Shown here: positions 1 through 64,000 of the stretch, one piece after another | How the letters are laid out: every line of letters starts with the position of its first letter | How positions within the stretch are numbered: position 1 is the first letter of the stretch | Notes under the pieces: model-generated | Told to the model about the DNA's origin: nothing | Seen by the model: the letters and a program-made list of their open reading frames with translations, nothing else | Databases searched by the model: none | Virus record (IMG/VR): IMGVR_UViG_3300027742_000011 | Length of the DNA stretch: 64,000 nt | From: a virus | Strand: one strand, 5' to 3' | Position numbers and translations under genes: made by a program

Positions 1-351
1 ACACTGTTCGTAAATAGGATTATCTATCATAATCGTCTCGATTTTCGATGTTAGTTCTACTTCTGCAGCAGTACGTTCTGCTGCTTGATTCACTAAATCA
101 GTTCCAAAAGTCGAAATGGCATTTTTGATTCGAGTTTCCATTTCTCTATTTAATTTATTTTGTGCACCGACTCTTTCTTGATTAGCTAACTGTTCAGCTT
201 CAACGCCGGAGTCGTATGCATTATCAACAGCGTTAGTGTGATACCAATAAGCAAGGCAAACTAACAGTACTGGAACAATAATTTTCCAATACTGCTTAAA
301 AATTTCACCAATCCATTTTCCTGCTCCTAAGAGCTTAAATATAAACAACAT
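1..351 (-). CDS. Putative inner-membrane spanin (Rz-like), runs off the window edge
   Basis: Not in ORF track. Manual translation MLFIFKLLGAGKWIGEIFKQYWKIIVPVLLVCLAYWYH...IYEQC shows one N-terminal TM segment then an Ala/Glu-rich coiled coil; open to position 1. Confidence 0.5.
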   Translation of the reverse strand, partial: MLFIFKLLGAGKWIGEIFKQYWKIIVPVLLVCLAYWYHTNAVDNAYDSGVEAEQLANQERVGAQNKLNREMETRIKNAISTFGTDLVNQAAERTAAEVELTSKIETIMIDNPIYEQC

Positions 352-352
352 G

Positions 353-532
353 TCATTTGCCTTTCATGAAATTATTGAAGCTGAGAATTGATCTCATCTT
401 CTTTGTATCCTTCTCATTCTCTCTTTTATACTTGTTTTTCTTTTTACCCATTGGTGGTTCACCATCTTGACCTACGCCAGTACCAGCGATATCTCCTCCA
501 CCTACAACATTTGTCGGAGCTTCTTCATTCAT
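353..532 (-). CDS. Small conserved-looking T4-like protein (59 aa)
   Basis: Manual translation MNEEAPTNVVGGGDIAGTGVGQDGEPPMGKKKNK...MKGK*; ATGA overlap with the upstream stop. Confidence 0.7.
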   Translation of the reverse strand: MNEEAPTNVVGGGDIAGTGVGQDGEPPMGKKKNKYKRENEKDTKKMRSILSFNNFMKGK

Positions 533-1167
533 AATGGTAAACCTAAAGCTGTTAATTCTTTATTGAGTATATTAAAATCATCATCATCCAATTCAGTTTT
601 AAGAATATTGACCATTTGCGAATCAGTATCACTTTTAAATTCATTTAAGAAGCGATCATGTCTGTTAAGGTGAGATTGGATTGCTAAATGATTTAGTCTA
701 TGCCAATATTCATCAAGAACACTTGCTAATTGTGGGTTTCGAGTTTTAACCGATGTAAATTTGGTTCTAGTTGCGTCAGCAGCCTTTCTGAGCATTTCAG
801 AAATTGTATGTAGATCGTTGCGTGGATTTTCTTCTGGAACCCCTTCTTCCGTAATCATGCCTACTGAGAAGTGGACAAATTTAAGTCCATTCAATTCTTC
901 AGAGATATGGACAACTAAACCATCATCACGGGTAATAGGGTCTGTGAAAATCGTTCCAGTGTCTGCATATTCATATACAGTCCAGCCTTCAGAGATATCG
1001 AAGCCAGTTTCGCCGAGATAATCTAAAATCTCTGCTGGCTCTGCCTGAGTTTTAACGTATTTGATTCCGTCCAATTCTTCACCTAATTGACCAACCGCGC
1101 CCCTTGGTGCTGTAGTTTCAAACGCCCGTCTGAAGTTGTCAATCTCTAATTGTATATTTTCCATCAA
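529..1167 (-). CDS. Hypothetical protein
   Basis: 212-aa ORF, translationally coupled to both neighbours. Confidence 0.7.
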   Translation of the reverse strand: MMENIQLEIDNFRRAFETTAPRGAVGQLGEELDGIKYVKTQAEPAEILDYLGETGFDISEGWTVYEYADTGTIFTDPITRDDGLVVHISEELNGLKFVHFSVGMITEEGVPEENPRNDLHTISEMLRKAADATRTKFTSVKTRNPQLASVLDEYWHRLNHLAIQSHLNRHDRFLNEFKSDTDSQMVNILKTELDDDDFNILNKELTALGLPL

Positions 1168-1556
1168 ATTTTCCTTAATACTTCTACTATATATTCGTCC
1201 ATTGAAATATCACTCGAGTGCAGTGCTGGCTTATATCCTACCTTTTCAACTTTAGGTGGCATTCTGTTTAGAAACAACAAAAACGGTTTTAAATATTCAT
1301 GGTAATCATTTAATTTTAGGAACAACATGGGAGTCGTTCCATGGCCGAACATATTATAGAGAACAATTAAATGGTTTAAGATGAGACGTTCGCGTAGCTC
1401 GCCCGAATCTCTGTATTTGCCAAATAGTCGTTTAAGATATTTAAATCTTTTTAAATCATCATGAAATTCATCTTGATTATAGCACTGCGGGTTATCATAA
1501 AATTTGGCTGCATAGAGTATAAAATTATCATCATTTAAATTGTTGTTTCTAATCAT
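1164..1556 (-). CDS. Conserved T4-like phage hypothetical protein
   Basis: LNDDNFILYAAKFYDNPQC...RLILNHLIVLYNMFG pattern, familiar from T4-like myophages. Confidence 0.75.
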   Translation of the reverse strand: MIRNNNLNDDNFILYAAKFYDNPQCYNQDEFHDDLKRFKYLKRLFGKYRDSGELRERLILNHLIVLYNMFGHGTTPMLFLKLNDYHEYLKPFLLFLNRMPPKVEKVGYKPALHSSDISMDEYIVEVLRKI

Positions 1557-1561
1557 TGGTA

Positions 1562-1807
1562 TTAAACTAACCTTACCTTTACATCTCCACTGGACGTGTA
1601 GTATGGTTCCCCAACATTTACACCTGCACCGGCTGCGCCGGGATCATCATCATAAGGTCCGACGAATATTGAGCTCTTTAACATTGAGCCTTCTATTACA
1701 GACGTCGTCGTGTTGGCTCCATCAACCTTTTCTATAATGAAACGGTCATTGGAGCCAACAGTATTAGCCGATGGCAACTCATTAAGCTTTTTTGCTCTGC
1801 TTGACAT
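1562..1807 (-). CDS. Hypothetical late/virion protein
   Basis: 81-aa ORF within the late gene run. Confidence 0.6.
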   Translation of the reverse strand: MSSRAKKLNELPSANTVGSNDRFIIEKVDGANTTTSVIEGSMLKSSIFVGPYDDDPGAAGAGVNVGEPYYTSSGDVKVRLV

Positions 1808-1813
1808 AAACTA

Positions 1814-2377
1814 TTATTCAGGCAGTTCGGTGTCGTCTGTAGCGTCACCAGTAATAGTGTTCATAGCCACAAGAGTTTCATATTGGACTCGACCAGCTCG
1901 ACCACCAGCAGTTGCCGTTAGAGTTGCGCCTGAACCGGTACCGGTAGTAATTGTTACCGTAGGGTTCTTAAGATCAAATCCATCGCCTGCTGCAGTAATA
2001 GTTACAGACGTAATAACGCCTGAACCATCAGTTCCGATTGTACCGGTTGCGTTTGTTCCATCAGATGTTACCGCAAATGTATCGGCATTATCGTATGCAG
2101 TACCACCGACAGTCACGGCAATATCTGTGATAGAGCCGGTACCAGCAGTTCTAAGTACCCAACCAGAGTGAGTTACTTTAGATGATTCACCATTGGTGTT
2201 TGCCATTTCAGCAGATGAAACACCGAACTGACCGACGGCTGCACCTTCGACAAATGCACCTACGGTAGTATTACCAAATAGTGCTGTTTGATTTGCAGTA
2301 TTTGCTTCTGTGTTTGTTTGAGATGGTGCATAAAACGCTGAATTTGCGGCATCATCCGTATTTCCCCAAGAACCCAT
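1814..2377 (-). CDS. Gly/Thr-rich virion structural protein
   Basis: GTx-rich beta repeats and C-terminal AGGRAGRVQYETLVAM; SD AGGAG and upstream AATAAATA late-like box. Confidence 0.7.
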   Translation of the reverse strand: MGSWGNTDDAANSAFYAPSQTNTEANTANQTALFGNTTVGAFVEGAAVGQFGVSSAEMANTNGESSKVTHSGWVLRTAGTGSITDIAVTVGGTAYDNADTFAVTSDGTNATGTIGTDGSGVITSVTITAAGDGFDLKNPTVTITTGTGSGATLTATAGGRAGRVQYETLVAMNTITGDATDDTELPE

Positions 2378-2416
2378 TTACTTTCTCCTATATGTTCTTA
2401 TTTTTATTTATTAATC

Positions 2417-4294
2417 TTATTTAAGTAGTTTTGGGTTCTTATGACCCGCCGATTTTTTACTTGCTAATCTGGCTCCAGCTTCTCTATTATAAGCTTTACG
2501 ATCTAGATCTTTAGATTTATTATAGTGATCTGTCTTCTTCTTATCATATTTCCACCATCTTTCACTTTTTCTGTTATGGATGTTTTCACCCGCTTTGGCG
2601 TCGTCGTATACTCTCGACTTCTCTATGTGTTTGTCACTTTTCTTATGGTTTTTTTTAGCAGATTTCTCTGCCTTTTCGCTATAAGATTTTAAAGTATCAT
2701 CTGACAATTCACTTAAATAGTTCTCTAACCTAACAACACCGCTTTGAAATGCAACTTCTATATATTCATCATTTTCAGAAAGAATGTTACCGAAACCGTA
2801 TTCGACGTGTTCAATAATATCTTCACCCTGAAGATTAAAATTTTCATGCATGCGTGTTTGAATGCGTGTGATACGGGTTTCATGTGGGTGCTCGTGATAT
2901 TTCAAAACGTTCGCTGCCAATTTAGTACCCATATGCTTGAGATGGTAAGCATGATTAGTGTCATTGCCGCCATGACCTTGTAAGCCATCATATGAATAAG
3001 ATCCACCAATATTATTATGGAATTGAACATGGGCGCTATGTTTAGATACTGTAGCAGTATGATAGCGACCAGTATCTGGTTCAAATTTGCCATGAACAGA
3101 ATTGTGGTCAGTCTCACCGATTTTATTATAGCCATGATCCGCCAAACTTTTTCCTATATGTTTGGCGAATGCTTTTTTAGTTTCTTTACGATACTTTTCT
3201 TGTTTGCCATGATCCGCTTTTGCTTCATCTGCCGCCATTTTTCTCCAATCATTGTGAACATAAACATCGAAATGACCAGCGTGTTCTTTTTTCACATCAC
3301 GATGTGAAGGTCTATAGTGTTCGCCACCCTTCTGATATTTTGAGGCATGTGGATTATTCTTACCTAAGCGACCCTTAAGCAATATTCTTTCATGTGGTGC
3401 TTTGTTTTTCTTAAGGTCTGCCAACTTCTTTTCAGATTTAGCATCGCCTGGTTTGTGAGTAAATCGGTATGCTGATGTTCTTTCAGTAGTAGACTCTTCT
3501 AAGTCTTCAATCTCTTCCTTTTGGAAGTCGTCGACTTCGCCTTGTGCATCAGGAGATGAGTCCATGCCCGATTTAGCAGCCTTAGGTACGTATGCACCGA
3601 GTTTATTTTTAGAGAGTTCTGTCATGAGATTGTGGCGAGTAGTATAACCTCTACCTTCCCAAAGAACATCAACCCAACCCTCTTCAAGAGATTCGATTGT
3701 GCCTATAGCAAGGGATCGGTCGATTAATTGATCACCGACTTTAAAATCTTCTTCATTCATTTTATCTACGGCTTTTTCAATACCCATTTGTCTGTTTGTT
3801 ACTTTCTTAAGAGCCTTTTTAATCTTTTCATTATTCATACCCTCTTTAGAATTATAGTTCTTCTGGATAGTATTATGAAAATCTACAGATTTAGAACCAC
3901 GGTCCATCGCAGCTTTCTTAATGTATGAAGCATGTGTCTTTTTAGAGAGTTCATCAATCTGTTGTTGCTCATCAATCTCTGTTTCTTCAGTCTTTATTGT
4001 AGATCTTCCAGCCTTCTTAATATATTTTAAATAATTTTTTCTGCTCTGTTCGCGATTATTACTGGAAGGATCGTTTGCAAATGCTCTAGCAGCTTTTGGA
4101 TCAATAGGAAGACTCTCTTCACCCTTCTTAGCTACATAAAGATCTTTCTTGAATTTATTCTCATCATTGCGCTCGTCGAGCTCGACTTCTTTCTTACCTT
4201 TAACATCTTTAGTCTTCTCATCGCCATCTTGGTAAGAACAATCATCGGCTTTCTTTTTTTCCAATAACGATCTGATTTTATCATTTAAATCCAT
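2417..4294 (-). CDS. Large Lys/Glu-rich modular late protein (possible internal head protein)
   Basis: 625 aa with repeated E-L-S-x3-L-x2-Y-x2-K-A modules; AATAAATA box and AAGGAG upstream. Confidence 0.7.
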   Translation of the reverse strand: MDLNDKIRSLLEKKKADDCSYQDGDEKTKDVKGKKEVELDERNDENKFKKDLYVAKKGEESLPIDPKAARAFANDPSSNNREQSRKNYLKYIKKAGRSTIKTEETEIDEQQQIDELSKKTHASYIKKAAMDRGSKSVDFHNTIQKNYNSKEGMNNEKIKKALKKVTNRQMGIEKAVDKMNEEDFKVGDQLIDRSLAIGTIESLEEGWVDVLWEGRGYTTRHNLMTELSKNKLGAYVPKAAKSGMDSSPDAQGEVDDFQKEEIEDLEESTTERTSAYRFTHKPGDAKSEKKLADLKKNKAPHERILLKGRLGKNNPHASKYQKGGEHYRPSHRDVKKEHAGHFDVYVHNDWRKMAADEAKADHGKQEKYRKETKKAFAKHIGKSLADHGYNKIGETDHNSVHGKFEPDTGRYHTATVSKHSAHVQFHNNIGGSYSYDGLQGHGGNDTNHAYHLKHMGTKLAANVLKYHEHPHETRITRIQTRMHENFNLQGEDIIEHVEYGFGNILSENDEYIEVAFQSGVVRLENYLSELSDDTLKSYSEKAEKSAKKNHKKSDKHIEKSRVYDDAKAGENIHNRKSERWWKYDKKKTDHYNKSKDLDRKAYNREAGARLASKKSAGHKNPKLLK

Positions 4295-4325
4295 TACACC
4301 TACTCCTTTTATTTTTATTTATTCA

Positions 4326-4553
4326 TTACGCATTATCAATGATTTTTTGCTTTATTTGTGTTAAACGTACACCCTTTTTACAATACTTATTGGCCACTTC
4401 TGCCGCCGGTGTATTTTTTTGCTCTGCCTCAGGATTATCGAGAGGTGTTTCAACTTCAGGTTTTTTGTTTGACATAATATCTCTTGCGATATTAGCTTGT
4501 GTTTTAAATCTTTTCATTTGATAATATCTCGCGTTTTCTTCTGTTTTCTCCAA
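4326..4553 (-). CDS. Hypothetical protein
   Basis: 75-aa ORF between the two large late genes. Confidence 0.55.
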   Translation of the reverse strand: MEKTEENARYYQMKRFKTQANIARDIMSNKKPEVETPLDNPEAEQKNTPAAEVANKYCKKGVRLTQIKQKIIDNA

Positions 4554-6922
4554 ATGACTTTACCATTAGGAGTGGTTACCTTTACATTCTTATAATCAGA
4601 TGCGTTAGTATGAACTATTGGAATTCCTTCGATCTTACCTTCTTTAACCGCACCACCATCTGAAGCAACTTTCTTGTGGTCTTGATCTTGGCCCGGTGTA
4701 TCTTTTTTATAATTTTCTACAGAAGAATCTGTACCAATTTCTCGGTCTTTAGGTTCGATTTTCATCTCATCAATTTTCTTAGAAGAATGTTTCAAGAAAG
4801 ACTTCAATTCACCTTTAGATTTACCATACTTCTTTTTAAAGTTGCCGTTATCCATATCATCCGTATCGAAGTGAATGCTTGACATTTTACCTTCTTTAAG
4901 ACGATTGCGACCTTTTACGAAGTCAGAATATTTGAGTTTCTTGTATTCTTTCTTCTTGGCTTTCCAAGTTTTACCCGAGTGATATTTGTATTCGCCAGCG
5001 TGGTAATCGTGTTCGGATTTATGATGATCTGCTTTCCTCTGCTCAAGGGCAGCTTGATGGGCAAGTTCTTCTTCTGCACCTCGAGCATGTTCTTTACTCT
5101 CAAATCCGTGATTTTTCCATTCGCCGTTACTTAGATCGCGCTGGATGCTGCGGCTATCATTGGCTAATTCTTTATGTATCACGTGTTGATTGTGGTGGCT
5201 GTTAGCTTTTTCTAAATGATGCTCAGCCTTTTTCGTCTTTTCAGCTTTATCATGTGCCTTACTCTGACGTTCTCTTTCTCGTTTAGTTTTACCACCGGAA
5301 GCTAGATCGGCTGCATTTGCTGAGGCTCTCTTGCGTAAAGCCTGAAGTTCTTCAGGTGAATATCTTCCCTCTTCAATTTGCACAAAGTCTTCCTTCGTGC
5401 AACGAGGTACCTCTTTACCGTTTACAACAGTGACACCTTTTTGCCTGAAACCCTTTTTACATGGACTTTTCGGATCAACGATTCTCTTGCCGAACTTATC
5501 AACAGTGTCAGTCCATGCCTCTTTCATAGATTTCTGGGCACGGTAAATTCCGTCATCTCTGTTAACGGCTTTACGTCCTATTTTAGCCATGTTTGGAGTA
5601 TCTTCTGAATGTTCCCCATCCCTTTTGTTTTTATTATTACGGAGTACATTATACCTATCGTATTTTTTATCCATTTCTGGCTTGGCTTTTTTAATGTATC
5701 TATTTTTAAGATCGTCAGAAACTTCATTTAGCTTTTCATTTTCTTTTAATTGGAGATGCTTCTTATGGACTGACACCTCTTTATAGGTAGTTGGATTACT
5801 TTTGGTGCGAATACCCGTACTAGTCGGAACACTAATAATCACATGGTCTTTTTTATTGCTATCATGGCCTTGTATATAACCATTACCGTGTGGGGTCTTC
5901 TGGAAATATTTATATTTGCTCTGAGTGGCTTTACTCTTTGCAACTTCGTCTGAAGAGTGCTTATCCTTATCAAAGGAACCTCCAAGCTTCTTGGTTGCTC
6001 TTTTTACACCATCTTCGCGGTTCTGTCTTTTCTTTTCCCAGCGGTCATAGGTTTTAACTTCCGGGTCATCGTCACCGTAATCTTTTTTAATTTGTGCATG
6101 ATAATCTTTATTCCAGTGTGGCTTTGATTGGCCATCAGCCTTTGAAATGTAATTCTTTAAGACACGATTAGAAACTTCCATAATATCACCAGACTCGAAC
6201 TCATGTAAATCGCGATCCTCAGCGAAGTATGATTTACCGCGGTTAACATATGAATTGACTCTTGCGAATGCATATTGTTCTGGAGAGTATTTGTATTGTT
6301 CTTTCCACACTTCAAGTCCTCGAGTGAACACTTCACCGAGAACATTGATATCGATTCCACTTTTGTCTGATTTCTTCTGAAGTGCTCTATAAGCAGACGA
6401 ATCTTCATTTACTATATCAGAAAATTTCTTGTAAAATTTGATGTATTTGTTCTTCTTGTTTGTAGCATCCTTAACACGAGCATCTTTACGACCGGTAAGT
6501 AATTCGTCGAAAGATTCATTGAATCCTTCTCTAACGTGTTCTTTCTTACCTAGATTGTCGAGCTTCGCACCTCTAAGGAAAGATTGTAGCCTTTTAGCTT
6601 CAGCTTGTTGAATGCGCGGCATCAACCGCATAGCAATCTTTTTAATAATCTTTTGCTTTCCGGCAATCTGTCTGTCGACATTAATTTTCTGTGAAGGGGA
6701 AAGATTTTCATAATCAGCACCCAACTTGCCAGCAAACTTACGTCTTACGATTTTGCGTGCTGCGGCGAAGGCTCTCTTATGGATAATCCTCTTTGGCGCT
6801 TTCTTGCGTTGAGCAATTTTCCTTGCAATTCTTAATTTGTTCTTGTTTTTCTTTACGATCATAGCTCTTTTCTTACGTTGTTGTAAGTCTAAAACTTCGT
6901 CGATATGTTCTTCTTCGTGCAT
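4514..6922 (-). CDS. Large Lys/Arg-rich modular late protein (possible internal head protein)
   Basis: 802 aa; modules include KKSDKSGI..LGEVFTRG...YAFARVNSY, PCKKGFRQKG...VPRC and REIGTDSSVENYKKDTPGQ. Confidence 0.75.
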   Translation of the reverse strand: MHEEEHIDEVLDLQQRKKRAMIVKKNKNKLRIARKIAQRKKAPKRIIHKRAFAAARKIVRRKFAGKLGADYENLSPSQKINVDRQIAGKQKIIKKIAMRLMPRIQQAEAKRLQSFLRGAKLDNLGKKEHVREGFNESFDELLTGRKDARVKDATNKKNKYIKFYKKFSDIVNEDSSAYRALQKKSDKSGIDINVLGEVFTRGLEVWKEQYKYSPEQYAFARVNSYVNRGKSYFAEDRDLHEFESGDIMEVSNRVLKNYISKADGQSKPHWNKDYHAQIKKDYGDDDPEVKTYDRWEKKRQNREDGVKRATKKLGGSFDKDKHSSDEVAKSKATQSKYKYFQKTPHGNGYIQGHDSNKKDHVIISVPTSTGIRTKSNPTTYKEVSVHKKHLQLKENEKLNEVSDDLKNRYIKKAKPEMDKKYDRYNVLRNNKNKRDGEHSEDTPNMAKIGRKAVNRDDGIYRAQKSMKEAWTDTVDKFGKRIVDPKSPCKKGFRQKGVTVVNGKEVPRCTKEDFVQIEEGRYSPEELQALRKRASANAADLASGGKTKRERERQSKAHDKAEKTKKAEHHLEKANSHHNQHVIHKELANDSRSIQRDLSNGEWKNHGFESKEHARGAEEELAHQAALEQRKADHHKSEHDYHAGEYKYHSGKTWKAKKKEYKKLKYSDFVKGRNRLKEGKMSSIHFDTDDMDNGNFKKKYGKSKGELKSFLKHSSKKIDEMKIEPKDREIGTDSSVENYKKDTPGQDQDHKKVASDGGAVKEGKIEGIPIVHTNASDYKNVKVTTPNGKVIWRKQKKTRDIIK

Positions 6923-6939
6923 CTGTTTCTTTCCCTAAT

Positions 6940-6970
6940 AAAAAATGCCCCTTGACAAAGTCAAGAGACA
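6940..6970 (-). terminator. Intrinsic terminator-like hairpin just upstream of the 802-aa gene
   Basis: Minus strand TGTCTCTTGAC-TTT-GTCAAGGGGCA followed by T6. Confidence 0.6.
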
Positions 6971-6971
6971 G

Positions 6972-7070
6972 CTAAATCGTAAAACCAAAACAATCCCATT
7001 TCTCCGACGAATTATCTAGCTCGGGAGAAGTAGTAATTGTATCGTGGGTGTTTAATATTTGTAAATCCAT
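6972..7070 (-). CDS. Possible 32-aa leader ORF
   Basis: MDLQILNTHDTITTSPELDNSSEKWDCFGFTI*, with AGGA upstream. Confidence 0.3.
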   Translation of the reverse strand: MDLQILNTHDTITTSPELDNSSEKWDCFGFTI

Positions 7071-7150
7071 CAAAGAGTTTTCCTAAGACTTATCTTTGTT
7101 AAAACGGGATTGCCTTGGCCTTACCGCCGCACAGAACTGCCTGTACAGTT

Positions 7151-7786
7151 CTATTTATAAAAGGAAAATTCTTGAGTCTTTAAACCTAAACCATGGCGTA
7201 CTTCGTAGTATAATGCTTGAGCGAGTTTAATTTGGTTAGTTGGGCACATGTCGATAAATGTGCCCATATCGTCACGTAAAGCTGCTTCTCGCATTTTAGT
7301 AGCGCTAGAGCCATGAACACCTAGACCACCCTCTGAACGAGTGCCCGCAGACTTTACTTGAATAGTATCAAAAGTAAAATCCTTGCCATTATAAAGATTA
7401 ACAATCCGCGTATATTCTTTAACTCTATCTTCACCACAAATCATCGTCACGTGATTATAACCATCATTGCATATATTTTTCAGATGCGCAATAAAGTCTG
7501 GACTTTTTTTGGTTGCGGCAACGAAGTTTATTTCTGGGAAAAATAGATTGAGATATTTCATCTTAGTGAAAATGTCGAGTGGATTTTTTTTCTTACTAAA
7601 AGTTTTAGACACGACGACCATATGATCAGCATCTGAATAATATGCCAAGTCGAGAATGTAATTTAAAACCTTCGCGTGACCTATTGTCGGCGGATTAAAT
7701 CTACCAAAACTAAATATGATTTTCTTATCAGCTTTAACCACTAAACTTCTCAAAGTTTGCATGACTAAAGATGTCTCTATTAACAA
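7151..7786 (-). CDS. Cytidylyltransferase-like (HIGH-motif) nucleotidyltransferase
   Basis: FGRFNPPTIGH and SSATKMR motifs. Confidence 0.8.
   Translation of the reverse strand: MLIETSLVMQTLRSLVVKADKKIIFSFGRFNPPTIGHAKVLNYILDLAYYSDADHMVVVSKTFSKKKNPLDIFTKMKYLNLFFPEINFVAATKKSPDFIAHLKNICNDGYNHVTMICGEDRVKEYTRIVNLYNGKDFTFDTIQVKSAGTRSEGGLGVHGSSATKMREAALRDDMGTFIDMCPTNQIKLAQALYYEVRHGLGLKTQEFSFYK
7152..7159 (-). promoter_or_regulatory. T4-type late promoter
   Basis: Exact TATAAATA. Confidence 0.75.
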
Positions 7787-8714
7787 GTTTCACAAAGGTA
7801 CCACCAGATCGCGTTACGTATCCTTCATGACCTACTTGGTCGTCGCCAATATACATTTCAAGATCACCGCAACTTGAGCGTTTGTCGAGATAGTCGATGA
7901 GACTCCGTTTGTATCTTAATAAGGCGAGGTAAACTCGTAATATCTCATAAGGATAATTGTATTTATAAACAATGTCCCCTAGAGTTTGTTCATTTATTTC
8001 AATTCTATTTCTAACAAGACTATTAATTTCCTTTAACAGTACATTAATATTAGTTAATGAAGTTTTTTCATATGACTCATCTGAAATGTGACTAAAAGCT
8101 TCTTCCAAATCATAATATTCTTTTGGGGATATTAAACCATTGTTATCAAATCTCGTTATAGTTTTATCCGGGATATAATATCGCCCGCATAGAGTATTTT
8201 CATCACAATGGTGACCCATCGGGTGCGCATTACCGTGTCTATCATAGCGGGTATGTATAGCTAGAACCATCTCATAATCTACTGAATGAGCGCGCTTCTT
8301 AAATTTGTACGTAATGTTATTAGGCGTGCGGGAGCCGTCTTCTATATCTTTATGAAACAGCAAATCTGCCTGGAAGATATTACTATCTTTGTGGAGACTG
8401 GGATAATTTTTATAAAACTCATTCATCGTAGGCCAAAGTTTCTCAAGTTTTTCTACCAAACCAGGACTCCTAGCTCCATGATTTTTATGAATGTCTGATA
8501 CGGAGTAATTAATTTTAGGTGTCTTATTAAAATAAGATTTAGAAGAAAGAAAGAACTTTTGCTCGACTGGACATATGCCGAATACTAATGCTGGCATTCC
8601 GTCGTATTTGATAGAATACGATTCTTGTTCCAGCGCGACCAAAGAAGACTTGGCACTCTGATAGTTCATTAATGCCAAGTCTTCTAAGTGGTGTATATGA
8701 CTAACTTTCTGCAT
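7734..8714 (-). CDS. Conserved T4-like protein with covalent nucleotidyltransferase (ligase-fold) motifs
   Basis: HIHHLED, KYDG (motif I-like), QADLLF, EGYV (motif IV-like), VKLVNR. Confidence 0.65.
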   Translation of the reverse strand: MQKVSHIHHLEDLALMNYQSAKSSLVALEQESYSIKYDGMPALVFGICPVEQKFFLSSKSYFNKTPKINYSVSDIHKNHGARSPGLVEKLEKLWPTMNEFYKNYPSLHKDSNIFQADLLFHKDIEDGSRTPNNITYKFKKRAHSVDYEMVLAIHTRYDRHGNAHPMGHHCDENTLCGRYYIPDKTITRFDNNGLISPKEYYDLEEAFSHISDESYEKTSLTNINVLLKEINSLVRNRIEINEQTLGDIVYKYNYPYEILRVYLALLRYKRSLIDYLDKRSSCGDLEMYIGDDQVGHEGYVTRSGGTFVKLVNRDIFSHANFEKFSG

Positions 8715-8722
8715 TGTATATC

Positions 8723-8992
8723 CTAACTGTTCTTGAGACGATCCAATGCTATGACAACTTCTCCTACTGCAGCATTCACTTCAGCTCCCATAATTTTAGC
8801 CAAGCCGTTGCGGTCAGATAGGTGCATACTTTCTTCAAGTCTTTCAATATCGACACCTATACTAAGTTTTTCCTTTGACATCGGAACCCATTTTTGCCCA
8901 TTAAACTCTTCGCCTTCAGAGTTTGTTAAACAATCTAAGACATTTTCCAAATGATTAATTAAAGCTGTCTTAAGTTCCGCATCGATACTCAT
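8723..8992 (-). CDS. Hypothetical protein
   Basis: 89-aa ORF, coupled. Confidence 0.55.
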   Translation of the reverse strand: MSIDAELKTALINHLENVLDCLTNSEGEEFNGQKWVPMSKEKLSIGVDIERLEESMHLSDRNGLAKIMGAEVNAAVGEVVIALDRLKNS

Positions 8993-9156
8993 GGTCGAAC
9001 TCCTTGAAAAACAAACCTAGGGGTTCTACCGTTAAACCCACCGCCACCATTTAAAAACAACTTCATCGTGCGCAACTTCTTCATATTAGGACTTTTCATA
9101 AGAGTGTAATTGGTGTTAGTTTCGATTACAGCATTTTCGATGATTTTATATTTCAT
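8989..9156 (-). CDS. Small hypothetical protein (55 aa)
   Basis: Manual translation MKYKIIENAVIETNTN...LNGGGGFNGRTPRF; ATGA overlaps at both ends. Confidence 0.65.
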   Translation of the reverse strand: MKYKIIENAVIETNTNYTLMKSPNMKKLRTMKLFLNGGGGFNGRTPRFVFQGVRP

Positions 9157-9707
9157 TTAAAGTCCTTGATCTTGTGTTTAAATTCATCATTAGTTCTTTT
9201 ACCCATCGGTGTATTATCCGTTGTTGATGGTTCACCGATTAGATTTTGGGCAGTTTCTTCCACGTCATACAATTTCATTCGTGATCGATCAATACCGATT
9301 GTAAAACGTCGGTTAGTTGTTGTATCACAGTATCGATTTTTCAGCTGTTTTACCATAACCTGATTTACACTTTCAAGTTCTTCTGACGATATAAGTGCTA
9401 ACATTAAATCAGCGGTTGCTGGAAGACCAAAACTGTTCTTGGTCAATACACCATTACAATAGAATAGATTATCACCTGAAGTAGAAATATCCACAGTTTC
9501 CATTTCTCCCATCGGTTCAATCGCCATAATACGTTCATTGTAATCAATTTCAGAATCAGACAACTTTTGTTTATCAAGCTTTTCAGTTTCAAGCTTATAC
9601 AACAAGTCAGTTAGAACATCGACAGGCATATCTCCAACCGGGTATTCATTTAGCACTAACCATTCTGCTTTCGCGAGACATTGCAAATATAGATTATCAG
9701 TTGGCAT
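9153..9707 (-). CDS. gp41: gp41 replicative helicase fragment 3: C-intein 2 plus C-terminal extein
   Basis: ...TVDISTSGDNLFYCNGVLTKN|SFGLPATADLM; likely start MPTDN at 9707 with GGAG 7 nt upstream. Confidence 0.9.
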   Translation of the reverse strand: MPTDNLYLQCLAKAEWLVLNEYPVGDMPVDVLTDLLYKLETEKLDKQKLSDSEIDYNERIMAIEPMGEMETVDISTSGDNLFYCNGVLTKNSFGLPATADLMLALISSEELESVNQVMVKQLKNRYCDTTTNRRFTIGIDRSRMKLYDVEETAQNLIGEPSTTDNTPMGKRTNDEFKHKIKDFK

Positions 9708-9981
9708 TAGTTTTCTCCACATTTAAATAATCGCCAACACTTAGCATTCCACTTTCAATAGAAATTCTACCACGCTTAGTTGGAAACACATGTTCAGCCG
9801 AAACGATAATAGTTTTGCCTGACTCGAGCTTAATCTCATAACACTGTTTGAGCTTGGAATGATGCACCATGTGGACAGTCTTATAGCGATCATTAGATGT
9901 TATCTGGTCGCCGACTTTTACATCTTTAATTTTCTTCTTACTACCATCAATTAGAGTCACTTCTTCCTCGGCATAGATACA
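9435..9981 (-). mobile_element. Split intein 2 in gp41 (N-half 9700-9981, 94 aa; C-half ends at 9435)
   Basis: DTSE|CIYAEEEV...SAEHVFPT (blocks A and B); LTKN|S (block G); resembles gp41-1-type split inteins. Confidence 0.9.
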
Positions 9982-10929
9982 CTCTGAGGTGTCAGTCAAC
10001 TCAACATCAGAGTTGTTAAATCCAGAACGCGTAACTTGGGTAGCTGAAAAAATGGGAACATCATATTCAACAGCTAGACCACGAATTTCTTCAGCAATAG
10101 ATTTAATGTATGTGTATGAGTTTACATTTGAACCAGTTTTAACACGAGACGATGCACAGATGTTGATATAATCAATATAGATCATATCTGGCACGAAACG
10201 CTTTTTGATCTTCAACTCATTCAAAAGGTGACGGAAGTGACCAGCATGAGCAGAAGATGTTGGATATTCTTTAACAATCAGTTTACCAAGAGTTCTGGAT
10301 TTTACTTTCTCGATTTGCTTAGTGTAATAATCCTTTGGAGCATTTTCCAAATCTTGAATCTTGATGTTGAGTAGATTTGCATCGATACGTTCTGCAATCT
10401 TTTCTTCAGCCATTTCCATAGTGATATAAAGGACATTTTTATTATCCATCAAGTTGGCTGCAGCGAAGTGACACATTGCCAAACTTTTGCCAACACCTGT
10501 ATTGTGAGATTCAATTCCAGCAGTATAATACCTATGATTGTCATGATTAACCTGAATATCTACAATTGGAATTTTTTGACCAGTCAAATTTACAGATACA
10601 TTTGAAACGCCATCCTTAGTCATGATTTTAGGTAAAGAGTTTTCTGAAACCGTATGACCACCCATCCGATTTTGCTTAAAGTGCATGCATTTTATTTCCA
10701 AATCACCTGCGGATATCCATTCACCTAAAGGAGTTTTGAATAAGTGATCAGAATTACATCTGACAGTATAACCGTTTTCAGTTTCTACAAAATATTCTTC
10801 GTGCTCACCCTTATCTACAAAGGTATTAACACCTACCCAACCATCGGGCGAATCTACTTCAATTTCATATCCGTCTTTTAACAACTGATCAATATCACCA
10901 ATTGGCATTTCTTTTTCAACCCAATTCAT
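9697..10929 (-). CDS. gp41: gp41 fragment 2: C-intein 1, helicase core, N-intein 2
   Basis: ...YYTAGIESHN|TGVGKSLAMC (Walker A), YITMEM, IYIDYINI, ATQVTRSG, DTSE|CIYA. Confidence 0.92.
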   Translation of the reverse strand: MNWVEKEMPIGDIDQLLKDGYEIEVDSPDGWVGVNTFVDKGEHEEYFVETENGYTVRCNSDHLFKTPLGEWISAGDLEIKCMHFKQNRMGGHTVSENSLPKIMTKDGVSNVSVNLTGQKIPIVDIQVNHDNHRYYTAGIESHNTGVGKSLAMCHFAAANLMDNKNVLYITMEMAEEKIAERIDANLLNIKIQDLENAPKDYYTKQIEKVKSRTLGKLIVKEYPTSSAHAGHFRHLLNELKIKKRFVPDMIYIDYINICASSRVKTGSNVNSYTYIKSIAEEIRGLAVEYDVPIFSATQVTRSGFNNSDVELTDTSECIYAEEEVTLIDGSKKKIKDVKVGDQITSNDRYKTVHMVHHSKLKQCYEIKLESGKTIIVSAEHVFPTKRGRISIESGMLSVGDYLNVEKTNAN

Positions 10930-10977
10930 AAAAACCTCAATTTAATAAATAATTCTAACAGGAACAGGAGTCTATAC

Positions 10978-11625
10978 ATGAATATTTATAAGAAAATATA
11001 CGATAAACTGTGCAAAAATGGAAAAAACTTAAAAGAGCATTATGCTCCTAAATCTAATATACATAAACACCACATCAGACCAAAGCATGCTGGCGGATTA
11101 GATAAAAATTCTAATTTTACCTATCTGACAGTAAGAGAGCACATCATAGCACATTTTCTACTTTGGAAAATATACCAAAGCCCAAACGATTTAAGAGCTA
11201 TGAAAATGTTAGGTGCAGAGCTTACACCTAAACAAAGATCAATTGTTGGTAAATATTGTCATGAAAATGGAATAGGATTTCATTCTAAAAAATATCAAAA
11301 CAATAAACAGTGGCATTTAGATAGAGCTAAAAAATCAAGTGAAACCCAAAGGAAAAATAAGATTGGAGCTTTTTTTGATCCTGAGCTTAAAAAGGAAATA
11401 GCTTCTAAAGGTGGTAAAGAAGGCGTAAAAACCCAAAGGAAAAATAAGATTGGAGCTTTTTTTGATCCTGAGCTTAAAAAGGAAATAGCTTCTAAAGGTG
11501 GACAGGCGCTTAAAGGTTTAATATGCGTAACCAATGGAAAGCACAGGACAAGAATTAAACCAGAGCTCCTAAACAAATATATCTCGGAAGGATATAAAAA
11601 AGGTTTTACACTTTACGATATCTGA
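10978..11625 (+). CDS. Free-standing HNH homing endonuclease, antisense, inside the fractured gp41
   Basis: HKHHIRPKHAGG...LTVREHIIAHFLLW; AGGAG SD; AATAAATA upstream. Confidence 0.85.
   Translation: MNIYKKIYDKLCKNGKNLKEHYAPKSNIHKHHIRPKHAGGLDKNSNFTYLTVREHIIAHFLLWKIYQSPNDLRAMKMLGAELTPKQRSIVGKYCHENGIGFHSKKYQNNKQWHLDRAKKSSETQRKNKIGAFFDPELKKEIASKGGKEGVKTQRKNKIGAFFDPELKKEIASKGGQALKGLICVTNGKHRTRIKPELLNKYISEGYKKGFTLYDI
11342..11501 (+). repeat. 73-bp perfect direct repeat (11342-11414 and 11429-11501) in the HNH gene
   Basis: Offset 87 nt; encodes QRKNKIGAFFDPELKKEIASKGG twice. Confidence 0.9.
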
Positions 11626-12226
11626 CTTTTACCTTCGTTTCCGGGTGCACGCACCCTGCGAGGATGATTGTTAGAGTTTTACGTGATATGCCGCCTTTAG
11701 TGATATCATTCAGTTTAGCGATATCGAAAGGTACTTTGACTTCATCAAGGTGGTAATAATCGAAACGCCTATCAGCATCTTCGAGAAAGTCGTGACCAAT
11801 ATTCGTGTCAAATGATACTGCAAGGGCATCACTTAACATCTGTGGGATTGCGCCCTTCGATAAGTCTTTCTCCTCATCCATGACTTTAATCGATTCCATA
11901 ATAGCGTTATGGAGAGCTTTATCTTGACAAAACTTTTCAGTAGAGTCTGACAACCATTGGATTTGCTGTTCGCACTTTTCGAGTCCATCTAACGTTTCAG
12001 TGCATTCTTTAAACACCGCTTCTTCAATAGGAATTTTCTCGAGATCGAGATACAGTGCTTCTTTTGTTGGTGATGCGCTATACTTAGCTATATATCGTTC
12101 GATTAATTTATAAACGACTTTGTCTGCATTCCTGTGAAAATACTCAGGCTTTAAGAATGCAATCGTCTTACGGACGAATTCATCATTATATAATAGATTT
12201 GATAATATAATCTTCTCAATATTCAT
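11606..12226 (-). CDS. gp41: gp41 fragment 1: N-terminal domain plus 15-aa N-intein
   Basis: MNIEKIILSNL...SFDTNIGHDF...LNDITKGG...ILAG|CVHPET. Confidence 0.92.
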   Translation of the reverse strand: MNIEKIILSNLLYNDEFVRKTIAFLKPEYFHRNADKVVYKLIERYIAKYSASPTKEALYLDLEKIPIEEAVFKECTETLDGLEKCEQQIQWLSDSTEKFCQDKALHNAIMESIKVMDEEKDLSKGAIPQMLSDALAVSFDTNIGHDFLEDADRRFDYYHLDEVKVPFDIAKLNDITKGGISRKTLTIILAGCVHPETKVKVRYRKV

Positions 12227-12282
12227 TCAATCTCCACTTACTAATGTTGAGAGCAGCTTTATTTTGATACTGCTCTCGATTT

Positions 12283-12399
12283 CTACATATCTACAAATTT
12301 TCGCCAATGCGCTTTTTCTTCTGGAGTTTTTGCAGCATGCATCTTTTGACTATTTACCTGTATACCTCTATGTATACGAACTAAACCGAAATGTGACAT
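12283..12399 (-). CDS. Small hypothetical protein (38 aa)
   Basis: MSHFGLVRIHRG...RKFVDM*; AGGAG SD. Confidence 0.45.
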   Translation of the reverse strand: MSHFGLVRIHRGIQVNSQKMHAAKTPEEKAHWRKFVDM

Positions 12400-12441
12400 A
12401 TTATTCGTCTCCTATATTTGTTTATTTGCAGTGGGATGTCG

Positions 12442-12690
12442 TTATTCTTTAACATACTCGAGAACTTCGACTTTTCGTGTAAATTCTATGGAAACTTTCA
12501 CGATCCTATACCTCTCATCTATTCGCGTTAAATGTCTAAAAAAAGATGTGGCCGTCAATCGGTCTTCAATAATAAAAGCTTCATCAGCTGGCACCCATTC
12601 TGGAGAAATATATTTCTGCTGATATCTATCAGTAAAACCTTTTCTCTTTAGAAAACAATTAGTTTGAGTATCTATTAGGGCGTAATACAT
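12442..12690 (-). CDS. Hypothetical protein
   Basis: 82-aa ORF coupled to the uvsX stop. Confidence 0.6.
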   Translation of the reverse strand: MYYALIDTQTNCFLKRKGFTDRYQQKYISPEWVPADEAFIIEDRLTATSFFRHLTRIDERYRIVKVSIEFTRKVEVLEYVKE

Positions 12691-13757
12691 TATTCGTCTT
12701 CTATATTTTCAAATACTTCCGCGACTTCATCTTCTTCAACAAGTTTACCATGCGATACTTGATATGTTTTCTTCACAAAATCTTGAAACTTTTCACATGC
12801 TATAATTGGTTCCCAAAATTCGGCGGTATTGGTCTCTTTTAACCTTAAGTTTTTTCCTATAATTTCACCTGTATCCATATTTACTCGCTGGTACCAACCC
12901 ATTTTAGGCTTTATCACATGACCAGCTTCTAAAGCTAAATCTAAAAGACCAGACCATTTAGAAATACCACCAGTAAACTTGACAGTAATAGGAATTTTAG
13001 ATTTTTCTTTAACATATCTAGATTTTTCTACGTTAATAATGAAGTTATAACCAAGAAGTTCTTTTCCGTCTTTATCTTGCTGTCTACCGATAATAAACAC
13101 ATTGTCGGACGAATACATTCCTCCAGACCCGCCGGATACGATGGGCTTACTGAACATTTCCATAGTCATGTAAACATGATTAACTACCAACATTGGAATA
13201 TTTTTTAGATTTAAGTGTGGAGTTACCATTCTAAAGAATGACTTTAATTGTTTAGCTCTAGTCATATCAGCTACAGATTTTCCATCAATTGCATCATCTA
13301 CTTCCTTTTTAGAAGCCATATTACCAATAGAATCTATAGCGATTACGAGCTTATCTCCTCTAACAACGTCTTTTAGTTGCGTCATAACATCAAATTTCAT
13401 TTGTTCAATGTCAGTCAGTGGTGTATGGACCACTCTTTCCATATCTAAACCTACAGCATCAAAATACCCCTTTGGAGTACCAAATTCTGAATCATAAAAC
13501 AAACATACTGCATCTGGATATTTGTCCATGTAGGCTTTTACTGAAATTAAGGTGAAAAGTGTTTTAAAGTGACGAGATGGGCCGGCCCACTGAGTAAGTC
13601 CCGGTGTTAAACCACCATGTAAGTCGCCAGAATACGCGACATTAATAGCAGGAATAGATGTCGTAATCATATCTTTAGCATTAAAGAATTCAGATTCAGA
13701 TAGAACTGCAGTTTCTTTAATTGTTGAATTTTTTTTAATTTTATCCAATAGTGACAT
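12690..13757 (-). CDS. uvsX: RecA-like recombinase UvsX
   Basis: AGPSRHFKT Walker A, YDSEFG, IDSIGN, VSGGSG. Confidence 0.95.
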   Translation of the reverse strand: MSLLDKIKKNSTIKETAVLSESEFFNAKDMITTSIPAINVAYSGDLHGGLTPGLTQWAGPSRHFKTLFTLISVKAYMDKYPDAVCLFYDSEFGTPKGYFDAVGLDMERVVHTPLTDIEQMKFDVMTQLKDVVRGDKLVIAIDSIGNMASKKEVDDAIDGKSVADMTRAKQLKSFFRMVTPHLNLKNIPMLVVNHVYMTMEMFSKPIVSGGSGGMYSSDNVFIIGRQQDKDGKELLGYNFIINVEKSRYVKEKSKIPITVKFTGGISKWSGLLDLALEAGHVIKPKMGWYQRVNMDTGEIIGKNLRLKETNTAEFWEPIIACEKFQDFVKKTYQVSHGKLVEEDEVAEVFENIEDE

Positions 13758-13761
13758 GGTA

Positions 13762-13980
13762 TTATCCTTTTAAAATTGTATTTAGTTTATCAATGAATTC
13801 GTCAATTTTTTCTGCTCGACCAGGCCACTCTATGATTGGCTTCGTTTCGGCATCTTTTCTTAAATTGTTAAGTAATGGCATAACGGCGTCGTAGATTTGT
13901 TGAGCTTTGTCTGTTTTTACAAGTGTCTTCTCGGCCTCGCCAGCAGTGTAAGCGCTAAAGCCAAAATCAAAATCATCCAT
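13762..13980 (-). CDS. Conserved T4-like hypothetical protein
   Basis: MDDFDFGFSA...WPGRAEKI; start refined by AAGGA SD. Confidence 0.7.
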   Translation of the reverse strand: MDDFDFGFSAYTAGEAEKTLVKTDKAQQIYDAVMPLLNNLRKDAETKPIIEWPGRAEKIDEFIDKLNTILKG

Positions 13981-14332
13981 TCCGTGGTTTCCTTTTATGC
14001 GGTGGTTCTTTTTCCCATAAATTTCCACTATTAATTATGTCTTGACGATGTTCATCTAATGTTTTAGGTTTAAATTCTTTTTCCATCTCTTTAAAATACA
14101 GAGGTTTGAGATCAATTAGAAAAGTTCTGAGGCGGTCAGCCAAGTCAATATCATTTTCAGATCCGTCTACATTATCGAGCAGTTCAATCAATCTATTTAC
14201 CGTAAACTCATCTAGAGGTAATTGTTTAGAAATTCTATTATAATAGTATGCTTGCTCCCAAATGTGCATTCGTTGGGCGCTCTGTTCAGCACAAGTTTCA
14301 TAATTTGTATAATATTCATTTAAATTGATCAT
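13973..14332 (-). CDS. Hypothetical protein
   Basis: ATGA-coupled to the gp43 stop. Confidence 0.6.
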   Translation of the reverse strand: MINLNEYYTNYETCAEQSAQRMHIWEQAYYYNRISKQLPLDEFTVNRLIELLDNVDGSENDIDLADRLRTFLIDLKPLYFKEMEKEFKPKTLDEHRQDIINSGNLWEKEPPHKRKPRNG

Positions 14333-15264
14333 GAGAACCAATCCTCCAACGTTGATACCTTTTCAGCATTCCATCCGATAGCTTTCAGTATAGATTGCAG
14401 GGGATCAATAAACGACTTTTCAAACTGTAAATCGTAATCAATGTATCTCTCTATCTCGAACTCAGGCGGCAGATTGTCTGGACATGCTACAACGTTCGAA
14501 AAGTATGGATTTGGCTGTTTAAGTTGAGCATACCGAATTTTATCGCCGCTGCCTATCTGCTCATATTTATCACCAATATCGTGTTCTTTTAGCAATCTAT
14601 TAAATAAAATTGAACCTTTTACATGGATGGGAGTACCGCTTACGAATCCTTCTTTCGAAGCCCATTTATCTATATCCGAGATACCTCGGGGAAATGCGAT
14701 TTGTTCGAAGTCGAACTCTGTAAATTCATCTCTAAATTTCTCAACATATTCTTGAAGATCACTTTCCTCTTTCAACATGATAATTTTCAGGGCATTCTTA
14801 ATTGCATTTCTACAAACCGCAGGAGTAGATGATTTGATCGCTTCGATACCAGACATTTTAAGTTTAGGCTCTGAGTATTCAACTCCTTCTTGGTTGAATA
14901 CGTTGAGAATATATCTCTTCTTCGCAGTCCAAATTCCCTTGTTGGCTATGCATTCTCTCTTCATTTGCATTTTCTGTTGAGATGCCTGCATCATTTCTGC
15001 GAGTTCTTCGTAATAACGATCGATAGCTGGCTCAAGCTTCTTTTCACAGTATTGATCAAGAATTCTAGATATTTCTTGATCGGATTTGCCTTCAGGAATT
15101 ACCTTCTTGACAAGTTCATCTAGAGTAATGTAAACTGAATTATGCACGCATATATCATTAGCAAAAAAGTTATGATTATCTTCAACTTCTATATCATAAA
15201 CATAATCTTCAATCTCACCTAAATCTTCTACTGTATAGTTTAAATCAAATTTTAGTTCTGACAT
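14329..15264 (-). CDS. gp43: gp43 DNA polymerase C-terminal fragment (42-aa C-intein plus extein)
   Basis: VYDIEVEDNHNFFANDICVHN|SVYIT; KKRYILN; MSGIEAIKSSTP. Confidence 0.93.
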   Translation of the reverse strand: MSELKFDLNYTVEDLGEIEDYVYDIEVEDNHNFFANDICVHNSVYITLDELVKKVIPEGKSDQEISRILDQYCEKKLEPAIDRYYEELAEMMQASQQKMQMKRECIANKGIWTAKKRYILNVFNQEGVEYSEPKLKMSGIEAIKSSTPAVCRNAIKNALKIIMLKEESDLQEYVEKFRDEFTEFDFEQIAFPRGISDIDKWASKEGFVSGTPIHVKGSILFNRLLKEHDIGDKYEQIGSGDKIRYAQLKQPNPYFSNVVACPDNLPPEFEIERYIDYDLQFEKSFIDPLQSILKAIGWNAEKVSTLEDWFS

Positions 15265-16312
15265 GTTTTAAAATTCTTTCAATGGTTTTATTAGGATCTT
15301 TTGTATAATCATATTCCCAAATGGTAATGCATTCAATGTTACGCTTTTCTAATATTAGTTTTAATTTATAATCGTCTTCTTCCCATCTCTCTTTAGCCTT
15401 CACTTTAGTCTGACCCCGCCCCCTTAAGCATTCATTCGGATGATATAATTTTGGATTTCCATGATAATGATCTCCATGATATTCTATTGCAAAATTTAGT
15501 TCTGGACAAACGAAATCGTATTTTTTATAAGTGTTGTTATCTAAAATGCCATACTCACCGCCATTTTCCGCATAATAGCATTTCTTGTGTGTAAATGGTT
15601 CTGACCTTATTAGTTTAGAAAATAACCTCTGTGATGCTTTTGAGTATGGCGATTTTGATTTTCTTACATATTCTTCATATTTAATTTTACCATCATCGCC
15701 ATATTTTCTGATGAAATTTTCTAAAGTTAATGCCTTTTTAGAATTAATTTCTAAATATTTGGATTTTCCTAAGTACTCTTCTGTATTTGTATATGCTTGC
15801 TTTTTACAATATTCATCGAATCTTCTTGTACCTTCATATTCGCCGTATTTTGAAACTAAATTCTCTAATGTAACTGCTCTAGATTTATTAAATTCATCAA
15901 ATTTAGTCTTTGTCCATCCGTGTTTTTTATTTTTATACTCAAAGGAATTTGTATATGCTTGCTTTTTACAATATTCATCGAATCTTCTTGTACCTTCATC
16001 TTCGCCGTATTTTGAAACTAAATTCTCTAAAGTTATGGCCTTTAGAGAATTTAGTTTATCATACTTTTGTTTTCCTAATTCTTCACCGTACATTAAAATG
16101 CATTTTTCTAGAGATACAACTGATCCTAAGTGTAAACAAGTCTTAACAATATGATACAAATCATCTATGTTTGGATTTCGGTATTTAATAATATTTTCAA
16201 CCGAAGATTTGTGTATGTTATTTTCTAAATATTCAATCTGGCTGCATGTTAAACTGCATTCAATGTTTACTTCTGAACCGTATTTCTTATATTTTCTTAT
16301 TATTTTCTTCAT
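15245..16312 (-). CDS. Homing endonuclease, Vsr/PD-(D/E)XK-like, between the gp43 halves
   Basis: YDFVCPELNFAIEYHGDHYHG, ITIWEYD; N-terminal TLENxxxKYG repeats. Confidence 0.8.
   Translation of the reverse strand: MKKIIRKYKKYGSEVNIECSLTCSQIEYLENNIHKSSVENIIKYRNPNIDDLYHIVKTCLHLGSVVSLEKCILMYGEELGKQKYDKLNSLKAITLENLVSKYGEDEGTRRFDEYCKKQAYTNSFEYKNKKHGWTKTKFDEFNKSRAVTLENLVSKYGEYEGTRRFDEYCKKQAYTNTEEYLGKSKYLEINSKKALTLENFIRKYGDDGKIKYEEYVRKSKSPYSKASQRLFSKLIRSEPFTHKKCYYAENGGEYGILDNNTYKKYDFVCPELNFAIEYHGDHYHGNPKLYHPNECLRGRGQTKVKAKERWEEDDYKLKLILEKRNIECITIWEYDYTKDPNKTIERILKHVRTKI
15786..16030 (-). repeat. 83-bp direct repeat with 1 mismatch (15786-15868 and 15948-16030)
   Basis: Offset 162 nt; encodes LENLVSKYGExEGTRRFDEYCKKQAYT twice. 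Confidence 0.9.
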
Positions 16313-18389
16313 CTGTTATCATTGAATCCTTATCTGTTCCTATTATATTTATAATACTGTGAATTTTTGGATTCAGTTTATGTGGTTTTATAGATGATAT
16401 TTTTTTTGTGTTTACGTTCCGTGCTATAATACTATGATCTTCTGTGACAACAACAGACTTCCCGTCATTGTTCGTAATCCTAAACATCCTCTTTTTTACT
16501 TTATGTTTCATAACATAATTAATACTTTTTGTTTCTAATTTTCCTTCCTTAGAAACTGAAGGCGTAGTGTCATTTTCACACAATTTAACATAATTGTGAT
16601 TAAATTTATCGCACTTTAAGAAAATGTCTTCTTTGAGATTATAATAATCTTCAATTGTCATATCTACACCGTTTACATTTATAACAGACTCACCAACGAC
16701 TGAATCCGTATCAGACGCGATCACATAATCAGCGTTTTCAGTACCAAGAAGTTTGTTGAAATATTCATTCAAGCGGTCTGCAATCCATCTAATTGAAAGC
16801 TGGCCAGACATTGTAATAGCTTCAGCATGATTAATATCATACCAACGGAAATACCTGTTGCCGAGAGCACCATAAGCTGAGTTGAGCTGAATCTTTTTAG
16901 CCATTTGAAGATTATTGAGCTTAGATATTATTTTCTCTAATTCCCACCTCTCTTTCTTATCAGAAGTGATCTGAAGCTTCTGTTGAGCGCTGATCATTTG
17001 CTTCTTGTAGACTTTACGATCATTATACATTTTCTGCATAAGAGCTGCAAGAAAACCTTGTTCGCTCTTGTCGTAAAAGCACCCATTGGCGCAATATGAA
17101 TATTGGTCGTCTAGGTTCACCTTTCTTTCTAAAAGATCATCAATCGACGGGAACCCTGACATCTTACCTCTGAATTTCTCAGGTGAGATATTATATTGCA
17201 TGATAAGGTGTGGATATAGTGAATTCAAGTCAAATGATATCACCCACTTGTGTAGACCGGTTTGAGGTGCCTTAACATAACCACCAACTAGTGGAGCATT
17301 AAATCCTGGTTCATTTTTCATTGGGATCACGTAACCCTGATCCATCAGATAATTGTGGATCATGATGTCCCATTGACGAACTGAAGCTAAAGTATCTTGA
17401 TAGTTTACTTTCGCGTCATACGCTAGAGCAAAAACTAGATCAATGAGTTTAAGTTTTTCTTCTAATTTGAAAACCAAATCGACATCGTGAATATTGTAGG
17501 CTACGTACTTTTGAGGATCTTTTGCATACAAGTCATCAAGGTTGCCATATTCAGAATAATCAATCTTCTTTTCACCAAGCTCCTCTTGACATATGAAGTC
17601 AAGTCTATAACTTTCACGTGGTGTATATATGAATTTCTTATAAAGCTGCATGTAATCTAATACAGCGATACCTTCAATTCTAAATGAAGGGCAAGGTTTA
17701 CCTTTGATATAAACTTCATACTGGTTCAATTTGCCCCAAGGGCTAAGTTCTTTAGCGAATTTCTCACCAAGAACACGAATAATTCTATTCACTAAATATG
17801 GAATATCATAAAATTCACAGTTCCAACCCGTAATTACATCGGGATCGAGATACTTCCAGATTTCTATAATCTTGATTAGCATCTCTCTTTCACTTTTACA
17901 ACGATAGTAAACTACGTTTTCATTAGTTTCTTCAAAGTCTTTCACACCAAACACGTAACGCATATTACCTTTTCTTAAGGTAACACAAGTGATTTCATTT
18001 GGTACTGTTGTAACTGAGGTTGCGATGTCCACTCTTCGAGTCATCGCGTTTTCGATATCTATACCTACAACCGAGATATTCTCAGGTTCATAGTTTATAG
18101 TGCCTTGGAAATTATCATAGATAAACGCATACTGAAAGGTTGAAAGACCGTAGATGGAGAAACCGCCCACATCTTCATATTGTTTAATAAATTGCCGTGC
18201 ATCGTACATCGTGTTGAAATTTTTCTTTTCAACATACTTACCATCAAGCGTTTTGAATTGTGTTTCTGTTGAAGCTGGTACGAATAAGTATGGGGAATAT
18301 GAATAGATTTCTTTATGGGGTTTTCCTGCCTTTACACCTTTAGCATATATTCTTCCCTTGTTAAGGAAGATGTTTGTGTAAAAATCCAT
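16287..18389 (-). CDS. gp43: gp43 family B DNA polymerase N-terminal fragment plus N-intein
   Basis: Exo DIE, FDIPY-like (YDIPY), YNIHDV; SFDLNSLYP; KIQLNSAYG; ASDTD|S. Confidence 0.95.
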   Translation of the reverse strand: MDFYTNIFLNKGRIYAKGVKAGKPHKEIYSYSPYLFVPASTETQFKTLDGKYVEKKNFNTMYDARQFIKQYEDVGGFSIYGLSTFQYAFIYDNFQGTINYEPENISVVGIDIENAMTRRVDIATSVTTVPNEITCVTLRKGNMRYVFGVKDFEETNENVVYYRCKSEREMLIKIIEIWKYLDPDVITGWNCEFYDIPYLVNRIIRVLGEKFAKELSPWGKLNQYEVYIKGKPCPSFRIEGIAVLDYMQLYKKFIYTPRESYRLDFICQEELGEKKIDYSEYGNLDDLYAKDPQKYVAYNIHDVDLVFKLEEKLKLIDLVFALAYDAKVNYQDTLASVRQWDIMIHNYLMDQGYVIPMKNEPGFNAPLVGGYVKAPQTGLHKWVISFDLNSLYPHLIMQYNISPEKFRGKMSGFPSIDDLLERKVNLDDQYSYCANGCFYDKSEQGFLAALMQKMYNDRKVYKKQMISAQQKLQITSDKKERWELEKIISKLNNLQMAKKIQLNSAYGALGNRYFRWYDINHAEAITMSGQLSIRWIADRLNEYFNKLLGTENADYVIASDTDSVVGESVINVNGVDMTIEDYYNLKEDIFLKCDKFNHNYVKLCENDTTPSVSKEGKLETKSINYVMKHKVKKRMFRITNNDGKSVVVTEDHSIIARNVNTKKISSIKPHKLNPKIHSIINIIGTDKDSMITDEENNKKI

Positions 18390-18456
18390 GAATGTTCCTC
18401 AATAATAAATAATCTAGTATAATATATATACGCCAAACTCAACATTGGAGAAGTAA

Positions 18457-18999
18457 ATGGCTGTTAATTTTCGTAAGCATAGTGATGTTTTTGACAAATC
18501 ACTCGCTGTAATCTTGTATCACGAAGGTGGATATGTTAACCATCCTAAAGATCCAGGTGGCGCAACCAATATGGGTGTCACAAAAAGGGTCTATGAAAAG
18601 TGGATCGGAAAGAAGGTAAAAGATCTTGACATGAGTCTAATCACTCAGAAAGATGTTACCCCAATCTATAAGAAAAACTATTGGGACAAGATTAAAGGTG
18701 ACAAACTTCCCGCAGGTCTAAGCCTTGCAGTTTTTGATTTTGCTGTAAATGCTGGTGTTAGTCGCGCATCTAAATATCTTCAACAATTAGTTGGAGTAAA
18801 GCAAGATGGCGCAATCGGACGTAAAACTCTTAAAGCAGTAGATGAATATGTAAGCACATATTCAAAAAATGTTGCGGTTAAGAAGTATTCACAATTGAGA
18901 CTCAATTTCTACAAGCGCCTAAAAACATTCCCTACATTTGGTAGAGGATGGTTAAGAAGAGTTGATAGTGTAGAACAGTCGGCTTTAAAGATACTCTAA
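18457..18999 (+). CDS. Endolysin, glycoside hydrolase family 108 with peptidoglycan-binding domain
   Basis: HEGGYVNHPKDPGGATNMGVT, FDFAVNAG, FGRGWLRR. Confidence 0.9.
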   Translation: MAVNFRKHSDVFDKSLAVILYHEGGYVNHPKDPGGATNMGVTKRVYEKWIGKKVKDLDMSLITQKDVTPIYKKNYWDKIKGDKLPAGLSLAVFDFAVNAGVSRASKYLQQLVGVKQDGAIGRKTLKAVDEYVSTYSKNVAVKKYSQLRLNFYKRLKTFPTFGRGWLRRVDSVEQSALKIL

Positions 19000-19032
19000 T
19001 CAGAAGGGGGAGTTTTAACTCTCCCCTTCTGA
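19000..19032. terminator. Hairpin between convergent endolysin and hsp20 (likely bidirectional terminator)
   Basis: TCAGAAGGGG...CCCCTTCTGA. Confidence 0.65.
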
Positions 19033-19037
19033 ATATC

Positions 19038-19472
19038 TTATTTAATTTTTACTTTCTTCTTTTTGTCTTTCTTCTTAATATAATTAAGAGAAACAATCAG
19101 AAGACCGTTTTCAAAATTCGCTTGAATAGATTCATGATCGATATTGTCATTTAGACGGAATTTTTTGGCGAATGCTCTTTTAGCAATTCCTTTATGGACA
19201 TAGTTGGTTTCAGTATCCGGTTCAGATTTATTAGCCTTAACCACAAGCATGTCCCCATCAATTTCTACGTTGACTTCGTCTTTAGTAAATCCTGCTACAG
19301 CAATCTCGACAGAGATACCATTCTCAGTTTTAACGACGTTATGAGGTGGGTATGTTTCGAAATTGCCTTGTGATAAAAACTTATCAAAGTTCTTAAACAA
19401 TACATCTGCACCTAGAAGTACTTTATCCATACTATCGATGTTTTTCTCAAAATCTTTAAAATTAAATGCCAT
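19038..19472 (-). CDS. hsp20: Small heat-shock protein (Hsp20/IbpA family)
   Basis: YPPHNV, EIAVAGF, HKGIAKRAF, FENGLL. Confidence 0.93.
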   Translation of the reverse strand: MAFNFKDFEKNIDSMDKVLLGADVLFKNFDKFLSQGNFETYPPHNVVKTENGISVEIAVAGFTKDEVNVEIDGDMLVVKANKSEPDTETNYVHKGIAKRAFAKKFRLNDNIDHESIQANFENGLLIVSLNYIKKKDKKKKVKIK

Positions 19473-19539
19473 TTAATTCTCCTATTAAGCAAGTTTGGTG
19501 GCTGAGAGTCCAATTATGCAACTCTCAGCCATATTTATG
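19473..19539 (-). promoter_or_regulatory. hsp20 leader: CATAAATA late-like box, 11-bp hairpin and ROSE-like SD hairpin
   Basis: TGGCTGAGAGT...ACTCTCAGCCA, then CTTGCT-TAAT-AGGAG. Confidence 0.55.
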
Positions 19540-19546
19540 ACGATTA

Positions 19547-20344
19547 TTAGCATTCGAAAATCCTTTGATCGTCAAAATCCGGATTTTCGCCATTGTAGCC
19601 ACGGGGGTTACAAATGATTCGAGTTCCACCTATACTATAGTCATTAGATGAATGCACGTGACCATGTGTCCACATTTTAATTTGTGGGCGCGCTTCGATA
19701 AAATCAAATAACTCTGAACAAAAGCCGCCATTCATGTAAATTTGATCTTTAAATCGAGGCGTAACACTTAGTCGAGAAGGAGCATGATGGGTACAGACCA
19801 CAACATTCTCTTCACCTGCACTCTCTTTATCGATGAAACTTAAACTATCACGATGTTCCATAAATGTATCGTAAGGATTCAATTTACGATATGCACCTTG
19901 TCTATGTCTAGTAATGATTTTGTAATCGTTCATACCAGAGTTTATTGTAGAATATGTGATTGGGCAGTCTTTATTCACATCTGTCCACAGACATGTACCT
20001 ATAAACTTAATGTTATCAATTACAATAGATTGCTTTTCAAGAAGGTGAATGTTCCTATACGGAGCTACTTCTTTGCGAATGATTTTTAATGTGTCTTCAA
20101 ATCTTCCGTGGTAATGCTCATGGTTACCAATAACATAAATCACATCTTTCCAGTTCTGACTACAATGCTGTAAGAAATTTCTGAAGTGATTAGCGACACT
20201 ATAATATGGGCTATTTACATTGCGCTTAAAATATTCCGCAACTAAGATATCCCCAGACAAAATAAGAAGATCCGAGCGAGCATTAGTTGGTCTATAAGTG
20301 TGTTCAAATTCTAAATGTAAATCACTAACTAATTGTATCTTCAT
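19547..20344 (-). CDS. Calcineurin-like metallophosphoesterase
   Basis: SDLH, GDI, GNHEHY, THHAPS, GHVH. Confidence 0.9.
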   Translation of the reverse strand: MKIQLVSDLHLEFEHTYRPTNARSDLLILSGDILVAEYFKRNVNSPYYSVANHFRNFLQHCSQNWKDVIYVIGNHEHYHGRFEDTLKIIRKEVAPYRNIHLLEKQSIVIDNIKFIGTCLWTDVNKDCPITYSTINSGMNDYKIITRHRQGAYRKLNPYDTFMEHRDSLSFIDKESAGEENVVVCTHHAPSRLSVTPRFKDQIYMNGGFCSELFDFIEARPQIKMWTHGHVHSSNDYSIGGTRIICNPRGYNGENPDFDDQRIFEC

Positions 20345-20588
20345 AAATCAAATTATTCCTTATCCAGTTTCTCGTGCGGTAGACCCTGTTACCATTTTTA
20401 GAGAGCTGATAATACTTATCATTTTTACTAATTCCAATATGTTTGTAAGTGAATCTATTACCATTGTAAACGGTAAGACGTTTCATCACACCTTGGATTT
20501 TGATAGAGTATAATCGCCCCTCTTCAAGGTTCCAAAAATATCCCGGCAGGCCTTCAACTGCTGCGTATTTTTCATGAAAATTAATCAT
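20325..20588 (-). CDS. Hypothetical protein
   Basis: 87-aa coupled ORF. Confidence 0.55.
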   Translation of the reverse strand: MINFHEKYAAVEGLPGYFWNLEEGRLYSIKIQGVMKRLTVYNGNRFTYKHIGISKNDKYYQLSKNGNRVYRTRNWIRNNLIYEDTIS

Positions 20589-20818
20589 AGTTCAACCCAT
20601 CTAATAGTATGTTTAAATCCGGCTTGTGTCATAGCTGACCAATATATGTATAACAGCCCATGTGAGTGAGCACTACCCATGTGGACAGTATCTCTAATAG
20701 CATAGGGAACCCAATCTGTAACATATTGTGTAAGAGCATCATCTAAAGATTTCGCAGATGAGCTTACAATCGTACCTTTAGGACAGATGATGATATGGAT
20801 TTCGATTTCTTCACTCAT
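20585..20818 (-). CDS. Hypothetical protein
   Basis: 77-aa coupled ORF. Confidence 0.55.
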   Translation of the reverse strand: MSEEIEIHIIICPKGTIVSSSAKSLDDALTQYVTDWVPYAIRDTVHMGSAHSHGLLYIYWSAMTQAGFKHTIRWVEL

Positions 20819-21014
20819 CGATTGCCACCAAATCTGCTAGAGCACACGTATAGAATTGTGATGCTCCGTCTTCGATGACACATACGTGCGGAATACCTGT
20901 ATCCAGAGTGTCGTCGCTATCAAGACCATACGTATAACCATTATACATTTTCACAACAGTTCCAGCTTTCAAGCCGCTTGCCTGATCTTCATTTACAGTA
21001 TATTTAGTGTTCAT
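20811..21014 (-). CDS. Hypothetical protein
   Basis: 67-aa coupled ORF. Confidence 0.55.
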   Translation of the reverse strand: MNTKYTVNEDQASGLKAGTVVKMYNGYTYGLDSDDTLDTGIPHVCVIEDGASQFYTCALADLVAIDE

Positions 21015-21691
21015 GGTACCAATACATCCTTTGCGTTAGTGTGGCATAGTTTAATGCGTTCATTTCGCATGTCTTCAGTAGATTTCCCAAGCTTCTTTTC
21101 ATTTTCAGAGCTAACGCGAATGCCCCAACCGTTTTTGTGAAGATCACCACCCATACACGTGTTAAACAGCGCTTGATATCGCTTCTCTTCAGGAGCAAGA
21201 GTTTCTACGGTTTTAGTTTTAATAACGGTTTTGGTTACTATTTGCGGCGTCATATCTATAAAATCTAACGCTTTAGCATCACAATATTCGTGTTGGCCGG
21301 CAAGCGGATCAACCTTATGATCATCAAACGCGTACAATGAAACTGATTCCTTACATTTAGCATATGCGTCGCCATATTTGGCCGCAATAGTTTGTACGAC
21401 TGGGACTTTAACTCTGACAGTTTTGTAGTCCGGAGGAGGAACTGACGATAAGACGGCATACACTATCCACATAATCCCGACTCCTTGTGCTGCTGCCCAC
21501 ATACGCCATGTGGGATTACTGTACTCGAGAGAGCCGTATTTGGGGGTAGTACTCCCATGATCGCGCTGAACCCACGAGATAACACCGACAACGGCACAAA
21601 CTACCGTCGCAAGTATGAATGGCACAAATAAAGTATCTGCTATGCCATTCGCAAAATGTCCAATCCAACTAATCATATCAATTCCATTCAT
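21011..21691 (-). CDS. Membrane protein with Cys-containing soluble domain
   Basis: Two N-terminal hydrophobic segments, 226 aa. Confidence 0.65.
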   Translation of the reverse strand: MNGIDMISWIGHFANGIADTLFVPFILATVVCAVVGVISWVQRDHGSTTPKYGSLEYSNPTWRMWAAAQGVGIMWIVYAVLSSVPPPDYKTVRVKVPVVQTIAAKYGDAYAKCKESVSLYAFDDHKVDPLAGQHEYCDAKALDFIDMTPQIVTKTVIKTKTVETLAPEEKRYQALFNTCMGGDLHKNGWGIRVSSENEKKLGKSTEDMRNERIKLCHTNAKDVLVP

Positions 21692-21699
21692 ATAAGTGT

Positions 21700-22308
21700 T
21701 TAATCGGGGCCAGAGTTATTACCCCACGGGTCTTCGTTAGGCGCGTATTTGTATTTTTCAAACTGAGCAGTAATCTTCTTTTCCAGTTCATCGAAATGAA
21801 CTGGGCGATAGTCCTGTTGCTCAACACAAACACTCATATAACGAGGATCGATCTTATCATTCAACATCACACGATTGCCATGTAGATGACCGTGAACATT
21901 TACACGAAAGCGCGCAATTGAATCCGGGTGAATTGGGATATGGGTCATGACCCAGCGAGCTTTACCGCCAGACATGGTCACATTAACTCCACGCAAAGCT
22001 TCAAAGCCAGCTGCATAATAATCTTTATTCTTAAATGGGTCATGATTACCCATGATCAAGATTTTACGACCATTAAGACGTTCAAGTGTTTTAAGATTTT
22101 TTCGAGCAATGACAACATCACCCAAGTGATATACGGTATCATGCGGTTTTACAACTTCATTCCAACGTTCAACCATTGTATTATCCATCTCTTCGTTTGA
22201 AGTAAATGGTCGCAATGGCGTGCCATCGGGGTTCTTGAATTTTGCCCAAGAATTAGCATGTCCGAAATGAGTATCGGAAATTACAAATCTGTTTACATAT
22301 TTAGTCAT
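21700..22308 (-). CDS. Short metallophosphoesterase
   Basis: SDTHFGH, LGD, GNHD, THIP, HGHLH. Confidence 0.9.
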   Translation of the reverse strand: MTKYVNRFVISDTHFGHANSWAKFKNPDGTPLRPFTSNEEMDNTMVERWNEVVKPHDTVYHLGDVVIARKNLKTLERLNGRKILIMGNHDPFKNKDYYAAGFEALRGVNVTMSGGKARWVMTHIPIHPDSIARFRVNVHGHLHGNRVMLNDKIDPRYMSVCVEQQDYRPVHFDELEKKITAQFEKYKYAPNEDPWGNNSGPD

Positions 22309-22549
22309 ATCGAATCGTTTTTCCTTTGAACCAACCCTCGCAAACAGTTCCTTTTACTGCTGCGCCTGTCGCCGTTTTTGCTCGAAAGCCGGTTTTAAAT
22401 GCGTCATCTTCGCTACACGAGAAGAATTCATATCCAGTAATCTCAATGTCAGTGTGACCTTGAATTTCGAGCAATTTACTAGCGCTCTCATCACGGGTGC
22501 AGGCGGCGATTGAAGCGGTCATTGCTACAAGTAAAATCACTTTCTTCAT
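22301..22549 (-). CDS. Putative lipoprotein
   Basis: Signal peptide with IAA|C lipobox. Confidence 0.65.
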   Translation of the reverse strand: MKKVILLVAMTASIAACTRDESASKLLEIQGHTDIEITGYEFFSCSEDDAFKTGFRAKTATGAAVKGTVCEGWFKGKTIRYD

Positions 22550-22562
22550 ATTATTTTCCTTT

Positions 22563-22748
22563 TCAATCTTCTAAAATTTCTACAGCATCGCAATTAAACC
22601 AGGTTCGGCCATCATCAGTCATTGTAGGAAGTTGATCATGATCAGGATCGTAGCCTTCACATACTTCTAAAATTTTATCGTGGAATTCTTCATACCAAAA
22701 ATGACCTTTGCCTGGAATGATTCGAAACTTTGTACCAACACCAATCAT
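22563..22748 (-). CDS. Hypothetical protein
   Basis: 61-aa ORF. Confidence 0.5.
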   Translation of the reverse strand: MIGVGTKFRIIPGKGHFWYEEFHDKILEVCEGYDPDHDQLPTMTDDGRTWFNCDAVEILED

Positions 22749-22924
22749 GTTACAGCCTTTACAATTTTGTTTTCAGAGTTAAGAACATAACCCTTAATAT
22801 CAAAAACACGGGTCATTAGAGACTCATATACTTTTTCAAAAGTCGGCTGGCCATCCTTCAAACCAAACACAACGTCTTCAATTTCCATTAGGGCGAGTAA
22901 CGCGTCATCACGATCTATCATCAT
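22745..22924 (-). CDS. Hypothetical early protein (59 aa)
   Basis: Manual translation MMIDRDDALLALME...; AAGGAG SD directly after an early promoter. Confidence 0.6.
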   Translation of the reverse strand: MMIDRDDALLALMEIEDVVFGLKDGQPTFEKVYESLMTRVFDIKGYVLNSENKIVKAVT

Positions 22925-22945
22925 ATCTGCTCCTTTGTTATTATT

Positions 22946-22974
22946 ATAATATCAAATCTGAGCAAAAATGTCAA
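22946..22974 (-). promoter_or_regulatory. Sigma70-type early promoter
   Basis: TTGACA-17-TATTAT. Confidence 0.75.
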
Positions 22975-22992
22975 CCAAATCCGCGATTTATT

Positions 22993-23199
22993 TTACACGG
23001 GACCAATTTCTGCGCAAACGCGGTCAAAAATCCATTGATGTGGATCACCCGTGCGCGCTTTTGCTGTACCATATGGCATCTCGCCTGAGCTTAAATAATA
23101 TTCAAAAGCATATGGGTAAAATTCAGGATTATTATACACCATATATTCAGCATTTTCCAAAGTTATATTAAACTTCACGATTGGGCACTCATTATTCAT
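22993..23199 (-). CDS. Hypothetical protein
   Basis: GEMPYGTAKARTGDP motif; coupled to the ligase stop. Confidence 0.6.
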   Translation of the reverse strand: MNNECPIVKFNITLENAEYMVYNNPEFYPYAFEYYLSSGEMPYGTAKARTGDPHQWIFDRVCAEIGPV

Positions 23200-24331
23200 A
23201 ATCACGCACAATCTTAAATTTTGGGAAGCGGGGTTTACCAGCTGGTGTATAGTTTTGAAACATTACAGTTCCAGGTTTGCCGATAAATTCTTCTTTATTT
23301 TCAAGAAGCTTTTGGCAATATTCAAATGTCCCATTCGGCATTGCTGTAAAAGTTTGACCATCTGGAAGTTTGCATATTACTCTGCTCGCGATACCGGCAC
23401 GATTGCCTTCTCCTTCAGTAATATCAAGGATTTCAAATTCTTCATCTTGGAATTCTTTCCATTTCAGAAGCTCTTTCGAACGTTTGTTAAGATACAACAT
23501 ATCAACAAGGCGGATCATTGCACCTTCATACCCGTCTTCGATAAATGATGATGCAATTTCGGCAACTTTATCTACATCAAATTCGATGAGTAGAGTATCG
23601 ACCAATTCTACACAATCGGTATTTTCAAAATTATCATAGTAAATGAACTTGAAACAAGCTTGTCGCGCACTAAATCCAGCCGGCTTTCCAATATCGGCGT
23701 CAAAGATATAAAATTTAAGCTTTTCCTTAGATTCGGCTAAGTCTTCTGTAGTTGGTTTCTTTTTATTAATAAGCGACGTCAACTTATCGAAATTGTCACG
23801 GAAGGTGTGATTGTAAAGCTCGCCGTCCAAGGTCAGATCGGGATACTCTTCAAAAATAAACTGAACTGCTTCAAAAATGTGAGGAGATGAAAGGATTTCT
23901 TTACCAGAACGATAAAACATTCCTTTACTATTAATGATACAACGAATCCCATCCAATTTTGGTTGAATGTAAACTAGAGATACACCGGCTTTAAGAAGAA
24001 ACTTTAAGCGATCTTGCCATTTCGAGGCGAGCATAGGTTTAAAATGTCTAACACGATCTACGTCATCTCGACTCTTCCAATAATCGCGTTCGAGCCTATG
24101 TTCATATAGCGACTCAATTTCTGATGCGGCCTGTTCTTCAGGTGTAGTTTCGTTTGCTTTACCAACGTTTTTACCTACAGCAGTAGTCCATTTTGAAACA
24201 ACTTTCTTTCCATCTTCCTGACCAGATGTTGTTCTAAATTCAGAGCCTTGCTGCTCGGCAAACCAAATTTGTATTTTACCTGCTGAAGTACGCTTATAAA
24301 GAGTGTCACTTTTAATATTCATCGTACCCAT
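23192..24331 (-). CDS. ATP-dependent DNA ligase
   Basis: QPKLDGIRC, LDGELY, EGAMIR, LLKWK, PRFPKF. Confidence 0.93.
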   Translation of the reverse strand: MGTMNIKSDTLYKRTSAGKIQIWFAEQQGSEFRTTSGQEDGKKVVSKWTTAVGKNVGKANETTPEEQAASEIESLYEHRLERDYWKSRDDVDRVRHFKPMLASKWQDRLKFLLKAGVSLVYIQPKLDGIRCIINSKGMFYRSGKEILSSPHIFEAVQFIFEEYPDLTLDGELYNHTFRDNFDKLTSLINKKKPTTEDLAESKEKLKFYIFDADIGKPAGFSARQACFKFIYYDNFENTDCVELVDTLLIEFDVDKVAEIASSFIEDGYEGAMIRLVDMLYLNKRSKELLKWKEFQDEEFEILDITEGEGNRAGIASRVICKLPDGQTFTAMPNGTFEYCQKLLENKEEFIGKPGTVMFQNYTPAGKPRFPKFKIVRDYE

Positions 24332-24549
24332 GTCTTTCTATTCGAATATTGCACGATATCTACATCCGTTCCAAAACCTTCGTCAATAATTACCCATTCT
24401 ACCACCTCATGTTCGATACACAATTTTCCCCACCAAGTCTTACCGACCCGCTTATTCTCAGTAACCTCATATTCGATGGCAACTACATCAGTGTCAGTTA
24501 GATCGCCTACGAATGGTTTTTCAGACGTTTTCATCATCGCACTCCGCAA
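24319..24549 (-). CDS. Hypothetical protein
   Basis: 76-aa ORF. Confidence 0.45.
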   Translation of the reverse strand: MRSAMMKTSEKPFVGDLTDTDVVAIEYEVTENKRVGKTWWGKLCIEHEVVEWVIIDEGFGTDVDIVQYSNRKTWVR

Positions 24550-24742
24550 ATACCACAGTTAAACCAATTGCAAGAAGCTTCTTCATAGCAAGCATCCAAA
24601 AATAAATCCAGCCGCTAAAGAAAGAGGAAACAGCCAAATGCCATGGGAAAACTGAGACATAAATCCATTCCAAAATGCATTTTCAATATTCTTACCAATT
24701 CCTAAAAAATGTTTCTTATATAGCATCATATTATTTTTTCCT

Positions 24743-25777
24743 TTAACCCTGTCGAATAAGATATTTATTAGAAATTACTTTAAAACTAAATTCGCTTTTC
24801 ATATCCTTAAAAACCAATCCTTCACGATATTTAGCATTGATAGACTTACCGTCCGCATAAGCAATAAGCTTATCCATGGTGTCAATACCAAGATTTTCTA
24901 AAGTATCATCTAATCCTATTACAGGAACATGATTAATCTTTTCTAATAGGCCATTACGTTCAAAATATTCAGCGGCTTCATGTGGAAGCATGTAGCGATA
25001 TTCATCAATTAGAAAAATATTGAAAGCGTAGAAGCTAATCGCAGAAAGGCTTTCGATATTACCCTGAACACCAGGACCCATCATTTCGCCCTGAATGGCA
25101 ATGTTGTCTTCACAATGATTTTCCATCCAACCTCTCATACCACTTTCATTAAACAGTTTAACGAAAGCATTACCGACATCATCAATCTTAAGACTTAGAT
25201 TACGAGAACATACACCGACATCGCCGCGATTGTGATACATGGTCATGCTACTACCTTCAAGCTTGACTGTAACTTCATATTGGCGATCTAGATTAGCGAA
25301 AATATCGCTGCCGATATTTTGACAACGTTCTTGATCAGTCTTACGGAGAAATTCAGGAAAGTTACCTCTAATTTTACCAGCAAGCTGGGCAGGAATAATT
25401 GGCTCCCACTTATGAACATCCAATAATTCAGCAAAATCTTGATCTTGATGAAGACCATTAAATTGTTGGGCAGCCTCAGGAAAGCTCGCAATCGGTAGAG
25501 CTAGACCTTGTGATACTTGACCGCGCAATCTAATAGTCTTCAGACGTGCACCATGATGACCTTGCCAACTGATTTTATTATTCATTAGAAATTGGAAACG
25601 ATGATCACTTTCTGGAAGGAAGCTATCGATTTCAAAATAAAGACAATCGTCTCCCTCTTTGAACTCGCCCTTTTTAGATACTACATCCCAGCCACCTACT
25701 CGCACACATTCGATCGCATCTGCATTTTCGATAGGACGAACTCCATCGATTTTTCTAATTGTCGCCATTTTTCTCAT
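24743..25777 (-). CDS. RNA ligase, DRB0094/Rnl2-like, with N-terminal OB-like domain
   Basis: IENADAIE, KTDQER, KLEGSS, QGEMMG, EGLVFK, FKVISNKYL. Confidence 0.9.
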   Translation of the reverse strand: MRKMATIRKIDGVRPIENADAIECVRVGGWDVVSKKGEFKEGDDCLYFEIDSFLPESDHRFQFLMNNKISWQGHHGARLKTIRLRGQVSQGLALPIASFPEAAQQFNGLHQDQDFAELLDVHKWEPIIPAQLAGKIRGNFPEFLRKTDQERCQNIGSDIFANLDRQYEVTVKLEGSSMTMYHNRGDVGVCSRNLSLKIDDVGNAFVKLFNESGMRGWMENHCEDNIAIQGEMMGPGVQGNIESLSAISFYAFNIFLIDEYRYMLPHEAAEYFERNGLLEKINHVPVIGLDDTLENLGIDTMDKLIAYADGKSINAKYREGLVFKDMKSEFSFKVISNKYLIRQG

Positions 25778-25878
25778 GGTGTTTCTTTCTTCTTGTGTAA
25801 TATTTTATTTGATGAAATTCTTATAATCTTTCTTATAACTTTTTGGTTGGAATTGTCAACAATGACTTTCATGAGCCG

Positions 25879-26199
25879 TCATTGATCCAGCTCTACCCCG
25901 TCTATACTATAGCTCTCGCCAGGCGTTCCACACATAGGTTTACCGTTCCTATCTAACCGCGGAATCGTATTACTTTCAAGGGTATTAATAATATAATTGC
26001 AGCGCGTTGCAGGATCTACCCAAATTCGTATAAACTTTACGTTAGATTCTGAGTAAAGACCGCCGTATCCACTGATGGAACTTCCATCAACTGGAACTGG
26101 GTCGCGCCCTTCCGTACAAGCTGCTGTGACTAAGACAAGAGCTGCTACAAGAGTAACTTTAATATTCTTCGAATAGCAATACATCAATAAATCCTTCAT
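25879..26199 (-). CDS. Putative lipoprotein
   Basis: VTAA|C lipobox; DPATRCNY...PMC. Confidence 0.55.
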   Translation of the reverse strand: MKDLLMYCYSKNIKVTLVAALVLVTAACTEGRDPVPVDGSSISGYGGLYSESNVKFIRIWVDPATRCNYIINTLESNTIPRLDRNGKPMCGTPGESYSIDGVELDQ

Positions 26200-26677
26200 C
26201 AGTTGTTGGTTGTTGATATGAGGTGGCCATATTCTTTAATACCTTGTTAGGTATAGTTTTGCCAAGTCTTTCATTTAATCGTCGATAATGTTCCTCGGCA
26301 TCAGGTGTAGGAAATACAAAAGCTCTAAGTTCATGCGTATTTTCAAAGATCTTTACAAATCGTGCTCTTGATTTCGGTGTCAAATTTGTACGATCGATTA
26401 CAACTATTTTATGTTGAATCTTAGCAAGAACTTTCGCTACATTGAATACATACGCTTGAGCTGCTTTACCGTATTTGGTAAATCCTTCATTATAAGTGAT
26501 GCCGTCTTTATCTGCCTTTTCTTTGATATAGTTATCGGAAGACACTACGCGAATATCTTCATCCGGATTGAGTTTAAATAATTCTTCAATCCAAGTAGAC
26601 TTACCAGACGCTGGCATTCCAACTAAAACCCAACACTGCGGTTTTGATACGTCCATTTCATTTATTTCAGCCGTCAT
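26159..26677 (-). CDS. P-loop kinase, polynucleotide-kinase-like
   Basis: VGMPASGKST, VSSD, VIDRTNL. Confidence 0.85.
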   Translation of the reverse strand: MTAEINEMDVSKPQCWVLVGMPASGKSTWIEELFKLNPDEDIRVVSSDNYIKEKADKDGITYNEGFTKYGKAAQAYVFNVAKVLAKIQHKIVVIDRTNLTPKSRARFVKIFENTHELRAFVFPTPDAEEHYRRLNERLGKTIPNKVLKNMATSYQQPTTDEGFIDVLLFEEY

Positions 26678-26940
26678 TCTAATTTCCTAGTTTCGACCAT
26701 ACCTCGAAACTCCCAGTTCCAAAATTTAGTCTTCTTAAAATTGCTTCTTGTAGCCTCATAATCAATTTCATAAGGTATGCTTGCAGAGCTTGTCATCCAT
26801 TTTGCAGCTTTAGTGTGTTTTAAGTGCAAATCTTCAGATTTCAAATACTCTTCAAAATTCTTCTTACGTAGAGTTTTAAGACAAATATAAAAAGAAAGTG
26901 CGAAAGCTGACACAATTCCTACCATTATTTCAATAAGCAT
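26674..26940 (-). CDS. Hypothetical membrane protein
   Basis: N-terminal TM segment. Confidence 0.6.
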   Translation of the reverse strand: MLIEIMVGIVSAFALSFYICLKTLRKKNFEEYLKSEDLHLKHTKAAKWMTSSASIPYEIDYEATRSNFKKTKFWNWEFRGMVETRKLE

Positions 26941-28141
26941 TATACTTTACTCCTTGTAACCAAGCATCTCTCAACACTTCGTATTTAGCAGTTTTAGAAA
27001 GAGTCTTTCTAATCGTGCCCATCACATCGCGGCATAGGCTTTCACGTGAATAACCGTCAAAGGTGCGGAAAAGCATTTGCGCATCATATTTATCTAGTTT
27101 AGGAACATGTTCAAGAGCAAATCTTTTTCTATCAACATTACTCTGGTGAATTGTTTTTGCAGTAAGTTCTATAGCAGAAACTTTATTCGCAATTGCTTCT
27201 AAAATTTTCTTCTCGAATTCAGATAGGCGAACACGTTCAACATCAGTCACGTTCGCTTTAATATCGTCTAGATTGTTATCTAAAATTAACTGAACAATAT
27301 TACGGTCTTGAAGGATTGCTTCTTTCGCCTTATGAATTTGAACATACCAATGACACTTAAGCTTAGTCATGTGGCCGCCATCAAAACGAACAACGAAACC
27401 TTCGACATCTTCCATATCGTGAACATGCTTCACAAAATCATCAATACCATTTGAGAAGTTGAAAGCTTTCACGACCGGAATATTAAAGTGCTTTTCATTT
27501 TTTTCTAACCACAAATGATCTGTATATGTGCCGGTTTCTATATTGCGGATGGCCGTCAAAATAAGTCGATCTTCGGGCTGATCTAGAACAATACGTTGTT
27601 TGTTAGAACACCATTCGAAGATCGGAGTTGCGCCTCTTTCAATATACCATTTAGCCATTTCATCATACTGAGGATTGTTTTTCACAAAGGTCTGGACTGG
27701 CTTTGCCACATCAGTATCACCCATTTTTGTTCCCCAGATTAGGTTGTCACCAACCATAAATGGAGCGATCATCGAACCGTCAAGTTTATCCAAAATGACA
27801 TGATCGTTGGAAAGGTTAACATTATTCTGTAGTGTCTCATCGCGCTCATTCACATTAAAGAATTTGTGATAAGGTCGACGAATGATAGCACGAGTTTCAG
27901 TATCAAAGATAATGCCACGGCATTCACGGCGAAGCGCATTCGCAAGCGCACGCTCTGCTCGCATTTTCGCGCTTCCACCAGTGACCTTTACCGGTGGAAA
28001 AGTGTCTTCGAAGTTTACATTATAGTTTACTACAGTGTAACCTTCCTTCTCAGCGACAACAAATTCATCGCGACCTTCGATTGCTGGAAGCAAATCATCA
28101 AGAGTTCTAATGGTTGGAAATTCATATTCAAATTTCATCAT
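26930..28141 (-). CDS. rnlA: RNA ligase 1 (T4 RnlA-like)
   Basis: RECRGIIF, KFFNVNE, KLDGSM, FEW, EGFVVRF, KLK. Confidence 0.9.
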   Translation of the reverse strand: MMKFEYEFPTIRTLDDLLPAIEGRDEFVVAEKEGYTVVNYNVNFEDTFPPVKVTGGSAKMRAERALANALRRECRGIIFDTETRAIIRRPYHKFFNVNERDETLQNNVNLSNDHVILDKLDGSMIAPFMVGDNLIWGTKMGDTDVAKPVQTFVKNNPQYDEMAKWYIERGATPIFEWCSNKQRIVLDQPEDRLILTAIRNIETGTYTDHLWLEKNEKHFNIPVVKAFNFSNGIDDFVKHVHDMEDVEGFVVRFDGGHMTKLKCHWYVQIHKAKEAILQDRNIVQLILDNNLDDIKANVTDVERVRLSEFEKKILEAIANKVSAIELTAKTIHQSNVDRKRFALEHVPKLDKYDAQMLFRTFDGYSRESLCRDVMGTIRKTLSKTAKYEVLRDAWLQGVKYNAY

Positions 28142-28359
28142 GTCAATACTTCCTCAGTAATAGGATTACGGATACCATTGGTTTTAATCTTTACCTTTTC
28201 GTATGCTTGACCGGAAATGCCCCATTCACCCAGCTTCTCAATCAAAGCATCAGCTTCCTCGCTAGTATATGGGCCATATGCATCTTCAAAATTCCGGGTC
28301 CAACATTGGCAATCGCCTTCGTTGTATGTGTCGAGTTCTATGATTAAATAGTTTTTCAT
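28138..28359 (-). CDS. Hypothetical protein
   Basis: 73-aa ORF. Confidence 0.55.
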   Translation of the reverse strand: MKNYLIIELDTYNEGDCQCWTRNFEDAYGPYTSEEADALIEKLGEWGISGQAYEKVKIKTNGIRNPITEEVLT

Positions 28360-28677
28360 TTATTGAACTTTCTCAAAACCGCAAATTGCAACCTCATATG
28401 ATAGATCATTTACAACAAACCTATCACCTACCATCGCTGAGCGATGACCATAGATATGGCCGTCATGCTCTTCAAGCGGCTTGATAACTTCAATAGAAGG
28501 GTGATAATCATAATTTGGTGTACCATCTTTAAACTCTGGTCCACGACTCCAACTACCCCCAACATTTTGGATACGGCGCCATGCTTGTTCAAGAGCATCT
28601 TCAACACAATTAGTATCGATCACTGCAACGTTTGCAACATGTTCTTTAGCGAAATAAACAGCAACTTTCATAATCAA
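28360..28677 (-). CDS. Hypothetical early protein
   Basis: HRSAMVGD motif; first gene after an early promoter. Confidence 0.65.
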   Translation of the reverse strand: MIMKVAVYFAKEHVANVAVIDTNCVEDALEQAWRRIQNVGGSWSRGPEFKDGTPNYDYHPSIEVIKPLEEHDGHIYGHRSAMVGDRFVVNDLSYEVAICGFEKVQ

Positions 28678-28695
28678 TCTCCATTTGATAAAATT

Positions 28696-28724
28696 ATCTT
28701 ACTCTATTTCAAACAAAATGTCAA
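28696..28724 (-). promoter_or_regulatory. Sigma70-type early promoter
   Basis: TTGACA-17-TAAGAT. Confidence 0.7.
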
Positions 28725-28726
28725 CC

Positions 28727-28757
28727 AAAAAAAGGGCCCAGGCATAAAGCCCGAGCC
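28727..28757 (-). terminator. Intrinsic terminator
   Basis: GGCTCGGGC-TTTAT-GCCTGGGCC then C and T7. Confidence 0.8.
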
Positions 28758-28794
28758 TGAGTCTTAGGGAGAAGTGAGTAATTTAACCCATTAC

Positions 28795-29445
28795 TCAGTG
28801 GGATGCGAGAAACTCTTTAACTGATTCAATCGTCTTCTTAACAATCTCATCATCTTCGGGTAAATAGACGAAGCCGTAACCATTTGCTGATTTAAAGTTA
28901 TCAATGTTCTTATAGTGGTCATCAATAAGAAAGGCTTTGTCATGGGCAAGAATGGCTTTATCTCTACCTGAAGTGGTAGTGCAAAATGGAACATCAATCA
29001 ATGATGGGAAATGCTTCTCGATAAAGCGTGATTTTTGATCACGAACTGTAGAAATTGGCCGATAAAAATATCCAGTAGAAGTCAGAATTGCAATATTAAT
29101 TAGGCCTTGTTCTTTAAGATCATTTAAAGATGCTACAAGCAGCTTCGAATTGATCACCGTTTTCTGGTCTTCAAACATATTCTGTTTGACATAATCAGGT
29201 AGATATTCATTAAACAATTGTGACTTTGATACTAAATGCTCTTCTAATCTTGAAGTATTGATACCATAAAGATTAAACATACCTCTGTCCATGTCGGCAA
29301 TCACACCGTCCATGTCGAGATACACAATAGGTAAATTTAGTTTACTTTGTTTCATATTAATTCCATAGTGCTCCATAATATTTGGCGAAAAGCTGTAGAC
29401 CATTCTCTTTTCTTTTTCTATATTCTGACAGACCCACATCATCAA
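28795..29445 (-). CDS. HAD-family 5'(3')-deoxyribonucleotidase-like protein (true start may be near 29355)
   Basis: YLDMDGVIAD, ILTS, K, LIDDH. Confidence 0.85.
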   Translation of the reverse strand: MMMWVCQNIEKEKRMVYSFSPNIMEHYGINMKQSKLNLPIVYLDMDGVIADMDRGMFNLYGINTSRLEEHLVSKSQLFNEYLPDYVKQNMFEDQKTVINSKLLVASLNDLKEQGLINIAILTSTGYFYRPISTVRDQKSRFIEKHFPSLIDVPFCTTTSGRDKAILAHDKAFLIDDHYKNIDNFKSANGYGFVYLPEDDEIVKKTIESVKEFLASH

Positions 29446-30028
29446 CCCAATATTTAAGCTTATCTGGGTCTTTTTGATGATTGAATGTCAATGTTTTCGC
29501 ATTGTCTAGTTTACTATCATTGTAGACCAATTCTAACTGATCACTATTATGGCGAAATTGGTCTTCGCCTTCGCCATCTTTAGCAAGCTCAGTGAATGTC
29601 CAAATCATTTCACCGAGTACGAATTTCCACCTCTGTTCACCAAGATCCTCCATTACGGCATCGTAACCTCCATCATTTGATTCATAATGGAGGTTAGGCG
29701 GAACATCTTCGTTAGACACGGACGGGATGCCGTTTTGCTGGTCTCTCAATTCGACGAGTATAGGTGCAACTATAAGAGCAATTGTATGATCTGCACCCCA
29801 AACATCAAAACCATCGACTTTAATTTTGATTTTGCGTTTTCTATTTCTAGACACCCTGTTGATTGGTTCGAAAGCGATATCAAGGACATCGAAAAGACGA
29901 TAAATTACTTTATCATACCACAAATAATTATCTTCTGTCAGATTGCCTCGACGATTATTGTAAAGACGTTCCCACCTATTAATGCGAATTAGATCACGCG
30001 GATATGGTCCAATGTCAATCTTCATCAT
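29357..30028 (-). CDS. Conserved phage hypothetical protein
   Basis: DVWGADHTIALI, WKFVLGEMIWTF, GLQLFAKYYGALW. Confidence 0.7.
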   Translation of the reverse strand: MMKIDIGPYPRDLIRINRWERLYNNRRGNLTEDNYLWYDKVIYRLFDVLDIAFEPINRVSRNRKRKIKIKVDGFDVWGADHTIALIVAPILVELRDQQNGIPSVSNEDVPPNLHYESNDGGYDAVMEDLGEQRWKFVLGEMIWTFTELAKDGEGEDQFRHNSDQLELVYNDSKLDNAKTLTFNHQKDPDKLKYWVDDVGLSEYRKRKENGLQLFAKYYGALWN

Positions 30029-30335
30029 CTACCTTATAGAATTTTATAAACAGTATGCTACTAAATATAGCACCAAGGCCGATAGACCCAATTAAGGGAT
30101 TGTTAGAAAGTATCGCAAAGTATATAAGACCGAGCAAGAAGCATCCGAAAAGACCGAGAAGAGTACCCGACATTACTAGTATCTTCGCGGGGATACTGAT
30201 AATATTCCAGTTGGGTTCAACATATGTAGGTCCGCGACCGTATTTTTCGCGAAGTTTTGGAGGTAAATTTTGTGTATTCACCCTTGACATGAAACACTTC
30301 ATATACCAATCTAAATACTTATCAATAATTTTCAT
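30015..30335 (-). CDS. Membrane protein
   Basis: Two C-terminal TM segments. Confidence 0.6.
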   Translation of the reverse strand: MKIIDKYLDWYMKCFMSRVNTQNLPPKLREKYGRGPTYVEPNWNIISIPAKILVMSGTLLGLFGCFLLGLIYFAILSNNPLIGSIGLGAIFSSILFIKFYKVDDED

Positions 30336-30538
30336 GTCGCAATATTCTCCAAATATGATTTTACTTTATTCAACAAGTCTTCTCTTCGCTGAAGCATATC
30401 ACGAAAATGTGATTTACTATTTTCGCTTAAATCATCGTAGGCTTCTGATTGAATAAATATTTTTGTAGTCGAAACACCTTGTTCGACAAGAGTTAAAAGA
30501 GTAACGACTTCCAGATTGGTAAGCTCTAAATTATCCAT
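30332..30538 (-). CDS. Hypothetical protein
   Basis: 68-aa ORF with AGAGG SD. Confidence 0.55.
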   Translation of the reverse strand: MDNLELTNLEVVTLLTLVEQGVSTTKIFIQSEAYDDLSENSKSHFRDMLQRREDLLNKVKSYLENIAT

Positions 30539-30765
30539 AATAAATCCTCTATTTGTTTAATTCAATGCCATCAGTGTTTGTTTGTTTAGTAGGTATAGGT
30601 TTACATTTGACTATGGCGCCATGTTTCTTAGTGCAAATGATCAACAGACCGTCATCTTCAACATAAGTTTATCATCAACACAATGTTTTGTGCCTCTAAG
30701 GGGTGCTTACACCGAAGCACCCAGACAAAAAACTGCTACAACTAACATCACAAATTTCATAATAA

Positions 30766-30996
30766 TTATCCTGTGTTAGAGTCATCAGAATAAGTAAATT
30801 TTGCTTTGCCCTCAATTGCTACACATGGTTCAGAGTTGGGAATATGCACCAATCGATCACCATCCTTTTCATAATACTGTTTACCCAAATAACAATGAAT
30901 GCTGTCGGGTTCATTAAACTGAGTAGACACGATCCACATGGACAATCCACCCACCATTATACCGATTAGCGCTCCAAAAATAAAATCACCTTTCAT
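30766..30996 (-). CDS. Membrane-anchored hypothetical protein
   Basis: N-terminal TM segment, two Cys. Confidence 0.55.
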   Translation of the reverse strand: MKGDFIFGALIGIMVGGLSMWIVSTQFNEPDSIHCYLGKQYYEKDGDRLVHIPNSEPCVAIEGKAKFTYSDDSNTG

Positions 30997-31498
30997 ATAT
31001 CACCTCATTCAAAAGTTTTGAACAATCGTCGCGATTGTATAAGTTGTAGACTGGAATACCGGCATCCCATGCCATTCTAATAGCAAAACCAGTTCCACCA
31101 ACATCTTTACCATTCTTAGTCCAACATACAACGAACTCTGAAGGGTCGACCAAATCTATTCCAAGAATTTGGTGGGCATTTCTTTGCATCATACATTGTG
31201 CGCCATAAGAAAGTTTATCGAAAACTGGATGAAATTTTCTACCGTATTCTTTCTGTTTTTCTTGAATTTCTGTTGAAAATGCTTTTACGAAAAGATCACT
31301 GGCCGAATTATTAAACCCTTTCCATGGGAGATATATCTCTTTTAATCGCCCAGCGGCGCCTTCAAAGGCAGTATCAGCGCCTTCGGCTGCACCAGAACGG
31401 AGTATGTATCCTCTACCATGAAGAATTGCTGCAAAAGACCTCATAGCTTTCGCAACATCTGGTTCAATAACTCTTGAACCTATTCCTGTATAGAACAT
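30986..31498 (-). CDS. SLOG/DprA-Smf-like protein
   Basis: YTGIGSR, LRSGAAEGAD, RN, GGTG. Confidence 0.8.
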   Translation of the reverse strand: MFYTGIGSRVIEPDVAKAMRSFAAILHGRGYILRSGAAEGADTAFEGAAGRLKEIYLPWKGFNNSASDLFVKAFSTEIQEKQKEYGRKFHPVFDKLSYGAQCMMQRNAHQILGIDLVDPSEFVVCWTKNGKDVGGTGFAIRMAWDAGIPVYNLYNRDDCSKLLNEVIYER

Positions 31499-31900
31499 TC
31501 AAGTTGTCCCTTTATGAGCTCTCAAATACGCTATTAAGCGTGCGCTGGCCTCACTCTGAGCATGACCATAATATTCTTTAAATGGAACAGCAATACCATT
31601 TTCCAATTGAACATGCCAACCTGCATTCGCCGAGTCATAGCAAGTATGTGGAAATGCCCATGGGAAGGAAAATGTTTTCTCTACAGCATCGACCGAATTG
31701 TAATAGTCGGGTTCGCAAACAGTTTTAGGAGAAGGAGCAAATTCATGAATAAGTTTATTCACAACACGAATCTCATCCTCCTCAAACACTGGGTCAGCAA
31801 TCGCGGTGATTGCCATAATGAGTTGATCAATCTTTTTTGATTGTTTCTTCACTGAGATCATAGACATTCGCGTCATCCTTATATTCATAATTAAAATCAA
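31499..31900 (-). CDS. Hypothetical protein (true start probably about 30 nt downstream)
   Basis: PDYYNSVDA...W...EASARLIA. Confidence 0.55.
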   Translation of the reverse strand: MILIMNIRMTRMSMISVKKQSKKIDQLIMAITAIADPVFEEDEIRVVNKLIHEFAPSPKTVCEPDYYNSVDAVEKTFSFPWAFPHTCYDSANAGWHVQLENGIAVPFKEYYGHAQSEASARLIAYLRAHKGTT

Positions 31901-32163
31901 GACCGCTAAAGCTAATCTTTTTCAATTCTCTCACAATTAAAGACACACCAGCGAAAGCAATTGCTCCAGCAACCATAATTTTCTCATGTGTCATAATTGC
32001 TATCCATTAACCAAGAGTTGGCCGTATCCATCCAATCTTTTTCTTCATTATCCAACACTGCTTCACGGCGAAGTGTTAGAAGACGGCAGTACTCACTTTC
32101 AATAGCGGTGCGACCGTCTTCTAATGTTGGAAAATCATATACTTTGATTTCCATAAAATATCC

Positions 32164-32499
32164 TTAAGCTGAAAAGCGGAGCTGAGCTTCTTCAATCGAA
32201 CACTTATAAAGCTTACCATCAGCGGTAGACTTATAGATGACGGGATATTTATGTTTACGTTGATCGTAACGAACAATCTGTTTTCCATTACGAACATCAG
32301 TAGAGAGACCGAAAACGCGGAGAGCATTTTGGAGCGCAGCATTATTATGACGTTCATCCATTGAAGATGAACCACTAAGCTTCAAAGTAAGCTTGTTTAG
32401 AGTTAAATCAGTATCACTGAACGATCCACGAGCACCTTCGCAAAGTTCCAAACCGTGAGCTTCAGCATAAGTTTTTACAAGCTCATTAACTTCAGCCAT
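32164..32499 (-). CDS. Hypothetical early protein
   Basis: 111-aa ORF. Confidence 0.65.
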   Translation of the reverse strand: MAEVNELVKTYAEAHGLELCEGARGSFSDTDLTLNKLTLKLSGSSSMDERHNNAALQNALRVFGLSTDVRNGKQIVRYDQRKHKYPVIYKSTADGKLYKCSIEEAQLRFSA

Positions 32500-32573
32500 A
32501 ATCTTTTTGAACGTTTTTCTTATCCATTGAAGTGTAAGTCATAATGTAGAGTCTCCGTTTTGATTATGATACT

Positions 32574-32602
32574 ATTATACCATAGTATCAGACAAATGTC
32601 AA
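32574..32602 (-). promoter_or_regulatory. Consensus early promoter with extended -10
   Basis: TTGACA-17-TATAAT, TG present, AT-rich UP element. Confidence 0.85.
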
Positions 32603-32631
32603 CTTTATTTTGAATTTATTTCTAATTAATT

Positions 32632-32967
32632 CTAGGTAATTGGAAAAGGACCGCCGACGATGAGATGTTCGTTCTCATCCCAGATAGTGTCGAGATATTT
32701 CCAGGCTTCAGTAGAAAGACAGTCACTAGTCGATCCAGGAGTGTCGTCAACTTCCAAATCGATGAAACCTTTGTCTGAAAGAGAAGACCAAAACCCGGCA
32801 GCTTCGTGTTTACTATAGCCATTTAAGATAAGATCATCGGGGCTAATCCACGTCATTTCGTCATTCTCAAGATCGCTAGGACGTGAGCCACCCATAGCCG
32901 AAAGACACTCGTTTACGAGCACTAGAGAAACATGAAGTTCTCGACGTGTAAGGTTCGTATTTAACAT
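32632..32967 (-). CDS. Hypothetical early protein
   Basis: 111 aa; GGAG SD. Confidence 0.65.
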   Translation of the reverse strand: MLNTNLTRRELHVSLVLVNECLSAMGGSRPSDLENDEMTWISPDDLILNGYSKHEAAGFWSSLSDKGFIDLEVDDTPGSTSDCLSTEAWKYLDTIWDENEHLIVGGPFPIT

Positions 32968-32996
32968 GTAGTATCTCCATTTGTTTTGATATTCTT

Positions 32997-33025
32997 TTTA
33001 TATCAAATAACCACAGAACTGTTAA
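32997..33025 (-). promoter_or_regulatory. Early promoter
   Basis: TTAACA-17-TATAAA; shares a 33-bp identical block (32986-33018) with 33308-33340. Confidence 0.7.
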
Positions 33026-33042
33026 CTTTTTTGAATTTATTT

Positions 33043-33291
33043 CTAGTTTTTACGTTTTCCGTGAACTGGAAAACTCCAACCGGTTCCTGAGTTTTCATTC
33101 CAGCCTACCATTCTACCTGATTCCAAAAGCCACCAATTCATTACGTTTTTATGTATTCCGGGCCATGATCTCCATGATTTCATGTCCATTAAAGAATATT
33201 CTTTAATGACATCTTCTTCTAGAAGAGAAGCAGCTCTCGTATTATAAAAGCTTTGAAAAAATTCTGGGGGCAAACAATCTTTAAGTTTCAT
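33043..33291 (-). CDS. Hypothetical early protein
   Basis: WPGIHKNVMNWWLLESG. Confidence 0.6.
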   Translation of the reverse strand: MKLKDCLPPEFFQSFYNTRAASLLEEDVIKEYSLMDMKSWRSWPGIHKNVMNWWLLESGRMVGWNENSGTGWSFPVHGKRKN

Positions 33292-33318
33292 TTTACATTT
33301 CCGCTAATTGATATTCTT

Positions 33319-33347
33319 TTTATATCAAATAACCACAGAAGTGTCAA
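33319..33347 (-). promoter_or_regulatory. Early promoter
   Basis: TTGACA-17-TATAAA. Confidence 0.75.
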
Positions 33348-33350
33348 CTT

Positions 33351-33914
33351 TTAAATAAGAGATTTGTCAGTAACATGGATTTCTTTTAGAGGATAGTCTT
33401 GAAAAACTGTAAGAGGACTAAACCTATTACCCAAACCGAGGCCTGCCCACAGGCTTGTTCGAATTTCAAAGTGTAAATGAGAATCTGATCCTCGCATACC
33501 TTTCGCATTTCCACTGTCTCCGACGGTACCTACAACGTCACCCATCTTAACTACCTGTCCTTTTTTAACAGTAGCCTTTGATAGGTGACAGTAGGTCGCG
33601 TATAGAATTTCTTTGGAGCCATCGTTTCCAATATCAAATTCGAACTTGAGCAATATGTGCAATCCGAGTGCACCTCTATTTCTAACATCGGCAATTACTC
33701 CATCAGAAATAGCATAACATCTATATCCGATAGGGGCATAAAAATCCCAGCCCTGATGCGGTTTCTTCTTGCCATTAGCTTTACGTCTCACCATACCGTA
33801 TGTGTTGTTTGGTGACATTCGTCTGATGATCGAGTATTTTACAGGATACACAATACCCTTTGGCAAATCGACATGTTTCACATCAACATCATATAGCGAT
33901 GTGAATTCTTTCAT
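33351..33914 (-). CDS. M23 family peptidase
   Basis: HQGWD, YCHL, VGDSGNA, HLHFE. Confidence 0.88.
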   Translation of the reverse strand: MKEFTSLYDVDVKHVDLPKGIVYPVKYSIIRRMSPNNTYGMVRRKANGKKKPHQGWDFYAPIGYRCYAISDGVIADVRNRGALGLHILLKFEFDIGNDGSKEILYATYCHLSKATVKKGQVVKMGDVVGTVGDSGNAKGMRGSDSHLHFEIRTSLWAGLGLGNRFSPLTVFQDYPLKEIHVTDKSLI

Positions 33915-34330
33915 TGCTTCTTTGCTCCGATATTATACTTTTGGACAAGAGTCCACTCTTCTTTTTCTTTATAAGGAAGAATTTTAATCTGACTGAGCGG
34001 GGCGATTGGTGCCTCAGAGGCGTCTACGTTATGTATCTTTACAAGACCCCAATCTTGAAGAAGATTGGTAATAGTATTTCTTCGACCGCGATCTTCTTCT
34101 GAGAAGTTTGACGGTTTACCATCAAGCTCAAAGAGTTCCTTGAAGTGTACAATAGCATATCTACCCTGCTTATGCAGAATATGACACGATTGGTATAAAG
34201 CTTTTTCTTTTCTTGAAGCGACACCAATACGTGTAAGTGTTTCTCTGATTTTAAGGAAGTCGTCTTCTTCACTGATTACGATCTCAACGCCCTTACCATT
34301 AAAAATATCATTTTCCATAGTGTTATCCAC
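33911..34330 (-). CDS. regA: Translational repressor RegA
   Basis: DDFLKIRETLTRIGVASRK...LYQSCHILHKQGRYAIVHFKELF. Confidence 0.95.
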   Translation of the reverse strand: MDNTMENDIFNGKGVEIVISEEDDFLKIRETLTRIGVASRKEKALYQSCHILHKQGRYAIVHFKELFELDGKPSNFSEEDRGRRNTITNLLQDWGLVKIHNVDASEAPIAPLSQIKILPYKEKEEWTLVQKYNIGAKKQ

Positions 34331-34532
34331 CCTTATTCATTTTTGTTTTATTTTTTTCTATATCGTCAGGTGATAGTATAGACAATGCTGATCTAGCTTT
34401 TTCGATGTTATAGTTATAATATTCCATCACAAACTTTAGATTTTTATTATCATCTTTCTTCGCCCATTTACTAAACCTCTTACGAGGTCTAATGATATTT
34501 ATCAAATCATAATAATCCATCATAAACTTCAC
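34323..34532 (-). pseudogene. Duplicated 3' half of gp62
   Basis: IRPRKRFSKWAKK...EYYNYNIEKARSAL; 34382-34490 matches 34697-34805 with 7 mismatches in 109 bp. Confidence 0.8.
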
Positions 34533-34602
34533 TTTTCATAAATAAATTATGGTTCGCGAGACGACAATCTCCAACCACACTAGAAACTTTCAAGGAGTTA
34601 TA

Positions 34603-34641
34603 ATGATTGGTAGATGGCACAATGAGAAATGTCGGAATTAA
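34603..34641 (+). pseudogene. 12-aa mini-ORF, possible remnant of a deleted antisense endonuclease gene
   Basis: AAGGAG SD then MIGRWHNEKCRN*; CATAAATA at 34537-34544. Confidence 0.4.
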
Positions 34642-35009
34642 CCGCCTCTATTCATCTTTTGCTTAATGTTTTCGAGATCACTTTCGTTCAATATCAACAA
34701 TGCTGATCTAGCTTTTTCGATGTTATAGTTATAATATTCCATCACAAGCTTTAGATTTTTATCGTCTGTCTTCTTCGCCCATTTACTAAACCTCTTACGA
34801 GGTCTGATTGAATTGATTAAATAATCATATTTGATATCGTCATCTAGATCGCTTAATAGATTGACTTCATTGGCGTACATTATAGTGTCAGGGAAATAGC
34901 TCAGGCCTCGATTGATCATAAAGCTGTTGTAATCTGACTTAAAATTGATTTCGTCTTTATTGTCCTTTTTGTTAAAGGTGATATTATTCAGAATATTCCA
35001 CAAACTCAT
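34638..35009 (-). CDS. gp62: Clamp loader small subunit gp62
   Basis: YNSFMINRGLSYFPDTIMYANEVN...IRPRKRFSKW. Confidence 0.92.
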   Translation of the reverse strand: MSLWNILNNITFNKKDNKDEINFKSDYNSFMINRGLSYFPDTIMYANEVNLLSDLDDDIKYDYLINSIRPRKRFSKWAKKTDDKNLKLVMEYYNYNIEKARSALLILNESDLENIKQKMNRGG

Positions 35010-35478
35010 TACTTACTACTCTCTCAATCATATCAAAAAATTCTTCTTTGGTGTCAGTTAATTCCATACTGTATTTATCACAAAGTATCTGAACATTGCC
35101 CTTTCTCCAAAAACCATCTGGACAACATACTATTACAAAGCAGTTCATCATAGAAATTAAACCTAGTTCCATAAGTGTGATAGGACTTTTAGTTTCAGGG
35201 TCAAAATATACTACAACCAAGTTTGAATTTTCTAGACCATTTAACTCCCACGAAACCTGTTCATTAAAATTCGTGTTCAAAGTATCTTGAACCCAAGAGG
35301 AGTCCCAATCATCTCTACGTGGATTTAGAATAGTCCAGTCGTCTTTACCCTTTTCAGTAATAAGGCTGGTAACAGTTTCCTGCCACTCTTCAGCAACGCC
35401 CATTTCAATGCTTCCTGCTAGAAATACAGTTTTACCAGATTTAGAATATTCACCGGGCGCTTTTACTTCCATAGTCAT
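34984..35478 (-). CDS. Nucleoside 2-deoxyribosyltransferase-like protein
   Basis: VFLAGSI, WQ, LNPRR, WEL, SPITLMELG. Confidence 0.8.
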   Translation of the reverse strand: MTMEVKAPGEYSKSGKTVFLAGSIEMGVAEEWQETVTSLITEKGKDDWTILNPRRDDWDSSWVQDTLNTNFNEQVSWELNGLENSNLVVVYFDPETKSPITLMELGLISMMNCFVIVCCPDGFWRKGNVQILCDKYSMELTDTKEEFFDMIERVVSNEFVEYSE

Positions 35479-35918
35479 ATCAATCTTCCTTTAATTGCTA
35501 GGGACGCTTTCTCTAAACTGTCAAAAATGGGTACATTGAATTCAATGCAAGCCGATTCAATTAAAGCCTTTTTCCAAAACCCAGCATCCATACATATATA
35601 TGTGTCTTTATACTTGCAGAGATCAGCTAAATCCAACAACGAAACTGGACTCTCAGTGTCTTCGGAAAAGTGTAATAATACAATATCAGCATCTTGGAGT
35701 GCTTCGTTTACCCACCTAACGCTATTGACAAACGCTTCAGATGTTTCATCTGCGACTTCTTTAATGTTGTCTCCCTTAGGATTAAGTAAAGCGACATCAT
35801 AATCATTAAAGAGCTTAACAAATTCGTCTCTCCAATCTCTTTCTACTGTCAATGACCCACCTAAAAATACAGACTTGACATCAGTCGGATACGGATTTGG
35901 CGCTTTTACTTCCAGCAT
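35475..35918 (-). CDS. Divergent NDT-like paralog
   Basis: MLEVKAP, VFLGGSL, WR, LNPK, SPVSLLDLA. Confidence 0.7.
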   Translation of the reverse strand: MLEVKAPNPYPTDVKSVFLGGSLTVERDWRDEFVKLFNDYDVALLNPKGDNIKEVADETSEAFVNSVRWVNEALQDADIVLLHFSEDTESPVSLLDLADLCKYKDTYICMDAGFWKKALIESACIEFNVPIFDSLEKASLAIKGRLI

Positions 35919-36102
35919 CTTTTTTATTCCTCAATATTTCTGCGCTTGCATTCCATAAACCTGCGCACTCATTACATAATTTCATCTCAATTGGTCCTTC
36001 GGCTGTGTCGAGTTTAAGTATAGCATCCTCGGACTTTTTCAATCGCTTATCACAACCACCGCATTTGGGTTGGCGACCTAATCCTAGCTTTTTACTTATC
36101 AT
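35881..36102 (-). CDS. Small Zn-finger-like protein
   Basis: CGGC...CNEC. Confidence 0.6.
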   Translation of the reverse strand: MISKKLGLGRQPKCGGCDKRLKKSEDAILKLDTAEGPIEMKLCNECAGLWNASAEILRNKKDAGSKSAKSVSD

Positions 36103-36316
36103 AAATTTTAACCGAAACCAACTCGACCTCTACAATAATATATTCATCTATATCTGATTGGTTCGCTGCATTCACCGCAGCGCTTTTTTGAGTAAACACT
36201 CTAGCATTATGTTTATCCGGCCCCCAAACCGTCCTAGACTCATACATATTACCAGTATTTCGACGGTGATACATGTACTGGCTCATGTCACTGTTTACTG
36301 CAATAAAATGACTCAT
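36092..36316 (-). CDS. Hypothetical protein
   Basis: ARVFTQKSAAVN motif shared with neighbour. Confidence 0.6.
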   Translation of the reverse strand: MSHFIAVNSDMSQYMYHRRNTGNMYESRTVWGPDKHNARVFTQKSAAVNAANQSDIDEYIIVEVELVSVKIYDK

Positions 36317-36522
36317 ACTAATTCAACTTTCAATATTGCTTCAACAATTTCAACGTCTGTTCCATTTTCTCGTTGTCTGTGCCCTTCGAAGTTGTAATTA
36401 TATGAATTTACAGCAGCAGATTTTGTATTATATACTCTAGCCTTTTGAAGATCCTCAGTCCATTCAAAATACCCGCCAGCAGCTTTCACATAACCTTTCG
36501 GCCCACTAATTAAATATTTCAT
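36313..36522 (-). CDS. Hypothetical protein
   Basis: ARVYNTKSAAVN motif. Confidence 0.6.
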   Translation of the reverse strand: MKYLISGPKGYVKAAGGYFEWTEDLQKARVYNTKSAAVNSYNYNFEGHRQRENGTDVEIVEAILKVELV

Positions 36523-37463
36523 TGAAACTCTCCTTCTACCATGATTTCAGTCAAGCAGCAGACAAAATTGATTTCGGTATCTGCTGCAAAGGCATGTTGA
36601 TATTGATACTTACCAATAATCAAAACAATATATGGAATAGTTTCTTTTGTAAAGAATTGAGAGGCCTGGTCATAAATTTTGCGATACAGAACGTCTGCGT
36701 CATTATCAACGTTTTGACCTGCCCATTTGCGAACTCCAGTGAAATTCTTATCTTTAAGAAGTTTCATCAGATCTTTAAGATTTGCTTCTTGGAAATTTGC
36801 CAGAATACCTGAGTCAATCTTACCAGTTGCAGCATATCTTTGCAAGTCATTAAGAGTCTTTCTCCAATCAGGATAATGTTTCTTAATGACTTCAGCGATC
36901 ACGGGCTTTTCAAATTCTACATTTTCCTTCTCAAGAATGATAGAAACTCTATTTAAGAACTCCATTGCCAGTTTACTAGCATCAGCTTTCTTAATGTTGA
37001 ATTTGATCAGTGAACATCTCGACTTCAATGGGTCGATAATTCTATTTTCGTAGTTGCACGTTAAAATGAACCCGCAATTCTTAGAAAATTCTTCCATAAA
37101 ATTACGAAGCGCTGGCTGGGTTGAGTTTGGGTTTAGATAATCAGCCTCATCGAGTATGACATATTTGCGACCACCAGAAAGAGATACTGAGCTAGCAAAC
37201 TGTTGGATATCATTTCTTAGTGTGTCGATATTTCCCTTCATCGAACCATTGATAACGATATAATCGCATCCTAATTGTTCTAGCATCGCCCGAGCAATTG
37301 TGGTTTTACCTACGCCAGCTCCACCCGAAAGAATAAGATTAGGAATACTTTCTTGGTTTACGAACGTCTGAAAGGTTTCTTTTAAATCTGTAGGTAGGAT
37401 AGTTTCCTCTACAGTCTTTGGTCTATACTTTTCAACCCATAGTGGGTTATCATCATTAATCAT
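36519..37463 (-). CDS. gp44: Clamp loader large subunit gp44
   Basis: WVEKYRP, GGAGVGKTT, ILDEAD, LKSRC. Confidence 0.95.
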   Translation of the reverse strand: MINDDNPLWVEKYRPKTVEETILPTDLKETFQTFVNQESIPNLILSGGAGVGKTTIARAMLEQLGCDYIVINGSMKGNIDTLRNDIQQFASSVSLSGGRKYVILDEADYLNPNSTQPALRNFMEEFSKNCGFILTCNYENRIIDPLKSRCSLIKFNIKKADASKLAMEFLNRVSIILEKENVEFEKPVIAEVIKKHYPDWRKTLNDLQRYAATGKIDSGILANFQEANLKDLMKLLKDKNFTGVRKWAGQNVDNDADVLYRKIYDQASQFFTKETIPYIVLIIGKYQYQHAFAADTEINFVCCLTEIMVEGEFQ

Positions 37464-37659
37464 TCATCACCTCAATCACATTATGCATTTGGAACAATTT
37501 CCAAAATCCACGATTCATATTTCCACCGTCAGACCTTTTAACTATATATCCCATAAAAACGTTATTTCTGCACGAAGAATAAACTTTTTCACAAGAATAT
37601 TCAAATACACCAAATGGGGTGATGCTATATGCAACATCACCCTTAATCACAATTTTCAT
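37456..37659 (-). CDS. Hypothetical protein
   Basis: 67-aa ORF. Confidence 0.5.
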   Translation of the reverse strand: MKIVIKGDVAYSITPFGVFEYSCEKVYSSCRNNVFMGYIVKRSDGGNMNRGFWKLFQMHNVIEVMND

Positions 37660-37675
37660 AATATACTACCTTCAA

Positions 37676-38341
37676 TCAGCTTCCGTACGAAGAAGATGCC
37701 TCGACCGCGATATAATATTCTACAAGTGGTCCTTTAAAGTGTGAAAGACCTTTTGATGAGATTTCGACTTCATAATCACCTGGCAAGACTTTTAAGTGTT
37801 CCGCTTTAATAATCATTTGGAACTTGTCAGATGTTTCTGACTTACCAACCGCAACACTATATCTGTCGGCAGATGGGTTTTTACTATCGATAGCATCAAG
37901 AGTAATATTTTCTCCGTCGCCGACGATGGCCATTTCTGGTAGGCTTAGAACGTTCAATGCTTTCATAAAATCATTAAGCACTTCAGCTTCAAGCTTGAAA
38001 GAGATTTCCGGTGCTGGAAATTTAATGTCCTTTTGTGGAGGAACAATAATCGTATTTGGATCTGCGAAGGTGTAATTGATCCTGCGACGACCTTCCTTAA
38101 GTGTAAGGTTCTTGTCTCCAATCTCCACATCTGCATTTTCGAAGAGTGAAAGAGTAGACAAGAACCTTGATAAATCGTAAATTGCAAAGCTTGATGCAAT
38201 ATTGTGTTCAATAGTCGCTTTTGCCAAAATGGTTTTATTGGCTGAGATTGTTGAAAGGGTATTACCAGCTTGGAACATGATTCCATGGTTAATGCCCGAA
38301 TAGTTTTTCAAAATCTGTAGTGTTACATCATCAAATTTCAT
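37676..38341 (-). CDS. gp45: Sliding clamp gp45
   Basis: MKFDDVTLQILKNYSGIN...FAIYDLSRFLS...YYIAVE; ATGA-coupled start. Confidence 0.93.
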   Translation of the reverse strand: MKFDDVTLQILKNYSGINHGIMFQAGNTLSTISANKTILAKATIEHNIASSFAIYDLSRFLSTLSLFENADVEIGDKNLTLKEGRRRINYTFADPNTIIVPPQKDIKFPAPEISFKLEAEVLNDFMKALNVLSLPEMAIVGDGENITLDAIDSKNPSADRYSVAVGKSETSDKFQMIIKAEHLKVLPGDYEVEISSKGLSHFKGPLVEYYIAVEASSSYGS

Positions 38342-39765
38342 AATATTTTCCATTTCGTAGTTCCACAATTCCAATAACGTCTATATCCGTTATTGAACAT
38401 ATTTTGTGCTTCAGTTAATTCATTATTAAAGTGATCTAATAATTTATGTTGTTTATGTTTCTGGGCGGCAAGTCTATTTATCGTACCAATATCCTTTCTC
38501 CAATAATAATAACTTGGTGAGTTTACATGTTCTTCGCTAAAGCCACATTGAAGATATGATTTGCCATCAAACTTATCATTATCGGAATATGATATAAGAT
38601 TATCTGAATATGTCCTTAAAAAATGCTTTATCAATTTAGAGGTTCCTCCGACAACTGACGTATCCAATTTATGACACATTCTTATAAGTTCATATGTTTT
38701 ATCTTTTGTATATCTACTTATGCCAAATGTTGCAACAGACACAAGATTATTTTTATAAAAAAGACCAATTTTTATAGAGGAATTTGTATATCCTTTAAGG
38801 TGATTTTCATTAATAAATCCTCTAGCAATATTTGTGTCTAATTTTTTAATATCTGTATTTCGACCATATATTCTGATGTTTGATAATCCTAATCTACTTT
38901 TAATGATAGATTTTATAATATCTTGTTTTTCGTACCATTCATAGTCGGTAAAACTCAAAAACTTTAAACCCACATCTCTACATTTTTTATATTTTGTAAA
39001 GTGTTTGTTTTTTTCGTCTTGATCTTCTCTATAATTATATGAGTGCCAATAAATTCCATTAACTTCTATTGCCAAATCATTTACTAAAATGTCTATCTCT
39101 AAAGGAGGTATGCGAGTCCTATCATTCTGTTTAGTTTCAAGTCCTAATGATTCTACATAATCATTTACTTCTCTTTGGGGAGTTGATACATCATGTGAAG
39201 GAAATTCTAAATCAAATTCATTTATTCTTTGACACAAGAATGAATAACTTATTCCATATTCAGAGCAAATATCATATAACCTAGGTTTCTTTAATAATAA
39301 TTCTTCTACAAATGACTTATCACGAAAAAACTGTGTATTGTTATCGCGCTGCATTGGGTGGCCACCATTTGAATTCCAAGTATCTATTCTTTTTTGTATA
39401 GAAACACTAGACTTTGACGGGTGATCTACACCATATTTTTCCATGCAAGTCGATTTAATTTTTTCTTGAACGTTATTATCTAAAAATACATTTTTTACAC
39501 CATACTTTTTATATGATGTATTTTCTCTAGATTTTTCCATACAAGATCTATCACCACACGTCTTTAAATACCCTTTAATGAATGATTTAAAAATTTTTGG
39601 CTTTTCACAAAAACATTTCTGTATATCAAAATTGTTATGATAACAATAAGCAGCTTCTACAATGTTTTCTGTATTATATTTAGATGATAGTTTTTCTGTA
39701 AGTTTACTATCTTTTAATATAGCAGACTTTCTTATTGAACCATCACCTAAAATGGGAAGTTTCAT
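38338..39765 (-). CDS. Hef-like homing endonuclease (PD-(D/E)XK core plus C-terminal domain)
   Basis: KKYGVKN repeats, EIDILV..LAIEVNGIYWHS, NGYRRYWNCG. Confidence 0.8.
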   Translation of the reverse strand: MKLPILGDGSIRKSAILKDSKLTEKLSSKYNTENIVEAAYCYHNNFDIQKCFCEKPKIFKSFIKGYLKTCGDRSCMEKSRENTSYKKYGVKNVFLDNNVQEKIKSTCMEKYGVDHPSKSSVSIQKRIDTWNSNGGHPMQRDNNTQFFRDKSFVEELLLKKPRLYDICSEYGISYSFLCQRINEFDLEFPSHDVSTPQREVNDYVESLGLETKQNDRTRIPPLEIDILVNDLAIEVNGIYWHSYNYREDQDEKNKHFTKYKKCRDVGLKFLSFTDYEWYEKQDIIKSIIKSRLGLSNIRIYGRNTDIKKLDTNIARGFINENHLKGYTNSSIKIGLFYKNNLVSVATFGISRYTKDKTYELIRMCHKLDTSVVGGTSKLIKHFLRTYSDNLISYSDNDKFDGKSYLQCGFSEEHVNSPSYYYWRKDIGTINRLAAQKHKQHKLLDHFNNELTEAQNMFNNGYRRYWNCGTTKWKIL

Positions 39766-40873
39766 TTTTTCTTCTTCATGGTATTCATATCAACGGTTGC
39801 CGCTTGACCAATAGACGCTAAGTCCTTTAAGCTACCACCAAAGATATACATTCCAACGTGTTGTAGTTCCATCCAAGGGCAGAGCCACACTTTCATTCCT
39901 GCTTTACGTGTCCATTGGCAAAACATATAATCTTCACTTAAGTATCTATTCGAATCTTCACAAATCGGAGTATCAAAATACGCCATAATTTGTCTAGAAC
40001 CGTCAAAATGTTCTGTTCGCACGTGATCTGGCTTATAAAGTTGTTGTGGATATGCTTCTGCAAACTTTACAAAAGTATTTTTCCTAATCATCATAAACCC
40101 TGTTCCAGACTCTAGAACCTCTACTGGCTCGTCAATTCTGATCGTCTGTTTGCCGCCGGCTGGATTAAAGACATAATCACCTACAAACTTATCAAGAGTA
40201 TTTGGATCTTCATCCGCAACACCTTTATCTACAGCAGCCTTAATCTTTTCCCAAGAAATGCTTTTCTTAGGATATGGACCACAGATAACGTCATATTCAT
40301 CGTTGTCTGGGTTTTGATCTTGTAATGCTAATAGTGCAATTACGTCATTAGCATTAAAACCAATATCCGAATCGATAAACATCATATGAGTGCAGTCTGA
40401 TCTTATAAATTCATCCGCACAATAATTTCTAGCTCTAGTGATTAAACTTTCATTAAATAGAAAGTAGTGTTTAAGCTCAATTCCGTAGTGAGTGCAAAGT
40501 GTTGATAAATCTGCAATTGATCTAGTATACATTCCAGCACATTGTCCCAAAATATTCGTATTAATTCGCAAAATTAATACCGCATCAAATGCTGCTTTAT
40601 ATCACTATAAAGATTAGACTATATCTTCATCCTCTTTAAGAGGAGCTGGGCGCTTCGGAAAACATAAGCTTTTTTCCTACTCCTTTCGGATAGTCGTTGA
40701 ACCTTCTCTTTCGAGCTTGGCTGCTGATAATCTCTTTGAGACGTCCCAGCAATTCACCCAGTTATCATTTCTAAATTACTTTAGAATGAGGCAGATTTAC
40801 CATACATAGGGGTCGCAACCATCAATTTTCGTGTTTTTAGTGTTTCAATTGGTACATTAATGTTTACTGCCAT
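39762..40873 (-). CDS. GT-A-like glycosyltransferase, spliced (exon 1 40799-40873, exon 2 39762-40547; 286 aa)
   Basis: Joined reading VATPMYG|GQCAGMY; FIDSD (DxD), ESGTGFMMI, YLSEDY. Confidence 0.85.
40548..40798 (-). mobile_element. ORF-less group I intron, 251 nt
   Basis: Exon ends in U and intron ends in G; P AATTGCTGGGAC, Q TATCAGCAGCC, R GTTCAACGACTA, S AAGATATAGTCT; P7 GACTA/TAGTC; GNRA-capped P6, P8, P9. Confidence 0.92.
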
Positions 40874-40875
40874 AT

Positions 40876-41505
40876 TTATTTTCCTTTTCTGTTTTTACTA
40901 ATTAACATTTTTGTTTTGTTAGTATGTTTTTTCCCATAAAACGGATTATTTTTACCTGATTTATCGTAATTTCCGAATTTTGAATCCTTTGGTATTATTC
41001 TACCTTTATTCCAAGTTGAATATTTTTCATCAAAAACTTCTTTTGTAACTCTTTTATTTTTTAAGCCATCATTTATCCAAATTTTGTTTTTGTGATTACC
41101 ATCCGCCGAAAGAAAAGCTTCCAAGTGTTTTTTTCTATTTTCTTTACATAAAAATTGATTAGTTGCACTTTCTCTTAATTTTTCTTTTAGAGCATCATCC
41201 ATTATTATAGCAAAACCGCCAACAGATTTATTTAACCAAAAATCCCAATTGCCAGAATTATATAATTCTTTAAGATAATGGTGTTCATATTTAATGGCAT
41301 TCGTTATATTCTCAAATCTTTCATCTATAATAATCATGTCTGGCTCACCATTTTTATCTCTAAAATAATGAACATATTTAGATGATGTGAAATATTTTAT
41401 CCACAGATCATCTTCTGGTGCACATTCATTAGCATATCGAACACCATAATAATAAACATTAAATTTTGACCAGCCTATTATATATGTATACGCTTCGTTA
41501 TTCAT
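40876..41505 (-). CDS. Free-standing GIY-YIG (Seg-like) homing endonuclease with NUMOD3
   Basis: AYTYIIG...YYYGVR, YFTSS, GKNNPFYGKKHT. Confidence 0.82.
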   Translation of the reverse strand: MNNEAYTYIIGWSKFNVYYYGVRYANECAPEDDLWIKYFTSSKYVHYFRDKNGEPDMIIIDERFENITNAIKYEHHYLKELYNSGNWDFWLNKSVGGFAIIMDDALKEKLRESATNQFLCKENRKKHLEAFLSADGNHKNKIWINDGLKNKRVTKEVFDEKYSTWNKGRIIPKDSKFGNYDKSGKNNPFYGKKHTNKTKMLISKNRKGK

Positions 41506-41522
41506 TTTTATACTCCCATGTA

Positions 41523-41530
41523 TATTTATA
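41523..41530 (-). promoter_or_regulatory. T4-type late promoter of the GIY-YIG gene
   Basis: Exact TATAAATA. Confidence 0.75.
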
Positions 41531-41547
41531 CATAGAAGTATTTAAAG

Positions 41548-41619
41548 CTACATTGGGGTCGCAACCATCAATTTTCGTGTTTTTAGTGTTTCAATTGGTA
41601 CATTAATATTTACTGCCAT
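41548..41619 (-). pseudogene. Truncated copy of glycosyltransferase exon 1
   Basis: MAVNINVPIETLKTRKLMVATPM*; 41550-41619 matches 40804-40873 with 2 mismatches in 70 bp. Confidence 0.88.
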
Positions 41620-41669
41620 TTATAGTATTCCTTTATTATATATAGTATATTACTGGAGATTAGTTAATC

Positions 41670-43277
41670 ATGAAGAATTTTATTCAAGAAAATTGTATGA
41701 CAAAGACTGGCAGAATTGGTTTCAATAACAGATGCCATAATAGTATTTGGTGGGAAAATAAGAATTTTCATAATCAACTCAATAAAATTGTATCTCTGAC
41801 ATCATTTTTGAAAGATGCGTCTTCAACAGTGCCACAAAGATGTTGGCATATTCTCAATGATATTTATATAACTCCTACATGTAAGAATAATAAATGTAAT
41901 GAAAATACAAATTTTAAATCTTTCTCTAAAGGTTATTATAACTATTGTAGTAAGAAATGTTCTTCACAATGTGAAGAACGCAATAAAAAAATAGTTAATA
42001 ATACTAATCATGCAGAGATGGTTAAAAATCTTAAGAGGTCAAATTTAGAAAGATATGATGTAGAATATAGTTTTCAGAGAAAAGACGTAAAGAATAAATC
42101 AAAAAAGACTAAACTTAAAAAATATGGTGATAGTAATTATTGTAATTTTGAAAAGGCAAAGAAAACTAACATTAAAAAATATGGCTCTGAGTTTTATTTT
42201 TCATCAGATATCGGTAAAGGTGTGTTAGAAAAGATGCGAATTCAAAATAATGGTTCTTTAAAATTAGATAAGGCTACAAACACCCTTTTAAATGATATTA
42301 ATTATCTTAAAGAAATGAATAAGAATTTAAATATTGATGAGATAGCTGATGAACTAAACGTGACTAGAACAGGTCTCAAAAATATTTTAGTAAAAAATGA
42401 TATAGAATTAAAGAAACATAAAAGAAAAACTAAGCTACATACTCAGGAAGAAATTTATGATTACTGTAAACATCTTACTGATAAAGTTGTGTGGAATGAT
42501 AGGAAAGCAATTAATCCAAAAGAATTAGACATCTATTTCCCAGATCATAGCGTTGCTATAGAATTAAATGGTTTATATTGGCATTCATATAATTATATAG
42601 AAAATTCTGAAGAGAAGATGAAACATTATGCAAAATATCAAGAGTGTAAAGACAAAGGAATTAGATTAATACAATTAACAGACCGTGACTGGTCGAATAA
42701 GAAAGATATATGCAAAGGAATAATTGCTAATTCGGTTGGAGTATGTAGTGAAAAAATTAGAGCCTCTAAATGTGTAATTCGAAAAATGAATACAAAGGAA
42801 GCTAAGGAATTTCTAAATGATAATCATATACAAGGGTATTCAGCATCATCAATAAAACTGGGTCTTTATTATAAAGAAACCTTAGTTTATATCATGACAT
42901 TTTCTAAACCAAGATTCAGTGTTAAATATGATTATGAGCTCATTAGATGTTGTTCTAAATTAAACACAAAAGTATATGGTGCAGCATCTAAGATATTAAA
43001 ATATTTCAATAAAAATTCTATCATTAGTTATTGTGATATATCAAAATTTGAAGGTAAATTATATGAGAGTCTTGGTTTTGAATATAGTCACGCATCTAAA
43101 CCAAATTATTTCTACTTTAAGAAAGATGTAATTATTCCAAGATATAAGGCTCAAAAAGCCAACCTTCATAAAATTCTTGATGTTTTCGATTCAAATAAAA
43201 CAGAAGCTGAAAACATGTTCATTAACAATTATAGAAGATATTGGGATTGTGGGAACAGTGTGTTTATTCTGGAATAG
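41670..43277 (+). CDS. Hef-like homing endonuclease, antisense
   Basis: ELDIYFPD..AIELNGLYWHS, NNYRRYWDCG. Confidence 0.8.
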   Translation: MKNFIQENCMTKTGRIGFNNRCHNSIWWENKNFHNQLNKIVSLTSFLKDASSTVPQRCWHILNDIYITPTCKNNKCNENTNFKSFSKGYYNYCSKKCSSQCEERNKKIVNNTNHAEMVKNLKRSNLERYDVEYSFQRKDVKNKSKKTKLKKYGDSNYCNFEKAKKTNIKKYGSEFYFSSDIGKGVLEKMRIQNNGSLKLDKATNTLLNDINYLKEMNKNLNIDEIADELNVTRTGLKNILVKNDIELKKHKRKTKLHTQEEIYDYCKHLTDKVVWNDRKAINPKELDIYFPDHSVAIELNGLYWHSYNYIENSEEKMKHYAKYQECKDKGIRLIQLTDRDWSNKKDICKGIIANSVGVCSEKIRASKCVIRKMNTKEAKEFLNDNHIQGYSASSIKLGLYYKETLVYIMTFSKPRFSVKYDYELIRCCSKLNTKVYGAASKILKYFNKNSIISYCDISKFEGKLYESLGFEYSHASKPNYFYFKKDVIIPRYKAQKANLHKILDVFDSNKTEAENMFINNYRRYWDCGNSVFILE

Positions 43278-43440
43278 TAATAATCTGCGATTCACTGCTT
43301 GTCGGAATAAACACAATGGAGTCATTCTCTGTCAAAAACCCATCTTTAAGCAGCTTGTTTTTAATTTTGCGCGACGTACTCACAAAATCTTTATCTAGCG
43401 GATTATTATTCTCGCTATTTAGACGATATACTAGTTTCAT
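43264..43440 (-). CDS. Small hypothetical protein (58 aa)
   Basis: Manual translation MKLVYRLNSENNNPLDK...ITIPE*. Confidence 0.45.
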   Translation of the reverse strand: MKLVYRLNSENNNPLDKDFVSTSRKIKNKLLKDGFLTENDSIVFIPTSSESQIITIPE

Positions 43441-43708
43441 TTTTATTATCCTTAGTTTGTTGTATTAATCTCTTCGCAAAGAATTCAATTTTCTCTGCGT
43501 CATAGAGATATGAATTTCCAGGCTTACCATTTCCTTGGCGAGCTGCGGTCATTCTCCACACAGCTTTAAGAATGTTTCCCTCAGCAAAAGACATGCCGAG
43601 CGCTTCGATAATATCGTTACACTCGGCATCATATTCTTCTCCTAATGTAGTAGGATGTTTAACGTGAACTCGATAATAATCGTTTGATCCGCCAGACAAT
43701 CTCTTCAT
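43415..43708 (-). CDS. DUF3310-like protein
   Basis: SNDYY...ECNDIIEALGMSFAEGNILKAVWR...YDAEK. Confidence 0.65.
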   Translation of the reverse strand: MKRLSGGSNDYYRVHVKHPTTLGEEYDAECNDIIEALGMSFAEGNILKAVWRMTAARQGNGKPGNSYLYDAEKIEFFAKRLIQQTKDNKNETSISSK

Positions 43709-44920
43709 TCAAAAAAACCCCATAACTGAACTTTCATTTCTATTGATTTCTTCCAGAACTTCTCTCGAATTGTTGTTCTGGAGTAGATATTTAGCCTCGA
43801 CCCAGTTTCTGTTTCCCTGTAAAGATTCTTTAATTTCAGTCGCCATATCCATAGCAGTTTTTACTGGAACATTTTGGCATATGTGGTTGATTGATTTTCG
43901 AGGGCTTAACAGTTCAAAGTCTGCAGGCATTCCCATAATAGTCATCGCTTCTCTAAAAGTAATGTAGCGATCTTCGACTGGATGGGTTAAGCGCTTCGGG
44001 TAAAGACCTACAAAAGCACCGATATGATCTTTTGGAATGATCACACCTCGCCTCATAATATCTTTTCCACTCTGCAACTTATTGTATTTATACACACATT
44101 CATCATATTCTTTAGAAAAGTTATGTTTTTTCATCCATTCTGCTACATCCATATAAGAATATCCCATCTTCTCGATGTAAGCGAAAGTGTCATTTTCACG
44201 AACAGATTTGGCAGGCTCTACTAGTTTAGAATGTTCTGTATGTGATCTTCCATTGTGGATTACTTCTAATATAAACCGATAATATGGATTAACTGATGGT
44301 GCTTTGCGGTTAATAGGCTCTTGTTGAGAATTAATGCTGGCTGCAGATTTGATTTCCTCTTCAATTGTAGTTCTAGGTCTAGAATAATAATTGAAGATCG
44401 GAACCTTATTCCCTTTCCAAAAGAAATAGAACGATCTTTCTCTAACTTGAGATATACCATGCAGTAGACTTTTGGTTCTATAAGCGGACATCGAATATCC
44501 GAACTCATCGGCAATATCAATCATCTCTTCTCTAAATGTCTTGCCGATTTTACCAACAAATCCTGGTGCATTTTCAGAAAAGAAAACTTTTGGTTTAATT
44601 TTTTCTAAAACAAATTTTGTTGTTTTTATCATCCAATCGTTATTAACGTTAGAATCGCCATATTTATTGCTTAATTGAGATAAACCCGCGCACGGACAAA
44701 TACTACCAACAATATCTACATTATAGTTTATACACGGTATACCATCATCTAAATTGTAATATGGAATATTATTATTATAGTAGTTTAATAAATGGCTATC
44801 ATTCTCTTTAAATGCACTATAACTCAAAATATATTTAGGTTTTTGGTTTAAAACTTTACCTATAGCTATGTCTAATCCGCCTATTAAGGGAACAATAGAA
44901 GCGTATGTTATATTTGTCAT
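43709..44920 (-). CDS. C5-cytosine methyltransferase-fold protein with atypical SAM motifs
   Basis: CPCAGLS (IV), ENAP (VI), QVRERS (VIII), ITFREA (IX); motif I reads IVPLIGG and motif X reads CQNVP. Confidence 0.8.
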   Translation of the reverse strand: MTNITYASIVPLIGGLDIAIGKVLNQKPKYILSYSAFKENDSHLLNYYNNNIPYYNLDDGIPCINYNVDIVGSICPCAGLSQLSNKYGDSNVNNDWMIKTTKFVLEKIKPKVFFSENAPGFVGKIGKTFREEMIDIADEFGYSMSAYRTKSLLHGISQVRERSFYFFWKGNKVPIFNYYSRPRTTIEEEIKSAASINSQQEPINRKAPSVNPYYRFILEVIHNGRSHTEHSKLVEPAKSVRENDTFAYIEKMGYSYMDVAEWMKKHNFSKEYDECVYKYNKLQSGKDIMRRGVIIPKDHIGAFVGLYPKRLTHPVEDRYITFREAMTIMGMPADFELLSPRKSINHICQNVPVKTAMDMATEIKESLQGNRNWVEAKYLLQNNNSREVLEEINRNESSVMGFF

Positions 44921-46545
44921 AGTGAATATTTCCAAAGAGTTGTTCCGCAATCCCAATATCTTCTATATCCAGCAGAAAACATATTTTCGCTTTCTGTTTT
45001 ATTTTCATCACAGTTATCCAATAATTTTGGCAACTTATGTTTTTGGGCATTCATGCGATTTAACACTTTCCCCGACTTCCAATAATAATACCCTGGCAGA
45101 TTTTCGTGAACTTTCTCAAAGCCACATTTTTTATATGATTTGCCTGAGAATTTATTATTAGATGTATATGATATTAAGCTGCCTGTATGATATGTCAAAG
45201 CACCTTTGAGCAATTTACTAAATCCACCAACTATATTTGTATTTAACTTAAATGCTAATCTAGCAATTTCCCAATCGTATAATTTAGAAAATCTACATTT
45301 ACTAATACAAATTACACCAACTAAATCATTATCATAATATAGACCATATGCACTATTAAGTGGGCATTTGCCTTTAATATGATTAGACTCTAAAAATTCA
45401 TTGGCAGCTAATTTGTCAATTAAGGCAAATTTAGTTTTCCTAGCAAAAATCTTATTTGACAAATTTAGTCTGGATCTAATAATAGATTTTAATACGTCTT
45501 TTTTGTTTTCCCACTCGTAATCTGTAAATGATATAAAATCCAAACCCAAATTGCGACACAATTTCATTTTGTTATAATGTTTTAGCTTCTCTTCTTTAGT
45601 TTCTAATTTATCATACGAGTGCCAATAAATTCCATCTACTTCAATAGCCAGATTATTAACCAATACGTCGATTTCATAGGGAAATATAGTTTTTCTGTCT
45701 TCACACAGAGGCGAAAAGCCAATACTTTTAACAAATTCAGCAACTTCATAATGACATTTTGAAAAATTCGAATGGAGAGGATTAAATCCATATTCTTTTA
45801 TCTTTCTACCCAGCCAATTCGGATCTACATCATATATACTTGCCAAAAGATTTAAGTTTACCTGCCTATTGTGTACCAGCTCCTTAAGAAATAAAGGATC
45901 GTTTAATTTTACTCTACCCGGCCTTTTATTATCTTCTAAATGTTGACGAGTTTTGATGGATCTTCTGCGGTTGCTTTCTAGCATAGAAGGATATTCTGCA
46001 CCATATCTTTCTAGGTTAGTTTTTTTAGTTTTTTCTTTAACCTTTTCTAACTTGCTAGGGTCACATCCATATTTTTTAATATTGTTTTCACTTCGGATGC
46101 TAATAATATGTGTGTTTTGTGTTGGATATTCTACTCCATATCTCTCTAAATTGGTCCTTTTAATTTTATTTTTGATAGTTTTAGACTTTAAAGGATGATC
46201 AGTTCCATATCTCTCTAAATTGGTCTTTTTAATTTTATTTTTAGTTTTTTCTAATTGATATGAATTTTTTACCCCATATCTTTCTATCATAGTTTTTTCT
46301 GTAGCTTTTTTCTTACAATCTAAAGAACCGCACGATTTACTATATCCTTTAGCAACACCTTTAAATTTGAGTTGTGCACCACAAAAACATATAGCTTTTA
46401 CACTATCATGAATGACGTGATAAATATGTTGATTAATATTATCAGATTCTATATTAGATCTTTTCTTTATTTCTAAGACCAATACTTTATCTTTTAATAT
46501 TGCAGCAGTATTAATTGCTCCGTTTTTCCGCCTTGGTAGTTTCAT
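44917..46545 (-). CDS. Hef-like homing endonuclease
   Basis: TNLERYG repeats, EIDVLV..LAIEVDGIYWHS, AGYRRYWDCG. Confidence 0.8.
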   Translation of the reverse strand: MKLPRRKNGAINTAAILKDKVLVLEIKKRSNIESDNINQHIYHVIHDSVKAICFCGAQLKFKGVAKGYSKSCGSLDCKKKATEKTMIERYGVKNSYQLEKTKNKIKKTNLERYGTDHPLKSKTIKNKIKRTNLERYGVEYPTQNTHIISIRSENNIKKYGCDPSKLEKVKEKTKKTNLERYGAEYPSMLESNRRRSIKTRQHLEDNKRPGRVKLNDPLFLKELVHNRQVNLNLLASIYDVDPNWLGRKIKEYGFNPLHSNFSKCHYEVAEFVKSIGFSPLCEDRKTIFPYEIDVLVNNLAIEVDGIYWHSYDKLETKEEKLKHYNKMKLCRNLGLDFISFTDYEWENKKDVLKSIIRSRLNLSNKIFARKTKFALIDKLAANEFLESNHIKGKCPLNSAYGLYYDNDLVGVICISKCRFSKLYDWEIARLAFKLNTNIVGGFSKLLKGALTYHTGSLISYTSNNKFSGKSYKKCGFEKVHENLPGYYYWKSGKVLNRMNAQKHKLPKLLDNCDENKTESENMFSAGYRRYWDCGTTLWKYSL

Positions 46546-47560
46546 TTATAAATCTTTTCGATATCTGTAAAGCTTGATTTATTGCCATATCCATATCTAT
46601 ATATACATACTTACCACAACGACCAACGAAAGTAGTTTTAGCATTTTTAATTTTAGCATATTTTTCGTAGGTTTTTCTGTTATCGCCATCGATATCCTTT
46701 ACAGGATAATATCTCTCCATATTATTTTCCTTATAGTCACAAGGATATTCTTGAGTAATGATAGACCACTTATCATTTTCGCCATGGCCCGGTAGTCTTT
46801 GCCAATTAGTAAAGCGGGTGGTCGGTCTATCATCCGTGTAATTAACAGTCGCTACATCGATATGCTCTAACTGTTCAGAAGGAACCGTATTGGTCATAAA
46901 TTGAATTGAACGATATGGAAGTTCGCCATATTTAAAGTCATAGTACTCATCAATAGGCATAGAGTTAAACACGTGTGAATATTTCTTTTCCATGGACTTC
47001 TTAAACTCGGTATTCAATAGAACACGTATATTAGAATGACCCAAGATGTTATGCACTAATGAAGTGTAACCACATTTTGGCATATATTGATACTTATCAT
47101 CTGGAAAATAATACTCGTTATCATCATCACGAATAGGCACACGATTAATAATATCAGGGTTAAGTTCTTCTAACTCCATTCCCCACATCTTACGAGTGTA
47201 TGGCCGATAGAATGTATCAATAACATTCTCTTCACCAACAATTCTTTTCGTTTCGGCATTAACAGGAAGAGTTACAAGTTGCCCGTCTCTCAGTTGAGCT
47301 TTAACTTTATGTTTATATGGGAGCCACTCAGTAAACTGTGAAAGATAGTCATACACCTTTTCATTGTTCGTGTGAAATAGGTGTGGGCCATATTTGTGGA
47401 CTCGAATATTCCCATCCGACATTTCGTGCTGATAATCATACGCATTACCAGCGATATGACCTCGTTTGTCGATTACATCAACATCATATCCTGCTTCGGC
47501 CATTTCACGTGCAATAATTGCGCCAGTAAAACCGGCACCGACTATTAAAATTTTCTTCAT
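46511..47560 (-). CDS. glf: UDP-galactopyranose mutase
   Basis: VGAGFTG FAD motif, AGNAYD, HKYGPHLFHT, ERYYPV, GRCGKY.Y.DMD. Confidence 0.92.
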   Translation of the reverse strand: MKKILIVGAGFTGAIIAREMAEAGYDVDVIDKRGHIAGNAYDYQHEMSDGNIRVHKYGPHLFHTNNEKVYDYLSQFTEWLPYKHKVKAQLRDGQLVTLPVNAETKRIVGEENVIDTFYRPYTRKMWGMELEELNPDIINRVPIRDDDNEYYFPDDKYQYMPKCGYTSLVHNILGHSNIRVLLNTEFKKSMEKKYSHVFNSMPIDEYYDFKYGELPYRSIQFMTNTVPSEQLEHIDVATVNYTDDRPTTRFTNWQRLPGHGENDKWSIITQEYPCDYKENNMERYYPVKDIDGDNRKTYEKYAKIKNAKTTFVGRCGKYVYIDMDMAINQALQISKRFINETTKAEKRSN

Positions 47561-48654
47561 CGTTTCGCTTCCAGAACCTCATTAAGTTCTAACTGGAAAA
47601 TCTTTCTGTCTAACGGATGATTTTCGTATAGGGCATTGTGTTGCGCTCTAGTGAATTCGATAAGTTGTTTGTCACTCATCGATTCAATATCTTCAGCCTT
47701 CTTATTAGACAGCTGTTCATCTTGGTAATATACAAACAGCTCTTTAGGATCACCAATAAGGATAGACCCTGTGTCTGCTACTTGAAGAGGGCGCGCCCTC
47801 CACCAACCAGAGCCCGAGTGGAAGTAACCAGGCATTAAGCAACCCCACTGCTCTGCGTATCGGCGGCACATTTCATCTTCAGTAATTCTTTCAGATTTCT
47901 CTTCTTTCGCTCGTGCGCCATAGCTTTTTAGTGGCCATTCAGGATTTTGTTCCTTTAACCACTTCTTGGTTTTCTTATGCACGAGAGAAGCGAAATTCCA
48001 CACTTTCTGCTTATCTTCAAAATCAATAGCAGCATCGAAAATGCTAGTAACGCCTGAATGAAAATTGTTGGCTGGTGTTCTGTTCGAGTGATATGGATTT
48101 GGATTGAACCGAAAGACTCTTTCTGGGGCCCAATCGAGATTTAGTAGAGATAAATCACCGCGATCGAATGCTGAGATTAGAAGTCGATTGCTCTTTTCAA
48201 GCATGATCTCACAACCTTTAGCAAAGTCAGTTCGATGCTTATTAAGAGTTTCGATTGGATACTTAGTTTGTTGTAAGTCTAGTAGATATTGTCTAAATGC
48301 GTAATCGTCGTCGCGTGTAAGATTTTCAGCAAAACCACGAATGCCACCGTAAATTTGGTCTACTTGCCAGTCGTCGAATGCTAAAATGGCGTCGGGTCGC
48401 TGGGATAAAGCATAAGTTCCGGCATAAAGGTTTTGACAGAAGGATTGAGGACTATGCATGTAGAATATTACTTCATCATACCCAGAAATATCTTCTCCAA
48501 GCTTTACTTCTTTCTGAATCACCTCATATCCCATATCTCTAAGACCTCTAAGGACAGAATAATGAGATGGAACAACCTTAAGCTGTTGTTTTAAGAAATG
48601 ATCTTCATTACATTGTAAAGTATTCATTCCATTTACTAAAATAGTTTTAGTCAT
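47557..48654 (-). CDS. Putative DNA/nucleotide glycosyltransferase (GT-B-like)
   Basis: Rossmann-like N-terminus, AFDDWQ, LMPGY.HSGSGWWRARPLQ; position next to gp42 and glf. Fold is inferred. Confidence 0.5.
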   Translation of the reverse strand: MTKTILVNGMNTLQCNEDHFLKQQLKVVPSHYSVLRGLRDMGYEVIQKEVKLGEDISGYDEVIFYMHSPQSFCQNLYAGTYALSQRPDAILAFDDWQVDQIYGGIRGFAENLTRDDDYAFRQYLLDLQQTKYPIETLNKHRTDFAKGCEIMLEKSNRLLISAFDRGDLSLLNLDWAPERVFRFNPNPYHSNRTPANNFHSGVTSIFDAAIDFEDKQKVWNFASLVHKKTKKWLKEQNPEWPLKSYGARAKEEKSERITEDEMCRRYAEQWGCLMPGYFHSGSGWWRARPLQVADTGSILIGDPKELFVYYQDEQLSNKKAEDIESMSDKQLIEFTRAQHNALYENHPLDRKIFQLELNEVLEAKR

Positions 48655-49111
48655 GTATTACATTTCCTTCTTCGTCTAAGCTAATACATTGAACGCGGGC
48701 TTCTTTAAACATGCGTTTAGTAGTATTAGCAGACAATTTCCACTTATCACTAATGTCTTTTGAATATTGCATGACGACTTTCGATATGCCTACTTGAATT
48801 ATACCCTTAGCGCATTCATGACATACCGGTAAACCATAAACGTAGAGGTGCGCACCTTCAAGGGACACGCCATTCAACGTCGCATTATAAATGCAATTCA
48901 TTTCACCGTGTACAATATATGAGTATTTCTCTTCGCGATTCTCTAGTCTCTCATCGGAATCACTAATCCCTCTCGGAAAGCCATTATATCCTTGTGAAAG
49001 AATTTGTCTCTTATCGCCGACAGCAATTGCCCCGATCTTTGTAGACGGGTCTTTTGACCATTGCGCCACTTGCTTAGCAATTTCGAGATATCGGTTTGTC
49101 CATTTACTCAT
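48647..49111 (-). CDS. cd: dCMP deaminase
   Basis: SKDPSTKIGA, GYNG, HGEMN, PVCHEC. Confidence 0.9.
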   Translation of the reverse strand: MSKWTNRYLEIAKQVAQWSKDPSTKIGAIAVGDKRQILSQGYNGFPRGISDSDERLENREEKYSYIVHGEMNCIYNATLNGVSLEGAHLYVYGLPVCHECAKGIIQVGISKVVMQYSKDISDKWKLSANTTKRMFKEARVQCISLDEEGNVIHD

Positions 49112-49123
49112 AAATGTATTATC

Positions 49124-49858
49124 CTATAACTTTTCCGAGTCCAACACGTTGTTCCACTCTTTTTTAGTAAGTTGCTTGCCCGTTTGCGCGAACGATTCTA
49201 TGCGCCAAAAGTCTCTCTCGTAGATGTGGAGGCTTCCTACTTGCCAGTAAATATCACCCTTATCTAATTCTAGATCATTAGCCAGTTTAGTCAAAACATA
49301 GTCAGCCCATGCGCGATCATTACGATATCCAAATACGACGTCGTTCGATCTCATTTGCACGATTACATGAAGCTTATCATTTCTTATAACATACTGATGC
49401 GCGTTTGTACACATAAAGTCGCTTCGACCTTTATAATTATAGTCGAGATGCATATTTGGTCGAGTGTAAATCATGATAGCTCGGCGACTATCTTTATTTT
49501 CGATCAATTGTTCCTTCACAGCCTGATATTGCATGTAATTGTCTGGATGGAATACACACCAACCATAATTAGAATTGATGAAACCGTCTTCATCTGCGAC
49601 TTGTTGCCAAATCGCCGGAGTTTTATCAGGAATATCTGCAACATTTAAAGAACAGCTTTCATACCACCGAATTTCTCTATCAACATAGTCCCAATTTACT
49701 GGACCAAAGATGGTGTCTTCGTCTGCAATCAAGCTTGCGCCTACCCACTCGATAGTTTTCACACCAGTTTTATCGGTGACAAACTCTTCTCTGTGCAGTT
49801 TTTCTTTAAAAATTTCTCTTACGAGACTTACTGGTACATATGTTGAATAATCCATCAT
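49124..49858 (-). CDS. gp42: dCMP hydroxymethylase (T4 gp42-like thymidylate synthase family)
   Basis: DKTGVKTIE, INSNYGW, SRRAIMIYTRP, DFMCTN, MRSNDVVFGYRND (Asp at the cytosine-specificity position). Confidence 0.85.
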   Translation of the reverse strand: MMDYSTYVPVSLVREIFKEKLHREEFVTDKTGVKTIEWVGASLIADEDTIFGPVNWDYVDREIRWYESCSLNVADIPDKTPAIWQQVADEDGFINSNYGWCVFHPDNYMQYQAVKEQLIENKDSRRAIMIYTRPNMHLDYNYKGRSDFMCTNAHQYVIRNDKLHVIVQMRSNDVVFGYRNDRAWADYVLTKLANDLELDKGDIYWQVGSLHIYERDFWRIESFAQTGKQLTKKEWNNVLDSEKL

Positions 49859-50205
49859 TTCCCCTTTTTTCTATTCAAAAAATCTCGATCTTTCGATTGA
49901 CCATCTATACCATGTCTCAAGTACGCACACATAAATGAACTATAGTTAATCAAATCTTTTGCGCTGTCTCCAAGAGACTCGAAGTTAGGAGCATACGTTG
50001 GGTCGTTCTGCATTGCTTCCATAACTGAGCGCATTCGAAGCATTTTAGCATGCATAATCTCAAGAATAGTTAAGCAGCCTGATGGATAGTAATCGGCCTG
50101 GCGAATCATTGAATTTGGATTCTGATAGTCATTTGATTTTTGTGTCTGTAAATCGATACACTCTTTTAGGACTTTAATTGATTCTTTTTCGGGATTTTTT
50201 TCCAT
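49855..50205 (-). CDS. Nucleotide-modification-associated (Nmad1/DUF1599-like) protein
   Basis: KSNDY, KMLR, DLINYS. Confidence 0.6.
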   Translation of the reverse strand: MEKNPEKESIKVLKECIDLQTQKSNDYQNPNSMIRQADYYPSGCLTILEIMHAKMLRMRSVMEAMQNDPTYAPNFESLGDSAKDLINYSSFMCAYLRHGIDGQSKDRDFLNRKKGK

Positions 50206-50795
50206 TCATTAAACCTTTCATTTTTGCATCTTGAATGTACTGTGGAGGTAGTAATATCAAACTCAGCTGCTACATCTTTTGCTGAATTGTATGCTTCACC
50301 TGAAATGATATAAACGAACTTATTTTTCAAATCGGGCTTAGGTACTAATTCTGTAATACCAACCGCCTCATAATGAAATGTGTAGTGTTTATCTTTCAAA
50401 TTTAAATCATTTTGGTATTTGATCAGAGCCGTATTCTCTTCTCTTGTAATCGTATGAGTTCGACATCGAGATTTATACCAAGAAGTAGCTCTCTCCAATT
50501 TGTCTATGTTGAAACGATCTTGATTGAAGTGATTAAAAAAATCACGAGAAGATTTTGTTCTCGATCTATAATGATCGTGAGTGTTCAGATTAGATTTACC
50601 GAGTACCGCATTATCATGCGCTTGTACCGACATTAATCCCGAATCTACGTCTGGAGATAGATAATATGAATCTTTATGTAAGGCGATCGCCGCATTTATA
50701 TACGGAGCCTCATAAAATCCTAAAGCCTTAAGGCCTTCATATTGAGCCATCCCTACCACAGAATGAATGTGATATTTGCTGGGTTTATTATCCAT
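50166..50795 (-). CDS. Hypothetical protein with NUMOD1-like HTH C-terminus (possible endonuclease)
   Basis: IISGEAYNSAKDVAAEFDITTSTVHSRC. Confidence 0.55.
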   Translation of the reverse strand: MDNKPSKYHIHSVVGMAQYEGLKALGFYEAPYINAAIALHKDSYYLSPDVDSGLMSVQAHDNAVLGKSNLNTHDHYRSRTKSSRDFFNHFNQDRFNIDKLERATSWYKSRCRTHTITREENTALIKYQNDLNLKDKHYTFHYEAVGITELVPKPDLKNKFVYIISGEAYNSAKDVAAEFDITTSTVHSRCKNERFNEWKKIPKKNQLKS

Positions 50796-50797
50796 TA

Positions 50798-51259
50798 TTA
50801 CACTTTATATTTAGAGAAATTCAAATCGTAAAATCGCTGAACAGTGTCTATATCCTTATAGGTATATATACTCTGCATTTGGACAATGGGGTAAAATCTT
50901 TGAATTGGCAAACCTTTTCCAAAGCTACCCAGCTTAAATGATGTTTTGTTTCTCAAAAAAAGAATTTCGACATATTCATTTATGCTCATTGGAACACTTA
51001 CAAAAATGTTAATGGGACAGTTGTCAATCTTCTGCCATTGTGATTTTTCTATCGCGAACGTATTAGGATAAGGGTATTTGCCAACACGAGTTCTAGCTTT
51101 CACTTCTACTGGAAACCCATTAAATATCATGTCCTTCTCATCGTCGTAGATGTCTGAAGACATTGTAGTTTTTTTAACACTTTTTAGATAGTCGTAGACG
51201 AGAGCTTCGGCGCAATCACCCAAAGCACGCTTATGATTTGAATTTCTTTCTTCTAGCAT
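50798..51259 (-). CDS. PD-(D/E)XK nuclease-like protein
   Basis: GDCAE...D..FNG..VEVKAR. Confidence 0.6.
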   Translation of the reverse strand: MLEERNSNHKRALGDCAEALVYDYLKSVKKTTMSSDIYDDEKDMIFNGFPVEVKARTRVGKYPYPNTFAIEKSQWQKIDNCPINIFVSVPMSINEYVEILFLRNKTSFKLGSFGKGLPIQRFYPIVQMQSIYTYKDIDTVQRFYDLNFSKYKV

Positions 51260-51672
51260 CAGCTGACCGAATATGTAGACTCAGTGGTCACATTCCCAAG
51301 CTTCTTAAATCCATAAACTGTAAGATAATCTATAGAGGTAATTCCGAAAGCTTTAAAGTGATCTTTCACAGCAGCATCGACAGTTTTACCATAACTAATA
51401 TTACCGTTTGATCCATTTCTAACCATGTAACTGTGTGACTGGATACTAGACGGATCATCGCATTCCTTAGTGAACTGCGAACTTGCGAATGTTTTTATAC
51501 CATGTTCACCGAAATCGACTTCAAGAAGATAACGTTTAATAGGTCTATATCTATATTCATACTTTGTTTTCAACGTGATTACTGTTCCAACTCGACCATT
51601 AAAGTCCTCGTTTGTACCATTATATTTGACTCTACTACCAATTTTCACATCATCGTGTTTTAAAATACTCAT
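51259..51672 (-). CDS. Hypothetical protein (KOW/SH3-like N-terminus)
   Basis: KIGSRVKY...GRVGTV. Confidence 0.55.
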   Translation of the reverse strand: MSILKHDDVKIGSRVKYNGTNEDFNGRVGTVITLKTKYEYRYRPIKRYLLEVDFGEHGIKTFASSQFTKECDDPSSIQSHSYMVRNGSNGNISYGKTVDAAVKDHFKAFGITSIDYLTVYGFKKLGNVTTESTYSVS

Positions 51673-51681
51673 CTTATTTCC

Positions 51682-52311
51682 TCAATCATTTACATAAAGT
51701 TGTTCAAGAATTTGCATTCTTAAAATGTCAGCAGCAATATCATGAATACAGTTGTGCTGCTCAAACATACTGTGCCATTCTTCCAAATTTTCATTAGGAA
51801 TAAAACTATTCGTTCGTCTATCTTTAAAACCCGTAAGAGCATCAATAAGTGTTCTTGTGTCTCTTACCGACCAGAACTTCAGGTTCTTGTCATGTCTTTT
51901 ACTTTCACCTAAAGTCTGTGCAATTCTCCAGATGATAATGGGGTCAAAAGTATTTGATCTTGACCACCAATAATCTAAAGGACCCTTGGTTTCAATGTAA
52001 GACATGAAACCATCAAAGAAACTTTCCAAACTCACATCTAGTGCAGCCGGTTTGATTCTCTTCCTCGCTGCAGCGCCCTGTTTTGACCACCATTCGACCG
52101 CACCACTTTCTACTTTAAATCCATACTTCTTAACTTGCGCTGCTACATCAAGTTTAATGTAATTAGCATTTTCTACAATCTCTTTGAATGTGTATGGATT
52201 ATCACTCGTAAATCTATTCCTGTCAAAGACAAACGATGCACAATCTAGGACCGCACACTTCATAGTGTTTTGTCCCATGGTTTCAAAGTCAAATATTAAT
52301 TCTTTACTCAT
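51682..52311 (-). CDS. dexA: DexA-like 3'-5' exonuclease
   Basis: LIFDFETMG, WSRSNTFD, VRDTRT, HNCIHD. Confidence 0.8.
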   Translation of the reverse strand: MSKELIFDFETMGQNTMKCAVLDCASFVFDRNRFTSDNPYTFKEIVENANYIKLDVAAQVKKYGFKVESGAVEWWSKQGAAARKRIKPAALDVSLESFFDGFMSYIETKGPLDYWWSRSNTFDPIIIWRIAQTLGESKRHDKNLKFWSVRDTRTLIDALTGFKDRRTNSFIPNENLEEWHSMFEQHNCIHDIAADILRMQILEQLYVND

Positions 52312-52327
52312 TTCACGTCTTTCAATT

Positions 52328-52531
52328 TTATTTTGTATACTTTGATGCGATCTCATCTTCAACGCCCCAGCGCCAGAATTCACCTCGCTCTACACACTTG
52401 TTTTTCGCCATCGCGCAAACACACGCAAAACAGTATTCACCTGTCTTATTTTTATGCGGCAGATGCTCGCCCCCACAGGGTTGCTTTGATGTCGTGTTAG
52501 AACTCGTATTTAGATTTAATTCTTTACTCAT
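52328..52531 (-). CDS. Small Cys-rich protein
   Basis: PC...CFACVC...C; begins MSKEL like dexA. Confidence 0.5.
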   Translation of the reverse strand: MSKELNLNTSSNTTSKQPCGGEHLPHKNKTGEYCFACVCAMAKNKCVERGEFWRWGVEDEIASKYTK

Positions 52532-52743
52532 TTCGCGCCTTTCAATTTATAAACGTGATCATCTAAAAGGTGGCCGTAACCCTGATCAAAGCAGCATTGA
52601 ATTTTTTCAATGATCTCATCGTTGCAATGTTCCTGTTCAATTTCTATAATTTTATCTTTATGCGCTTTAATACGATCATAAGCTTTATAAAAGTCATCTA
52701 ATAGAGCTTTGGCCTCTTCTTCCGTGTATCTTTTGAAGGTCAT
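52528..52743 (-). CDS. Hypothetical protein
   Basis: 71-aa ORF. Confidence 0.5.
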   Translation of the reverse strand: MTFKRYTEEEAKALLDDFYKAYDRIKAHKDKIIEIEQEHCNDEIIEKIQCCFDQGYGHLLDDHVYKLKGAK

Positions 52744-52774
52744 TTAATACTTTTTACCACCGTCTTCATACCAA

Positions 52775-53389
52775 TCAGACATGATTATCTGCCTTTGGCA
52801 AGGTACCATGATTATCTTCATGCGATGGGGCAGTCCAACCTTCAGGCTTCATCAAATCTGGCAGACCTAGTGGGTTTGGTCTTTCTTTTTTGATGCCGCG
52901 CTGCTTTGTCATGTTTGCATTATGAACTGCATTCCATGCTTTTTCTGAATCGATATCGAAGATATCAAGAGTACCAATGGCAACGACACACAGATCAACT
53001 AGTCCATCTACCACTTCCTCGGGATTATTCATATTATCCTTAATTTCATTAAGCTCTTCTTCAAGAAATGCTACGCGAAATTCTAACATTTTCTGCAGCT
53101 TCTCTTTATCAAAGTTACGAACCGTTTCGTGGAAACCGAACTTATCATGCATATCATATAAGTCTTGAACCCATTTACTGCGATCAACTTTTCCTTCTAC
53201 TCTATTCTCAATCATTTTCCATACCTTTTCATATTCTGGCCAATCACTTTCCACTACAGCATAAACTCTTTCTACTGGTTTTATTTGCTGCAAAAGGTGA
53301 TTTAGTGCCTTCTCTTCAAGAGTTCCTAAATCTTTTCTTTTTATAACATAATATCTATCTTCACGTTCAAAATTACTCATTTTTTCCAA
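52775..53389 (-). CDS. All-alpha NTP pyrophosphohydrolase (MazG/PRA-PH-like; possible dCTPase/dUTPase)
   Basis: FLEEELNE...EVVDGLVD...ANMTK...DLMKPEGW. Confidence 0.8.
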   Translation of the reverse strand: MEKMSNFEREDRYYVIKRKDLGTLEEKALNHLLQQIKPVERVYAVVESDWPEYEKVWKMIENRVEGKVDRSKWVQDLYDMHDKFGFHETVRNFDKEKLQKMLEFRVAFLEEELNEIKDNMNNPEEVVDGLVDLCVVAIGTLDIFDIDSEKAWNAVHNANMTKQRGIKKERPNPLGLPDLMKPEGWTAPSHEDNHGTLPKADNHV

Positions 53390-53402
53390 TCATTTTTTTC
53401 GT

Positions 53403-53492
53403 CTATGTGGCCATCCTACTAAAGTTGGAATGTTTTTCAAATTTAATTACAGAGTGAAATTTATCGTACATAGTGTCCCCGTTCCAATTCAT
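53403..53492 (-). pseudogene. Orphan copy of the gp46 C-terminus
   Basis: GDTMYDKFHSVIKFEKHSNFSRMAT* versus gp46 GAQLHDKFHSLIKFEKHKNFSKMVN. Confidence 0.8.
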
Positions 53493-53498
53493 CAAATT

Positions 53499-53514
53499 AA
53501 TAAATATATTTATA
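53499..53514. promoter_or_regulatory. Back-to-back late boxes
   Basis: AATAAATA on + (53499-53506) and TATAAATA on - (53507-53514). Confidence 0.55.
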
Positions 53515-53528
53515 CTTGGAGATTTCAT

Positions 53529-54236
53529 ATGCAATACATTCCTTATACTTATCTTATTGGTTGGTCTAAATTAAACAAATATTATTATGGTTGCGAATAT
53601 GGAAATATTGTTAAAGTAGCAAACCCATCTAATCTCTGGACATCATATTTTACATCTTCAAAAATAGTTCAAAAATATAGAATGAAATATGGTGAGCCCG
53701 ATATTATTCAGATTCGTAAAACATTTTGTTGTGCTAAATCCACAAAAACATGGGAAGAAACTGTTCTAAGAAAAATGAAAGTTCTTACCAATGATATGTT
53801 TCTTAACGAGAATATTTCTGGTTTAGAATTTGGTCTAACTTCAAAGAGATTTTCTGGAAGAAAACATACCAAAAAATCTAACGAAAAAAATAGACAATCA
53901 CAACTTGGTCGAAAGCATTCAAATGAAACCAAAAGAAAAATATCTGAAGGTAATAAGAATAAAATTATATCTAAAGAAGTAAAAGCTAAAATATCAAAAG
54001 CTAATTCTGGAAGAAAAATGTCTGAAGAATTTTGTAAAAAAAGATCAGAATATACTACTGGTAAAAATAATCCAAAGTATGACCCTACATTATATGATTT
54101 TGTACATCCAATTTATGGTAAATTAAGATGTACAAAATATTATCTGAAGACCGAATATGGAGCAACTAATATACAGAGAGTTATTAAAGGAGATCCTAAA
54201 TACTCTCATTCTGCTGGATGGAAGGTAAGTCATTAA
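53529..54236 (+). CDS. GIY-YIG (Seg-like) homing endonuclease with NUMOD3 repeats, antisense
   Basis: PYTYLIG...YYYGCE, YFTSS, GRKHSNETKRKIS; GGAG SD. Confidence 0.82.
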   Translation: MQYIPYTYLIGWSKLNKYYYGCEYGNIVKVANPSNLWTSYFTSSKIVQKYRMKYGEPDIIQIRKTFCCAKSTKTWEETVLRKMKVLTNDMFLNENISGLEFGLTSKRFSGRKHTKKSNEKNRQSQLGRKHSNETKRKISEGNKNKIISKEVKAKISKANSGRKMSEEFCKKRSEYTTGKNNPKYDPTLYDFVHPIYGKLRCTKYYLKTEYGATNIQRVIKGDPKYSHSAGWKVSH

Positions 54237-55947
54237 CCATTTTACTAAAATTCTTATGCTTTTCGAATTTAATTAGTGAATGAAATTTGTCGTGTAATTG
54301 AGCACCCTTATGGGAGATGACGAATACATTTGTATCTACTGTAAGTGACTCGAGAATTTTCAGAAATTCTTCTGTACCATTACCATCTAGAGAGCTATCA
54401 AACACTTCATCCATGATAAGGAGATTTGTAGATGTCGAATTTCTAAGTTTAGCGATTGCTCTCCATGTAAACATTAAAGCAAGGTCAATTCTCATCTTTT
54501 CCCCTTCGGAGAAAGATGCATATGTGAATTCGTCTCTAAATCTTGATCTAATTGTTTCTGAGAATTTTTCATCCATCTCGAAATTAACGAAGAAGTCCAT
54601 CGAAGCGAGGTACTTGTTTACGAGCTTATTAATGATGGGTATATATTGTCTTATGATATGAGTTTTGATTCCGCCATCTTTAAGGAGAGCCGCGGAAATA
54701 TCAAACAATTCTTTACTGTCTATCAATTCGTATTTATAATCAATTTTCGCTTTCTTGTCTTTTTTTAGCTTATTGATTTCAGTTGAATTCAAATCAATTT
54801 GTGTAGTATTGTTCTGAATATCTTCAATCTCTTTTTCAAGCGTGGTAATGTTTCTCTGATAAACGCGAATCTCACCCATATTATCTCTAATATCACTCTG
54901 GAGTTTATTAATCCTGTCGTGAGTAGTATTAATCTCTAGAAGTCGACCATTTGCCTTCTTATACTCATCTTCTAATTTAAGAAGAGCTTTTTCAGTATCT
55001 TGGAGTTGTTCTTCTCTATCATGGAGTCTTTCTGTTTTAAACTCAGCATCAATATCCTGTTTACACGTAGGGCAACTATCGTGCTTCTCGAAGAAGCCGA
55101 TTTCCTTTTTAATGTTCTTAACTTTTGACTCGATAGTGTTTTCTAATTGAACAATCTTATCGAGCCGCGAATTTGCTTTATTTTGATCAGAAATAGACTC
55201 AAGTAAAACATCAACATCAACTGATAATTTTCTAACATTCTTATCGAATTCTTCAATATCGGCCACAGTCTTATCGATCATTCTTTTCTTGCGATCAATA
55301 ATCTCGTCGTTATTAGTCATGAGAGACTTAACATGCTTCTCATTCAGTACAATTTTCTGTTCTACCATTTCAATTTCATAATCAGCAGACTGCATATCCA
55401 TTCTATTTTGAGATACTTTTTCTTTAAGTAACAAATTCATGATAGAGAATATTTGAATATCCAGCAAGTCTTCAATAACTAAACGCCTATCACCAGTAGG
55501 AAGCTGCATAAACGGTCGATAATCTGCTGACCCTAGAACAACAATCTGTCTCATAGAGCGGTCTGACATTTTTAAAATAGTCTTCTCGAGCATCTCTTGG
55601 TATTCACGAATATCAGAATTCTGATTGATTAGTTGATCGCTCTGATATACTTCGAATATATTCGGTTTCATGCCGCGCCTCACCATATATTTCTTTTTAC
55701 CAATTGAGAACTCTACTTCTACAAGTAAGTTTTTCTGTGTAATAGAGTTCACTAATTGGGGTTTGTTGATGTTGCGAAATGCTTTACCAAACAGCGCGTA
55801 AAATAAAGCATCAAGCACGGTAGATTTACCTGCGCCGTTCGTGCCAATTATCAACGTCGATTTTGATCTATTTAAATCTATTTCGGTAAATTGATTGCCA
55901 GTGGATAAGAAATTCTGCCATCTAAGTTTTTCAAAGATGAGCTGCAT
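54196..55947 (-). CDS. gp46: Recombination endonuclease ATPase subunit gp46 (Rad50/SbcC-like)
   Basis: GTNGAGKS, CPTC hook, FSEGE, MDEVFD, SH. Confidence 0.95.
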   Translation of the reverse strand: MQLIFEKLRWQNFLSTGNQFTEIDLNRSKSTLIIGTNGAGKSTVLDALFYALFGKAFRNINKPQLVNSITQKNLLVEVEFSIGKKKYMVRRGMKPNIFEVYQSDQLINQNSDIREYQEMLEKTILKMSDRSMRQIVVLGSADYRPFMQLPTGDRRLVIEDLLDIQIFSIMNLLLKEKVSQNRMDMQSADYEIEMVEQKIVLNEKHVKSLMTNNDEIIDRKKRMIDKTVADIEEFDKNVRKLSVDVDVLLESISDQNKANSRLDKIVQLENTIESKVKNIKKEIGFFEKHDSCPTCKQDIDAEFKTERLHDREEQLQDTEKALLKLEDEYKKANGRLLEINTTHDRINKLQSDIRDNMGEIRVYQRNITTLEKEIEDIQNNTTQIDLNSTEINKLKKDKKAKIDYKYELIDSKELFDISAALLKDGGIKTHIIRQYIPIINKLVNKYLASMDFFVNFEMDEKFSETIRSRFRDEFTYASFSEGEKMRIDLALMFTWRAIAKLRNSTSTNLLIMDEVFDSSLDGNGTEEFLKILESLTVDTNVFVISHKGAQLHDKFHSLIKFEKHKNFSKMVNDLPSIQQNESI

Positions 55948-56163
55948 TTAGATTCTTCCCTCGTCTTTAAGTTTTTTGTAAGAGTCTAGGGCTTCTTTCC
56001 CTTCGCGGGCCGCTTCTTCTATGCTTGAGGCGGAAAGACAAAACATAGGACTCCCATTTCTTACGGCTAAATAGCTACCATCTTCACAAATTTCTATCTG
56101 AAAGACGGTTTTAGTATTCACACCCTGTTCTAATATCTTATTCAATGCTAAGTGCCTCCTCAT
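55948..56163 (-). CDS. Hypothetical protein
   Basis: Between gp47 and gp46. Confidence 0.55.
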   Translation of the reverse strand: MRRHLALNKILEQGVNTKTVFQIEICEDGSYLAVRNGSPMFCLSASSIEEAAREGKEALDSYKKLKDEGRI

Positions 56164-57203
56164 AAAGAGCTGTGAGAAACATGTCAAGTTTCTGTTGCGT
56201 TTCTGGTTTCTTATCGATAACTTCCGCGGACTTTCTTAAAATTGAAAGTGTGTCTTCGGCCTCTTCGATCATATCGTCATCTTCTAAATTTAGATTAAGA
56301 TTATCTTCGATAATTTGAAGGTCTAAAACACCTGCGGCTTCGACCTTATCGATGAACATATCAAAGTGGTATGGGTTTGTTTTATTATGTATAATGACTT
56401 TCACGTACGAGCCACTTAAATATTCAGTATCGAAAGCTAAAAGATCCTCTAATGGTTTGGCGGAGTCATTATAATGAAGCTTATGGAACATTTTATAAGG
56501 ATTTTGGATAAACTCCAACTCTCTAGTGTGAGTGTCGTACACGTGGAATCCTCTATCATCATCCCAATCCGACCACGTTATCTCGTACGGGCTCCCAAGA
56601 TATGAGATATTACCTCGACTCGATTTATGGTGAAAGTGCCCTGAGTATACTGTATCAAATTTAGAAAATATGTCTGTTGGAAACCCATGATCGTTTACTG
56701 CGCCGCGATACATCTCGAAACCTTGAATTTCAAGATGACCAAACAGCACGTCAGCTTTCGTAGATTTTATATATTCCATAGATTCGAGATAGTTTCCTGA
56801 GCATACCCATGGAAGAATAGCTAAAGTGATATCATCAATCTTGATGTCAGTTGGTTCTGAATGGTATTTAATATTGAGTTTACTGTGACCATACAATTCA
56901 TTCATTGAATTGTACTCGTTCGTATTTTTAAATGCTGTATCATGATTTCCGATAATCACATCAGTGCTAATACCCAATTCATCAAATTTGGAAAGGAATC
57001 GTTTAAGATTACGAGCTGTCACGTAGTTGATATATTTTCTACGATCAACAATATCACCTAAGTGGATGCAATGTTTAATGTTGTTTTCTTTCAAATATGG
57101 AAAGAAAATATTGTCATAAAACTTATTAAAATATTCTGCGAAAGCTAAACTGTCACCTCTGGCACCGAAAGTGCGTGTCAGTAATTAAAGCTATACGTGC
57201 CAT
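56138..57203 (-). CDS. gp47: Recombination endonuclease nuclease subunit gp47 (Mre11/SbcD-like), with a +1 frameshift near 57168
   Basis: MARIALITDTHF in one frame after AGGAGG SD, then GARGDS...LGD..DRR, GNHD, GHLE, SGHFH in the +1 frame. Confidence 0.9.
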
Positions 57204-57975
57204 ACCGACCACCTCCTTTTCTTAATTGTGTTTCTGTTAAAATTTGTTCCTCTAAAGCTATGTTAGGAGGAACAATGCTAAGTATATATCGTATATCTTC
57301 TAGAGATACAGGACCATTTTTGCCCTTTCTAAAAAAGGGGTTAAGCCCGAGTTGATAATATTTATACTGGGCTTTATTAAGACCTGTTTCTCTTTCTAAT
57401 TCAGACCAGCCAATATAAATTTTTCCTTTGTATTCAAGCTGTTTGCAATTGGCAAACTTTGATGCTTGTGATGCCTTTTTCTGATTTCTAACAAACTCTT
57501 TAGAATTTTCTGATCTCCATTTAGACATATTTTCTTTCATAGTTTTAGAAAATTTTTCTCTTCTTTTGTCGTCATCTTTCCAAGAGTTAGTCACACCATC
57601 AGAAACAGATTTAATCCAATTCGGATTGAATTTAGATGGATGATATGACTTTAGAAAGTTAGAATGAATTTTTCTAGCCAGATCATATTCTCTAGAAGTA
57701 TATTTCCTAGACATTTTTGATGTCTTCGAGAAAGCCATTCTATGAAGAGCCCAATGCATCTTTCGCTTATCTTCACCTATAGTCATTTTTGTAAGAAGAA
57801 GATGACATACAAAATGTTCACGAGGACTTATTTTTACTATATTTTCAACTTCATTACTTCCACCCAAACATTTGGGAATTATGTGATGATTTTCAATTAT
57901 TCCTTCAGGCGACTCATCCTTTCTTTTGTTAATTAAAGAGTAGTAAAATTTCGTATATTTATTTTTTAATATCAT
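57178..57975 (-). CDS. HNH homing endonuclease
   Basis: ENHHIIPKCLGGSN...SPREHFVCHLLL; TATAAATA at 58005-58012. Confidence 0.85.
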   Translation of the reverse strand: MILKNKYTKFYYSLINKRKDESPEGIIENHHIIPKCLGGSNEVENIVKISPREHFVCHLLLTKMTIGEDKRKMHWALHRMAFSKTSKMSRKYTSREYDLARKIHSNFLKSYHPSKFNPNWIKSVSDGVTNSWKDDDKRREKFSKTMKENMSKWRSENSKEFVRNQKKASQASKFANCKQLEYKGKIYIGWSELERETGLNKAQYKYYQLGLNPFFRKGKNGPVSLEDIRYILSIVPPNIALEEQILTETQLRKGGGRYGTYSFNY

Positions 57976-58003
57976 AGCTTACCCATTTCGGTGCTTACTA
58001 TGA

Positions 58004-58186
58004 TTATTTATACGATCTCATTCTATCACTCTGCTGTTCATACTTCTTAAGAGCTATATCACATACTTCAGTAATATTCTCCAACATCATTTTGTTGTTA
58101 AATTTTACGTTATCGGGAGTCCTATCATCTAACATAGATTCAATCGTCTGTTGAATGACGACTGGGACCGTGTTCATTTTACTCAT
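58004..58186 (-). CDS. Small conserved hypothetical protein
   Basis: 60 aa in the gp55-gp47 interval. Confidence 0.6.
   Translation of the reverse strand: MSKMNTVPVVIQQTIESMLDDRTPDNVKFNNKMMLENITEVCDIALKKYEQQSDRMRSYK
58005..58012 (-). promoter_or_regulatory. T4-type late promoter
   Basis: Exact TATAAATA. Confidence 0.7.
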
Positions 58187-58209
58187 TTTAGTTCCTAAGT
58201 CTTATTGTA

Positions 58210-58773
58210 TTATTTATGTGTCGAAAAGATTTTTTCGGCAACTCTTTTTATATTTTCTTTAGTTTCTATGTCCGCGCGGATTTTGTCTCTGACGCGGTCA
58301 TCTACTATCTGAATCAATTGCTCAACAATACCATCGATCTTGAATTTTAATATTTCGAAACCAGGTTTAATAAAGAAACAACCATAGTTTTTGTCATATT
58401 TAGCTATGCCATACGTATTCACTAGATTTGCTTTTAGTTTTCGGGTGAAGAAAAAAAACCTGCGAGCTTCATATTCTATAGTTCTATGTTCATCATAAGA
58501 TATGGTTATGGTCTTCGTGACTGGGTCTATGTCAACCTCAAGTTCATCAATTTGACGACGAAAATCTATATCTTTAAGATATTTGGCTCTATTTAAATCT
58601 AAATCAATTGACGATACTTGACTTAGTATGCGGCTCTTCTCGTTTAATAATTTAACACTAGCTGGAGCTGTCGCATCTCGATATTTTTTATTGAGATACT
58701 CATTAATATCATTCTTTGTTATCTTCGGCGGCGATAGTATCTTTTTCACTTGTTCCATTTCATTCATCATCAT
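58210..58773 (-). CDS. Hypothetical protein
   Basis: 187-aa ORF. Confidence 0.6.
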   Translation of the reverse strand: MMMNEMEQVKKILSPPKITKNDINEYLNKKYRDATAPASVKLLNEKSRILSQVSSIDLDLNRAKYLKDIDFRRQIDELEVDIDPVTKTITISYDEHRTIEYEARRFFFFTRKLKANLVNTYGIAKYDKNYGCFFIKPGFEILKFKIDGIVEQLIQIVDDRVRDKIRADIETKENIKRVAEKIFSTHK

Positions 58774-59317
58774 TTCCCTCTACGAAATTTTCAATACCTT
58801 TCTTTTTCGGTGTCTTCTTCGGTTTCTTCTTTTTTTCAAATTTCTTCATAAGTTCTACATTCTGATCTGAATATAAATCAAGAGAAACATTATCGAAGTG
58901 TGGCGCATCTTCTGGACTATCAACTAACGTATTCATGGTGTATGAATTTTGCATTGACTTGATTTTAATGTACTGTTGTTTTTTCTCTTTATCGATGCGT
59001 CGAAGAAACGCAAACCATATAATTTGAGTAACATAAGCAAAGGCATTAGTATATTTTTCAGGATTAAAGTTGTGGACATACTGAATACAATTCTCGATAC
59101 CATCTGATATCATTTCTTCTTTATATGAATATCCTATAAAGTTTGGTCTGCTAGCAAGTCTAGTAGCAATCTTATAAATGCTTTCACCGAGATACTTATT
59201 CATTTGCGGACGTCTTTCATCCGCTTCTTCAGCTTCTCTACATTGAATAATATATTGCTTGAGCTCTTCATACAGCTCTTTATTATTCACATAATGTGGA
59301 CCCTTCTTGCGCGCCAT
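58760..59317 (-). CDS. gp55: Late transcription sigma factor gp55
   Basis: HYVNNKEL, YSYKEEMISDGIENC, FAYVTQIIWFAFLRRI.KEKK. Confidence 0.95.
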   Translation of the reverse strand: MARKKGPHYVNNKELYEELKQYIIQCREAEEADERRPQMNKYLGESIYKIATRLASRPNFIGYSYKEEMISDGIENCIQYVHNFNPEKYTNAFAYVTQIIWFAFLRRIDKEKKQQYIKIKSMQNSYTMNTLVDSPEDAPHFDNVSLDLYSDQNVELMKKFEKKKKPKKTPKKKGIENFVEGNDDE

Positions 59318-59327
59318 AGCGACTCCT

Positions 59328-59657
59328 TTATTGTGTTGTAAAATTTGGGGTGTGGTCGGCCAAACGCTTTTTGGCCATTTCGACTTCGCGGATGATGTCT
59401 AAATAATATAACATCATTTCTTGCGACGGCGTAGTATGCACTATAACATGCCGGCCCGAAAATGTAAACAATTTTTCGTTCGAATGGGGCATAAATGGGA
59501 TCAAATGTGTTGCGGCATGGTCATCTTCACTCGACACCAATTTAGTTACCATCTGATAACATTCAGATAGATTAAAATACTCGTCAGTCATACCATCACT
59601 TTCAGATTTGCCGATAATTTCTGTGCCATCTATCAATCTTATTATAACTATATTCAT
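59328..59657 (-). CDS. Conserved Sm-like hypothetical protein
   Basis: IRLIDGTEIIG...LIPFMP. Confidence 0.65.
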   Translation of the reverse strand: MNIVIIRLIDGTEIIGKSESDGMTDEYFNLSECYQMVTKLVSSEDDHAATHLIPFMPHSNEKLFTFSGRHVIVHTTPSQEMMLYYLDIIREVEMAKKRLADHTPNFTTQ

Positions 59658-61144
59658 TTCTTAAGCTTCTTTACTGGTATATTATATATTTTATATGAGA
59701 AACCTTCAGCATCATAAATTTTTACGCGTTCTTCGAAGTGTTTTAATGCATAGTTCTTCGCTTTGCCGTTCGTTAGATTGTCGACGATATCGTAAAGATA
59801 CACTGTTAAGATTTCAGGATGCTTTCTTAACATGCGCCCGATGGCTTGAAGAACTGTAATTTTAGCCTTCGATGGGTGAGCGGCAATCATATGCTTTAGT
59901 TTCTTGATTGAAATACCTGTCGATGTTGTGCCAAGAGACGCCAAAAGAATCGCCGCCGCTTCCTCTTCCATCTGAACCCTGATAATTTCTCTTTCATTAG
60001 ATTTTGTTTCACCAGCAATAAAAAACACTGGTCCGATAGCGCCTAGCTCAATAAGCTCTTTAAGCTCTTTACCGTGTTTAATTCGGTGAAAGAAAACTAA
60101 TTTGTTGTTGTCAAGTGAGAGAGTTAGATTCTTAATGAAGTTGTTTCTTTCAGGCATTTCTGTAATATAAGATATTTCATCTGCATACTTCATCCCTTTC
60201 GCTTCTTTACAGATTTCATCATCATAATTCAGAATGAGACATTTTATTTCCAACTGAGCCGCGTAGCCGGCATCCATCATTTCTTTCGATGAAATAGACT
60301 TGTATTTTGGACCAAAGAGGCCGATAATTGTTTCAGCGAATAGTGGATCTTCTTGAAGAGTACCAGTCGTCCCAAATCTATATTTGGCATTTACGAGCGC
60401 ACCAATAATAGCTTTCAATTGGGTGGCCTTTGCACCGTGGGCTTCATCGCCAAACACCATCCCGAATTGGTGATACCATTTCTTTGGCATCTTAACCTTG
60501 CCGCCGTTATTGAGACTCTGCCATGTAGAAATGACGATATCAGCATCGAGGTCATTATCTTTTAATAGACCGTCAGTAGAAAGCATGATACGACCTTTAA
60601 ACCCATAAGATTCAAAATCTTTTGCCATTTGAGTTACAAGACCGGTTCTAGGTACAACAAGAAGACCTTTGTCGATCATACCTTTATTGAAGTACCACAT
60701 ATACAAGACATAAATCATAAAAGACTTACCAGACGATGTAGGACTTACAAGTGTTCTACGATTTGATCGAATACATTTTGTGATAGATTCGACTTGGTAA
60801 TCTCTACTATCAAGCCAATCCGGTGGATTAAGAGACTTAATAAATTCTTCTACTTCATGTATCGAAACATTCTCATACACAAAATCATCATCGAAAGTAA
60901 ATTCATAGTCTCGTGAATCACAAAACTTCTTTACTTCTTGTGCCAATCCCATAGGACAAACACCAGTGTGAGAATTGAGAATTCGTATCTTACCATCCCA
61001 CACCCTTGCTCGAAATTTGGGTGAAAACTTATAACCTTCTATGAAGTGAGTAAATCGGTCGTGCAGCTCCATTAGAACTCCTGGATCCGCCTTTACTCTC
61101 ATATCTGAATAGTCTATAAACTGTAAATGTACTTTGTCTGTCAA
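59654..61144 (-). CDS. uvsW: SF2 helicase UvsW
   Basis: SPTSSGKS, GDEAH, GTTGT, QAIGRMLR. Confidence 0.95.
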   Translation of the reverse strand: MTDKVHLQFIDYSDMRVKADPGVLMELHDRFTHFIEGYKFSPKFRARVWDGKIRILNSHTGVCPMGLAQEVKKFCDSRDYEFTFDDDFVYENVSIHEVEEFIKSLNPPDWLDSRDYQVESITKCIRSNRRTLVSPTSSGKSFMIYVLYMWYFNKGMIDKGLLVVPRTGLVTQMAKDFESYGFKGRIMLSTDGLLKDNDLDADIVISTWQSLNNGGKVKMPKKWYHQFGMVFGDEAHGAKATQLKAIIGALVNAKYRFGTTGTLQEDPLFAETIIGLFGPKYKSISSKEMMDAGYAAQLEIKCLILNYDDEICKEAKGMKYADEISYITEMPERNNFIKNLTLSLDNNKLVFFHRIKHGKELKELIELGAIGPVFFIAGETKSNEREIIRVQMEEEAAAILLASLGTTSTGISIKKLKHMIAAHPSKAKITVLQAIGRMLRKHPEILTVYLYDIVDNLTNGKAKNYALKHFEERVKIYDAEGFSYKIYNIPVKKLKK

Positions 61145-61582
61145 TTAAAAAGCCCCAACTTGAAATTTCTCCCAATCAAGAGCTTGTTTGACTAGAAAGC
61201 CTCGATTTTTAAACGAATCGATAATGCTTTTCAGCATCTCTACTTTCTCATACTGAATGCCAATTTTTAAATTTCGTTTAATTATATCATCATCTGCGTC
61301 GATATAATTGTTTAAGTCTGCTTTCAATATCTTGCCTTGTGGCGGAAGCTTCCAACCCTTTTCTTCTGTTTCGGGGGTTGGACCCATAAAATAGAATTCG
61401 TGTTTATCTAACTTCAACCGCTTATGCTCTTCTTTATATTTCGTAAGAATGAGCTTCTCTTGAATGTAAATTCGATAATATTTATTGTGTAATTGTGGAA
61501 TGCGAATAGATTCATTACCCAGATCGGTCTTATCGATCATGGCATCTTTATCCCATTCTGCTAAAATTTCTTCAAGCTTCAT
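61145..61582 (-). CDS. uvsY: Recombination mediator UvsY
   Basis: WDKDAMIDK...IPQLHNKY...RGFLVKQALDW. Confidence 0.88.
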   Translation of the reverse strand: MKLEEILAEWDKDAMIDKTDLGNESIRIPQLHNKYYRIYIQEKLILTKYKEEHKRLKLDKHEFYFMGPTPETEEKGWKLPPQGKILKADLNNYIDADDDIIKRNLKIGIQYEKVEMLKSIIDSFKNRGFLVKQALDWEKFQVGAF

Positions 61583-62094
61583 AAATCTAGTAGTGCTTTC
61601 TTTCGCTCACGTTTAAGCTTTTTCCATTTAGTAAGAGCTTGTTTTCGATAAATTACTGATGCTTCATTTAAGTGACATTTACCGTTTAAATGCGACAATT
61701 CATGTTGAAATACACGAGCTGTTAATCCATCAAAAACTTTTGTAACCACTTCACCAGAAGGTTCAGCATAACGTACACGAATTCTTTTAGGTCTTTTAAC
61801 TTTAACCAATAGACCGGGATATGATAAGCATCCTTCTTCAAGTGTAACCGTTTCCTCAGACACATCGACGATTCTAGGATTAAAGCATACTACGATCTTT
61901 TCACCCATCATCGCAAATGCCCTATGCTTTTCACCAATCTGATTTGCGGCTAGACCAATACCTTTCTGAATAATCATTGTTTCAGCTAAGTCTCTAGATA
62001 GGGATATTGGGTCTGTTCCAGGCTCATCGAAGTCAAATAGACCAATCGCTTCTTTTAAAATTGGATCACTATCATCTACTAATGTTCTAATCAT
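61579..62094 (-). CDS. def: Peptide deformylase
   Basis: GIGLAANQ, EGCLS, QHELSHLNG. Confidence 0.92.
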   Translation of the reverse strand: MIRTLVDDSDPILKEAIGLFDFDEPGTDPISLSRDLAETMIIQKGIGLAANQIGEKHRAFAMMGEKIVVCFNPRIVDVSEETVTLEEGCLSYPGLLVKVKRPKRIRVRYAEPSGEVVTKVFDGLTARVFQHELSHLNGKCHLNEASVIYRKQALTKWKKLKRERKKALLDL

Positions 62095-62612
62095 TTCTCT
62101 AATTCCCGAAGAATTTCCATAATATGGAATTTAGTGTTTCTATCTGCATCTAAATAGGCAAAATCGTAATCATACTTAAGTAGCATCTCTACGATTTCTT
62201 TATCCTTTTTCCTCGATTGATCTTCATCATGATGCCTACCTACCTGAGAAAAAGGCTTTGTTCTATTAAGATATATATTTAAGTTATCGTATGATTGGAA
62301 AGCTTCGTGTGTAAGTTTTTCAAAATACTTTGGCATGTAGCTTTTACTAGAATAAAGTGGTGCTAATATGATAGAAGAATCTGTAATTGCGTAATCTACC
62401 TGATCTTTCAATCTCCAAAGCTTCCTGTTCTGCTTTGCCATTACATAGATTTGATCTTCTAATGCTTCTTTTCGATTTTCCCACGACAATTCTTTCGCGT
62501 ACTCATCTACCAATTCAACATTCATTCCATGCCACTTCATCAAGGCAAATAAGTCTGCCGCAACAGATGACTTACCAGCACCTGGACCAGCATACATGTT
62601 AATTACTTTCAT
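62091..62612 (-). CDS. P-loop kinase (NadR/AAA_28-like)
   Basis: INMYAGPGAGKS, EYAK, ITDS. Confidence 0.75.
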   Translation of the reverse strand: MKVINMYAGPGAGKSSVAADLFALMKWHGMNVELVDEYAKELSWENRKEALEDQIYVMAKQNRKLWRLKDQVDYAITDSSIILAPLYSSKSYMPKYFEKLTHEAFQSYDNLNIYLNRTKPFSQVGRHHDEDQSRKKDKEIVEMLLKYDYDFAYLDADRNTKFHIMEILRELEK

Positions 62613-62679
62613 TCACAAACCTTTCATTTCAATTAGTTTAGTCAAGAGATATTTAGATTTGTTTCAATCCAGTATAACT

Positions 62680-62708
62680 ATTATACTATAGTTTGACATA
62701 TATGTCAA
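62680..62708 (-). promoter_or_regulatory. Consensus early promoter overlapping a 16-bp palindrome
   Basis: TTGACA-17-TATAAT; TTGACATATATGTCAA at 62693-62708. Confidence 0.8.
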
Positions 62709-62717
62709 CTGTTATTT

Positions 62718-63200
62718 TCAAATATCTTCAAAAAACATTCTTAAAAATGTAAAACTAGCCGTAGCAGTTAAGTATTGTACATCTTCTAGTGTCGTATCGA
62801 ATTCGATAGGCGAGATGAGTGTAGGAAAACACTCTGTAAACTTAACATTGATATTTGGTCTTTTTGATGAATTTAGAATTACTAAACTTGCATCTGATTT
62901 AATATTTTGGTATTGGGTGTCGAGATTGTCTGGATGACCGAGTGATACCATCCAATCAAAAACATCTCTGTAGCTGGACATATTTTCATTAATCTTAAAT
63001 GTGATTGAAAATGTGTCATAGTCGATATTACCAGGAGTAGGAATTCTTACAAATCCAGTACCGATTCTGGCTACACCGAGAGACATTCCAGGAAATGAAG
63101 CACCCTGAACATGAAATTCAGTATTTGGTAAATTGTTAATTTTAAACACAAACCCTAATGGAGATAGGTTATTGATGTCGACGTTATTTAATCCAGCCAT
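62718..63200 (-). CDS. gp3: Tail completion/tube terminator gp3-like protein
   Basis: LSPLGFVF, FPGMSLG, F.INENM..Y..VFDW, FTECFP; late promoter upstream. Confidence 0.8.
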   Translation of the reverse strand: MAGLNNVDINNLSPLGFVFKINNLPNTEFHVQGASFPGMSLGVARIGTGFVRIPTPGNIDYDTFSITFKINENMSSYRDVFDWMVSLGHPDNLDTQYQNIKSDASLVILNSSKRPNINVKFTECFPTLISPIEFDTTLEDVQYLTATASFTFLRMFFEDI

Positions 63201-63235
63201 AATTTTCCTGTGTACATATCCTGTAGACTATGGTA

Positions 63236-63243
63236 TATTTATA
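63236..63243 (-). promoter_or_regulatory. T4-type late promoter
   Basis: Exact TATAAATA upstream of gp3. Confidence 0.75.
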
Positions 63244-63265
63244 AAATCAAAATTGGAGATAAACG

Positions 63266-64000
63266 GTGCTAAATGACGATGAATTTAGTGATCGTATTAA
63301 AGGATACGAGAGTACCTACACTGGTGCTCGCTTAGAAGGTGACTTTTTCATCGCGCGGATCGACGGTCGGGCGTTTTCTAAATACACTAGATACATGCAA
63401 AAACCATATGATACAAACATGTCATGGGCCATGCAGAATACTACACATGCCTTGATGGAAAAAACTGATGCTGTGGTTGGATACACTCAATCTGACGAAA
63501 TTACGTTAGCATTTAAAAGTTCTGCGTGGTTTGACGGCAAGGTTCAAAAGTTGGCGAGTGTCATATGCGGCATTACAACTGCTGAATTTGTTCGGAGGAT
63601 GCTTGAAACAGAACACCGCGAACATACATTAGAAAATCTACCACACTTTGATTGTAGAGTTTTCTCTGTCCCAACACAACAAGAGCTCGTAAACGCTGTT
63701 CTTTGGAGAGTACATGATTGTAAGAAGAATGCTATTTCATCTGCGGCAAGGGCACAATTTTCACATAAATCGCTGCAGGGTAAAAGCGGTATAGAAATGA
63801 TTAGAATGCTGCGCAATGAAAACATCTCATTCGAAGATCACTATCCAAGCTTTTATAGATTTGGGCAGACACTGTACAAAGAAAAGGAAACTCAACAAAT
63901 TCCTGATGAGATTTGGAATCTTATTCCTGATAATAAGAAGCCAGAAAGTAGAAGCTTTAAAAGGCACGTGATTAAAACTACAGCCGAAGAAATGACCTAT
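63266..64000 (+). CDS. tRNA-His guanylyltransferase (Thg1-like), partial
   Basis: Not in ORF track. GTG start after GGAG; RIDGRAFS, YTQSDEI, KVQK, PHFDCRV, KNAIS; open to the window end. Confidence 0.9.
   Translation, partial: MLNDDEFSDRIKGYESTYTGARLEGDFFIARIDGRAFSKYTRYMQKPYDTNMSWAMQNTTHALMEKTDAVVGYTQSDEITLAFKSSAWFDGKVQKLASVICGITTAEFVRRMLETEHREHTLENLPHFDCRVFSVPTQQELVNAVLWRVHDCKKNAISSAARAQFSHKSLQGKSGIEMIRMLRNENISFEDHYPSFYRFGQTLYKEKETQQIPDEIWNLIPDNKKPESRSFKRHVIKTTAEEMTY

Follow-up and report, generated by a model that had tools for sequence, protein, structure and literature searches.

Within the window, a 64-kb stretch of DNA from a viral contig of at least 99.9 kb, three minus-strand open reading frames (F1, F2 and F3) carry residues 1–191, 192–364 and 365–457 of the gp41 helicase, respectively. 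F1 (11606–12226; 206 aa) ends in ILAG followed by the 15-residue tail CVHPETKVKVRYRKV and a stop codon. F2 (9697–10929; 410 aa) begins with MNWVEKE, passes through ESHN/TGVGKS and DTSE/CIYAEE, and ends in NAN and a stop codon. F3, open from 9722 to 9153, contains LTKN/SFGLPAT. Its start is more likely the ATG at 9707, which has GGAG seven bases upstream and gives a protein of 184 aa; position 9722 was rejected as the start, and both the gene calls on contigs with an identical protein and the homologue lengths of 182–185 aa agree with this. A preliminary description had placed three separate polypeptides at 9153–12226, with coding segments of 191, 173 and 93 residues that sum to 457, and both the ORFs and the lengths were reproduced exactly. 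The uvsX–gp41 gene order is that of T4. The neighbouring DNA polymerase gene is likewise split. The locus had no megablast match among 50,697 phage records, indicating a phage without a close cultured relative.

Extein 1 (11654–12226) comprises the N-terminal domain as far as the start of the Walker A motif (ILAG), matched the Pfam DnaB N-terminal domain and phrog_19 (8e-39), and showed 42% identity to residues 5–195 of gp41 from Synechococcus phage Sf-CH11 by BLASTP. Extein 2 (9982–10500), from TGVGKS to DTSE, is the ATPase domain core; it matched Pfam DnaB_C at 4e-13, aligned by tblastn with residues 201–373 of T4 gp41 (10494–9982), and was 88% identical to P0011, a relative without the first of the two inteins. 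Extein 3 (9153–9434, including the stop codon) runs from SFGLPATAD to the C-terminus, with 67% identity to residues 365–427 of Sf-CH11 gp41, and T4 gp41 residues 374–433 aligned with 9434–9255 by tblastn. When joined, the 457-aa product was colinear with gp41 of T4 (41% identity over 439 columns) and of Sf-CH11 (56%). Splicing had been proposed to re-form Walker A (AG-TGVGKS) and the SE-SFGLP motif, and the predicted junctions agree with this to the residue: both align without indels to the intact T4 and Sf-CH11 proteins, at AG195/T196 and SE367/S368 of the latter. Over its full length the predicted spliced product aligned as a T4-type gp41/DnaB-family helicase in which both Walker A and the RecA-like domain at the C-terminus are complete.

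The first break (break A) lies inside the Walker A loop, AG/TGVGKS, and separates intein halves of 15 (N) and 143 (C) residues. The N-half (IntN-A, 11606–11653, minus strand, stop codon included) is the F1 tail CVHPETKVKVRYRKV. At least 106 of the 120 clusters listed, the window's own included, end in a tail of 14–24 aa after [ASG]G; the consensus of these tails is CVHPDTKVKIRYRKK, their commonest length is 16, and CVHP.T opens the N-half in more than 100 clusters. The C-half (IntC-A, 10501–10929, minus strand) heads F2, whose ATG start is preceded by a GAGG ribosome-binding site, and ends in GIESHN before Thr+1. Its best PDB match was VidaL (6VGV/6VGW; E 9.5e-9, residues 5–142). In the contiguous relative P0006 the same N-half motif opens an uninterrupted intein, whose alignment with VidaL begins at the N-terminal strands. 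Because both parts are continuous there, the F1 tail and the F2 head are predicted to be one intein, and by homology and junction residues (Cys1 at G/C; terminal His-Asn and Thr+1 in SHN/T) intein A is assigned as an atypically split member of the VidaL family (PDB 6VGV). A tblastn search of cultured phages with IntC-A returned only relatives of 31–34% identity, in TerL and UvsX genes, and none in gp41.

Between the halves of intein A lies a free-standing gene of 215 aa on the plus strand (10978–11625), antisense to gp41; its 3′ end and that of F1 share 20 nt. This plus-strand ORF was absent from the preliminary description. It matched phrog_655 ("homing endonuclease", 1.1e-19), gave no match to Pfam HNH, and has antisense homologues at the same place in loci L004 (63% identity) and L002 (42%). 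The motif H.HHI.P.H.GG...N.TYL..R.HI.AHFLLWKI is invariant across the homologues compared (L004, L002), and the antisense orientation is kept in L002, L004 and L011. On the PHROGs match and the conserved motif, the protein is predicted to be an HNH-like homing endonuclease. The gene also contains a perfect tandem duplication of 87 bp (11342–11501; 1.8 copies, 100% matches in Tandem Repeats Finder), which duplicates a KGG-type repeat module (Pfam KGG repeat match).

Scans for promoters and terminators gave no excess over shuffled sequence, and no convincing promoter candidate was found for F2. The T4 late-promoter consensus TATAAATA occurs on the minus strand at 10983–10990, 54 nt upstream of the F2 start, and is a hint only, as the window holds 13 matches where 9.2 are expected by chance, a difference that is not significant. 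Transcription continuing from F1 into F2 would run head-on into the antisense endonuclease gene; this and the lack of a convincing F2 promoter candidate count against a helicase made from three genes.

The second break (break B), DTSE/SFGLP, lies 12 residues downstream of the gp41-1 insertion site. The N-half (IntN-B, 9697–9981, minus strand, stop codon included) comprises 94 residues from CIYAEE to NAN; it matched the gp41-1 intein in the PDB (6QAZ, E 8.8e-12) and gave weak Pfam Intein_splicing and Hint matches, both under the curated cut-offs. The 91-residue C-half (IntC-B, 9435–9707, minus strand) ends in LTKN before Ser+1 and consists of two parts. Its splicing core occupies residues 58–91, and the last 34 residues align to residues 95–128 of 6QAZ (E 3.5e-4). 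Residues 1 to approximately 55 (9543–9707) form a two-helix extension conserved in 67 homologues and in Shigella phage ESh36; AlphaFold2 predicted helices at residues 3–19 and 29–48, with block-mean pLDDT values of 79–93 over residues 1–40 and 73 over residues 41–50. T89, K90, N91 and S92 are invariant in the 67 F3 homologues, so that the penultimate residue is Lys rather than His throughout. From these matches, intein B is judged to be a relative of the gp41-1 split intein. The two intein halves on the middle piece had been described as belonging to different pairs, and the PDB matches, VidaL-type for one and gp41-1-like for the other, bear this out.

No endonuclease gene is present at break B, where F2 and F3 overlap in different frames. 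Such an overlap could also arise if sequencing or assembly had introduced a frameshift into a contiguous intein, in which case gp41 would consist of two pieces only. We give this explanation almost no weight: F3 has its own GGAG-ATG start, L004 shows the same F2/F3 overlap at 67% identity, and the same halves flank a complete gene of endonuclease size in L002, L009 and Shigella phage ESh36. An identical F2 protein occurs on five contigs, and the two inspected (ENA ERZ778604 and SRR1313318), which come from different samples, have the same gene order, with F2 followed by the overlapping 184-aa F3; the SRR1313318 contig ends within the endonuclease gene. The frameshift or assembly artefact was rejected on the two samples and the L004 overlap.

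Further three-piece gp41 loci, for which a search had been suggested, were found: the same order occurs in L004/L005, L002/L003, L009 and L013, at 55–67% identity. Since an identical protein has the same layout in different samples and the layout is also found in diverged loci, it is not an artefact. Middle pieces of the same kind made up 66 of the 119 nearest protein clusters (at 90% identity), some of them carrying an intein at the gp41-1 site; in the true gp41-1-site pieces (P0063, L019–L021, L026) extein 2 stops at residue 161 of 173. NCBI already includes such records, with no remark on the layout (P0063 and P0139, uncultured Caudovirales phage). The layout was found in only one of the 80 best IMG/VR gp41 loci. 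The arrangement thus recurs in dozens of environmental phage lineages as a minority among gp41 genes; the preliminary description had called it unusual, which holds for its frequency but not for its distribution. Architecture changed at least 31 times on an extein-only tree, as expected of mobile inteins.

The same comparisons bear on whether the gene is simply decaying, with non-functional fragments and replication served by another helicase, from a different phage gene or from the host. The contig extends beyond the 64-kb window to at least 99.9 kb, and a second, intact helicase could lie outside the window. No second gp41 copy is present within the 64 kb, however, and T4-like phages rely on their own gp41. 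The three exteins are full length and stop-free, with the 56% identity to an intact cyanophage gp41 given above, and persistence of the split layout over lineages only 55–67% identical would need purifying selection. We consider decay a faint prospect.

Taken together, the locus is best read as that of a T4-like phage whose replicative helicase, gp41, is encoded in three parts and rebuilt post-translationally by two independent protein trans-splicing reactions, a reading to which we assign a probability of about 0.85. In the first, the 15-residue F1 tail, supplying β1–β2 of the HINT fold, would dock on the 143-residue F2 head to complete a VidaL-type intein; formation of a thioester at Cys1, attack by Thr+1 and cyclisation of the terminal Asn would then rejoin AG-TGVGKS. 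In the second, the 94-residue F2 tail would pair with the 91-residue F3 head; the resulting gp41-1-like intein, which has Cys1, ends in Lys-Asn and is followed by Ser+1, would rejoin DTSE-SFGLP in the H4 region. The product would be the 457-residue helicase. Orthogonality of the two inteins is plausible because they are distant relatives from separate families whose split sites differ, lying after β2 in intein A and at the canonical mid-fold site in intein B. Each break probably originated from a homing-endonuclease gene invading an intein: at break A the HNH-like gene is still in place, antisense, whereas at break B it would have been lost, leaving overlapping ORFs that are probably translationally coupled. 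The ORF structure, the junctions, the intein families, the conserved catalytic residues and the recurrence in independent assemblies and diverged phages are observed here; splicing itself is inferred, as are the rate and order of the reactions, orthogonality, expression of the genes and activity of the endonuclease.

Split-intein halves bind each other tightly, and they could in principle serve as dimerisation modules only, with a working helicase assembled without new peptide bonds; the lack of a penultimate His in intein B fits such a role. The catalytic residues speak against it. H62, H142, N143, T144 and C317, as well as the block B residue H380 of intein B, are invariant in 32 middle pieces, and Cys1, the block B His, the terminal Asn and the +1 Thr/Ser of both inteins are invariant or nearly so across 32–67 diverged homologues, a conservation without reason if the chemistry does not occur. 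An intein retained in the Walker A loop would moreover block ATP binding, and the nearest characterised relatives, VidaL and gp41-1, splice quickly (PMC13014065). Assembly by dimerisation is therefore very improbable, and trans-splicing remains the preferred reading.

Several known systems share parts of this arrangement. The fractured gp41 loci gp41-1 to gp41-7 are two-piece genes with one break, at position 356 of P-SSM2 gp41, and the fractured loci of Dassa, London, Stoddard and Pietrokovski (2009) have all three coding regions on one strand (PMC2677866). As in those loci, a T4-like gp41 beside uvsX is broken by a split intein, here twice and with exact junctions, and a free-standing endonuclease gene lies between the halves, here at break A only; the lack of such a gene within intein B resembles the gp41-7 locus (PMC2677866). 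Unlike in those loci, the break-A endonuclease gene runs antisense here, and the additional break falls in the P-loop. Both halves of intein B are homologous to gp41-1 (6QAZ; N-half E 8.8e-12, C-half core E 3.5e-4), but the insertion is at DTSE/S rather than RSG[YF]/S (position 356 of P-SSM2 gp41), and IntC-B has 91 aa with a helical extension and a Lys-Asn end, whereas the gp41-1 C-half is short and ends in His-Asn. The gp41-1 C-half has approximately 37 aa.

The closest solved relative of intein A is VidaL (PDB 6VGV/6VGW; Burton et al. 2020, cited in PMC13014065), an atypically split, Cys-dependent intein with an ultra-short N-half of 16 aa; its S1 split just after β2 is described in PMC13014065. 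Intein A shares the split position and would share the Cys dependence, with an N-half of 15 rather than 16 aa. The resemblance is a remote one (C-half E 9.5e-9), and intein A has Thr at +1 and a C-half approximately 15 aa longer than most relatives.

Bacterial DnaB helicases, which belong to the same superfamily, can carry two contiguous inteins, at P-loop site b and H4 site a (Novikova et al. 2016, PMC4760082), as with the M. smegmatis inteins DnaBi1 and DnaBi2 (Kelley et al. 2018, PMC6195587). The P-loop and H4 regions are both occupied here too, a likeness at the level of regions. Those inteins are contiguous and cis-splice within one polypeptide, whereas the present two are split and three gene products have to come together. 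Tandem protein trans-splicing has also been engineered with a pair of orthogonal split inteins (for example Humberg et al. 2025, PMC12707363). It likewise uses three segments, the middle one with a C-half head and an N-half tail, and requires orthogonality; its inteins are unrelated and were combined in the laboratory, whereas the present pair co-occurs in one natural gene.

Broken phage replication genes restored by split inteins are already known, as are genes with several contiguous inteins. No account of a natural gene divided into three pieces by two split inteins turned up in the literature searched, although absence there is not proof. What appears to be undescribed is a single natural gene dependent on two different split inteins, and hence on three gene products, that recurs in uncultured T4-like phages. 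The double fracture might be not just debris of selfish elements but a selected control device that gates or times replisome assembly, for example through redox state or fragment stoichiometry, with the two-helix extension of IntC-B as a docking or regulatory module. Helicase output would then depend on two trans-splicing reactions that are fast, orthogonal and independent of each other, at the ATP site and at the DNA-binding H4 site. We consider this unlikely; if true, the whole replisome core would be assembled post-translationally, as the neighbouring polymerase is split too. The naturally co-evolved intein pairs, a VidaL-type intein with an N-half of 14–16 residues together with a gp41-1-like or true gp41-1-site intein, are suited to three-segment ligation, and their joint working is predicted. 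[quoted passage not shown]

The replicative helicase gene gp41 occupied positions 9153–12226 on the minus strand of the window as three ORFs (F1, F2 and F3), as the preliminary description had read it. F1 (11606–12226, minus; 206 aa) carried gp41 residues 1–191 to ...ILAG, followed by CVHPETKVKVRYRKV and a stop codon. F2 (9697–10929, minus; 410 aa) comprised 143 non-helicase residues ending ...GIESHN, a 173-aa helicase part (TGVGKS...DTSE) and a 94-aa tail beginning CIYAEE before the stop codon, and F3 (9153–9707, minus; 184 aa) comprised 91 non-helicase residues ending ...GVLTKN and 93 aa of helicase beginning SFGLPATAD. The ORF listing for F3 begins at 9722; its ATG at 9707 has GGAG seven bases upstream, the 184-aa form is the gene call on contigs with the identical protein, and homologues are 182–185 aa long. 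F2 and F3 overlapped by 11 nt and are therefore probably translationally coupled. The recombinase gene uvsX (12690–13757) was located just upstream, and the uvsX–gp41 order was the same as in T4.

Aligned with gp41 from Synechococcus phage Sf-CH11, which is intact, F1 stopped at Gly195, the helicase part (extein) of F2 covered Thr196 to Glu367, and the extein of F3 started at Ser368. The exteins joined by script gave 191 + 173 + 93 = 457 aa, and this product aligned end to end with T4 gp41 (41% identity) and Sf-CH11 gp41 (56%), ungapped across both junctions, which upholds the junctions and length originally proposed. No second helicase copy was found in the window with T4 gp41 as query.

The first break lies in the Walker A loop (AG|TGVGKS), and its intein (A) has an N-half, IntN-A, on F1 and a C-half, IntC-A, on F2. 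VidaL is an ultra-short atypically split intein, and it was the best solved relative (6VGV/6VGW) of the 143-residue F2 head, with an E value of 9.5e-9. P0006, a contiguous metagenome relative, has an unbroken ILAG-CVHPDTKVRVRV-NSEREKEIPIGDID..., and its alignment with VidaL begins at the N-terminal strands. The 15-residue F1 tail and the F2 head therefore together make up a single HINT domain that is split after beta2, at the position termed 'S1' in VidaL and PolB16 (PMC13014065). At least 106 of the 120 listed F1-type clusters, counting the window's own, ended in a tail of 14–24 residues (commonest length 16; 14 residues in thirteen; consensus CVHPDTKVKIRYRKK), so the 15-residue IntN-A is typical of a large family. 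Natural atypical N-halves reported previously are 15–37 aa long, with VidaL at 16 and 15 aa termed 'record-short' (PMC13014065); the 14-residue N-halves of F1 homologues P0130, P0145, P0153 and ten other clusters (e.g. CVHPDTLITVRIKK) are one residue below that value. Intein A has Cys1, a block B His (NSDH), a terminal His-Asn and Thr+1, and H62, H142, N143 and T144 were invariant across 32 aligned middle pieces.

Between the A halves is an endonuclease-like ORF on the opposite strand (10978–11625, plus; 215 aa), whose 3'-terminal 20 nt are shared with the end of F1. It matched phrog_655 'homing endonuclease' at 1.1e-19, and its sole Pfam match was to KGG repeats. The motif H.HHI.P.H.GG...N.TYL..R.HI.AHFLLWKI was invariant between this ORF and the antisense genes that occupy the corresponding place in the related loci L004 (63% identity) and L002 (42%). 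The ORF also contains a perfect 87-bp tandem duplication (11342–11501); the L004 homologue has the same two modules in diverged form, so the copies in the window appear to have been homogenised or duplicated recently. In the fractured loci described by Dassa (PMC2677866) the three coding regions lie on one strand, whereas the endonuclease gene at break A is antisense.

The second break, DTSE|SFGLP, is flanked by IntN-B on F2 and IntC-B on F3. The F2 tail matched the known split intein gp41-1 (6QAZ) with an E value of 8.8e-12, and the C-terminal 34 residues of the F3 head matched its C-half with 3.5e-4. Both inteins fall in known families, and the early claim of two different split inteins agrees with their sequence relationships, A being nearest to VidaL and B to gp41-1. 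Intein B as gp41-1 itself was rejected, as the two differ in site, penultimate residue and C-half length. The gp41-1 site, RSG[YF]|S at position 356 of P-SSM2 gp41 (PMC2677866), is 12 residues upstream of DTSE|S; an invariant Lys precedes the terminal Asn of intein B where the gp41-1 type has His; and IntC-B has approximately 55 extra N-terminal residues (9543–9707, minus; alignment A3) absent from gp41-1. All 67 aligned homologues, as well as the cultured Shigella phage ESh36, have this conserved extension, and AlphaFold2 predicted it as two helices (3–19 and 29–48) with block-mean pLDDT of 79–93 for residues 1–40 and 73 for 41–50. By position only, breaks A and B match the P-loop and motif H4, the two hot spots for inteins in DnaB; some bacteria have contiguous inteins at both (PMC4760082).

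Five contigs carried the identical F2 protein, and the gene order was the same in both of the places inspected, ENA ERZ778604 and SRR1313318, which are different samples (the SRR1313318 copy ends within the endonuclease gene). The metagenome search suggested in the preliminary description also found diverged loci that keep the three-piece order; the layout is no artefact and does not stand alone. L004/L005 (67% identity) and L002/L003 (57%) have an antisense endonuclease gene between the A halves. The B halves are separated by a 353-aa sense ORF in L002/L003; in L004/L005 no gene separates them, F2 and F3 overlapping. L009, the same protein as in an NCBI uncultured Caudovirales phage record, has no gene between the A halves and a GIY-YIG gene between the B halves, at the true gp41-1 site, and L013 (IMG/VR) has about 1.1 kb between the B halves.

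Among the 119 non-self 90% clusters closest to F2, a list whose ranking by likeness to F2 overstates three-piece frequency, 38 were three-piece middles with IntC-A, extein and IntN-B, 28 were three-piece middles with an N-half at the gp41-1 site instead, 41 were two-piece (IntC-A plus the rest of the gene), eight had contiguous intein A, three had no intein A and one was N-terminally truncated. A fairer view came from an IMG/VR scan keyed on extein motifs, whose best 80 loci comprised 70 with neither intein, five with A only, four with a gp41-1-site intein only and one with both. Given this 1/80 against the many clusters near F2, three-piece gp41 is in the minority but recurs across numerous lineages; it is unusual, as first described, in frequency but not in distribution. 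The tree from extein 2 alone required at least 31 architecture changes.

The nearest extein relatives of the window, P0011 (87–88% identical) and P0033, are without intein A, so intein A and its endonuclease gene were probably gained recently in this lineage or lost next door. In the nearest relative's locus, L006, also without intein A, the B halves are separated by an 81-aa ORF (5373–5618) that belongs to no recognised family and is possibly an endonuclease remnant. In the cultured Tequatrovirus ESh36, gp41 is interrupted at break B alone, again at DTSE|S, and the 332-aa ORF separating the halves likewise falls in no recognised family; the two gp41 pieces (ON528746.1, 2401–5381; L007) are annotated simply as two 'DNA primase/helicase' genes. 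Intein A was not found in gp41 of cultured phages of the collection searched. L014 (IMG/VR), with break A only, has an intein-B-like N-half (1254–1484) that lies some 2.5 kb upstream of gp41 and presumably belongs to another replication gene.

The DNA polymerase gene gp43 (14329–18389, minus) was also fractured. Its first piece (16287–18389, minus) contains the PolB exonuclease and polymerase domains and an intein N-half, and its last piece (14329–15264, minus) opens with a C-half whose end reads ...ICVHN|SVYITLDE. The middle ORF (15245–16312, minus; 355 aa) matched phrog_22677 at 5.5e-55, a family that weakly matches the L002 ORF between the gp41 B halves, and TATAAATA occurs just upstream of it (16346–16353). 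With gp43 fractured beside the twice-split gp41, the replication module holds three split inteins within 9 kb.

Published precedents are genes fractured by a single split intein (PMC2677866), inteins with an atypical split site (PMC13014065), DnaB carrying two contiguous inteins (PMC4760082, PMC6195587) and engineered systems for tandem trans-splicing (PMC12707363). The full-text literature searched, which did not include the VidaL source papers, yielded no account of a natural gene that requires two split inteins. New against this background would be the three-piece gp41 arrangement, which is real and recurrent at the sequence level.

From the sequences and established intein chemistry, we infer that F1, F2 and F3 would be translated as separate proteins, IntN-A docking on IntC-A and IntN-B on IntC-B. 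Mis-pairing is unlikely on structural grounds, because IntN-A (beta1–beta2 only) with IntC-B (last strands only) would be missing the central part of the fold, and the reverse pair would duplicate it. Both pairs would follow standard class 1 chemistry: an acyl shift at Cys1, then transfer to Thr+1 (A) or Ser+1 (B), cyclisation of the terminal Asn and rearrangement to a peptide bond. The two ligations would yield intact gp41, and helicase activity would depend on both, because ATP and DNA binding require that the Walker A loop and the H4 region be uninterrupted.

Follow-up and report, generated by a model that had tools for sequence, protein, structure and literature searches.

The window analysed here is the whole 64,000-nucleotide stretch of virus DNA held as IMG/VR record IMGVR_UViG_3300027742_000011. 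According to its open reading frames (ORFs), the gp41 replicative helicase of a T4-like phage is encoded in the window as three minus-strand ORFs, denoted fragments 1, 2 and 3 (F1, F2 and F3). The ORFs and their segments are given below in the order of the protein. Coordinates are those of the window, and a slash within a motif denotes a splice junction.

11606-12226, minus strand: F1 ORF, consisting of extein 1 and a 15-aa N-intein.
11654-12226, minus strand: extein 1 of gp41, 191 aa, from the N-terminal domain to the first half of Walker A (ending ILAG); Pfam DnaB N-domain, phrog_19.
11609-11653, minus strand: N-half of intein 1, 15 aa, starting Cys-Val-His-Pro; conserved in 94 homologous fragment-1 tails.
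10978-11625, plus strand: HNH homing endonuclease ORF, 215 aa; phrog_655, E 1.1e-19.
9697-10929, minus strand: F2 ORF, consisting of a 143-aa C-intein, extein 2 and a 94-aa N-intein.
10501-10929, minus strand: C-half of intein 1, 143 aa, ending Ser-His-Asn before Thr+1; PDB VidaL 6VGV, E 1.8e-9.
9982-10500, minus strand: extein 2, 173 aa, from TGVGKS through the RecA-like core to DTSE; Pfam DnaB_C, E 4e-13; T4 gp41 8DUE, E 4e-46.
9700-9981, minus strand: N-half of intein 2, 94 aa, Cys first; PDB gp41-1 intein 6QAZ, E 1.2e-11.
9153-9722, minus strand: F3 ORF, consisting of a C-intein (about 91 aa) and extein 3.
9435-9722, minus strand: C-half of intein 2, 96 aa (first ATG) or 91 aa (ATG 9707), ending Thr-Lys-Asn before Ser+1; its core corresponds to the gp41-1 C-terminus.
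9156-9434, minus strand: extein 3, 93 aa, from SFGLPATAD to the gp41 C-terminus; aligns to T4 gp41 residues 373-435, gapless in multiple alignment.

The fragments lie in the order F1, F2, F3 on one strand with uvsX upstream, which is the original order and locus called for in the fractured-gene definition of Dassa. A near-identity DNA search against GenBank phages gave no match, and the phage is therefore uncultured. Its DNA polymerase gene is also fractured, by a split intein. A scan of positions 9000-12800 for sigma-70 promoters and terminators gave counts no higher than in shuffles. Matches to the T4 late-promoter consensus TATAAATA numbered 13 versus 9.2 expected, which is overall not significant; a strand bias and two placements were remarked among them.

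The start codon of F1 has GGAG 5 nt upstream. For F3 the most likely start is the second ATG, at 9707, rather than the first; it has GGAG 7 nt upstream and gives a 184-aa F3. The F2 and F3 ORFs overlap by 11 nt from this ATG (11-26 nt depending on the start) with no gene between them. Such an arrangement could also result from a frameshift error or a programmed frameshift, in which case intein 2 would be contiguous and cis-splicing and the gene would be in two pieces. We consider this highly improbable. The same ORF structure recurs in independent assemblies: 5 contigs encode an identical F2 protein, and they come from at least two different sources (an ENA assembly and a Logan SRA-run assembly). 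This agreement between assemblies of different origin means that the split is no artefact of assembly or frameshifting. The related locus L085 (67% identity), whose layout is identical to that of the window, breaks at the same place with a different overlap (8 nt). The two halves of intein 2 are parted by an endonuclease gene of about 1 kb in L005, in the P0013 locus and in Shigella phage ESh36 (Tequatrovirus, ON528746). Over 100 F3-type proteins, 172-208 aa in length, also stand alone, and the ribosome binding site ahead of ATG 9707 is a good one.

The initial annotation of this sequence had proposed the three ORFs, both junctions and a spliced product of 191+173+93 = 457 aa, and our check of the ORFs and coordinates agrees with it on each count. 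The predicted product is 57-59% identical to the intact gp41 of Stenotrophomonas phage DLP_6 and of three Synechococcus phages. The annotation had also held that splicing re-forms Walker A and the SE-SFGLP motif, and had made its reading depend on the alignment of the junction residues to intact gp41 homologues. In the alignment to these four intact proteins there is no gap at either ILAG/TGVGKS or DTSE/SFGLPATAD, and T4 gp41 (PDB 8DUE) aligns across both junction points. Extein 2 taken separately reaches 75% identity to gp41 of cultured phages. The product has the DnaB N-domain followed by the RecA-like C-domain that carries Walker A, and is colinear with the intact proteins of the T4 gp41/DnaB family. 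A Pfam search with the whole of F3 gave no match.

We then consider whether the gene is functional. Between the window and L085, pN/pS is 0.18-0.39 in all segments, whether extein, intein or endonuclease, and synonymous sites are saturated; the exteins have values of 0.21-0.27 and the HNH endonuclease has 0.32. Every segment is under purifying selection. These values bear on the proposal that the locus is a decaying helicase pseudogene broken by mobile elements, with some other helicase doing the work, as the two interruptions and the antisense endonuclease gene might suggest. This proposal is scarcely credible given that all helicase motifs are intact without a single internal stop, that the identity to functional gp41 is as high as noted above, that the exteins have the low pN/pS just given, and that the layout is kept in many phages.

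Intein 1 interrupts the Walker A loop. It belongs to the VidaL family and is split, atypically, behind the second strand. The tails of 94 homologous fragment-1 proteins range from 14 to 23 aa (mode 16) and have the consensus CVHP[DE]TKVKIR.RK, in which C1, H3, P4 and T6 are invariant and R11 is present in 93. In the C-half, the SHN/T terminus was found in all 108 homologues, and the block B His (H62) and the block F motif are invariant among homologues. Intein 1 thus has the class-1 residues, namely Cys1, block B His, C-terminal His-Asn and Thr at +1, and it has the VidaL-type features, being homologous to VidaL and naturally split so as to leave an N-half of about 15-16 aa. L010/L011, a natural cis relative, covers the full VidaL chain 6VGV (E 1.6e-13), and the split maps to the same position. 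The HNH gene is free-standing and lies between the two halves, and hence between F1 and F2, on the opposite strand. Its ATG has GGAG 7 nt upstream, and its last 20 nt are antisense to the 3' end of F1 (the stop and last N-intein codons). The encoded protein and its L085 counterpart share 63% identity along the full length.

Intein 2 is inserted at TSE/S, 13 residues downstream of the gp41-1 site RSGY/S, and is split at the canonical position. Both of its halves match gp41-1 6QAZ, although the matches of the N-half to Pfam Intein_splicing and Hint are under the gathering cut-off, and a PHROGs search with the C-half gave no match. As the initial annotation stated, the middle piece carries a C-intein and an N-intein from two different pairs, the former homologous to VidaL 6VGV and the latter to gp41-1 6QAZ. 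The class-1 residues Cys1, block B His, terminal Asn and Ser at +1 are present. In the N-half, C317 and H380 are invariant over 39 homologues. The C-half terminus is TKN/S in 110 of 121 sequences (that of the window and 120 database homologues), with C-half lengths of 83-102 aa; the terminal Asn and Ser+1 are invariant in the 101 aligned sequences (that of the window and 100 homologues). The penultimate His of block G (His-Asn) is absent from intein 2, which ends Thr-Lys-Asn, and Asn takes the place of the block F His seen in gp41-1. Both substitutions are conserved traits of the family and so do not look like decay.

In the C-half of intein 2 a 34-aa core is preceded by a conserved extension of about 55 aa, for which AlphaFold2 predicts two helices, at 3-19 and 29-49. 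No endonuclease gene is found at site 2 of the window, where the F2 and F3 ORFs overlap. The extension was considered as a remnant of a deleted endonuclease and this was rejected, as it is present in L005 and ESh36 with an endonuclease gene between the halves. The 15-aa atypical split, the antisense endonuclease gene, the Lys-Asn end and the long C-half of intein 2 were not part of the initial annotation.

A complex model of the two halves of intein 2 had a score of 0.65 compared to 0.07 for the best of three controls, with at least 88% contact agreement between runs and a partner pLDDT of at least 70. Of 80 solved complexes 58 reach the mark used for this score, as do 2 of 110 mismatched pairs; the counts hold only roughly, since our own alignments were used. 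The model supports binding of the two halves to each other, and as the gp41-1 complex has been solved the pass may reflect likeness alone.

Conceivably, the three pieces could form a non-covalent helicase in which the intein halves serve as tight docking domains at one or both sites, with intein 2 possibly catalytically dead. Both the Lys-Asn end with the block F change from His to Asn and the complex model, which speaks for binding and is silent on chemistry, leave room for it. T4-like phages also tolerate split replication genes without inteins, such as nrdA of Aeh1. The split Aeh1 nrdA is cited in PMC2677866. However, Cys1, block B His, terminal Asn and Ser/Thr at +1 are invariant or nearly so over 39-121 diverged homologues, and pure docking would not need them. 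The strict conservation of the Lys-Asn end is likewise not the pattern of decay, and Chen, Benner and Perler are said to have described in 2000 some active inteins without the penultimate His. Taken together, we regard docking as unlikely.

The initial annotation had called a three-piece gp41 unusual and had suggested a metagenome search for further loci of this kind, which were found in L085, L005, the P0013 locus, L090 and L091, with endonuclease genes present or absent at either site. Across loci intein 1 occurs in both cis and split forms, and the site-1 endonuclease gene is on the same strand, on the opposite strand, or absent. When the databases were searched with the middle piece, 66 of the 119 best clusters proved to be middle pieces too, with a C-intein, an extein and an N-intein. 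The word unusual therefore holds for the literature searched and does not hold for the databases. No description of a natural gene split in three by two split inteins was found in the full-text literature and reviews searched; this search was not exhaustive, also with regard to the native gene of VidaL, and its negative result is no proof of novelty. The three-piece layout is real and conserved, and it is common among uncultured phages.

The reading of the locus as three polypeptides and two trans-splicing reactions, as put forward in the initial annotation, fits every sequence test that we ran. Our preferred interpretation, which we hold to be very probable, is that gp41 is made as three polypeptides joined by two class-1 split inteins into a 457-aa helicase. 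The sequence data establish the anatomy, homology, conservation and selection, from which splicing activity, orthogonality and origin are inferred. F1, F2 and F3 would be made separately and joined by protein trans-splicing, intein 1 rebuilding the Walker A loop and intein 2 the TSE-SFGLPATAD segment. Topology probably keeps the two inteins from cross-reacting. The N-half of intein 1, being short, would complete only the near-whole C-half of intein 1. This C-half and the N-half of intein 2 each include the middle of the fold and so could not complement each other. Most likely the splits came from free-standing homing endonuclease genes invading cis mini-inteins, as in the fractured-gene model; the endonuclease gene is still at site 1, inverted, and is absent from site 2.

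Both inteins have characterised relatives. VidaL (PDB 6VGV/6VGW) is atypically split with a 16-aa N-half, depends on Cys1, has a His-Asn end, and is used for protein semisynthesis. Intein 1 is homologous to it and shares the split position, a short basic N-half (V.IR..KK), Cys1 and the His-Asn end. However, the identity is only about one third, the C-half in the window is longer by a loop of about 17 aa, the +1 residue in the window is Thr, and intein 1 shares its host protein with a second split intein. The gp41-1 intein is inserted at RSGY/S, position 356 of P-SSM2 gp41, and has a C-half of about 37 aa (PMC2677866). Intein 2 resembles it in its T4-like gp41 host protein, homologous halves, canonical split, and original order next to uvsX, but its C-half is 91-96 aa and it ends in Lys-Asn rather than in the His-Asn (Thr-His-Asn) of gp41-1. 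Intein 2 is homologous to gp41-1 but another allele.

The fractured genes described by Dassa et al. 2009 were broken in two only, with all three ORFs of a locus on one strand and endonucleases of the GIY-YIG or Vsr-like type (PMC2677866). The endonuclease gene at site 1 of the window is instead an HNH one that runs on the opposite strand. Site 2 resembles the gp41-7 locus, in which the endonuclease gene is absent (PMC2677866). Bacterial DnaB, of the same helicase superfamily, can also carry two inteins, at the P-loop (site b) and at motif H4 (site a) (PMC4760082), as with the cis-splicing DnaBi1 and DnaBi2 of M. smegmatis (PMC6195587). The sites are alike in lying in the P-loop and in the C-terminal DNA-binding region, and by analogy the second DnaB site may be equivalent to the second site of the window. 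The DnaB inteins are contiguous and splice in cis in one polypeptide, whereas both inteins of the window are split and the gene products are three.

Protein engineers pair orthogonal split inteins for three-fragment ligation, and one recent design has the exact layout of F2, its middle piece consisting of a long atypical C-half, cargo and a canonical N-half. The engineered system is man-made from inteins of unrelated hosts and needs kinetic tuning, whereas the pair of the window is natural and in one protein. Nature appears to have hundreds of such co-evolved intein pairs on one essential protein. Among them are a family of ultra-short N-halves (14-16 aa) and a gp41-1 relative that carries an additional helical module and ends, unusually, in Lys-Asn. 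The loci can also be arranged into an evolutionary series showing how homing endonucleases fracture genes, with intein 1 in cis or split and the endonuclease present or absent per site. For phage biology, an essential replisome is predicted to depend on three separate trans-splicing events. It is a tentative and rather doubtful extension of these results that three-piece gp41 is a widespread, selectively maintained and undescribed natural three-fragment ligation with built-in orthogonality (an S1-split and a canonical intein), and that, together with the split DNA polymerase, splicing serves as a checkpoint on replisome assembly or timing and is not parasite baggage.

Shigella phage ESh36 has the same site-2 split intein as the window, running from DIAE/C to TKN/SAGLPATAD with a long C-half. 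Its gp41 differs in being in two pieces without a P-loop intein, and the ORF between the halves encodes 332 aa and is endonuclease-like. The GenBank record of ESh36 is marked UNVERIFIED, and the gp41 pieces are annotated in it just as 'DNA primase/helicase'.

The replicative helicase gp41 was found to be encoded on the minus strand as three polypeptides (F1, F2 and F3), with an endonuclease gene between the first two.

Features of the gp41 region
9153-9722, minus strand: F3, ORF of 189 aa counted from the first ATG
9697-10929, minus strand: F2, ORF of 410 aa
10978-11625, plus strand: ORF of 215 aa between F1 and F2, HNH homing endonuclease
11606-12226, minus strand: F1, ORF of 206 aa
12690-13757: uvsX, directly upstream of the gp41 pieces, as in T4-like phages

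The 3' ends of the plus-strand ORF and F1 overlap by 20 nt. F2 and F3 also overlap, by 11 nt if F3 starts at its second ATG (9707), which has GGAG 7 nt upstream and is also picked by independent gene calls (184 aa), whereas the first ATG lacks such a site. F1, F2 and the plus-strand ORF alike have GGAG or GAGG 5-7 nt 5' of the ATG.

With ILAG|C, HN|T, TSE|C and KN|S as the cut points, we obtained helicase segments (exteins) of 191, 173 and 93 aa, which join to 457 aa, as the initial annotation had claimed; ORFs, lengths and coordinates were all verified. The join is 57-59% identical to intact gp41 of Stenotrophomonas phage DLP_6 and three Synechococcus phages. Splicing had also been claimed to re-form Walker A and the second junction motif, and both junctions indeed align with these homologs without a gap, reading ILAGTGVGKS and DTSESFGLPATAD as theirs do. 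In comparison to solved structures, extein 2 matches T4 gp41 residues 198-374 (E 4e-46) and extein 3 carries on at residues 373-435. Given the gapless junctions and the colinear structure matches, we consider the three-piece observation confirmed at the sequence level; it cannot be chance.

F2 proteins identical in sequence are present on 5 contigs; these derive from two or more different sources, including an ENA assembly and a Logan assembly of an SRA run. The related locus L085, whose F2 is 67% identical to that of the window, has exactly the same layout. Between the two, synonymous sites are saturated (pS 0.65-0.95) and non-synonymous differences amount to 0.16-0.26 in each segment, from the exteins to the two inteins and the endonuclease, pN/pS being 0.18-0.39 throughout. 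The repeated F2, the L085 layout and these ratios make it very unlikely that the fragmentation is a frameshift artefact; with low ratios in every segment and a conserved layout, a pseudogene is very unlikely as well.

The split intein in the Walker A loop (intein 1, F1/F2) has an N-half of only 15 aa and a C-half of 143 aa with Ser-His-Asn at its end, followed by Thr. The C-half matches VidaL (PDB 6VGV; E 1.8e-9), a natural, atypically split intein with an N-half of 16 aa and its break after the second strand. The IMG/VR contigs L010 and L011 encode a natural cis (single-ORF) relative that can be aligned with the whole VidaL chain (E 1.6e-13), and through this alignment the VidaL break falls at the same position as that of intein 1. 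SHN|T closes this C-half in all 108 database proteins that start with it, and none of them departs from the block B His or the block F motif. Judged from 94 F1-type tails, the N-half measures 14-23 aa (mode 16); every tail has C1, H3, P4 and T6, and 93 have R11. Around MHFKQNRMGGHTVSENS (approximately 10636-10689, F2 residues about 81-98), the window's C-half is also longer by about 17 aa, an insertion missing from most of the 108 homologues. In Salmonella and Klebsiella phages such as Klebsiella phage KpS110, relatives about 30-34% identical across the full 143 aa were seen in the gene for the terminase large subunit, and in PA5oct-like jumbo phages such as Pseudomonas phage PA5oct they were seen in a UvsX-like recombinase gene; the family thus occupies several different phage ATPase genes. 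Among the 25 GenBank phage records listed of 253, relatives lie in terminase, UvsX or unannotated ORFs, none annotated as helicase.

The second split intein (intein 2, F2/F3) lies at TSE|S. Both halves match gp41-1 (PDB 6QAZ), the N-half (94 aa, with Cys1) at E 1.2e-11 and the C-half, through its final 34 aa, at E 1.7e-3. Compared to gp41-1, however, it is inserted 13 residues downstream of the RSGY|S site, ends in Thr-Lys-Asn rather than Thr-His-Asn, has Asn in place of the block F His, and has an N-terminal extension of about 55 aa on the C-half. Among 121 F3-type sequences (the window's own and the best 120 of 2278 database matches), 110 end in TKN|S, the C-half is 83-102 aa long, and the extension has a conserved motif of its own. 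This conservation argues that the four departures are not decay. AlphaFold2 predicted two helices in the extension (3-19 and 29-49, pLDDT about 77-88); the C-half core alone was poorly ordered, as expected of a split half. The complex model of the two halves scored 0.65 versus 0.07 for the best of 3 controls, with contacts agreeing in at least 88% between runs and partner pLDDT of at least 70. Of 80 solved complexes, 58 attained the 0.65 mark, as did 2 of 110 mismatched pairs; these counts are only rough since the report's own alignments were used. The model supports binding between the halves, although it may reflect likeness only, the gp41-1 structure being already solved.

The best-supported reading is that two independent class-1 trans-splicing reactions, with each intein ligating its own junction in trans, would give the 457-aa helicase. 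From fold topology, we infer that the inteins are orthogonal. Residues 30-87 of the intein 1 C-half resemble gp41-1 residues 34-92; already having the central strands, this half would need only the 15-aa piece, and the intein 2 N-half, which duplicates the central region, could not complete it. For the 15-aa piece with the intein 2 C-half, the centre of the fold would be missing.

An HNH homing endonuclease (phrog_655, E 1e-19) is encoded by the plus-strand ORF, and its counterpart at L085 shares 63% identity with it from end to end. The gene is antisense to gp41, whereas the fractured-gene loci of Dassa et al. (PMC2677866) have three ORFs on one strand and GIY-YIG or Vsr-like enzymes. Among the related loci, the site-1 (Walker A) endonuclease gene is on the opposite strand in L005, L007, L009, L085 and L090, on the same strand in L006, and absent at L091 and the P0013 locus. 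Between the intein 2 halves, an endonuclease gene is present in L005 (353 aa), the P0013 locus (357 aa) and Shigella phage ESh36 (332 aa), and none in the window or L085. This mixture, together with cis and split forms of intein 1, fits the model of the same authors (PMC2677866), that of mini-inteins invaded by free-standing endonuclease genes. Within the window's HNH gene, an 87-nt unit is duplicated in tandem without a mismatch (1.8 copies, 100% match; 11342-11501, plus strand); it encodes a recurring KNKIGAFFDPELKKEIASKGG motif that Pfam recognises as KGG repeats. The corresponding copies in L085 have diverged, and the identity of the window's copies suggests recent duplication or conversion. 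A second HNH-type endonuclease-like ORF (266 aa; 57178-57978, minus strand), distantly related to this enzyme (phmmer E 2.5e-6; weak Pfam HNH_5 match), adjoins genes resembling gp46 and gp47.

Other three-piece gp41 loci were searched for and found. We classified the best 119 90%-identity clusters matching F2.

Arrangement of the 119 clusters
38 clusters: intein 1 C-half, extein 2, N-intein at TSE|C (the window's type)
26 clusters: intein 1 C-half, extein 2, N-intein at the true gp41-1 site RSGY|C
2 clusters: intein 1 C-half, extein 2, N-intein at TTR|C
41 clusters: two-piece, P-loop split only
5 clusters: split at the TSE|S site only
7 clusters: cis form of intein 1

Judged by these arrangements, 66 of the 119 are middle pieces of three-piece genes. 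The claim that a three-piece gp41 is unusual therefore did not hold for databases, but it did for the literature: in the full texts and reviews covered, outside which papers on VidaL's origin fall, no natural gene cut in three by two split inteins was found. Both inteins are of known families, fractured gp41 genes are already known, and so are bacterial DnaB proteins with two cis inteins, at the P-loop and motif H4 (PMC4760082). F2 has the same layout as the 'transposon' construct engineered for a recent method of protein editing, which uses VidaL or Cat together with Cfa. The L091 protein (GenBank CAB4162432.1, 'uncultured Caudovirales phage') belongs to a locus combining the P-loop split with the textbook gp41-1 arrangement (GIY-YIG endonuclease gene, C-half ending THN|S). 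Among 50,697 GenBank phage records, the site-2 intein was found only in ESh36 (ON528746.1, 23048-26028), a cultured Tequatrovirus whose two-piece gp41 is cut at the same TSE/AE|S site by the same Lys-Asn intein, its endonuclease-like ORF lying between the halves. This record, marked UNVERIFIED, annotates the pieces only as two 'DNA primase/helicase' CDS and a hypothetical protein.

The family-B DNA polymerase gene gp43 is also fractured (14329-18389, minus strand).

Features of the gp43 locus
16287-18389, minus strand: N-part, 700 aa, N-intein after SDTD|S
15245-16312, minus strand: endonuclease-like ORF, 355 aa, weak REase_MTES_1575 match
14329-15264, minus strand: C-part, beginning with a C-intein whose end reads CVHN|SVY

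For the N-intein, the match is to Aes123 PolB1, a cysteine-less intein (PDB 9HTH; E 9e-12). With gp41 split twice, the replisome of this phage would depend on three split inteins. The T4 late-promoter consensus TATAAATA has 13 exact motifs in the window, all on the minus strand, an overall count not above chance. One (10983-10990) sits within the antisense endonuclease gene, about 54 nt before F2 starts, L085 having one at a similar place (about 45 nt upstream of its F2), and another (16346-16353) closely precedes the endonuclease ORF of the gp43 locus. Finally, the block 38001-46000 has a GC content of 0.31 versus 0.35-0.39 elsewhere in the window and could be a further group of mobile or endonuclease-like genes; it includes a NUMOD3-motif ORF (40876-41541, minus strand) and a 537-aa ORF (41664-43277, plus strand) with a weak DUF7487 match.

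Follow-up and report, generated by a model that had tools for sequence, protein, structure and literature searches.

We have analyzed an intron-bearing locus in a 64,000-nt stretch of DNA from a T4-like phage (IMG/VR record IMGVR_UViG_3300027742_000011), which we refer to as the window. Read along the minus strand, the locus comprises a dead copy of exon 1, a leader containing a late promoter and a hairpin, a free-standing GIY-YIG/NUMOD3 endonuclease gene, a live copy of exon 1, an intron and exon 2 of the interrupted target gene.

The target gene is conserved, and in related phages it immediately precedes the gp45 clamp gene. Its exon 2 (39762-40547, minus strand) matches phrog_1574 (1.3e-58, profile positions 22-239). 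The product is probably a GT-A-type nucleotide-sugar transferase with a DSD motif, a label drawn from weak leads; the Atlas neighbors of the protein partly carry Glycos_transf_2 or Anp1, which serves as a lead only, and the protein gave no Pfam match and no sequence match among the solved structures of the PDB. The gene is probably related to DNA modification.

Homing-endonuclease-like genes flank the target gene. Between the dead exon 1 and a DUF3310-like gene lies a divergently transcribed gene of 535 aa (41670-43277, plus strand; phrog_3339), which bounds a local island of endonuclease genes on the left. A search for this gene at the transferase locus of 80 IMG/VR relatives (L001-L080) did not find it. 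A 475-aa paralogue, 36% identical to it, lies between the target gene and gp45 (38338-39765, minus strand), with its start overlapping the target gene stop. Other endonuclease genes in the same window are flanked by diverged repeats of gene ends, of 57 nt (79%) at the 3' end of gp46 and of 138 nt (88%) at gp62.

The intron and the free-standing endonuclease

The 251-nt element at 40548-40798 (minus strand) is a group I intron, with splicing predicted from its sequence. When the region 40400-41000 was scanned alone against Rfam, the element matched RF00028 over the full model (1-253) with 84.3 bits and E = 4.9e-22, where the curated threshold is 50 bits. Scans of the whole window (at the gathering threshold, and at E 0.001) missed it, and only the 600-nt scan listed it. 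No further intron turned up when the window was searched for the core motif. The borders have a U before the 5' splice site (exon end GGT) and a G at the 3' end of the intron (TTTTG), and removal of the intron leaves an uninterrupted, conserved reading frame. In 79 of 80 IMG/VR relatives exon 1 joins exon 2 at exactly the predicted junction, PMYG/GQC, and the exon junction is thus known exactly because these 79 intron-less alleles fix it. A junction moved by one base would still read Gly-Gly. The intron has no endonuclease ORF, and the only open reading frame within it is a TTG frame of 38 codons. The target gene adds to the genes known to host group I introns in phages.

Homologous introns occupy the identical site in four relatives (L204, L199, L014 and L101), with RF00028 scores of 88-101 bits. 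Recent transfer might have left the introns much more similar to one another than the exons around them. This is not clearly the case; between lineages the introns are 73-81% identical and the exons 67-81%. Since intron identity barely exceeds exon identity, recent horizontal spread of the intron is without support.

The free-standing homing endonuclease gene lies at 40876-41505 (minus strand) and encodes 209 aa. The protein has an N-terminal GIY-YIG domain (residues 3-97), a linker, a module HKNKIWINDGLKNKRV...WNKGRIIPKD and a C-terminal NUMOD3 motif. It matches phrog_314, annotated 'homing endonuclease', and Pfam NUMOD3 (7.7e-6; 26.2 bits against a cut-off of 20.4). Neither Pfam GIY-YIG (PF01541) nor SegE (PF19835) matched the 209-aa protein directly, and the GIY-YIG assignment therefore rests on the fold and on homologues, one of which (P0053) matches SegE_GIY-YIG PF19835. 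An AF2 model (pLDDT 84) was aligned by VIA-align to the catalytic domain of I-TevI, giving Z = 8.7 and rmsd 2.7 Å over 85 residues for 1ln0_B; across 1ln0 and 1mk0 the values were Z = 8.7 and 8.4, with rmsd 2.6-2.7 Å over 85-86 of about 95 residues. The GIY-YIG domain of UvrC gave Z = 4.9. Foldseek alone gave a weak result with the model (E 0.6). A profile of the C terminus aligns to the DNA-binding domain of I-TevI (1i3j). Among 35 homologues, Y8, Y19, Y20, G21, R23, E74 and N92 are invariant or at least 90% conserved, and we take R23, E74 and N92 to be the equivalents of I-TevI R27, E75 and N90. Judged by sequence and model, the endonuclease looks intact and active. Pattern scans of viral and metagenome collections with the endonuclease returned nothing, or only 2-3 loci.

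The duplicated gene start and the endonuclease leader

The live exon 1 (40799-40873, minus strand) consists of 25 codons, MAVNINVPIETLKTRKLMVATPMYG, and its ribosome-binding site AAGGAA lies within the final codons of the endonuclease gene. The dead copy (41549-41619, minus strand) has 71 nt of homology, and its frame is halted by TAG (41550-41548). The two form a direct repeat with an offset of 746 nt. The last codons are ATG TAG in the dead copy and ATG TAT GGT in the live one; with its exon sequence kept up to ATGTA, the dead copy terminates at position -4 relative to the intron site. From ATG to ATGTA the copies are identical at 69 of 71 nt, and the only two differences (AAT/AAC and CCA/CCT) are both synonymous. 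A sequence-only reading of the window had proposed this arrangement of dead exon copy, GIY-YIG gene, live exon and intron, with 68 of 70 bp shared; coordinates, spacing and codon ends all bear the layout out, and the identity figure was essentially right.

Is the duplication real? Merging of strains with and without the endonuclease gene during assembly could create such a structure, the source being a metagenome, in which repeats of 53 identical nt break short-word graphs. Against this, a single 753-nt unitig from one public DNA run, which may be the source sample, begins in the live exon 1, crosses the endonuclease gene and enters the dead copy. Independent unitigs of that run cross the junction between the dead exon and the cassette, and depth is equal on the three unique parts, exon 2, endonuclease gene and flank (35.1, 35.3 and 35.4). 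The same architecture also recurs in L204 and L212, which come from separate samples. The duplicated arrangement is genuine, and the chance that it is an assembly artefact is close to nil.

Clean excision of the endonuclease gene by recombination between the repeats is plausible. The 746-bp deletion form was not seen in the contigs of one DNA run, where contigs cannot link both copies of the repeat. The intron-only relative L101 has the state expected from such an excision.

The leader of the endonuclease cassette (41506-41548, minus strand) contains a hairpin, a late promoter and a Shine-Dalgarno sequence. The hairpin (41541-41510) has 14 bp and a folding energy of -15.6 kcal/mol. The promoter motif TATAAATA (41530-41523) begins in the last bases of the 5' arm, spans the loop and reaches into the first bases of the 3' arm, which also contains the Shine-Dalgarno sequence GGGAG (41517-41513). 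The leader is homologous to those of L199 and of L202/L208, and the same hairpin design is found in L199, L200, L202, L208, L204 and L077. In an alignment of the hairpins 88.6% of cells are paired, compared with at most 56% when the sequences are slid, and there are two compensatory pairs; with five sequences this is not significant. From the sequence, the hairpin is predicted to hide the ribosome-binding site, and the late promoter is placed such that late transcripts would lack the 5' arm. Translation of the endonuclease would thus be confined to late transcripts, because the hairpin requires sequence upstream of the late promoter. A late promoter with a hairpin hiding the ribosome-binding site has been described for I-TevI, segB and mobE (PMC2988022).

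The 5' arm of the hairpin, CTATGTAT, resembles the target sequence CC[AT]ATGTAT, and target-like pieces upstream of endonuclease genes also include CCAATGTAAGGTGGTTAAAA in L014, ATGTATGGTAC in L209 and GCAATGTAACC in L077. The CC[AT]ATGTAT element was tried as a remnant of an old exon 1 and rejected, as it is the arm that pairs with the ribosome-binding site; the pairing may also account for part of its likeness to the target.

Could these pieces act as operators? Bound without being cut, a target-like sequence at the late promoter would allow the endonuclease to repress its own transcription, as does I-TevI, whose operator has 15/20 identity to its homing site and overlaps a late promoter (PMC2988022). 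A 20-mer that lies 10 nt upstream of TATAAATA in L014 agrees with the intron-less target at about 15-16 of its 20 positions, and CC[AT]ATGTAT overlaps TATAAATA in five cassettes. However, the promoter and the pairing of the arm with the ribosome-binding site dictate most of the match in any case, leaving some four free positions that match the target, possibly by chance, and the place of the target-like piece relative to the promoter varies between lineages. We regard an operator role as a tentative possibility. It concerns the short remnants and not the 71-nt copy, and is compatible with any other explanation of the latter.

The intron and the endonuclease in related phages

The relatives present a range of states at this locus: empty, with the intron only, with the endonuclease only, with both, and with both plus a duplicated exon 1 (L204/L212). 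Among 117 distinct loci found via the target gene, an endonuclease gene lies directly upstream in 2 of 3 that carry the intron and in 2 of 114 that do not (Fisher p = 0.0026, from small counts). Among lineages found through the enzyme, again a small sample, the intron is present in 5 of 8. In none of the relatives is the endonuclease gene inside the intron, and since it lies outside in all of them, a path toward a composite mobile intron is without support either way.

The target sequence is unusual in two of the three lineages that have the endonuclease and lack the intron. L202/L208 has PMYAG in place of PMYGG, which is kept in all 79 of the 79 other alleles. The variant target of L200 is shared by its sister L050, which has no endonuclease, so that a divergent target need not reflect a response to the enzyme. 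In L077 an HNH endonuclease lies beside a standard, intron-less target. The L202/L208 lineage also has a shortened duplication, with its exon-side end at nt 13-15 of the gene. Its left junction falls inside an 8-nt sequence, TTAAAATA, common to exon 1 and to the left end of the cassette as seen in L199, a microhomology that holds only if the cassette end resembled that of L199. In L200, AAGGAAATG was considered as a dead gene start and rejected; it is the start of a vWA gene that the cassette has replaced.

L204 is an independent lineage with the same architecture as the window, and L212, from another sample, is 98% identical to it. Its dead copy contains exon 1 followed by the first 9 nt of exon 2, ending at +9, and must come from an intron-less allele because exon 1 runs into exon 2 uninterrupted. 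An empty-site relative, L214, is available for comparison. Positions 7-1044 of L204 are collinear with 1472-2509 of L214 at 91.8% identity, the alignment stops exactly at +9, and exon 2 then resumes at 89.9%. As judged from this alignment, L204 and L214 are a filled and an empty site, and fix the insertion junction to the nucleotide. The comparison indicates that the endonuclease gene came in along with the intron and a foreign exon 1. A co-conversion tract was looked for in exon 2 of L204 against L214, and none was visible. For the window itself no empty-site relative was found.

The L204 copies bear upon the possibility that the duplication arose within one genome. The cassette might have landed upstream of the gene or in it, with slippage or unequal recombination restoring the gene start, and the dead copy would then be a decaying paralogue and not the allele of another phage. 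With only 2 differences in 71 nt, the copies in the window would fit a very recent local duplication equally well. In L204, however, all eight codons that differ between dead and live copies are synonymous, for which the chance under random decay is roughly 0.25^8 by our estimate; both copies were therefore under selection while they diverged. The dead copy of L204 moreover has an intron-less junction that is absent from the live copy, and it is the dead copy, not the live one, that better matches the empty site, with 6 differences from L214 exon 1 in 69 positions compared with 10. We consider duplication within a single genome quite unlikely.

Origin of the duplication

We consider the duplication to be, rather probably, the footprint of a collaborative type of homing in which the break was repaired by homology on one side only. 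For the window this reading leans on L204, as its own copies differ at two sites only; there the dead copy would most likely be the resident, formerly functional, intron-less gene start.

The events may have been as follows. A donor phage would have carried the late promoter and hairpin leader, GIY-YIG gene, exon 1, ORF-less intron and exon 2, in that order, while the target gene of the resident phage was uninterrupted. Cleavage of the resident gene by the endonuclease would have fallen a few nt at most from the site coding for PMYG/GQC, where the intron is inserted. On the exon 2 side, homologous copying from the donor would have proceeded through the intron, the donor exon 1 and the endonuclease gene. 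On the 5' side the broken end of the resident exon 1 would have been closed onto the left edge of the cassette by an illegitimate join, since the region upstream of the target gene is not syntenic between phages. The resident exon 1 would be left as a dead copy, and the imported exon 1, intron and exon 2 would form the working gene. The intron would split the long recognition site of the endonuclease, and for this reason the carrier should be immune.

Several observations count against one-sided homing. Three lineages share almost the same position of the junction on the cassette side, which is unexpected for independent illegitimate events, and no co-conversion tract is visible in exon 2 of L204 compared with L214. 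The narrow margin of intron over exon identity, the variant target shared by L200 and L050, and the standard target beside the HNH endonuclease of L077 also weigh against it.

The sequence-only reading had paired the endonuclease with the intron in collaborative homing. On indirect evidence this pairing, at a shared and highly conserved site, looks right, given the association of intron and endonuclease, the dead-copy ends at -4 and +9 and the unusual targets in two of three lineages. It had further supposed that the endonuclease inserted near the intron site and regenerated the gene start; the comparison of L204 with L214 suggests that insertion of the enzyme gene alone is probably wrong.

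Another explanation is that the duplicated exon 1 is an inherited, portable left homology arm of a mobile unit (dead exon 1, endonuclease gene, live exon 1 and intron) that moves by ordinary homologous recombination. Exon 1 of the recipient would pair with the dead copy and its exon 2 with exon 2, remaking the duplication at every transfer irrespective of the upstream sequence. The duplication recurs in the window and in L204/L212, and in shortened form in L202/L208; all of these have their junction on the cassette side immediately 5' of CT(T)AAAATA. A target-like piece is present upstream of every endonuclease gene at the locus, and the region upstream of the target gene varies between phages. 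Yet the duplication ends at different points on the exon side (-4, +9 and nt 13-15 of the gene), a long dead copy is absent from L199, L200, L014 and L209, and in L200 compared with L050 the cassette simply replaces the vWA gene; the short CC[AT]ATGTAT arm is at least partly explained by pairing with the ribosome-binding site. We judge a portable arm unlikely. The related proposal, that the dead exon 1 and the short upstream remnants are functional parts of a composite cassette, as a left homology arm and perhaps an operator, we find similarly improbable. If true, the target gene alone would suffice for the cassette to home into a genome, regardless of the neighboring genes, and the problem of flanking homology would have a third solution, in addition to life within an intron or an intein.

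How does repair by one-sided homology compare with known systems? Collaborative homing is described for the free-standing endonuclease F-CphI with an ORF-less psbA intron in cyanophage S-PM2, and for cases in T3/T7-like DNA polymerase genes (Zeng et al., 2009; Bonocora and Shub, 2009; reviewed in PMC2988022, PMC3984707, PMC10448857). As in these systems, the endonuclease here is inferred to target the position at which the intron is inserted, and immunity presumably comes from the intron. In contrast to them, the endonuclease gene lies upstream, within a former coding region and bracketed by a duplicated exon 1; the enzyme is of the GIY-YIG/NUMOD3 type and not Endo VII-like or HNH; and the target is a transferase gene next to gp45, whose cleavage is predicted only.

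One-sided homing with illegitimate, microhomology junctions was shown experimentally in T4 (Parker et al., 1999, as summarized in PMC2988022). The likeness lies in the homology, confined to one side of the break, in the resection of the other side and its joining with little or no homology, and in the route that this gives such elements into new contexts. The T4 work used engineered plasmid-phage crosses, whereas here we see a natural genome, a resident exon scar and a free-standing endonuclease. The T4 Seg enzymes (SegF, SegG, SegB) and I-TevI likewise join a GIY-YIG catalytic domain to NUMOD-type DNA-binding modules, and share the placement between or beside conserved genes and the late promoter with a hairpin at the ribosome-binding site. 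Unlike the seg genes, the gene studied here is coupled to an intron and an exon duplication, which has not been described for them.

Partial duplications of atp6 and cob occur beside free-standing or fused endonuclease genes in fungal mitochondria (PMC6279837). There too the endonuclease travels with a piece of the target gene and displaces the resident gene end, which persists as a partial duplicate; unlike the present case, these are organellar, usually involve the 3' end of the gene and have no paired ORF-less intron. A further fungal duplication of a gene end with an endonuclease gene is that of Allomyces atp6. In phages, islands of homing endonuclease genes bracket essential genes (Barth, Dunham and Seed, 2023, PMC10448857). 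The present locus resembles these in the clustering of several endonuclease genes around one conserved gene; it differs in having three endonuclease-type genes and an intron around a single gene of 286 codons, with one junction that keeps a scar.

Collaborative homing is known from only a handful of phages, and the origin and movement of the pairs have been stated to be an open question (PMC10448857). This locus and its relatives provide a natural series of empty sites, sites with the intron alone or the endonuclease alone, sites with both, and sites with both in which the exon duplication is either fresh or decayed. Read in terms of one-sided homing, the series suggests that a free-standing endonuclease gene can enter a genome without upstream homology, bringing with it a replacement gene start and a protective intron. 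The displaced gene start would mark the position of the break, and leads to testable predictions of the cleavage site. One-sided homing may also explain the other diverged gene-end repeats that lie by endonuclease genes in the same genome.

Layout of the interrupted gene

The locus lies on the minus strand and begins with a dead exon 1 (41619-41549), a 71-nt copy of the gene start, ATGGCAGTAAAT...CCAATGTA, in which the next base, G, completes a TAG stop codon. A 43-nt leader holding TATAAATA (41530-41523) separates this copy from the 209-codon endonuclease ORF (41505-40876), with which it forms the cassette. There follow the live exon 1 (40873-40799; last codons ATG TAT GGT), an intron of 251 nt with stops in every frame, and exon 2 (40547-39762), an open frame. 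The order dead exon 1, endonuclease gene, live exon 1 and intron, proposed in the sequence-only reading, is found here. Its match of 68 in 70 between the copies also essentially holds, our comparison giving two differences in 71 positions (AAT/AAC and CCA/CCT), both synonymous. A repeat search of the window spaces the copies 746 nt apart.

Could this arrangement be an artefact of assembly? In a public run that is possibly the source sample, one unitig covers exon 2, the intron and the live exon 1 (depth 35.1), a second runs from the live exon 1 through the endonuclease gene to the dead exon 1 (35.3), and a third from the dead exon 1 upstream (35.4). All junctions are thus spanned at even depth, so the structure is genuine and the form with the endonuclease gene predominates; an artefact is extremely unlikely.

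When 40400-41000 is scanned alone, the intron gives a full-length match to the Rfam group I intron model at 84.3 bits (E 4.9e-22; threshold 50 bits). It is absent from whole-window Rfam scans, both at the gathering threshold and at E 0.001, which is a filter effect. Since the intron scored only in the 600-nt stretch, other introns of such windows may escape whole-window scans likewise. A match to the SorX sRNA model at 28730-28804 (minus strand; 33 bits against a threshold of 46.6, E 4e-4) is probably due to chance. Homologous introns occupy the same position in four further loci (L204, L199, L014 and L101; 88-101 bits).

The match of exon 2 to phrog_1574 begins at profile position 22 (1.3e-58), and Pfam and PDB sequence searches with it gave no match. 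One phage record labels a homologue of the gene a putative glycosyltransferase, and part of the Atlas neighbours of the protein carry Glycos_transf_2 or Anp1; given this single annotation, the partial neighbour set and the lack of a Pfam or PDB match, a GT-A-type transferase is no more than a lead. In relatives the gene immediately precedes those for the sliding clamp (gp45) and the clamp loader, and the window phage is T4-like. In 79 of 80 IMG/VR loci the match to exon 1, 23-26 codons long, directly abuts that to exon 2, which fixes the junction at ...ATGTATGGT|GGNCARTG, or PMYG|GQC in protein; PMYGG is invariant in all 79.

Origin of the dead exon 1

By sequence comparison, the decisive case for the origin of the dead copy is L204, a relative's locus that also carries the endonuclease gene, the intron and a duplicated exon 1. 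In its dead copy exon 1 runs straight into exon 2 for 9 nt (CCAATGTATGGC GGAATGTGT), and the cassette follows; spanning the junction without an intron, this copy comes from an intron-less allele. The dead and live copies of L204 differ in eight codons, all synonymously. Both accordingly belonged to functional genes of separate genomes while they diverged, and the dead copy did not arise as a decaying duplicate of the live one. The empty-site relative L214, whose protein is 98% identical, is collinear with the left flank of L204 for 1038 nt (91.8%), through the dead copy and ending exactly at +9 from the intron site; the alignment picks up again at exon 2 (89.9%). Over 69 positions, exon 1 of L214 differs at 6 from the dead copy of L204 and at 10 from the live one. 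The comparison indicates that a resident intron-less gene gained 1,180 nt (leader, endonuclease gene, foreign exon 1 and intron), which would have displaced its own first 78 nt. In the same pair, about 610 nt lie between the transferase gene and gp45 in L214 (3281-3891), against 42 nt in L204 (3005-3047); this gap is a variable slot, filled in the window by a 475-aa endonuclease-like gene.

The window is laid out likewise, its dead copy stopping 4 nt before the intron site (-4). An empty-site relative of the window was looked for and none was found; for the window taken alone, the two copies may also stem from a local duplication in its own genome, a reading that we hold improbable overall.

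We conclude that the locus probably records a homing event with homologous repair on the exon 2 side only. The region upstream of the target gene varies between phages (MazG, vWA, DUF3310, methylase-like and other endonuclease genes), so that an endonuclease gene upstream of exon 1 will often lack left homology in a new genome. The exon 2 side of the break would be repaired by homology and the 5′ end closed illegitimately, giving resident exon 1, cassette, donor exon 1, intron and exon 2. Experiments on T4 intron homing in the absence of one exon have shown such illegitimate closure of the 5′ end (Parker et al., 1999, as summarised in PMC2988022).

The dead copies end at -4 and +9, which locates the break near the intron site, as collaborative homing requires. 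The sequence-only reading had the endonuclease inserting near that site; the position stands, whereas L204 and L214 indicate that the endonuclease gene, foreign exon 1 and intron arrived together. As the dead copy of L204 retains an intact junction to +9, the enzyme would have to need sequence beyond this point, consistent with the long bipartite sites known for enzymes of the I-TevI type.

Alternatively, the dead copy might be a left homology arm inherited as part of a composite element. The cassette-side junction is nearly constant, and target-like pieces lie upstream of every cassette (L014 CCAATGTAAGGTGGTTAAAA, L209 ATGTATGGTAC, L077 GCAATGTAACC; arms CC[AT]ATGTAT). However, the exon-side end points differ and some cassettes have no long copy, and we consider this reading unlikely. 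By analogy the short pieces might be I-TevI-like operators, a tentative proposal; the hairpin and promoter also force most of the match.

States among the relatives

Almost all relatives' loci are empty, and L101 has the intron only. Endonuclease and intron without a long duplicate occur in L199 (enzyme 54% identical), L014 (30%), L209-211 (37%) and L257, and the endonuclease without the intron in L200/L201 (57%) and L202 and L208 (50-52%). L077 carries an HNH endonuclease at an intron-less standard target, sharing a C-terminal HK.K.W.N...GR module and the leader type. Endonuclease, intron and a duplicated exon 1 are present together in the window, L204 and its 98%-identical twin from another sample, L212.

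Among 117 distinct loci found via the target gene, three contain the intron; an endonuclease gene lies directly upstream in two of these three against 2 of the 114 intron-less loci (Fisher p 0.0026). Found via the enzyme, five of eight endonuclease lineages carry the intron. In L202 and L208 the otherwise invariant PMYGG is PMYAG, with further residue changes. Of the gene start just 13-15 nt are kept upstream of their cassettes, and the junction falls within TTAAAATA, common to exon 1 and the cassette left end as preserved in L199; a microhomology join could have produced it, as could a later deletion between 8-nt repeats. The variant target of L200, PMYGGSCTG, is uninformative on immunity because its endonuclease-less sister L050 has the same site. 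Between these two (L200 3284-3947, L050 3303-3920; flanks 91-93% identical) the cassette cleanly replaces the vWA-domain gene of L050; the exchanged stretch begins at the start codon of that gene and ends about 10 nt upstream of where the transferase gene starts.

Endonuclease modules and neighbouring sites

Profile searches with the ORF hit NUMOD3 and phrog_314 'homing endonuclease', and a profile of the protein and its relatives aligns to the I-TevI DNA-binding domain. In its AlphaFold model (pLDDT 84), residues 3-97 superpose with Z 8.7 on the catalytic domain of I-TevI (rmsd 2.7 Å, 85/94 residues) and with Z 4.9 on the UvrC GIY-YIG domain. Across 35 homologues the Tyr, Arg, Glu and Asn positions show conservation, and the ORF is full length relative to its relatives (208-220 aa). 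We take it as an intact predicted GIY-YIG/NUMOD endonuclease.

In the window and seven related cassettes the leader folds as a predicted hairpin, with the Shine-Dalgarno sequence in the 3′ arm and TATAAATA in the 5′ arm and loop. In the aligned stem 88.6% of cells pair, against at most 56% with the partner slid; there are two compensatory pairs, the sequences being too few for significance. The same late-promoter and hairpin arrangement is thus predicted as for I-TevI, segB and mobE of T4-type phages, where read-through transcripts conceal the ribosome-binding site and late transcripts begin within the hairpin (PMC2988022). All 13 exact TATAAATA matches in the window lie on the minus, main coding strand; the count itself is not enriched (9.2 expected).

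Paralogous phrog_3339 endonuclease-like genes, 36% identical, flank the target locus: a divergent 535-aa gene upstream (41670-43277, plus strand) and the 475-aa gene between the target gene and gp45 (38338-39765, minus strand), its start overlapping the stop of the target gene. Both match DUF7487 and, weakly, Mom. Searches with both detected neither at this locus in 80 IMG/VR relatives (L001-L080). These two genes, the GIY-YIG gene and the intron make up a small endonuclease island. Elsewhere, 57-nt direct repeats (79% identical; 53411-53467 and 54237-54293) of the 3′ end of gp46 (SbcC-like) flank an antisense 268-aa phrog_314 endonuclease gene (53430-54236), an older instance of the pattern of gene end, endonuclease and gene end seen at the transferase gene. 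Part of gp62, the clamp-loader gene beside regA, is covered by a 138-nt direct repeat (88% identical; 34377-34514 and 34692-34829), with no intact endonuclease gene between the copies.

Collaborative homing, one-sided illegitimate homing, late-only hairpin control and partial gene duplications beside organellar endonuclease genes are already known. In the literature we found no description of their combination in a natural phage genome, of this target gene as a host, or, for such a locus, of a nucleotide-level comparison of filled and empty sites or a series of decay states. Cleavage, splicing and homing at the locus are predicted steps. The GIY-YIG gene of L204 and the HNH gene of L077, at the same locus, have a homologous leader, TATAAATA ... 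ACCATCGCGG.C.GCAA..CCCATGGTCTCTA (L204 1075-1146, L077 3407-3485), and the C-terminal modules of their proteins, HK.K.W.N......R....GR, are likewise homologous. It seems that endonuclease families at one site shuffle promoter-leader, nuclease and DNA-binding modules among themselves.
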